From positions 1 through 32,000 of the forward strand of contig NZ_AUBP01000029.1 of the NCBI RefSeq assembly GCF_000429305.1: a DNA stretch of 32,000 nucleotides, read 5' to 3'. Below the pieces are notes generated by a model, which ran no database searches, was not told the DNA's origin, and was given only the letters and a program-made list of their open reading frames with translations. Origin of the DNA: Desulfovibrio inopinatus DSM 10711 (lineage in GTDB: Bacteria; Desulfobacterota; Desulfovibrionia; Desulfovibrionales; Desulfovibrionaceae). Below, one piece after another: positions 1-32,000 of the stretch; position 1 is the first letter of the stretch, and each line of letters begins with the position of its first letter. A program made the translations under genes and the position numbers.

Positions 1-2
1 AA

Positions 3-320
3 GCTGATTGCTCAAAAGCTCTCTCGCTCATTCAAGGAATAAACGCTTTATTTCTTATTGCGGACAAGGGATACGACACGCAAAAAATTGTTGATGAAGC
101 ATTAAGAAGAAATATGACACCTGTTATTCCTCCGAGGAGAAACCGTAAAGAACAGCGAAAGTATGATAAGTATATTTATAAGTTACGTCATCTTGTTGAA
201 AACGCATTTTTATACATCAAGCAATGGAGAGGGATAGCTACACGTTACGCAAAAATGACAACTTCATTTCTCGCGGCTGTTCAGATTCGCTGTCTCTTTT
301 GGTGGCTAACAATCTCGTGA
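3..320 (+). mobile_element. IS5-family (IS4/IS5 superfamily) DDE transposase, C-terminal part; 5' end lies outside the window
   Basis: Frame 3 is open from the window edge. It reads ...LIADKGYDTQKIVDEALRRNMTPVIPPRRNRKEQRKYDKYIYKLRHLVENAFLYIKQWRGIATRYAK..., with a stop at 318-320. The ADKGYD and ENxF..K.WRGIATRYxK blocks are typical C-terminal motifs of IS5-group transposases. Confidence 0.85.
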
Positions 321-339
321 CGACACTGCCTAAGTCAGC

Positions 340-949
340 GCCGGTTTGCAATTCAGACTCTGCAAGATGCAAGTGCTTCTGATGGCGTTCTTGATGTGGC
401 TAACGATCATGGCAGACGCTTTACCGTCTGCCCTTATTGTCAATCCACGGATATTTGGCGCTAGGGGTTCAAGGCAGCAAAGCCAAAAAACGTGGACTCT
501 CCAAAGAGCAAATTCCTGTCCTGGTCGTCGAGGACGGACGCGGAAACCACTTTGATCAAGTGCTTGAAAGCGTAGACCAATCTACCATTGGCGTCATTTT
601 GCCGCAGCTGCTTTCCGATGAAAGCCTGCTATGCACAGATGGTGCTCATGTCTACAGTTCGGTCGCGAAAGATTACAAAATTCCGCATGAGTCAGTGCGT
701 TTCGCCAAGCACGGCTATGTCAAAGAGCGGGTTTTTCATGTCCAGCATGTCAACACCTACGACAGCCGACTCAAGACCTGGATGACACGATTTAAGGGCG
801 TTGCAACCAAACTTACCCAACTACCTTGGCTTGGAGACGAATGCTTGAGCGAATTGGAGACCAGTTGTCTCCAATCCGGATCTTCACAATGGCTCTGGGG
901 TAAATTCAACACAAATAGGGGACAGATCCTTGTCAAAATACATTGTTGA
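340..949 (+). pseudogene. Degenerate IS1595-family transposase (frameshifted and internally shortened)
   Basis: A Zn-ribbon-like N-terminus is read in frame 3 (...GRRFTVCPYCQSTDIWR, stop 462-464). The body is in frame 2 (KKRGLSKEQIPVLVVEDGRGNHF...LLCTDGAHVYSSVAKDYKIPHESV...HVQHVNTYDSRLKTWMTRFKGVATK). The expected family tail (TYPTTLAWRRMLERIGDQLSPIRIFTMALG, stop 901-903) is readable only after another frameshift near 810. About 0.6 kb is too short for an intact gene of this family. Confidence 0.7.
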
Positions 950-1180
950 TTGCTAAGTCTCCTTTCCGCCGCTTTTCGGCATTCTATATCACTAAGACTT
1001 AACTCTCGCATTACTCTCAAATTTAAGAATTGGATTTCAGAAGTGTTTTGGATACAGTCGATTCTCGTAGAGAAAAGGTCTTGCGAGGTGCTTCTTTCTA
1101 TGCAACGGGGCCATCCATAGTGATCTCCCAAAAACTTGCCTCTTATATTCAATTCCAGCACCACGCCATGGAGCAATAGC

Positions 1181-3949
1181 ATGCGAGACAAAGACAAAAG
1201 CAAGCAAGAACTCATCACGGAGTTATGTGCAGCTCGGGAAGAAATTGCAAAACTCAATGAAGAGATAAACCCGTCAAATAAGTTAACTAATGAACTTGTA
1301 AATGAAGTGAGCTGTACAAATTTTTATGCACAAAACAAATTGAACAAATTTCTATCTCCGCTCGGCATTGGTTTATATCTCATCAACCGTGACATGGTAG
1401 TGATCTGGACCAACGACAAGATGTCACAACTCTTTCCATATCAAGACCAAATAGGGGAACTATGCCATAAGGTATATCGTAATAGAGATACCACATGCCC
1501 TCAATGTCCAGCCATAGAGAGCTTCAACGCAGGAAAAATTGGACACACTGACTACTATAATCCGGCAAATCGGAGATGGTTTACTATCAGTGCGCAGCCT
1601 GTGCAGGAAAAAACTGGGGAGATACATCAGGTCCTGATGGCGATCACCGACATTACCACACGCAAACGCGTAGAAACAACCTTGCTTGAGAACGAAGCTC
1701 GTCTTCATGGCGACCCTAAAACTGTTCTTGAACGAGAAGGTGGTCATGCCAATTTAGAAATTTCCGACTTCATAGATATTGATGCATTGCAAGCCATGAT
1801 GGATAATTTTCACAAAATAACAGGTATGGTCTTTGCTCTGCTTGATCTAAAAGGCACAGTTCTTATTGCCTCAGGATGGCAAGACATATGCACACGCTTC
1901 CACAGAGTCCATCCAGAAACAGCAAAATACTGTCGTGAAAGTGATGTTGAACTTTCCAAAGGTATCCTCCCAGGAGACTACAAACTTTATCGATGCAAAA
2001 ACAATATGTGGGACATTGCAACTCCTCTTATTGTTGGCGGAAAGCATGTCGGCAACCTTTTCATGGGCCAATTTTTATTTGATGATGAAGAAATTGACAG
2101 AGAATTTTTTCGCCAACAAGCTCAAAAATATGGATTCGATGAGTATGAATACCTGGCTGCTTTAGATCGTTTACCTCGATGGCGTCGCGACACCATAAAC
2201 ACCATGATGCGCTTCTACTCTCAATTGGCTGAGATGATAGCATCTTTAAGCTATGGCAATATAAAGCTCACCTGCTCTATGAACGAAAAAGACGCTCTTT
2301 TTGAGCAGTTGCGCCAAAGCCAGGAACGCCTCTCGCTCGCTGTAAAGGGCACACGGGTCGGACTATGGGATTGGCGGGTGCAGACCGGCAAAGTATTTCT
2401 CAATGAAGAATGGGCCAGCATGGTGGGATATACCTTAAAGGATCTTCAGCCTCTTTCAATCCAAACGTGGACATCGCTTTGTCACCCTGAGGACTTGAAG
2501 GACGCAGAGGCATTGCTCCAAAAACACTTTCAGGGTGAAACGAAATTCTATCGCTGCGAGATGAGGATGCGGCATAAGGAAGGCCACTGGGTATGGGTGT
2601 TGGATCAAGGGAAAGTCTTCGAATGGGACAATAACAGGAAGCCCATTCGTATGGCCGGAACTCATCAGGACATTACGCAGCTCAAACAAGCCGAGCAAGA
2701 ACAGGCCAAAACAAATCGTCAGTTGCAACGACAGTTGGCTTACACGGAGGCATTGCTCAAAGCCATTCCTATCTCAGTTTTTTCCAAAGACACCAAAGGA
2801 CGATACCTGGATTGCAATCAAGCCTTCACAGATTTCATGGGCGTATCAGCTGAGGACATTCGAGGAAAAACCGTTCATGAACTTTGGCCATGCGAACAGG
2901 CTAGAATCTACCATGAGAAGGATCTTGAAATTCTACGCACCCCGACTCCTCAAGTTTACGAAGCCAAAGTCACGACCAAGAACGGCGTTGTCCGCGACGT
3001 GATCTTCAGCAAAAATGTATTTCTCGACGAGGCTGGACGCACAGCAGGCATCATCGGAACATTTCTGGACATCACCCAACGTAAAGAAACCGAAAAGAAA
3101 CTGGAAGAAATGAACCGCAACTTGCAAGGTTTAGTAGACACCCGTACGCAAGATTTGTTGACCAAAACCAAGGAACTGGAAACGGCCAATAGAGAACTTT
3201 TGGCTCTTGACAAGTTGAAGTCAGCACTTCTTACATCTGTCTCGCATGAACTTCGTACCCCCGTGACCTCTGTCCTTGGTTTTGCAAAACTCATCCACAA
3301 AGAATTCTCTAAGCACTTTCTCCCCATATCCAACGATATAAAACATTTAGAAAAAAAAGGTAAGCGCATCCAAAGTAACCTGGAGATAATCCAGTACGAA
3401 GGGAAAAGATTGACCAGGATGATTAATGACTTCCTGGATCTGACCAAAATAGAATCAGGCCGTCTCGAATGGCACGACCGAGTTATAAACCCTGTTGAGA
3501 TCATACATCAGGCTGTCAATTCTGCCAAAGGCCTGTTCGTTCATAAGTCGGAAATTACGTTAGTGAAGAATTTCCCACCAACCTTGCCCGCCATGCGCGT
3601 TGACTCGGATCGTATCGAACAGGTAATTATTAATCTGCTGAGCAACGCGGCCAAGTTTACCCACCAAGGAAGCGTGACGCTGTCTGGCAGCGTCACGCCC
3701 AATGGCATGATTCAATTCAGAGTGTCCGATACCGGCGAGGGCATCCCTCTTCAAGAACAAAGCAAAATTTTCGATAAATTCCACCAAGTATCCAAAAGGG
3801 ACACCCAAGACAACAAGACCGAAGGAACCGGCCTAGGGTTGGCCATCTGCAAGGAGATCGTTACACACTATCAAGGCCACATCAAAGTCAAATCCGAGGA
3901 AGGAAAAGGCAGTGAGTTCATCATTGAATTGCCCACGGGGCTGCCTTAG
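1181..3949 (+). CDS. Cytoplasmic multi-PAS sensor histidine kinase with a PocR-type sensory domain
   Basis: ATG at 1181 is preceded by GGAG at 1170-1173 and is preferred over the TTG at 1136. A PocR-like segment is present (DIDALQAMMDNFHKITGMVFALLDLKGTV...WQDICTRFHRVHPETAKYCRESD). There are several PAS/PAC repeats. Kinase boxes are an H-box SHELRTPVTSVLGF, an N-box NLLSNAAKFT, G1 DTGEGIP and G2 GTGLGLAICKEIV. No TM segment or receiver domain is seen. Confidence 0.9.
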   Translation: MRDKDKSKQELITELCAAREEIAKLNEEINPSNKLTNELVNEVSCTNFYAQNKLNKFLSPLGIGLYLINRDMVVIWTNDKMSQLFPYQDQIGELCHKVYRNRDTTCPQCPAIESFNAGKIGHTDYYNPANRRWFTISAQPVQEKTGEIHQVLMAITDITTRKRVETTLLENEARLHGDPKTVLEREGGHANLEISDFIDIDALQAMMDNFHKITGMVFALLDLKGTVLIASGWQDICTRFHRVHPETAKYCRESDVELSKGILPGDYKLYRCKNNMWDIATPLIVGGKHVGNLFMGQFLFDDEEIDREFFRQQAQKYGFDEYEYLAALDRLPRWRRDTINTMMRFYSQLAEMIASLSYGNIKLTCSMNEKDALFEQLRQSQERLSLAVKGTRVGLWDWRVQTGKVFLNEEWASMVGYTLKDLQPLSIQTWTSLCHPEDLKDAEALLQKHFQGETKFYRCEMRMRHKEGHWVWVLDQGKVFEWDNNRKPIRMAGTHQDITQLKQAEQEQAKTNRQLQRQLAYTEALLKAIPISVFSKDTKGRYLDCNQAFTDFMGVSAEDIRGKTVHELWPCEQARIYHEKDLEILRTPTPQVYEAKVTTKNGVVRDVIFSKNVFLDEAGRTAGIIGTFLDITQRKETEKKLEEMNRNLQGLVDTRTQDLLTKTKELETANRELLALDKLKSALLTSVSHELRTPVTSVLGFAKLIHKEFSKHFLPISNDIKHLEKKGKRIQSNLEIIQYEGKRLTRMINDFLDLTKIESGRLEWHDRVINPVEIIHQAVNSAKGLFVHKSEITLVKNFPPTLPAMRVDSDRIEQVIINLLSNAAKFTHQGSVTLSGSVTPNGMIQFRVSDTGEGIPLQEQSKIFDKFHQVSKRDTQDNKTEGTGLGLAICKEIVTHYQGHIKVKSEEGKGSEFIIELPTGLP

Positions 3950-4486
3950 GATCTTCTGGACACGCTCTTCGCGAAAGCCATGCGACTCAGGGATACACTT
4001 CGCCCCCCCCCAAAAATCACGCCTCGTTTTCCGCTGAAAGCGATATTCTCATTTCCACCACTTCCCACCGCTCGGAACAACCTGATCCTGCTACAAGAAA
4101 GTGGGCTGTCATGCCAGAAACATATTCTTGCCGTTAAAGCCAAGGCCAGGAAAAACGTAGAAAAAATCTGCCAGGTCGTGAGAATATGCGCTATAGGAAT
4201 CAGGAGACATATAAAAGTCCCTGCGGCAGCTAATCCTTATATACCAGAATTCGCAAAGTACTTATGAAAATACAGGAACAGAAAGGATAGCAAATTATTG
4301 TCAGCCATGTCTGCTCGCGAATTTAGAGCACGTGTGACACCATAAGAGGTTAAGCAGCTGGACCGCTCAGCAAGGTTTGCCTTTGAAATGCTTGAGCGGT
4401 ACTGATGGGGAACTGGCACGTACCACTTTTAAAAGGGAATGGGGCTGCGAGGCTCATGACCTACTGATACCGTATGATGAGATAGC

Positions 4487-5035
4487 ATGAACACAACTGA
4501 AGAAGTATGGAAAAAATACCACGCTAACCTGCTCGCTTTTATACGAAAGCGGGTCAACGATAAGGTTGCAGCCGAAGATATTCTTCAGGATATCTTTGTT
4601 CGGGTTCATTCGCGGATCGGCACCCTTGAAAACAGGAGTAGGCTTGAAAGCTGGCTTTATCAAATAACAAGGAATGCCATTATTGATTTCTATCGCTCTC
4701 ACAAGCCGCTGGAAGAGTTACCGGTGTGGCTTGAACAACCGCAAGTTGGCAAGGAGGAAACGAACAGGCAGGAATTATCGTTGTGTCTTGCTCCGATGAT
4801 TCAGCAGCTACCGAAAAAATACCGCCACGCAGTTCAGCTTTCTGAGATCGAAGGAAGAACCCAAAAAGAGGTCGCGGAAATTGAGAACATTTCCCTTTCC
4901 GGGGCAAAGTCGAGAGTACAGCGCGGAAGAGCGCTGTTGAAAGACATGTTTCACGACTGCTGTAAAGTAGAAATTAACACAAAAAATCAAATAGTTGATT
5001 ACATCAAAGAAAACGGCGATTGCAAGTTCTGTTAA
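4487..5035 (+). CDS. ECF-type RNA polymerase sigma-70 factor, SigZ-like, with C-terminal Cys-rich extension
   Basis: Region 2 reads AEDILQDIFVRVH...WLYQITRNAIIDFYR. Region 4 HTH reads EGRTQKEVAEIENISLSGAKSRVQRGRALLK. The C-terminal tail is HDCCKVEINTKNQIVDYIKENGDCKFC (CC...CxxC). Confidence 0.85.
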   Translation: MNTTEEVWKKYHANLLAFIRKRVNDKVAAEDILQDIFVRVHSRIGTLENRSRLESWLYQITRNAIIDFYRSHKPLEELPVWLEQPQVGKEETNRQELSLCLAPMIQQLPKKYRHAVQLSEIEGRTQKEVAEIENISLSGAKSRVQRGRALLKDMFHDCCKVEINTKNQIVDYIKENGDCKFC

Positions 5036-5136
5036 AATTTCTCTCTGATTTTGCGTCCTTTTCGTGATGTCTCCGTCTACCTGAGTAGGAAGCGGAAATG
5101 GTTCCGCGCCAACTCTCATCACGAAAGGAGATAATC

Positions 5137-6039
5137 ATGAAACAACTCAATAACGACGAAATCCGCGATGCAGTACGTAACCACTATGGCAAGACAGCAG
5201 AGGGCTGCTGTGGGGGGCCGGTCCCGAAAGACGCCGAAGCCTGTTGCGTAGCAGATGCCGAGGCAGAGGTGGTCGACGAAAACGCTTGTGGTTGCGGGGC
5301 CACACCATCAAGTGACATCAGCAGCGCCCAAGGGGGGTGCTGCAGCGGACCGGCGCTATCGCCAGATAAAACATCAAAAGCACTTGGCTATTCGTCAGAC
5401 GAGCTGGCATCCCTGCCAGAAGGCGCAAACCTCGGTCTTGGTTGCGGTAATCCTCAAGCCATTGCCTCAATTAAACAGGGCGAGACGGTTCTCGATCTTG
5501 GAAGCGGTGCAGGAATGGACTGTTTTCTGGCAGCAAAGACCACTGGCGCTAGGGGGCTGGTGATCGGGGTGGACATGACACCCGAAATGATTGCCAAGGC
5601 CAAGTTAAATGCCGAAAAAACCGGCGTAAAAAATGTGGAGTTCCGCCTTGGTGAAATCGAGAACCTTCCTGTGGCGGATAACAATGTGGATGTCATCATC
5701 TCGAATTGCGTAATCAACCTGTCGCCTGAAAAGTGGAAGGTTTACTCGGAGGCATTTCGTGTCTTGAAACCAGGCGGTCGTATCGCAGTTTCCGACATTG
5801 TTCTCACGGCGGCGTTGCCGGAAGAACTTCAAAACGACTTGTCCCTCTACACAGGTTGCATGGCCGGTGCCAGTTCGCTTCCGGATATTGAATCCTATCT
5901 ATCCGAGGCGGGGTTCGGCGATATCCGCATTTCGCCCAAGGATGAAAGCCGTGAGTTTATACGCGAATGGGTGCCCGGCAGCAAAACTGCGGATTATGTT
6001 GTCTCAGCGACAATTGAGGCAATTAAACCCAGGGCATAA
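5137..6039 (+). CDS. arsM: Arsenite S-adenosylmethionine methyltransferase (ArsM family)
   Basis: ATG at 5137 follows AAAGGAG (5124-5130). The SAM-binding motif VLDLGSGAGMDCF is present. Positions equivalent to the three conserved As(III)-binding cysteines are present (LGCGNP, SNCVINL, YTGCMAGA). The N-terminal region has additional CC pairs (GCCGG, ACCVAD, CGCG, GCCSG). Confidence 0.85.
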   Translation: MKQLNNDEIRDAVRNHYGKTAEGCCGGPVPKDAEACCVADAEAEVVDENACGCGATPSSDISSAQGGCCSGPALSPDKTSKALGYSSDELASLPEGANLGLGCGNPQAIASIKQGETVLDLGSGAGMDCFLAAKTTGARGLVIGVDMTPEMIAKAKLNAEKTGVKNVEFRLGEIENLPVADNNVDVIISNCVINLSPEKWKVYSEAFRVLKPGGRIAVSDIVLTAALPEELQNDLSLYTGCMAGASSLPDIESYLSEAGFGDIRISPKDESREFIREWVPGSKTADYVVSATIEAIKPRA

Positions 6040-6133
6040 CCGGGCAAGGTGGAGGATATCCAGGCGGGTTCACTTTATCAGACCACTCAGCGACAAATTA
6101 AGGTGAACAGTTTCATAGGCTATGCCGCCTTGT

Positions 6134-6180
6134 GGCCCCAAGTCAGAGAGGGCGCTCCCTCTCTGGCTTGGGGCCTTTCT
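6134..6180 (+). terminator. Rho-independent-type terminator downstream of arsM
   Basis: Arms GGCCCCAAGTCAGAGAGGG and CCCTCTCTGGCTTGGGGCC give a 19-bp stem with one G-T position and a CGCT loop. The stem is followed by TTTCT. Confidence 0.55.
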
Positions 6181-6388
6181 GATATATCTCCATCGGCTTT
6201 CTGCCGTTAAACGCCTTGTGCGGGCGACGATTGTTGCCCCCTTCTTCAAGAGCCTCCCCCGACCTCAAAGAAAGCGACTTCGTAAACTTCCCCACAAACT
6301 CCACACCAATCCACCGAGGCTTAATGTCAAGCGTGACGTTGCCCTCCAGTAACCGGAACCATATTTTTGACCGCTCCTTTGGCCCCAA
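6143..6388 (-). pseudogene. C-terminal remnant of an rve (integrase-core) transposase, IS3/IS481-like
   Basis: The sequence ...ERSKIWFRLLEGNV...FVGKFTKSLSLRSGEALEEGGNNRRPHKAFNGRKPMEIYQKG resembles the GKxERffRTLKxE ... EAleEw..yNnrRPHsALnGktPxEvY tail of rve transposases. There is no catalytic core or start codon. An in-frame TAG lies just upstream. Confidence 0.55.
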
Positions 6389-6390
6389 AA

Positions 6391-6594
6391 GACACCAGGA
6401 GGCTGGCTATTATAGGTGATCTGCGTGCCTTCCCAAAGAAAGCTCCAGCCTTGTGGAATCTCCTTCTTGAACAATTCAAGTCAAAGAAAAGCCGAGAGAT
6501 TTGAAATCTCAACTTTTCCTGAATCAACCTCTCTGCGGATAAAAGTGGCACAGATATTGAGTTTGCTGTGCAGTCGCCGGGGCCATTTCCGGTT
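6391..6594 (-). repeat. Copy 1 of a ~200-bp duplicated module (truncated 3' end of a Gly-rich peptide gene, hairpin and conserved TATAAT block)
   Basis: It aligns with 7855-8056. Shared blocks are GACACCAGGrGGCTrGCTATTATAG, CCTCTCTGCGG and TGTGCAGTCGCCrGGGCCATTTCCGGTT. Only the last codons (TGNGPGDCT) of the peptide reading frame survive, preceded by an in-frame TAA. Confidence 0.75.
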
Positions 6595-6797
6595 TATGCG
6601 AATGCACGAGATTTCCACCAAACAAAAGAATCAAGCTCAACACAAAAAGGCGTTGCACTGGATACAAAAAAGTAGGTGAAGGAAGCAGAAGAAAGGTCAA
6701 ATCCATAAAGAGCGTATCGACTTGGTTGCCCAAGTTGACTCAAAAATGGGAGGATGCTTCCTGAGCGGAAGTGCCTTCCTATTTCCAACAGAACCTT

Positions 6798-7055
6798 CTA
6801 GCTGTGTCGAGAAATGTCTTTGTAGGCTTTTTTTACAAATACATCGAAATCGCTCAGAAGGAATTGCACTTCAAGAGAACTGAGCACGTTTGGAGAGGGA
6901 CGAGAGGAACGAGAGGAACGAGAGGGACGAGTGCGACTCGTACTTTTCGTGAGGAGAGAGGTTGCAACGACTTTTTTACCCTTTGGCTTGAACTCTCCCG
7001 AAAGAAGGAAATCCATTTCTTCCCGGCTGATGAGGGAGTGAATATTATTAGACAT
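6798..7055 (-). CDS. Hypothetical small protein (85 aa) containing an in-frame 9-bp tandem repeat
   Basis: The ATG is preceded by GGAGG about 10 nt upstream and by a long AT-rich region. The N-terminus is MSNNIHSLISREEMDFLLSG. The central RPSRSSRSSRPSP is encoded by the repeat. No recognisable family. Confidence 0.35.
   Translation of the reverse strand: MSNNIHSLISREEMDFLLSGEFKPKGKKVVATSLLTKSTSRTRPSRSSRSSRPSPNVLSSLEVQFLLSDFDVFVKKAYKDISRHS
6893..6931. repeat. Tandem 9-bp repeat, about 4.3 copies (GAGAGGGAC/GAGAGGAAC)
   Basis: Direct reading gives gagagggac gagaggaac gagaggaac gagagggac gag. Confidence 0.95.
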
Positions 7056-7678
7056 GGTTCTCTTGCCTCCATATTCTCCGCTTCACATCACAATGACAAC
7101 GCCAACTACAATTTATATGTACACAAAAGACAGATATGTCAACTACAATAAGCTACTTTTATGAATAACATCACAAAAAAACGATGTGTAATAGTCAATC
7201 ATAAAAAATCAAAGTAAAGAATTATTTTTTTATCAAAAGAAATCAAGCGCACAAACATAAGCTTCATATCAACATGATAAAAACACCTTTATAACAGTTC
7301 GTCTTACACGAAACGAAACATCATCATCTAGATACATAAAAACCTGATAAATACATGACAAATACATCAGAAATCACGATACAAGACATAGTAAATACAA
7401 TCCAGCGTACTCCATTGCGTTTACTACAATATTCAAAAAAAACCAAATCCTCAATAAATACGATGGCAAACAACAAAATGAACTCTCCTACGTCCTAAGC
7501 CATTACATGGAACGAGGCACCGACGAACTGGATCAGAAAAAACTGCCTCCCGCTGACAATCAAGTACGACTCCACACCCGATGTTACGATACTGCTCGGC
7601 AGCACGACGCCTGCTCCTGCTACAAAGTAGTGGACACGAAGTGAAGCCACCATCCTGGCAAGCAAAGAGGAAACGAGG

Positions 7679-7795
7679 ATGAGCAACTCTTACAGAAAAT
7701 ATGATACGGAATTTAAGTATAATGCCGTGATATTGGTTGAAGCAGGAAGAAGTGTCTCTGATATTGCTGACAGCCCGGGAATTACTCTTAAATGA
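7679..7795 (+). pseudogene. N-terminal remnant of an IS3-family OrfA (HTH) transposase
   Basis: MSNSYRKYDTEFKYNAVILVEAGRSVSDIADSPGITLK then stop. It matches the conserved M..rRkYs.EFK..AV.L....g.SvsdvA..lGI start of IS3 OrfA proteins. The rest of the element is absent. A possible left end TGGACACGAAGTGAAGCCACC lies at 7631-7651. Confidence 0.6.
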
Positions 7796-7854
7796 TCATT
7801 GACGAAGAGGGGCTGCGAAAAATACTTTCTGTTTATCTTTCTCTGACCTGAGAT

Positions 7855-8056
7855 GACACCAGGGGGCTAGCTATTATAGTTACGATAAGGATTCTGCGCG
7901 CCTCCCCAAAAGGGAGCCATCTCCACTCTAACCAATTAAAATCAAGGAAGAGCCGGGACATTTGAGGTCCCGGCTCTTCCAGAGTTGGCCTCTCTGCGGG
8001 TATGAGGCAGCATAGATATTTAGCTCGTTGTGCAGTCGCCAGGGCCATTTCCGGTT
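7855..8056 (-). repeat. Copy 2 of the ~200-bp duplicated module (overlaps the 3' end and downstream region of the 8020-8289 gene)
   Basis: See 6391-6594. This copy is attached to an intact gene. Confidence 0.75.
7935..7979 (-). terminator. Rho-independent-type terminator of the small Gly-rich peptide gene
   Basis: A perfect 13-bp stem (GAAGAGCCGGGAC / GTCCCGGCTCTTC at 7947-7979) has a 7-nt loop. It lies 40 nt after the stop codon and is followed on the minus strand by CTTGATTTTAATT. Confidence 0.7.
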
Positions 8057-8289
8057 CCATCATGGGGCCCATCTCCAGTGCCTGTCCCGTCACCTGGTCC
8101 GTAGCCGCCTCCGCCCGAGCCATTTCCAAAACCGCCATGTGCGAGGAGCAACGGGAGTTGTCCAGTGTTCGAGGTGGCGATTTGGGGGATATCGTTCATG
8201 TTGAATGACTTGGCGGCTATGCTCTCCAGGGGGAGAGACATAATGCCGATCATGGCGCACAAGGTGGCGCAAGCGATTGTTTTTTTCAT
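8020..8289 (-). CDS. Small secreted Gly/Asp-rich protein (89 aa)
   Basis: GGAGG lies 8 nt upstream of the ATG. The signal peptide is MKKTIACATLCAMIGIMSLPLESIAA. The mature part ends in HGGFGNGSGGGGYGPGDGTGTGDGPHDGTGNGPGDCTTS. A strong terminator lies downstream. Confidence 0.7.
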   Translation of the reverse strand: MKKTIACATLCAMIGIMSLPLESIAAKSFNMNDIPQIATSNTGQLPLLLAHGGFGNGSGGGGYGPGDGTGTGDGPHDGTGNGPGDCTTS

Positions 8290-8654
8290 GATGGGACCTC
8301 CGTGTTTTATTGGTGACTTTTGAATGGTCTATGCAAGTTTTCCTTAAAAGGTCACACGGCTTTCCCTTAAAAAATGCTTGGGGGTGGGTGTCTCCATCTG
8401 ATTGCATGCGGGAGCGACACGAAATCCGTATAAATCCGGCGTTCAATTTTGCTCAGTGACGCATTTGAGAGGCTTGGATTGAAGTAAACTCACCAAACCA
8501 ACCGAACGAAAGCGGGCAATCGAGTTAAAGAGATTCTGAGTGTGTTCGCGATGTGTGGAAGGAATTCTTTTTGCTGAAGATGCTTTTATTAAGTGACCTC
8601 ATGAACTCACGCTGTAAAACTGAATGGGCTCTTGCCCTTTTCTACCATTGCACG

Positions 8655-10295
8655 TTATCCAGAGAGTCCCCCTCTATATTCTTGCTTGGTCAAAAGCTCT
8701 CCCGGTTTCTTTTCACGCAATTTTGCGCGGGCTTGTTCAAAAGCTGGATCATGCCAGAAATGAAGGCACCCATTGCACCCGCACCCACAACAGCCATCAC
8801 GGCCAAGCGCGGGGCCTTTCCCCTTGGAGACAGGAGGCGCCTCTTTTTGCGTTCGTTTGTAATGGGTAAGCCTTTTTTGATACGCGGCTTCGGGCGCTTG
8901 CCCCATTTCTACCGCTTGGGCGGTGAGGTCCATTTTTAGTCGTTGTTGCTCTTGATCCGAGAGCATGCGGCGTTTCCGCACGATGGTATAGGGCGGGAAA
9001 TCTTTGGCTAATCGCGCAGGATCCTCCTCATGCAGCCACGCAAAAGGTATTTTCAAAAGGGGTTTTTCCCCCGCGTGAATAGCATCTTCATAAGTTTTGT
9101 CGTTGCGAACATCTTCAAACTGATAAATGCGCAGCCGCATTGGCGTGCGCACACTAGGCGCGATAAACTCCAGAACATCACCCGAGAGAATGCGATTTTT
9201 CACATCCAAATAAAAGGCATCATCCGTAACCTCGGTAATCAAACCGGCGAATTCATACGCAGCAAGCGTGTTCGTTCCTTCATAATCGTGCGCATGATGG
9301 GTCAAACGCCCTTCATGAAACGCGTGCGTATACCCCCGGACTGGGATAGTGCGCAATTCTTGCATATAGGGATCGGGGGACCAATGATCGGGATCTTTAT
9401 AAAATGCATCAATCGCCTGACGATAGGCTCGCGTTGTCACGGCCACGTAATAGGCGCTGCGGTTCCGTCCTTCGATCTTCAAAGAATCGATCTTGTTTTG
9501 TAAAATGGCCTCCAAATGCGGCATCAAACACAAATCTTTGCTATTGAGGATGTAGGCCCCTTTTTCATCCTCTTCAATCGGAAAAAATTCGCCAGGCCGT
9601 TCTTTTTCTTCCAAGAAAAATCGAAAAAGGTCCTTATTCTCATCCGTCAAGGTCAGTTCTTCCAGGGTGCCATCCGGTAACGCCACGTGCATTTTATATT
9701 GCCACCGACAGGAATTCGTACAATTCCCTTGGTTCGCGCCACGCTGCGCCAAAAAATTGGATAGAAGGCAACGTCCAGAATAGGTCATACACATCGCGCC
9801 ATGGATAAAAACTTCAAGCTTCACATCGGGGCAACGCGTTCTGATTTCGGTAAGTTCATGAAAAGAAACCTCGCGAGCCAGAACGACGAGATCCGCCCCC
9901 ATCTTTTTCCAGAAATCTACCGACAGATAGGAACAAACATTCGCCTGCGTTGATATATGGATTTCCAGATCGGGGGCATTTTCTTTAACAAACTGAAACA
10001 CACCCGGGTCCGCAATGATCACACCATCAGGCCGAACCTTCCGGATCGTTTCAATAAAAAGCGGCAGCTTTTCAATATCGCGATTATGCGAAAAAAGATT
10101 CAGCGTTAAATACGCTTTTTTCCCATGTGCATGAACAAGGCGCACGCCTTCAATCACCTGCTCTAACGAGAATTGCGAGCGTGTGCGCAAAGACATATCC
10201 GGCGTGCCCATATAAATGGCATCTGCGCCATAAAGAAGGGCAACCTTCAATTTTTCTAAAGACCCCGCAGGGACAAGAAGCTCACTTCGATGCAT
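8655..10295 (-). CDS. Peptidase-U32-family Fe-S protein (YegQ/TrhP/UbiU-type) with C-terminal Cys-rich extension
   Basis: The N-terminus ELLVPAGSLEKLKVALLYGADAIYMG is typical of U32. The Cys motif is intact as CMTYSGRC-x15-CTNSC (CX6CX15CX3C). An extra tail reads GCCGCGCNGCLHFWHD. Confidence 0.85.
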   Translation of the reverse strand: MHRSELLVPAGSLEKLKVALLYGADAIYMGTPDMSLRTRSQFSLEQVIEGVRLVHAHGKKAYLTLNLFSHNRDIEKLPLFIETIRKVRPDGVIIADPGVFQFVKENAPDLEIHISTQANVCSYLSVDFWKKMGADLVVLAREVSFHELTEIRTRCPDVKLEVFIHGAMCMTYSGRCLLSNFLAQRGANQGNCTNSCRWQYKMHVALPDGTLEELTLTDENKDLFRFFLEEKERPGEFFPIEEDEKGAYILNSKDLCLMPHLEAILQNKIDSLKIEGRNRSAYYVAVTTRAYRQAIDAFYKDPDHWSPDPYMQELRTIPVRGYTHAFHEGRLTHHAHDYEGTNTLAAYEFAGLITEVTDDAFYLDVKNRILSGDVLEFIAPSVRTPMRLRIYQFEDVRNDKTYEDAIHAGEKPLLKIPFAWLHEEDPARLAKDFPPYTIVRKRRMLSDQEQQRLKMDLTAQAVEMGQAPEAAYQKRLTHYKRTQKEAPPVSKGKGPALGRDGCCGCGCNGCLHFWHDPAFEQARAKLREKKPGELLTKQEYRGGLSG

Positions 10296-11325
10296 GCTTT
10301 TCTTCCAATGCTTTCGTTCTATTCGTTTTAGAACACGTTTTTCATGTAAGGGCGTTCACCAGATGGGGTTCCCGCCTTCGCGGCGGATGACGATTTGCAA
10401 CAGAACATGATCGAGTGCAGCCATCGACCGAGAGATAAAATTTACACTAACACGATATTCGAGATGCATTTCACCTGACAAACACTTCTACACCCTGGCC
10501 TAACATACCAAGATATAACATGATAAAATATAAAAAGTGTAAAGATTACATAAGGACCATTACGCGGCAGGAACATTATACAAGAAATAGCGCGGACTTT
10601 CCCATAGGCTGGGCCTATTGATCGAAACAAACGGCTTTTCGTGCAACATGTAATACGATTAAAGCAGAAAGTGTTATTTGTTCAGACTGATCTCTAAACC
10701 GCTTTCATGATGATTAAGACAACAGGTTGCTACACCCGGCAAAGGATCAGCCCGAACGTCCACACGATACGTCAAGCCGGAAATACTGACAACGCGAAAA
10801 AACGTCTTCTAGCAATCCCCTTCCTTCTGTCTCGATGTTAACCCCATAATTCTCTGACATTGGCTCATTTATTTAATCTTAATCATAATGTAACTTCCAC
10901 TAAAATCATTTGGAGACCATGGACCGACAAAATCTGGTGGAATCTTCTGGTTCAAATTAGGCCAGCTCTCTTTCCACCATATTTCTAACGTCCTAGAGAA
11001 ATAGTGGATTTAATCACTCTCCATAGAAAAATGCTTCTAGGAACGTTCTTTTGTCCAAGCATGAATGTTTTATCGTATTATGATCTTTTAAATAGCTGCA
11101 TAAATGTTTCAGTAGCCCTCAACTGTCGCCGTATTTTTTTGGGTAAAAAATCTGCATACGTTACCGTCCACCATGTGACGTGTTCATAATCATTAAATGT
11201 AAGTAATTTCGTTAATATAATAATATACGTGCATCAAACATAAATCTTAACCGCAAAATATACATGATTTATATCTATAAATGAGATGTCATGAATTGTC
11301 CTTGCAAAGTACAAAAGAGATAGAT

Positions 11326-11958
11326 ATGTCAGCAGAAGAATTTCAGCCTGAAGAAGTAAAAGAAGTATGGAAACATACTTGGCAAAAACTCCATCGACGT
11401 AATATTGCCTATACTCGATGTGTACACAATGCCCTGCTACCTCCTTTTTCTGATGGATTCATCAAATTTCTTTATAGTGTTCCGCTATCGATTTTTGTAA
11501 CCGTCTTTCATTTCTTCACCCCACAATCAACAATGACTTGGGGGGTGTTGTTCACGTTATGTGCAGTTTTTGCAGTCCCTCTTCTTGTTCTTCAAACGAA
11601 ACGTTCTTGTCCGGCAGATTGGGTTTTTTCAGGCGTTAATTGTTATTTCGTCATCGTCGCGTTTGTTTTCTGGTTGGGCCCATATTGGCTCAATCATTTC
11701 TTTGAGCAGACTCAGGTAACTGGAATGTTGTGTGTCATATTTATTGCTTCTGTCTTTGCAACAGCACAATATAGTATCAAGGGCTGGTTCATGACGTATT
11801 CGCAGTCAATACCGATTTCCAGAATAATACTTCTTCCTGCTGTCTGCCTAGTCTCCATTTCATTGAGCACATTGCCGTTTAAACAGAGAATCATAACGGA
11901 ATTTATTCCATTTACATTGCTATTCTGGGCTGATTGGCGTAGTCGAACTTCGATATAA
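11326..11958 (+). CDS. Hypothetical integral membrane protein (about 6 TM)
   Basis: Hydrophobic segments include LSIFVTVFHFF, WGVLFTLCAVFAVPLLVL, NCYFVIVAFVFWLGPYW, MLCVIFIASVFATA, ILLPAVCLVSISL and FIPFTLLFWADW. The start is ambiguous between 11281 and 11326. The gene is AT-rich relative to the neighbouring operon. Confidence 0.55.
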   Translation: MSAEEFQPEEVKEVWKHTWQKLHRRNIAYTRCVHNALLPPFSDGFIKFLYSVPLSIFVTVFHFFTPQSTMTWGVLFTLCAVFAVPLLVLQTKRSCPADWVFSGVNCYFVIVAFVFWLGPYWLNHFFEQTQVTGMLCVIFIASVFATAQYSIKGWFMTYSQSIPISRIILLPAVCLVSISLSTLPFKQRIITEFIPFTLLFWADWRSRTSI

Positions 11959-11988
11959 ACGAAACGCAAAGATGGGAAGCGAATATCT

Positions 11989-12621
11989 ATGGTTCGGAAC
12001 CGAAAGCTTGGTTTGAGTTCTCTCAAAATAGTTTTGTTTTTAATGTGGCTGCTCTGGAGCGGTGTGGCTGTTGCCGGTCAAGAAGCAGAACAACAACAGT
12101 CGAAAGCAACGGATAATACCCAGTTCGCTTCACAAACCGAAGAACACGTCCCCAACCGATACGGCATGGCGCTGAGCTACGGTTCGGCTTTCAATTCTTC
12201 AGAACCATTGTATTTCGGAATGGGAACTGTATTCGCGACGTTCGATTATGAAAACATCTGGCATCATCCGGCACCCGATGGATTGCGCTTTAAAGTAGAA
12301 GCGAGCGCGGGCGGTGCAGACAAGGGCTTTCTCGCTTCCTTGTCCATGTTTGCTCAATATTTCCCCCCGTTTTTTCAATCAGATTCGGTCATGCCCTATG
12401 CTGAATTGGGTATTGGTGGCATTTACACCGATTTTCAACTGCACAACCAAGGCCTCAAAGTAAACTTTTGTCCCCAAGTGAGCATTGGGTCAGACTTTGA
12501 AACACAATCGGGACATCGATTTTTTGGAGCCATACGATTGCAACACATTTCTAATGCCAATCTTCACCCGCAGAACCGAGGCATTAATTCGACCGTTTTT
12601 CTTATAGGGATGTATTTTTAA
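11989..12621 (+). CDS. PagL-like acyloxyacyl hydrolase / lipid A 3-O-deacylase family outer-membrane protein
   Basis: The signal peptide is MVRNRKLGLSSLKIVLFLMWLLWSGVAVAG. The pattern alternates like a beta-barrel. The C-terminal catalytic-type motif is RLQHISNA (H-x-S-N), ending with an aromatic ...IGMYF. Confidence 0.7.
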   Translation: MVRNRKLGLSSLKIVLFLMWLLWSGVAVAGQEAEQQQSKATDNTQFASQTEEHVPNRYGMALSYGSAFNSSEPLYFGMGTVFATFDYENIWHHPAPDGLRFKVEASAGGADKGFLASLSMFAQYFPPFFQSDSVMPYAELGIGGIYTDFQLHNQGLKVNFCPQVSIGSDFETQSGHRFFGAIRLQHISNANLHPQNRGINSTVFLIGMYF

Positions 12622-13786
12622 GAACTTCCCCGGTTGCTTTTTCCCAATTACAGATTTTTCCCATGCCATTGATCGGCAATGTGCGTCCACTTGCAATATA
12701 TCGTGGCATTTGCTCCGGCTTGAGAATTTTTGCCAAGTCCTGTCGCAAGCGGTTGGTATCGGTTGGACTGAGACTGCTCCCATGAGCTGGGACAACAAAC
12801 GCTTTGAGGCGCTCGGAGCCGGAACTGTCGAGACGGACAGTACACAGTTTTACGAGTGGATGCTCAGCAATGATGCTCGCAATGTGCTCCGGATAGACGT
12901 TGATACCAGCGACTTGAACAGCTTTGTCTTTTCGTCCTAAAGGCAAAAAGCGACGAGAATCTTTCCACTGCACGTCATCAGGGAAAGGAAGTCGCTGTAT
13001 ACCTTGACCGGGTACATTACGAATGAGTCCAAATACATTTTCAGGATCACGTTGCCAATGGGGCATAAGATCAAATGGCTCATCGGGATGTGATCGCATT
13101 CCTAAAGCGCCGGTCTCAGATGAACCGAAGACTTCTCTCATGTGATGGAGCCCTGCGGCCTCAAGATCATAAATAACGTCTGCGGGACAGGGGCCGGTCG
13201 ACGTTATCCCCGTCACAGAGTCAGGAAAGCGGCGGCCAATACGCGCCACAGCCTTCCAAAATAAGGGAAAACCAACAACAACATCTCCTGGCCGTAATAT
13301 CTCAAAAAAATCGGTTGTAGGCACAGGAGCAAGGCATCGCGTTCCAATAGCGAGTTCTTGAGGGAGGACGAGTGCAAACATGAATCCGTAAAGATGGTAG
13401 CGTGGAACAACGGCCACGACGTTTTTGACGCCGGGGAACAACGGAATAAGCTGACGGACTTCCTGCGAAATCGCCTGTAAAGAATGATCAACCGCGACAG
13501 GTGTTCCCGTACTGCCCGATGTCACAAAACGAATGCCTACCGGATGAGCGGACAACGCCTGAACGATACATTCCGCCATCGCGTCGACTCCACCACATCG
13601 ATGCAGCTCTGCTTGCGCTTCGGTATTGAGCCGAAAAAAAGTTGCCATATCGTCAAGCAAGAGTCGCCATACGTTCATGCTCGGTTCTATTGAGGAAGCA
13701 TTCTCATCAAGACTGTACTTTATTCGAATGGTGTCCTCTATGAGAGCAATGACATGTTTTTTTTCAAATCGAAACGCGCCTGTCAT
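12602..13786 (-). CDS. ANL-superfamily AMP-dependent ligase (ApeH-like starter-activating enzyme)
   Basis: Motifs are TSGSTGTP (A3), GSSETG (A5) and GRKDKAVQVAGINVYP (A8). An ATGA overlap joins it to the upstream gene at 13783-13786. Confidence 0.8.
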   Translation of the reverse strand: MTGAFRFEKKHVIALIEDTIRIKYSLDENASSIEPSMNVWRLLLDDMATFFRLNTEAQAELHRCGGVDAMAECIVQALSAHPVGIRFVTSGSTGTPVAVDHSLQAISQEVRQLIPLFPGVKNVVAVVPRYHLYGFMFALVLPQELAIGTRCLAPVPTTDFFEILRPGDVVVGFPLFWKAVARIGRRFPDSVTGITSTGPCPADVIYDLEAAGLHHMREVFGSSETGALGMRSHPDEPFDLMPHWQRDPENVFGLIRNVPGQGIQRLPFPDDVQWKDSRRFLPLGRKDKAVQVAGINVYPEHIASIIAEHPLVKLCTVRLDSSGSERLKAFVVPAHGSSLSPTDTNRLRQDLAKILKPEQMPRYIASGRTLPINGMGKICNWEKATGEVLKNTSL

Positions 13787-14733
13787 ATTGATTTTCTTAC
13801 GGATTGAGGCAAGGAGCGAGCTCGCCAGCAGCCGTACCCGCCAAGCTGGTCTTCACACACGAAACGAGTTTGCCGCATATTGCCATCGATGTTGGGAACG
13901 GACTGTCCTTGGAGTGCCAGCGCAACAAGAATGAGATCGAAACCGACGGCTGTTGGTGACGTGCCGAGGCAAAAGCCGTTCGATTCTGTTGCTTGAGCTG
14001 AAAAAAAGATTGTATTGACGTCGTCGTCACATGTCGGAGAAGCTCCATTGCCGCAATCGATTTGGTCAATCAGGCAATATCCGGGGACGTTGCCTTCAGG
14101 AACCAGACAGAAAAACGATGCCGTATCGGCAAGCGGACCGCGAAAACGTTGTATAGCTGGAGCCGCGTTTTGTTCCTGTTCAAAACGATCAGCGATAACC
14201 GATAACAGTGGCGCGTACTCATCGACGGCTCCGAGAAGAACTCGATCAACGAGTCCGGACGCCAACCAATCATGGGCCACGAGGAGACCAGCAGCCATAG
14301 ATGTCTCAAATTGACAAAGCGTAATGCATGGCCCGTCGAGGTTACATTGTCTGGCCAGACCTGCGGCCGGCATGTTGTGAACCGATTGGGAAAACGCCAA
14401 TGGGGAAGCAAGGTCGGGGCCATACTCAATCATCGAATCCATCATGGCGAATGTGGCATGGAGTGGGCCGTATCCTGTTGTCATGACAAGTCCAGTTCTC
14501 GCGGAAACGTCTTCACCTGCATCTCGTATTGCTTGTTGAGCAGCCCACAAAGCAAGCTGTGAGAAATGATCCATACGCCGTAGATCGCGAGGCGATGCAA
14601 TCGTCGTTAAAATCGAGGTGTCCGCGACAGCAGGTTCTTGGATCGGGGTATCCGCTCCAGCAGCTTGGCACAAAGAAGCTGAATCTGTACCAAACCACCC
14701 CATAACGCCAAGACCGGTAATAACCATATTCAT
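13783..14733 (-). CDS. Ketosynthase-like partner lacking the catalytic Cys (chain-length-factor-like, ApeC-like)
   Basis: The start MNMVITGLG at 14733 is ATGA-coupled to the KS stop. The active-site stretch GPCITLCQFETSM aligns with the neighbouring KS's GPCQTVVNACASG, placing Glu where the Cys should be. It is only 316 aa and has no HxTGT/GH motifs. Confidence 0.8.
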   Translation of the reverse strand: MNMVITGLGVMGWFGTDSASLCQAAGADTPIQEPAVADTSILTTIASPRDLRRMDHFSQLALWAAQQAIRDAGEDVSARTGLVMTTGYGPLHATFAMMDSMIEYGPDLASPLAFSQSVHNMPAAGLARQCNLDGPCITLCQFETSMAAGLLVAHDWLASGLVDRVLLGAVDEYAPLLSVIADRFEQEQNAAPAIQRFRGPLADTASFFCLVPEGNVPGYCLIDQIDCGNGASPTCDDDVNTIFFSAQATESNGFCLGTSPTAVGFDLILVALALQGQSVPNIDGNMRQTRFVCEDQLGGYGCWRARSLPQSVRKSI

Positions 14734-15935
14734 ATTCCATCTCCCAAAGACAGAAACAGGACGGAATTGACACCTCCAAAAGCAAGCGATGTGGATATAG
14801 CCCAATTTCCGGTAATGGATGTCGTGTGCGTCACGGGATGGACTGGTAATGCGGGATCGGGTGTTGAGCACCGCGTGTTTCCGGGAAGAGCGCCCTGCTC
14901 CAAACTGACAACAGTGAAAATCGCTTCTATGGCACCGGCGGCTCCAAGTGTGTGTCCAGTATAGCCTTTGGTGGCACAAAGAGGAACGTCAGGACACAGA
15001 TTTCCATAGACACACGATTCGACGGCGTCATTATCTTTGGTCCCTGTCCCATGCGTATTGATAAATGCGGCACTGGTCACTTTGAGATCGGCCGCGTCTG
15101 CCGCCTGTGTGAGAGCGGCAGCCAGCCCCCTCCCTTCGGGGTGGGGCTTTGTCGGATGATATGCATCGCCGGCCGTGGCATATGCCTGTACCATCGCCCG
15201 AGCCTGTGCGCCTCGCATTGCTGCGTGCTGTTCAGATTCGAGAACAACCATACCAGCCCCTTCTCCGAGATTGAGCCCCTGTCGGTCTGCATCAAACGGT
15301 TTTACAGGGTTCTCATCCACAATGAGCAACCGGCCAAAGCCGGTCATGGTGAATTCGGAGAGTTCGTCGGTCCCTCCGGCAAGAACCACATCACACAATC
15401 CTTGACGAATCCATGCAGCCCCCAAACCAATGGCATCGGTGCCAGAGGCACACGCGTTGACAACAGTCTGGCAAGGACCGTGCACATCAAAATGTCGCGC
15501 GAGCCATAACGCGGGATTGACGGCAAGCCAGCGCTGAACAGCAAACAGTTCGGGATCGCGCCCGGCGCGTTGATTTCGATAAAACGACATGAGATTAACG
15601 CTCGCTCCAACCGATGTCCCGATACTGACTCCAATACGTCGACCTGCAAGTTCCTCTGGATGAAAGCCGGCATTTGTCAGGGCTTCCCAAGCTGAGTGCT
15701 TTGCGAAAAGCGTTGAGAGTGAGCTGTACCGCATGTCGGAATCGGTCACGAATGAAGCGCGAACGGATTCGGGAACGGCAAATACCGGGCTTGGCCGAGT
15801 GGGACCGCCGGGAACGGACAGACTGTGTGGAAGATTTGGCTCACCAAAAAGCTTTTTCACGCATGCGTTAAGATCAAATCCTTGAGCGCATAGACACCCC
15901 ATGCCCGTTATGACAGGAATGGGCTGTGGACTCAT
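14730..15935 (-). CDS. Beta-ketoacyl-ACP synthase (KS-C, ApeO-like)
   Basis: Motifs VVNACASGTDAIG (Cys), INTHGTGT (His) and KGYTGHTLGAAG (His). The start is ATGA-coupled to the ACP stop at 15932-15935. Confidence 0.9.
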   Translation of the reverse strand: MSPQPIPVITGMGCLCAQGFDLNACVKKLFGEPNLPHSLSVPGGPTRPSPVFAVPESVRASFVTDSDMRYSSLSTLFAKHSAWEALTNAGFHPEELAGRRIGVSIGTSVGASVNLMSFYRNQRAGRDPELFAVQRWLAVNPALWLARHFDVHGPCQTVVNACASGTDAIGLGAAWIRQGLCDVVLAGGTDELSEFTMTGFGRLLIVDENPVKPFDADRQGLNLGEGAGMVVLESEQHAAMRGAQARAMVQAYATAGDAYHPTKPHPEGRGLAAALTQAADAADLKVTSAAFINTHGTGTKDNDAVESCVYGNLCPDVPLCATKGYTGHTLGAAGAIEAIFTVVSLEQGALPGNTRCSTPDPALPVHPVTHTTSITGNWAISTSLAFGGVNSVLFLSLGDGI

Positions 15936-16183
15936 GACGTGCGTTCCTCGATAAAACGAGCGAGGGCCGAAATCGATGCGAACGCTTCTTTTCCCTCTTC
16001 CATATTCTTGATTTCACAGTGGAATTCTCGCTGCACCAATACAACGACCTCAACGGCATCTAAAGAATCCAATCCAAGGCCTTCGCCAAAAAGCGGGCTG
16101 TCGTCATCAATGTCAGCAACCGAAACTCCAGTGAGATGGAGTCCGGAAATAAGCATTTCTTTAAGCCGTGTCTTTATGTCCAT
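15932..16183 (-). CDS. Acyl carrier protein (ACP-2)
   Basis: MDIKTRLKEMLISGLHL...GEGLGLDSLDAVEVVVLVQREF carries the DSLD phosphopantetheine site. The start is uncertain (16183, 16195 or 16198); all options overlap the end of the upstream gene. Confidence 0.8.
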   Translation of the reverse strand: MDIKTRLKEMLISGLHLTGVSVADIDDDSPLFGEGLGLDSLDAVEVVVLVQREFHCEIKNMEEGKEAFASISALARFIEERTS

Positions 16184-17840
16184 CGCGTTTCTCATCATTC
16201 GACCAGATGTCGACAAAATTAAAGTATTGAAAAGGATTGGCCGTCGCATACACCTCAATGCATGAAGCGAACCGTTGCACATACGGCACATAGGGTGCTG
16301 CTTCTCGGCCAAGACCGGATGGGACTTCGATGATATCGCCAATCCACAGTCGCGAGGCTTCAGGACCGGTGCGTGCCGAAAACAAAACAATCACAGGAGC
16401 GTTCATCGCCGAAGCCAAGGAAAATGCACTATAAGGATACTGAACAGGCTCTCCGAACAAATCGACTGACACGACGTTGCGCTCATTGCCGAGAACACGG
16501 TCTGCCGTCATGGCAACAATGGCACCGTGACGAAGCTCTTCCATGATTTCAAACACTCCACCCAGAGTCCCCAGAGGATCGATGAAACGAAAAGGAGCTT
16601 TCTTCCCTGTATGTTCGAAATACTGTCGATCCACGTCCCCAGCATCACGATGAAGCAAAATAGCCGTGCGCGTATTCATGAGCTCGAACCCGGACATCGC
16701 CGTCTGCCAGCAACCGACATGGGCCGTAAGAACAAGGAGCCCCCGCCCACGAGCCAAAAGAGTACGCATGGTTGATTCAACGTTGTCATCAAGCTCAACG
16801 TGATGGCGCCCTTGTATTCCCATGGCAGCCCGATCCACGAGGATCTTTCCGAACTCGAAATGGAGTCGAAAAGCGTAGACAAAAAGTGCTATACGGGAAT
16901 GATTGGAAAAACGCCGTACAAGATAGGCCTTTGATCGAGCGCGAATTGATGGCCAGAGCGTGTAGTACGCAGTGATGACAGCCAAAACGACATAAGTTGG
17001 TCGAACACCAAAAAGACGGATAACCGCATAGAAAAAAAGATGTTGCAGTCGCGATCCCAGACTCTTGCTTGACCAACGAGAAGGACGACGCGTGGTGGGC
17101 GTAACCTTTTCTTGCCTCCTCCTCAAAAGACCAGGAAGCCGGAGGATAGCCCAGACCGTTAATCGGGTATTGAGCCAAGAGATTCGGGCATTATCCCAGA
17201 AGGCTTTAAAATGGGATATGCGTTGGTCCGGTTCAGGGTAAAAGACCGGGATGTCGATTTCTTCAATATGAAACCCTGCCCAAGTGGCTTTGACCAAAAT
17301 TTCGATTTCAAAAGAATAACGATTCTCCGTGCTTTGTATCTTCTCGAATACGGTAAGGGGATATGCGCGAAATCCGCTTTGCATATCCGAAATCGTATGC
17401 AAAGTCTGAATGCGGTACCAAAGATTGGAAAACCAACGACCGAATCGAGAGGAACCAGGAATGTTCTTGGCGTTAAAATTTCTGCTCCCGACAATGATAC
17501 TCTCCGGATGTTGCTCCATGGCGGAGATGAAACGAGGGATATCCTCGGGGAAATGCTGACCATCGGCATCTATTGTCAGGATATGCGTCATCCCTCGCTG
17601 TCGTGCTCTTTTGGCAGCCGTTTTCATCGCGGCCCCTTTTCCTTGATTGACCGGATGGCGAATAACATCGATTGTATCGCTCAAATCATTGGCAGACACG
17701 GGAATATCGCTGCCGTCGTCCACAACGAGCACATGTGGGTGTTGGGCTTTGATGCGTCTGACCACGTCGGGAAGTGTCCCGGTGTGGTTATATGTCGGAA
17801 CGACGACAAGGAGCGTATTCAAGGAGAATGGCTCAGTCAT
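16161..17840 (-). CDS. Fusion protein: family-2 glycosyltransferase (N-terminal) plus LpxL/HtrB-type lipid A-biosynthesis-like acyltransferase (C-terminal); ApeJ-like
   Basis: The N-terminal part has LLVVVPTYNH...VLVVDDGSD...ILTIDADGQH (GT2 DxD). The middle has TM segments. The C-terminal half has LpxL-family architecture. It overlaps the rSAM stop by 8 nt. Confidence 0.75.
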   Translation of the reverse strand: MTEPFSLNTLLVVVPTYNHTGTLPDVVRRIKAQHPHVLVVDDGSDIPVSANDLSDTIDVIRHPVNQGKGAAMKTAAKRARQRGMTHILTIDADGQHFPEDIPRFISAMEQHPESIIVGSRNFNAKNIPGSSRFGRWFSNLWYRIQTLHTISDMQSGFRAYPLTVFEKIQSTENRYSFEIEILVKATWAGFHIEEIDIPVFYPEPDQRISHFKAFWDNARISWLNTRLTVWAILRLPGLLRRRQEKVTPTTRRPSRWSSKSLGSRLQHLFFYAVIRLFGVRPTYVVLAVITAYYTLWPSIRARSKAYLVRRFSNHSRIALFVYAFRLHFEFGKILVDRAAMGIQGRHHVELDDNVESTMRTLLARGRGLLVLTAHVGCWQTAMSGFELMNTRTAILLHRDAGDVDRQYFEHTGKKAPFRFIDPLGTLGGVFEIMEELRHGAIVAMTADRVLGNERNVVSVDLFGEPVQYPYSAFSLASAMNAPVIVLFSARTGPEASRLWIGDIIEVPSGLGREAAPYVPYVQRFASCIEVYATANPFQYFNFVDIWSNDEKRDGHKDTA

Positions 17841-19206
17841 AGGCAGTCTCCTTCACAGCTAAGGCTGTCGATTCAAATTTAATTCTCTTGTCCCACAAAA
17901 AACCGCGCATTCCGAATCGGCGCATAATCTCCAGTCTCTCTTGGCCCTCTTGTGGAGGATAGATGCGATCATGTCTTCCGGCATACGCCTTCATGAGTCG
18001 AGCATGGACGGCATTACGGTGGAGTTGCCGAGAAAAATAAAACACGGGTTCAAGGAGCGGATCGTCCCTTTCAATCATGCCTTCGTGGATAGCCAGCGTT
18101 TGAAGCGCAGTCTGCGGCAAGATGCGATACCCAAGGAATCCCAAAACCATGCTTCCCTTGAGGCGTTCTTGCAGCACAAGCCCACGTTCAATAGTCTGCG
18201 GTGTTTCTCCTGGGCCGCCATACACAATGAAAATCGATTGCGGAATACGGGCTTTGAAAAAAAATTCGTTCATTGCGAAGACCTGACTATAATCGAAGCC
18301 TTTCGCCAAAGAATGCAGTGTCTCGTCGCATGTTCCATCGACACCAATCTCAACACAACGTAATCCTGATCGGACAAGTATATCTATAGCGTCTTGTGTT
18401 ATGTTCCCAGGCCTGAAATACGCGCTCCAGTTGATACAGAGATTGCTCCGGATCAATGCTTCTGCAATTTCGAGAAATTGGTTGTGTGGATCATTGAACA
18501 CCGAATCGGTGAAAAAGTAGGTATCAATGCCGTGTTTGTTTTTGAGATACGCAATTTCATCAACAACGGCCTGAGGATCACGGAATCGAAGATTTTCTCC
18601 TTCAAGTCCTGGATAACTGCAATAGATGCAGTGAAATGGACATCCTCTCTTCGTCTGAATCCCATAGATGCCGGTTTCGGCGTAATAGGTTAATGCGAGG
18701 CTTTCATTTTCGCCTTTGCCAGGAAGAAATGGTTTTTTTAGATCAATGGCGCGACGTATAAGCCCGGTCACGCGTTGTCCTTGTTTCAGAGTGTCCAATA
18801 TGTCGACAAATGCGTCTTCGCCTTCTCCGACAACACCGCAATCGGCCCGACAATATTCAAGAATAGACTGTGGCATAAGGGAAAAGCCAGCCCCACCAAG
18901 CACGATCGGCACGCCAGACCATGCTTTGATTCGTTCAACAAGCATTCGAAGGCGATCGAGTGTCCAATGTGCTTGGGCCGTAAAGATATCGACATTATCA
19001 ATATTTCGAATACTAATGCCAACAACATCAGGAGAGAATGTACGAAGTCGGGTCTCCACTTCTTCGCCATCGCCATGATGCCAAAAATCATAGATTTCGA
19101 CCGTGTGTCCGGCACGACGTGCGCTTTGGGCAACAAGAGCAACCCCTTGAGGATAAACCGGGTAGGGGCTTGTTTCCGTATTGATGGAAAAGAGCAGGAC
19201 GTTCAT
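17833..19206 (-). CDS. B12-binding-domain radical SAM enzyme (class B rSAM)
   Basis: The N-terminal part is a Rossmann-like cobalamin-binding-type domain (VVGISIRNIDN...IVLGGAGFS). The radical SAM cluster motif is GCPFHCIYCSYP (CX3CX2C). It is ATGA-coupled at 19203-19206. Confidence 0.85.
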   Translation of the reverse strand: MNVLLFSINTETSPYPVYPQGVALVAQSARRAGHTVEIYDFWHHGDGEEVETRLRTFSPDVVGISIRNIDNVDIFTAQAHWTLDRLRMLVERIKAWSGVPIVLGGAGFSLMPQSILEYCRADCGVVGEGEDAFVDILDTLKQGQRVTGLIRRAIDLKKPFLPGKGENESLALTYYAETGIYGIQTKRGCPFHCIYCSYPGLEGENLRFRDPQAVVDEIAYLKNKHGIDTYFFTDSVFNDPHNQFLEIAEALIRSNLCINWSAYFRPGNITQDAIDILVRSGLRCVEIGVDGTCDETLHSLAKGFDYSQVFAMNEFFFKARIPQSIFIVYGGPGETPQTIERGLVLQERLKGSMVLGFLGYRILPQTALQTLAIHEGMIERDDPLLEPVFYFSRQLHRNAVHARLMKAYAGRHDRIYPPQEGQERLEIMRRFGMRGFLWDKRIKFESTALAVKETAYD

Positions 19207-19670
19207 GACATTAAAGCAAGAAGGTCATACCAACGTGTCTGAAAGTCGAGCAGAAAATCGGGCAACGTCATGACGAGTTCTCCCGAAAGATCGACGAAAA
19301 GTTGCACTGTGCAACCCGTAGCAATCAATTGATCGGACTGATTTGTCACGCGGTATTCAAAATTAAGACGGGCCGCGTCCGACCAATGCAACCGAGTCAT
19401 AACGGTAACATGGTCGCCGTAACGGAGTGGGCAAAGATAGTCGACTTCAAGTCTGCGGATAGGCACAGTGAGACCATGATTATGAAAATCAAGGTAGTTA
19501 ATGCCGAATTTGGCCCCAAATGCCTCTCTGCCTTCTTCGAAATAAACCACATAGTTGCCGTGCCACACAATACCGAGAGGATCGGCTTCATGAAATTTGA
19601 CCGGCCGTGTCATCGTCATTTCCAAAGGTGCAGGCGCATTGGGCTGTAATCGAAAATAATTTTTTTTCAT
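19203..19670 (-). CDS. 4HBT/YbgC-type hotdog thioesterase (ApeK-like)
   Basis: The start MKKNYF at 19670 is ATGA-coupled. The motif is FHEADPLGIVWHGNYVVYFEEGREAF. Confidence 0.8.
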   Translation of the reverse strand: MKKNYFRLQPNAPAPLEMTMTRPVKFHEADPLGIVWHGNYVVYFEEGREAFGAKFGINYLDFHNHGLTVPIRRLEVDYLCPLRYGDHVTVMTRLHWSDAARLNFEYRVTNQSDQLIATGCTVQLFVDLSGELVMTLPDFLLDFQTRWYDLLALMS

Positions 19671-20053
19671 AGAATTGCTGAGGTCGTAGGAGAAAATTGA
19701 ATTCGAAATGAAGATGCCAGTTCGTTCTCGACGTGCAGTGAAGCTGCCAGTTTTGTTGTGTTGCCTGTTGTCGTGCAGAGACATGCAACCTCAAAAACTT
19801 CATCAGGCAGGATCATCTTGAGATATTTACATTTTTCAAAATGAATCGAACCCGTTAAGATTTGTTGATCTATTCCGGCCGTATTGAAGACAAAGAGGAG
19901 TTGCATCATGCCGGGTAAAACCGGATACCCCGGAAAATGGCCTGCGAAAACAGGATGATCGCCATTCATGCGATAGCGTTGCCGTAGCATTCCCTCATCT
20001 CTGAAGACAGGCGTCACGGCCAAGCGCCAAACATCAAAATATTCCTGGCTCAT
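19667..20053 (-). CDS. FabZ/FabA-like hotdog dehydratase (DH-2, ApeP-like)
   Basis: The start MSQEYF at 20053 is ATGA-coupled. The motif is HPVFAGHFPGYPVLPGMMQL. Confidence 0.8.
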   Translation of the reverse strand: MSQEYFDVWRLAVTPVFRDEGMLRQRYRMNGDHPVFAGHFPGYPVLPGMMQLLFVFNTAGIDQQILTGSIHFEKCKYLKMILPDEVFEVACLCTTTGNTTKLAASLHVENELASSFRIQFSPTTSAIL

Positions 20054-20646
20054 TGTTTTTCTCCCTGTAAGGAACATGGCGAAATACGCAAAGTAAATGC
20101 ATGTTTCCCGAGCCCTTCGACGCGCATGGGGGCGTCTGGCCCTTGAGTTTCAATTCGAAGGATGGCCTCGGATTCGGCTGTGTGCCGGCATATGCATTGA
20201 ACGGTATTGTTCCGCACGGTCTCTGAGGCGCATCGACGCACGGCATCATCGAGAAACAAGCAGCGCAGAACCAAAGCAGCCGTGTCGGCAAAATCCTTTA
20301 CGCGGAGCAAACCACCGTTGCGTACTCGTAGCGTATGGGCAGTCGGGCTCACTTGGGCATCAAAGAGAGGAATGCCAAAATCTGTAAATACAGACGCTCG
20401 GAGTGCCCGGCGGTCAGCGTCGGTCTGGACCATCCCCTGCACCGCAAGAGAAGCATCCCCCAGTGTGAGAATGCCAGCATGGGATAAAGTCACATCATGA
20501 CCATTTGCCGTATCGGGAACAGCAAATGGAGGAGCGGATTGCGTCAAATCATTGCTAACAGCTGGCGGATTGGTACATGCTGCCAAGAGGTTCAACGCAA
20601 CCAGGAGGAACACCAGCCATATTCTTTTGGGTCTCTGTTTTGTCAT
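20050..20646 (-). CDS. Lipoprotein of unknown function (ApeN/DUF3261-like by position after the MMPL gene)
   Basis: The start MTKQRPKRIW at 20646 is ATGA-coupled. The lipobox is LLAAC. Family membership is not verifiable by eye. Confidence 0.65.
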   Translation of the reverse strand: MTKQRPKRIWLVFLLVALNLLAACTNPPAVSNDLTQSAPPFAVPDTANGHDVTLSHAGILTLGDASLAVQGMVQTDADRRALRASVFTDFGIPLFDAQVSPTAHTLRVRNGGLLRVKDFADTAALVLRCLFLDDAVRRCASETVRNNTVQCICRHTAESEAILRIETQGPDAPMRVEGLGKHAFTLRISPCSLQGEKQ

Positions 20647-23012
20647 GCCTGCCTCCACAATGCCGGCAAAATGACAAGAGACGCGACAAGTCCGCCGAGT
20701 GTTCCTATCAATACAGTCGTCCCGATACCCAACAGAGCAGGATGTCTACAGAAGGCAAGCGTTCCGAGTCCGATAATGGTGCTCAGACCCGAGACAATGA
20801 CAGCCTGTCGCGCTATCGGACTGATAGCTCCATCGAGTTCGCTGACCATGAAAATTCCGTAATCAACACCAAGACCAAGAATGAGTGGAACCGCCACGAT
20901 AGTATAAAGCGTTACCGGTGCGGCACTGATGGCGTGGTAACCCAAAACGGCAAGAAGACCGGCGACAACAGGAAAAAGAGCTGCTGCGGTTCTGGTAAGA
21001 TTACGAAAAAGAAGAAAGACAAAAATTGGTACAAGCACCAGAGTGAAACCAACGAACCGAACAAGGGTTTCTCCCATCAGCCTGGCCGTAGATTGGCGAA
21101 ACTGTGACAGAGAAAGAAAACGTATCCCCTCGGTCGACTCATTCGAAAAAAAGTCAGCAATTTCTGCGGTGTCCGGCACGAGAGATATGGCAGCCGTATA
21201 CGTCGGGCCTGTTTTAAAAAAGAGATCACGCAGGCCACCGGGCAACCTTTGAAGGAATTGTTCCTCTTCTTCGACTTGTGCCGGCGTAGAAATCATATGA
21301 ACGAATGGTTGAAAGGCTGTGCCGCTGAAGCCGAGTACTTGAGCCTGTGTGCTCAAATGTTTTTGAACAGATTCGTTATGTTTGATCCAGAATTGGTTCC
21401 ATCGGGTTACATTGGCCTGCATAATTTGGGATGACGGCAGTATCGATGCCAAACTGACCATTTCAGTGTCAGGAAAGCGCGCATGAAATCGATTCGCAAT
21501 ATGTTCGTTATGCTCGAGAGCCTCTTCGGCGGTTTTGCCGAGTGAGAAAATGAGAGCCATATCACGGGCTCCGCCCCAGATTTTATGAAAACGCTGTTCA
21601 TCGAGTTTGAGCTGCTGAGGAATATATCCGAGATTGCGTAAGTCACCATCTGTCTCCAGATGTGTAATAGCCAAGGCACTTGCGGCGAGACTTACGATAA
21701 AGACAGCGACAACAACGGTACGCGGTATATGAGAAGAGAAAGGAAGATGGAGAGATATTCGATGTTGTCGAATCGAAAGACGTTTTGGCAACAACAAAGG
21801 CAAAATACCAAGAGAACTTGCAAAAGCCGTAGCAAGACCGATCATCGAGAAGACCGCCAATTGACGGATACCGGGCATGTCGGAAAACGCCAGTCCAATG
21901 AACGCTGCGAGGGAAGTTAAACAGCTCATGGCGAGAGGTCGACTCAGACGCGAGAGGAGGACCGCGCCGTCGGTGCCGTGAGCATCAGCCAACGCATAAT
22001 AAACATGCAGGCCGTAATCCATGGTGATGCCAAGAATAACCGCCCCAAAGCCGACGACAATACCGGATATCGCTCCTTGAAAAACCACTGTGCCCGCCAC
22101 GGCAAAAATGAATGCTCCAGCCGGAATAAGCAAAACAAGAAGGCCAGACAGAGAGCGCAGGAAAAAGGCAGCCAACCCGATAAGCAAAATGCCGGAGATA
22201 GGCAAAACCGTACTGAGGTCTTCCCGGATTCGGTTGTCGTTGGCTTCCGTATAGCGATGCCCTGCCGTGACCATGGCGCTTATACCTGCGGGAAGTGTTT
22301 GAGCTATAACGCGCTGTACAGTTTCAAGCAGGTGTTGGGAAGCCTCAGGGTCAGTGAATGGGACGACTGTGTCGACCACAATGAGATGGTGAAGACGATC
22401 GTCAGTAATGAACCGACCGGAACGCAAATCGACGAAATCAGCAGGCATTGCAGACCGAAACTTTTTCAACAAAATCCTTCGAAGTCCCAAAGGATCTTGG
22501 CTGATCAGACGTTTTATCGGACCAGCAGGTGTGGAGAGCAAGATTCGTTTGTCTTCGGTCAGGGAATGTTCAATAGCTTCAGGCGTAAGCAGACGCGATA
22601 TGGCGGCTTCATCTTGGGCCGAGAAGAGCAAAGGAAATGAGACAAAAATATCTTGAAACATCGCCGGAGATATGTCGATAGGCGGTCCCACAAGCACATT
22701 CGGAAAAAGAGTTTTCGGCAGAGCCTGTTGCAAGGCATCGGCAGCCTGCGTCAACCGAGCAGGAGGAATCGTCTCGTCTCTTGTCAGCGTGATGAATATT
22801 TTTTTTGCAAACGGAGCTATTGTCAACAAGTCGATGTCATTGACATCGTTCTTTTCATTTTGAGGCAGCATAATGCTGATATCACGCTCAAGAGGCGTTC
22901 GGGCGACAACCAAAATAGATATCGCCAGCATGACCACACTCACAAAAAAAAGCACATATCTATAACGGCGTAGCGCTTTAAAAAAAGACGGGTTGAAAAG
23001 ACGATGCGTCAT
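20643..23012 (-). CDS. MMPL/RND-superfamily membrane transporter (ApeM-like exporter)
   Basis: It is 789 aa with two blocks of multiple TM helices separated by soluble loops, which is the typical MMPL layout. It sits directly after the LolA-like gene. Confidence 0.8.
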   Translation of the reverse strand: MTHRLFNPSFFKALRRYRYVLFFVSVVMLAISILVVARTPLERDISIMLPQNEKNDVNDIDLLTIAPFAKKIFITLTRDETIPPARLTQAADALQQALPKTLFPNVLVGPPIDISPAMFQDIFVSFPLLFSAQDEAAISRLLTPEAIEHSLTEDKRILLSTPAGPIKRLISQDPLGLRRILLKKFRSAMPADFVDLRSGRFITDDRLHHLIVVDTVVPFTDPEASQHLLETVQRVIAQTLPAGISAMVTAGHRYTEANDNRIREDLSTVLPISGILLIGLAAFFLRSLSGLLVLLIPAGAFIFAVAGTVVFQGAISGIVVGFGAVILGITMDYGLHVYYALADAHGTDGAVLLSRLSRPLAMSCLTSLAAFIGLAFSDMPGIRQLAVFSMIGLATAFASSLGILPLLLPKRLSIRQHRISLHLPFSSHIPRTVVVAVFIVSLAASALAITHLETDGDLRNLGYIPQQLKLDEQRFHKIWGGARDMALIFSLGKTAEEALEHNEHIANRFHARFPDTEMVSLASILPSSQIMQANVTRWNQFWIKHNESVQKHLSTQAQVLGFSGTAFQPFVHMISTPAQVEEEEQFLQRLPGGLRDLFFKTGPTYTAAISLVPDTAEIADFFSNESTEGIRFLSLSQFRQSTARLMGETLVRFVGFTLVLVPIFVFLLFRNLTRTAAALFPVVAGLLAVLGYHAISAAPVTLYTIVAVPLILGLGVDYGIFMVSELDGAISPIARQAVIVSGLSTIIGLGTLAFCRHPALLGIGTTVLIGTLGGLVASLVILPALWRQA

Positions 23013-23017
23013 GATAA

Positions 23018-23632
23018 TTAAAAGAGACCTTTGGAAAGCGGAGCATTGATCGTTGTTTCGTGAAAATCAATACGTGTCTCATCCCCTTCGCTTTCGTGGA
23101 TGACAATATGCTCAACAGTCATGTCTGGCTGTGTGAACTGCATGGTCATGGATGCAATGCCGGATGTTTGGGAATTGAGAGGATACAAGACGATGGCAAG
23201 TGGTTCCGAAGAGAGGACAGAAACTGTATTTTCTTTCTTCAGGGCGCTCATATCAAGCTGCATCCAGGCAAAAAGGCGTTTGGAGAGAGCACGCAAGATG
23301 GGATCGGTACAACCCGTTTGGAGGGGGGAGACTTTACTTTGGTCTGCCCCCAAACGATGACAGTTTTCCCCATCTATGACGAATCCCGCATGGAATGGTT
23401 CGAGATATTCCCAACGCAACTTGTCTGGTGAAGCAAAGACAAGTCGCCCAGATGACTTCATTGATGTTTTAAACATGGACATCGTTTTGATCTGGGTAAA
23501 CTGCGTATCAAGAGTCGATACGTTGCGCGCTTTACTCTCTATTTCCTGAAGAAGATCTGTCTCATTTTGCGCCCAAACCAAGAGGGGGCAGAATAACAAT
23601 ACGACACAAAGGGTAAGGCATCTGAAAATCAT
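23018..23632 (-). CDS. LolA-like outer-membrane lipoprotein carrier family protein (ApeL-like)
   Basis: The signal peptide is MIFRCLTLCVVLLFCPLLVWA. This is followed by ...VSTLDTQFTQIKTMSMFKTSMKSSGRLVFASPDKLRWEY, the LolA-type F.Q...... G.l....P.k.RWEy pattern. Confidence 0.75.
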   Translation of the reverse strand: MIFRCLTLCVVLLFCPLLVWAQNETDLLQEIESKARNVSTLDTQFTQIKTMSMFKTSMKSSGRLVFASPDKLRWEYLEPFHAGFVIDGENCHRLGADQSKVSPLQTGCTDPILRALSKRLFAWMQLDMSALKKENTVSVLSSEPLAIVLYPLNSQTSGIASMTMQFTQPDMTVEHIVIHESEGDETRIDFHETTINAPLSKGLF

Positions 23633-24087
23633 ACTCCCCTCCCCTGTACGTCAGCCGCCGGGGGGCTAAAGACTCGAAAGCCCCCCGAAGCAACGAGTTC
23701 CCCCTCCTCCAGAAACAGCCGGGCGTTTGCGACGTAAAACCGATCGATCTCCGTCACCGTTTCTACTTCAATACGAAGACGATCATCAGGTCCGACCTGA
23801 TTGGAGACGACAAACCGGTTGATTCCGACAAGAAATCCAGGTTGGAGGGGAAGCCCTTGTTGAAGAATACAATATCCACGCATGGCAGCATAAGCCTGGG
23901 CTGCGATTTCGACATAGGCGGCTGGATGGAGCGTGTTGCCAAGAAGAGGCACGGCTTTTTCATGCAAATCCACCGTCGCAACACCGTAGTTATCGTTGGA
24001 TTCGAGTAAAAAATCGATCAACGCCATAGGCGGCCGGTGTGGAATAAGCAAATCAGCAGCAAGTGGAAATCGAAGATCTAAAGCCAT
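23629..24087 (-). CDS. Hotdog-fold beta-hydroxyacyl-ACP dehydratase (DH-1, ApeI-like)
   Basis: The motif is LIPHRPPMALIDFLL. GAAGAGG lies upstream of the ATG. The stop is ATGA-coupled to the LolA-like gene. Confidence 0.75.
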   Translation of the reverse strand: MALDLRFPLAADLLIPHRPPMALIDFLLESNDNYGVATVDLHEKAVPLLGNTLHPAAYVEIAAQAYAAMRGYCILQQGLPLQPGFLVGINRFVVSNQVGPDDRLRIEVETVTEIDRFYVANARLFLEEGELVASGGFRVFSPPAADVQGRGV

Positions 24088-24181
24088 ACGTACCTCTTCC
24101 CGAATGAAACAGCTCGAGTCCTTATATTCCTAAACGGACAGAACAACATGCTGTCATTGACCATAACGTGGTCTATTCATT

Positions 24182-24586
24182 TTATGAATTAAGCAATTCC
24201 TCTTGAATTTGCCGGTCAAGATTCATGATCCAACCTTTATAATTCTTGTGGATTTTTCCATTACGAGCTTTCAAGTTGGTACTTGATTTATAAATGATGC
24301 TGTACTTATTTTTGTCATACTTGATATCGACAACGGCCTGATGGCTCCTGATATTGAGCGTAGCAACAATAAGCCCTTCTTTTTCGACGTACATTTTCCA
24401 ACCGAGCTTATTACAGGCTCGATGAATCGCCACCTCAATTTCATACATTCCAATATTCGTATGCGATCCTGTATCTATCGGTTGATTATTGACATTATAA
24501 ATTGGAATTGTTTTACAACCAACAATCGACAACATACCTACGATACAAATAAGAACCGTGATACGGCGTACACTCTGTAAAGTCAT
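24182..24586 (-). CDS. Small lipoprotein of unknown function, low GC
   Basis: GGAG lies 7 nt upstream of ATG 24586. The lipobox reads MTLQSVRRITVLICIVGMLSIVGC. It is flanked by the only real non-coding gaps inside the operon. Confidence 0.7.
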   Translation of the reverse strand: MTLQSVRRITVLICIVGMLSIVGCKTIPIYNVNNQPIDTGSHTNIGMYEIEVAIHRACNKLGWKMYVEKEGLIVATLNIRSHQAVVDIKYDKNKYSIIYKSSTNLKARNGKIHKNYKGWIMNLDRQIQEELLNS

Positions 24587-24759
24587 ACGAGATCTCCACA
24601 TTTTATAATTGTTTCCACAAACAACTATCTTCCTCAACCCCAAAACTTTCCCAACAATTCAGAACAAAATACATGCGTTATTACTCACAACATGATAAAA
24701 TTTAGGCTTGCAAACATGGATATACAAAAATCAGTATGGAGAACTTCATCGAACTGAGT

Positions 24760-25575
24760 CTATAGCCTCGTTGTATTTGCTCCAATACAGTAGGGTAAAG
24801 TGACTCTCTCGGAGTTCTTATATTGCTGTTGTATATCCAGGATTGCTTTTTCCATCAGTAATTTAACATGCTTTCGCATCGCTATATGGCCAAGTTCTCC
24901 AGAGAAATTGTGTGGGTACACAGGAGGGAGAGCGACCACTGTAACGGGAGTTATTCGAAGCCAAGTCGTCCCTTTGGGAAGCATCTTACCGGTGTTGTAA
25001 AAGCACAATGGTACGACCGGCCGACCTGTCTGACAGGACAAGCGAAACGCTCCGGAATGAAAGCGACCGAAATGCCCATCCGAGTGGCGCGTCCCTTCTG
25101 GGAAAAACATGATGCTCGTTTTTTGCCGAAAAAGATTTTGTATGTGTTCAAACATACCTTCTGGCGTGTACTGTTCCACATCAACATACTGAGCATTTCG
25201 CATGTAGAATCCAAAAAAAGGAATACGAAATGGCCACCCTCGAACGACAAATGCGACATCATGAATGGGAAGAGACGCCATAAAATACAGATCGGTCATG
25301 GACTGATGATTTCCCACAATAATACATGGCTGCGGGTAATCGTCCCATTTCCCTGTCTTTCTTTCTATGGGCATAAAAAGCGAAATAAAGTGAATCCATA
25401 CTCTGGCATAAAACCAGACAATACTTCGGATAGCAGACGGTGATGTTCGCTTCATGATGATTTTGTACAGGATAAAAGCAAATGGAGTGAACACGATAGC
25501 GATGCCTGTCCAAATCAACAAGAATGGAACATGAGCGATATTGAGCACAATTGTCCGTATCGTCATACCGTTCAT
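24760..25575 (-). CDS. PlsC-family (lysophospholipid) acyltransferase (ApeD-like)
   Basis: Motifs are VGNHQSMTD (HX4D) and FFPEGTRHSDG, with N-terminal TM helices. The start is ambiguous (TTG 25596, ATG 25575 or ATG 25566). Confidence 0.8.
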   Translation of the reverse strand: MNGMTIRTIVLNIAHVPFLLIWTGIAIVFTPFAFILYKIIMKRTSPSAIRSIVWFYARVWIHFISLFMPIERKTGKWDDYPQPCIIVGNHQSMTDLYFMASLPIHDVAFVVRGWPFRIPFFGFYMRNAQYVDVEQYTPEGMFEHIQNLFRQKTSIMFFPEGTRHSDGHFGRFHSGAFRLSCQTGRPVVPLCFYNTGKMLPKGTTWLRITPVTVVALPPVYPHNFSGELGHIAMRKHVKLLMEKAILDIQQQYKNSERVTLPYCIGANTTRL

Positions 25576-25621
25576 TATTTCCGTCTTTGTTCCCAAAAAT
25601 TCTTTACCTGATTATTCCAGG

Positions 25622-32000: not shown

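Follow-up and report, generated by a model that had tools for sequence, protein, structure and literature searches.

What does a cobalamin-binding radical SAM (rSAM) enzyme do inside an aryl-polyene (APE) operon? [quoted passage not shown] The question is raised by a stretch of 32,000 nucleotides from Desulfovibrio inopinatus DSM 10711 (contig NZ_AUBP01000029.1, positions 1 to 32,000; the window), in which an open reading frame at 17833..19206 encodes, from an ATG start, a protein of 457 residues. An earlier note on this DNA had given the same coordinates, without naming the strand, which is minus, and had read the product as a class B (B12-binding) radical SAM enzyme in which the motif CPFHCIYC follows an N-terminal cobalamin-binding-type domain. 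Both readings are borne out: a cobalamin-binding Rossmann domain (PF02310, E 1.5e-21) covers residues 9-136 (18799..19182, minus), a radical SAM core (PF04055, E 7e-17) covers residues 185-340 (18187..18654, minus), and the CxxxCxxC [4Fe-4S] motif, with C189, C193 and C196, lies at residues 189-196 (18619..18642, minus). The AlphaFold model has an overall pLDDT of 89.7, and beta and alpha elements alternate in its B12 domain, where pLDDT is mostly above 85; the predicted fold matches the class B enzymes TsrM, CysS, OxsB and TokK. By architecture, the protein is a cobalamin-dependent radical SAM enzyme, with predicted binding of both cobalamin and the [4Fe-4S] cluster.

The family to which it belongs can be stated with equal firmness. 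The earlier note had mentioned a family annotated as lipid biosynthesis B12-binding/radical SAM protein and had named an HMM search as the means of checking membership; in that search the best match was precisely this family, NCBIfam TIGR04072, with 534.8 bits against a cutoff of 360 (E 1.4e-160), the alignment running from residue 3 to residue 442 and covering profile positions 2-442 of 443. The E-values of the Pfam and family models are far beyond chance. The genomic setting also has the lipid-cluster character that goes with TIGR04072, with three ketosynthases (KS), a chain length factor (CLF), two acyl carrier proteins (ACPs), dehydratases, a thioesterase and acyltransferases in the operon. 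Membership is already catalogued, an identical protein (100%) bearing the NCBI name [quoted passage not shown], and the finding, taken alone, is an annotation-level confirmation and not the discovery of new chemistry. Literature searches on aryl polyenes with cobalamin radical SAM enzymes, on TIGR04072 and on aryl polyenes in Desulfovibrio returned nothing relevant. As to the reaction, one review files the family under "other or unknown transformations" (PMC12931638), and other sources as a candidate cyclobutane-former (PMC9204698; PMC13459092).

Among 48 family members none diverges further than the window protein, which departs from the others at 20 of 109 conserved columns, the median being 3. 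The three cysteines are invariant in the unbiased family alignment (A1), in which conservation within CPFHCIYC is limited to these cysteines, P190 and Y195. A second alignment (A2) shows the entire motif as invariant, but its members, all at 37% identity or less, came from a contig scan with peptide patterns of the divergent window protein, so that every relative retrieved carries the motif; this invariance is an ascertainment artefact and was set aside as evidence.

The operon around the gene extends over 12602..30558 on the minus strand, as delineated by NCBIfam scans and by tblastn with the Ape proteins of E. coli CFT073. It encodes, in order, an ApeQ-like SDR, KS_A, a CrtI/phytoene-desaturase-like FAD oxidoreductase (27102..28586, minus; TIGR02734 crtI_fam, E 8.7e-23), KS_B (ApeR), an ACP (ApeF), the acyltransferase ApeD, ApeA, an ApeP-like dehydratase, LolA (ApeL), an MMPL protein (ApeM), a lipoprotein (ApeN position), an ApeI-like dehydratase, ApeK, the rSAM protein, ApeJ, a second ACP (ApeE), KS_C (ApeO), a CLF (ApeC position) and an AMP-ligase (ApeH). 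Homologues of ApeA, D, E, F, H, J, K, M, O, Q and R were found by tblastn, the LolA (ApeL)- and dehydratase (ApeI/ApeP)-type genes were recognised by family scans, and the ApeN and ApeC labels, which have no tblastn matches, were assigned by position and by the Pfam domains of the syntenic genes at a homologous locus, L081. The ape core set, a list attributed to Grammbitter et al., consists of KS (ApeO/R), CLF (ApeC), ACP (ApeE/F), dehydratase (ApeI/P), ketoreductase (ApeQ) and transporter (ApeM) (bioRxiv 10.1101/2020.12.19.423268), and this set is present, with ApeE, F, M, O, Q and R detected by tblastn and the CLF and the ApeI/ApeP dehydratases by NCBIfam and the L081 Pfam labels. By gene content, the operon is an aryl-polyene cluster, and a pigment-lipid is its predicted product.

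With the canonical clusters of E. coli CFT073 and Xenorhabdus doucetiae it shares the export (LolA, MMPL) and anchoring (ApeD, ApeJ) genes, but it carries in addition a third KS, the CrtI-like oxidoreductase and the B12-rSAM gene, differs in gene order near ApeI, ApeJ and ApeK, and lacks ApeB and ApeG, neither of which was matched in the window by tblastn with the E. coli CFT073 proteins or by homologue search. That canonical APE clusters contain no radical SAM gene, which the earlier note had taken as established, agrees with the annotated apeA-R record of E. coli CFT073, where a class I methyltransferase, ApeB, is found instead (PMC8253772). A search for a cobalamin riboswitch or other regulatory RNA element of the operon found none, the sole Rfam match being a tRNA, and a promoter scan gave 18 candidates, compared with 23.8 expected in shuffled sequence. 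A plausible -35/-10 pair at 30716-30744 (minus) lies upstream of the operon's first gene; it is all that the promoter and terminator scans yielded, and carries no evidential weight.

Upstream of the rSAM gene lies the ApeK homologue, a YbgC/4HBT-type thioesterase (19203..19784, minus; TIGR00051, E 2.6e-18), to which E. coli ApeK aligns by tblastn at 19245-19643 with 32% identity, and whose true start is probably the ATG at 19670, overlapping the stop of the preceding dehydratase gene. Downstream lies the ApeJ homologue, a fusion of a GT2 and a lipid-A-type acyltransferase (16161..17840, minus; tblastn, NCBIfam), with which E. coli ApeJ shares 29% identity across 574 aligned columns (tblastn, E 1e-51), the N-terminal half matching GT2 families and the C-terminal half LPLAT families. 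The sequence reads at both junctions as the earlier note had described them: a minus-strand ATGA joins the thioesterase stop to the rSAM start (tcat at plus-strand 19203-19206), and the rSAM stop (tca, plus-strand 17833-17835) overlaps the next ATG (cat, 17838-17840) by 8 nt. The starts of the rSAM gene and of the gene that follows are credible, since both N-termini align with homologues. Together with the same placement between thioesterase and GT2/acyltransferase at L081, these overlaps uphold the claim that the gene is an integral member of the operon. The stronger wording, that it is translationally locked in place, survives only in part: similar overlaps occur at many other junctions of the operon, as judged from the ORF coordinates, and the coupling thus indicates operon membership and no special lock on the rSAM gene. 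The GC content of the gene, 0.47, does not stand out from that of its neighbours. A recent horizontal insertion is unsupported, given this GC content and a placement held in common with L081.

The arrangement is not peculiar to the D. inopinatus genome. It is conserved in other Desulfobacterota, and at L081, where the relative is 42% identical, the gene order by Pfam labels is identical to that of the window operon. KS and/or ACP genes accompany the rSAM homologue at 26 of 32 sampled loci, an ACP gene often adjoining it or being parted from it by just one KS or CrtI-like gene, while no KS or ACP gene was found at 40-odd loci carrying other B12-rSAM families. In four Syntrophaceae loci (L012, L015, L016 and L017) the rSAM homologue is immediately preceded by a CrtI-like gene, with which it overlaps. 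Clusters of this kind are widespread. The earlier note had asked whether orthologues always co-occur with KS, ACP and CrtI-like genes; co-occurrence with KS and/or ACP genes is indeed the rule, but "always" goes too far, with 6 of 28 family-level loci lying outside lipid clusters. The outcome that would have spoken against the note's assignment, namely a best match to an unrelated family such as BchE, HpnP or HemN at loci devoid of KS and ACP genes, was not what we found.

For clues to the reaction we turn to the nearest characterised relatives. By HMM score these are all methyltransferases, BzaD with 216.3 bits, the TsrM family with 119.7 and PhpK with 99, and the non-methylating families BchE (74 bits), HpnJ (71) and AprD4 (53) score lower. 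The window protein belongs to neither of the two foremost families. The BzaD model (TIGR04385, anaerobic dimethylbenzimidazole pathway), matched over residues 16-391, has a cutoff of 450 bits, and the context of BzaD is cobamide biosynthesis, whereas here it is lipid/polyketide, the neighbours being ape/FAS genes and not bzaA/B/C/E. For the TsrM family (TIGR04428) the cutoff is 500. TsrM, a tryptophan 2-C-methyltransferase (PDB 6WTE/6WTF), is however the closest solved structure both by sequence (92.9 bits, phmmer) and by predicted fold (TMq 0.80-0.83, E 1e-27, with the next best at 0.63-0.68). At about 22% identity, the two proteins share the CxxxCxxC cluster and the arginine on the lower face of the cobalamin, Arg69 in TsrM and R67 here. 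R67 belongs to the motif S65-I-R67-N68-I-D70 (18997..19014, minus; phmmer alignment to 6wte), in the loop after strand beta3, and stands two residues past that strand (residues 61-65) in the predicted model. No family member deviates at S65, R67, N68 or D70 (48/48 and 30/30), so that R67 is invariant across 78 sequences. In TsrM, the lower face of the cobalt is blocked by Arg69, a residue that makes cob(I)alamin more stable and the Co-CH3 bond weaker (PMC8992657, PMC13331322). The proteins differ in the C-terminal region, which is roughly 100 residues longer in TsrM, in the substrate, which for TsrM is free tryptophan methylated at an electron-rich sp2 carbon and for the window protein is proposed to be acyl-ACP, and in Glu273, whose ligation of the unique iron renders TsrM non-radical. 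The residue aligned with Glu273 is V236 (motif FFTDSVFND, radical SAM core); the family has V, I, L, T, N or S at this position and never Glu, and membership in a TsrM-type, non-radical class was rejected on this ground.

The earlier note had cast its functional suggestion deliberately wide, as C-methylation, cyclisation or cross-linking of the polyene acyl chain. Our best inference, which we rate at about an even chance, is that the enzyme performs cobalamin-mediated C-methylation of an ACP-bound (aryl)polyene. SAM would methylate cob(I)alamin, and the resulting methylcobalamin would hand its methyl group to a carbon of the ACP-tethered polyene or aryl-polyene intermediate, which could be an sp2 carbon in the conjugated chain or in the phenolic head group, ahead of the chain's attachment to the glycolipid anchor by ApeJ. 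Methyl-transfer chemistry is favoured by the top HMM relatives, all methyltransferases, by the proximity of TsrM in sequence and fold, and by R67, the invariant arginine under the cobalt pointing to Co(I)/CH3-Co(III) cycling. A 5'-deoxyadenosyl-radical route could also operate: with the iron-blocking Glu of TsrM absent, SAM could bind to the [4Fe-4S] cluster. TokK and CysS, to judge by the titles of their structures, set a precedent for B12-rSAM methylases with pantetheine-linked substrates. For BzaD, which has yet to be reconstituted according to a 2026 review, the predicted reaction is methylation of a benzene ring at a carbon ortho to an O-substituent (PMC12931638); formally this is the reaction of APE head-group methylation (PMC8253772), and we count it toward methyl transfer. 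The function of B12-rSAM enzymes is poorly predicted from similarity, methylases being scattered across the sequence network (PMC12931638).

Could the methyl group go onto the aromatic head? In canonical clusters, head-group methylation is the job of ApeB (PMC8253772), and with ApeB missing from the window the head group is a possible target of the rSAM enzyme, although the absence is weak evidence, ApeB not being universal in APE clusters. The head group cannot be the substrate family-wide, since at many family loci neither an AMP-ligase nor an ammonia-lyase gene lies nearby. While tblastn gave no ApeB homologue in the window, a phmmer search across 32 rSAM loci turned up two ApeB-like ORFs, a weak one at L006 and a marginal one at L021. 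A strict replacement of ApeB by the rSAM gene is rejected, given that L006 carries the rSAM gene as well as the weak ApeB-like one and that many loci have no aryl-starter gene; it is retained as a sub-hypothesis, limited to APE-type clusters.

One could instead speculate that the enzyme forms or rearranges C-C bonds of the polyene, by cyclisation, cross-linking or the building of ladderane-like rings, in which case a 5'-deoxyadenosyl radical would start the reaction and cobalamin would relay a radical or an electron, in the manner of OxsB, BchE and HpnJ. The family takes its name from anammox "ladderane" clusters and has been proposed as the cyclobutane-forming catalyst (PMC2649909, PMC10139942, PMC13459092, PMC9204698), the family-wide absence of a Glu273-type block on SAM ligation structurally allows radical initiation, and the conjugated polyene and CrtI-like desaturase of the same operon would provide a substrate open to cyclisation. 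Kuenenia stuttgartiensis kuste3608 and kuste2803, the literature examples, share the two-domain architecture of the window protein, which passes the curated family model, and the clusters are alike in being type II FAS/PKS-like with extra ketosynthases, an ACP and a phytoene-desaturase-like gene; by gene list, the CrtI-like gene and flanking ketosynthases of the window mirror kuste3605-3607 (PMC4790861). In the window, however, the gene sits between ApeK and ApeJ of a complete ape operon, whereas in anammox bacteria it lies beside the desaturase, and D. inopinatus is a Desulfovibrio without reported ladderanes. More generally, the family is widespread (Desulfobacterota, Bacteroidales, Verrucomicrobia, Spirochaetota) in organisms not known for ladderanes, and Desulfotalea psychrophila, compared here by cluster synteny, has lipid clusters syntenic with those of Kuenenia and makes acyclic polyunsaturated hydrocarbons, no ladderanes (PMC2649909). 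With BchE, HpnJ and AprD4 scoring two to four times below the methylases, OxsB fitting the structure worse than TsrM, and the invariant TsrM-like arginine suiting Co(I) chemistry, we regard radical C-C bond formation as unlikely.

Methylation of the anchor, with the enzyme C-methylating the amino-sugar or glycerolipid part built by ApeJ and ApeD much as the B12-rSAM enzymes GenK, GenD1 and MoeK5 act on sugars, seems to us less probable again. It would fit the 8-nt overlap with ApeJ, the GalNAc-phosphate-glycerol anchor of canonical APE lipids (bioRxiv 10.1101/2020.12.19.423268), the existence of sugar C-methylases among B12-rSAM enzymes (PMC12931638), and the fact that the gene found most often right next to a family member is of the GT2/DUF2062 or lipid-A-type acyltransferase kind (L001, L002, L081-L084 and, in Bacteroidales, L006, L007, L010, L014, L019, L020 and L025). 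Yet family members are more universally accompanied by ACP and KS genes, the Syntrophaceae loci with ACP, CrtI-like and rSAM genes have no GT2 gene within ~10 kb of the rSAM gene, and the Kuenenia cluster kuste3603-3608 has no glycosyltransferase or anchor genes (PMC4790861). An oxygen-independent redox step, by which the acyl chain or aromatic starter would be desaturated, dehydrated, hydroxylated or converted to a ketone, we consider the most doubtful of these readings. D. inopinatus is an anaerobic sulfate reducer, and a BchE/AprD4-like step could offset the want of O2-dependent enzymes in a strict anaerobe; the BchE, HpnJ and AprD4 models do match significantly, though weakly, and AprD4 (6fd2) ranks third among the structural matches. 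These matches are far weaker than those of the methylases, AprD4 works without cobalamin while the motif of the cobalamin domain is here invariant, and the operon already holds two FabZ/ApeI/ApeP-type dehydratases, a ketoreductase and the CrtI-like desaturase.

Extending the methylation reading to the family as a whole, we tentatively suggest that TIGR04072 may comprise oxygen-independent, cobalamin-dependent C-methylases, or other polyene-tailoring catalysts, that act on ACP-bound conjugated chains. If so, the outer membranes of anaerobes would contain an undescribed class of aryl-polyene lipids, methyl-branched or modified in some other way, and the anammox "ladderane" enzyme would be part of a general polyene-tailoring family and not a dedicated cyclobutane-former. 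The reaction of TIGR04072, the leading candidate for a step of ladderane biosynthesis, has been a standing question since 2009; anammox bacteria have no genetic system, and the candidate enzyme has never been reconstituted (PMC10139942). Here an unambiguous member is tightly coupled into an aryl-polyene operon that is well understood in other respects, in a sulfate reducer available in pure culture, which makes D. inopinatus a simpler system, with a predicted product that is coloured and MS-tractable, for finding the enzyme's role. Any answer would add a cobalamin/radical-SAM tailoring step to APE clusters and would support or undercut the ladderane hypothesis, and, should polyene tailoring hold, the chemistry could be solved in a cultivable Desulfovibrio rather than in anammox enrichments.

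Minus-strand positions 17833-19206 hold the gene for the B12-binding radical SAM protein (rSAM), which starts with ATG and specifies 457 amino acids. The earlier note had picked out the motif CPFHCIYC behind an N-terminal B12-type domain, and this is what we find: the motif is read from the sequence at residues 189-196 (nt 18619-18642, minus strand), and Pfam recovers both domains, B12-binding at residues 9-136 (E 1.5e-21) and Radical_SAM at residues 185-340 (E 7e-17). The two gene overlaps it described can likewise be read directly. The plus-strand tcat at 19203-19206 is ATGA on the coding strand, where the stop of the upstream thioesterase gene overlaps the rSAM start, and the rSAM stop (17833-17835) falls within an 8-nt overlap with the next gene, a GT2-acyltransferase fusion with its ATG at 17838-17840. 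The N-termini of both the rSAM and this next protein align with homologues, so that the starts are credible. Since ORF coordinates place overlapping junctions at several other points in the operon too, the coupling on both sides shows that the gene belongs integrally to the transcription unit, as had been claimed, and is an ordinary part of it.

The family named in the earlier note, that of lipid biosynthesis B12-binding/radical SAM proteins, is indeed the one to which the protein belongs: the NCBIfam model TIGR04072 (rSAM_ladder_B12) covers it end to end and gives 534.8 bits, where the curated cutoff is 360, and the sequence is 100% identical to an NCBI Desulfovibrio inopinatus protein already bearing the family name. 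The original observation and identification are thus correct. The next nearest relative is only 45-47% identical in a search of 5.8 billion clustered proteins, and none exceeds 47% in the databases searched; a library of 1.84 billion representatives contains 691 clusters with matches at E<=1e-30. Of 48 aligned members none diverges more than the window protein: of 109 columns conserved to 90% or more it deviates at 20 (S74I, H325I and N345L among them), the median for other members being 3. Every invariant family residue is retained.

The surrounding operon spans 18 kb of the minus strand (12602-30558). Using the apeA-R proteins of the canonical aryl-polyene (APE) cluster of E. coli CFT073 as tblastn queries against the window, we found homologues of ApeA, ApeD, ApeE, ApeF, ApeH, ApeJ, ApeK, ApeM, ApeO, ApeQ and ApeR, with ApeK corresponding to the thioesterase upstream of the rSAM and ApeJ to the GT2-acyltransferase fusion downstream of it (29% identity, full length), while family scans added LolA-like and ApeI/ApeP-type dehydratase genes. 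ACP genes lie at 15932-16180 and 25622-25870. The same queries returned neither ApeB, a class I methyltransferase, nor ApeG in the window cluster. Relative to the canonical cluster, the additions are a third ketosynthase (KS), a CrtI/phytoene-desaturase-like FAD oxidoreductase and the B12-rSAM, and the candidate "ladderane" cluster of Kuenenia contains this very set, as kuste3605/3606-3607-3608 (PMC4790861, PMC10139942). That canonical ape clusters contain no radical SAM gene, as the earlier note held, agrees with the annotated CFT073 record and with the literature (PMC8253772). The ApeJ-type GT2 and acyltransferase are fused in the window (16161-17840, minus strand, 559 aa) as in E. coli ApeJ (558 aa); three related loci, L081 (11493-13709), L082 and L083, carry two separate genes, for a GT2+DUF2062 protein of ~390-410 aa and a Lip_A_acyltrans protein of ~320-335 aa.

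Related loci preserve much of this arrangement. The L081 relative (42% identity, on a 4.26-Mb contig) shares the window's gene order, from KS/CrtI-like/KS/ACP through ApeK, rSAM, GT2, acyltransferase, ACP, KS and chain-length-factor-like gene to AMP-ligase. In the Desulfuromonas-type L082 and L083, whose clusters are APE-like with an aromatic ammonia-lyase, the orthologue precedes GT2/DUF2062 and lipid-A-type acyltransferase genes and is flanked by two further B12-domain paralogues. One of these, a degenerate paralogue of ~420 aa with a best NCBIfam score of just 44-55 bits, precedes the TIGR04072 gene in Desulfuromonas-type and Verrucomicrobia relatives (in the stretches L082 8742-12819, L083 8723-12861 and L001 8730-11350); the other, an HpnJ/BchE-like B12-rSAM of 480-490 aa, follows it in L082 and L083. 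L083 also has a radical SAM/SPASM gene at 750-1826, and the window cluster has a single rSAM only.

Across 28 family-level loci sampled from a species-representative genome collection, with neighbours scored within ~10 kb, KS and/or ACP genes were present in 22, including loci from Bacteroidales (SDR, KS, ACP, acyltransferase, rSAM), Syntrophaceae (ACP, CrtI-like, rSAM, with an overlapping junction), Verrucomicrobia and Spirochaetota. ACP genes were the most constant neighbours, and no KS/ACP genes occurred among the loci in the same collection that hold more distant B12-rSAM families. The earlier note would have yielded to a best match in an unrelated family with orthologues away from KS/ACP genes; the best match is TIGR04072 and such genes adjoin the orthologues, so that its reading is not overturned. 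The six remaining loci (L003, L008, L018, L022, L027 and L028) lie outside lipid clusters. Their homologues are 33-37% identical and, like all 30 sequences of the family-level set, match TIGR04072 at E<=1e-20, and may form a functionally distinct subgroup. A shared ~220-aa ORF, PhoU-like by eye, comes after the rSAM in L008, L022 and L027.

The characterised families that score highest by HMM are without exception methyltransferases (BzaD 216 bits, TsrM family 120, PhpK 99), with lower scores for the non-methylating BchE (74), HpnJ (71) and AprD4 (53 bits). Among solved structures, the tryptophan C-methyltransferase TsrM comes nearest in sequence (92.9 bits, both domains), and an AlphaFold model of the window protein built from 48 homologues (pLDDT 89.7) compares with it at TMq 0.80-0.83, against 0.63-0.68 for MgmA, AprD4, CysS, OxsB and TokK. 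The loop that follows strand beta3 in TsrM carries Arg69, which blocks the cobalt from below, makes cob(I)alamin more stable and weakens the Co-CH3 bond (PMC8992657, PMC13331322); this Arg aligns with window R67, within an SxRNxD motif invariant in 78 of 78 sequences examined. TsrM Glu273 ligates the unique iron and stops 5'-deoxyadenosyl radical formation (PMC8992657); it aligns with V236, in a column that is never Glu in the family. With the first residue kept and the second absent, the cobalamin site looks, from the alignment, tuned for Co(I)/methyl-Co(III) cycling and the cluster site free to bind SAM. Although the protein looks to work like a methylase, we rejected filing it as TsrM-type, given the missing Glu273 equivalent.

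We consider it about an even chance that the rSAM C-methylates an ACP-bound aryl-polyene or polyene intermediate, a reading suggested by the methylase relatives, the cobalamin-site residues, the ACP neighbours, the precedent of TokK and CysS, B12-rSAM methylases acting on pantetheine-linked substrates, and a parallel with BzaD combined with the absence of ApeB. The predicted reaction of BzaD, methylation of a benzene carbon ortho to an O-substituent (PMC12931638), is formally the one by which ApeB 3-methylates the 4-hydroxyphenyl head group in canonical APE pathways (PMC8253772), and homology searches found ApeB missing from nearly all sampled rSAM loci, the window included. The head group nevertheless cannot be the family-wide substrate, since many family loci lack aryl-starter genes. 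A SAM-accessible cluster would also permit the ladderane-type idea of radical cyclisation or C-C bond formation; we regard this as unlikely, since the family is widespread in organisms not known to make ladderanes and resembles its non-methylating relatives less closely. One could further speculate, as the conserved adjacency to GT2 and acyltransferase genes suggests, that the methyl group goes to the anchor, sugar or lipid, that ApeJ/ApeD assemble; this conflicts with the family members found in clusters without anchor genes, and we think it improbable. Oxygen-independent redox tailoring appears slightly less probable still.

B12-type SAM-radical enzymes were flagged in Kuenenia lipid clusters by Rattray et al. 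(PMC2649909). Later papers and reviews have repeatedly proposed that the family enzyme forms or rearranges cyclobutanes, and they note that an active preparation of it has never been achieved and that anammox bacteria lack a genetic system (PMC10139942, PMC13459092, PMC9204698); a 2026 review places the family under "other or unknown transformations" (PMC12931638). "Ladderane"-type clusters are repeatedly reported, unexplained, in non-anammox phyla (PMC9902471, PMC11968836), and our literature search found no paper tying aryl polyenes to a cobalamin radical SAM enzyme. Novelty is limited, because the protein is already so annotated, discussion of the family goes back to 2009, and clusters of this kind turn up widely in public data. 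The value of the window lies in its context: an unambiguous family member within an aryl-polyene-lipid operon that is otherwise interpretable and comes from a cultivable anaerobe offers a tractable route towards TIGR04072 chemistry.

On the flanks, a tRNA-Ser(tga) gene (31275-31364, minus strand) lies ~700 nt upstream of the operon's first gene (SDR start 30558), adjoining a low-GC intergenic stretch (GC 0.39), and the E. coli CFT073 ape cluster (L085) likewise sits in an island near an integrase, which may hint at a mobile island. A PagL-like gene (lipid A 3-O-deacylase family, PF09411; 11989-12621, plus strand) converges on the AMP-ligase gene, with 20 nt of overlap at the 3' end of the latter. 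Two homologous clusters contain PagL-family genes as well: L082 at 17624-18181, and L084 at 9417-10004, where the gene lies immediately upstream of the rSAM. Missing from canonical ape clusters, the gene appears to be a conserved accessory in these Desulfobacterota clusters. Beyond the 3' end of the operon lie a peptidase-U32-family gene (8655-10295, minus strand), belonging to a family that includes O2-independent hydroxylases such as UbiU/UbiV, a PAS histidine kinase gene (1136-3949, plus strand) with a PocR sensor, a domain associated with B12/propanediol regulation, and an ECF sigma factor gene followed by a class I methyltransferase gene (Methyltransf_31; 4487-6039, plus strand).
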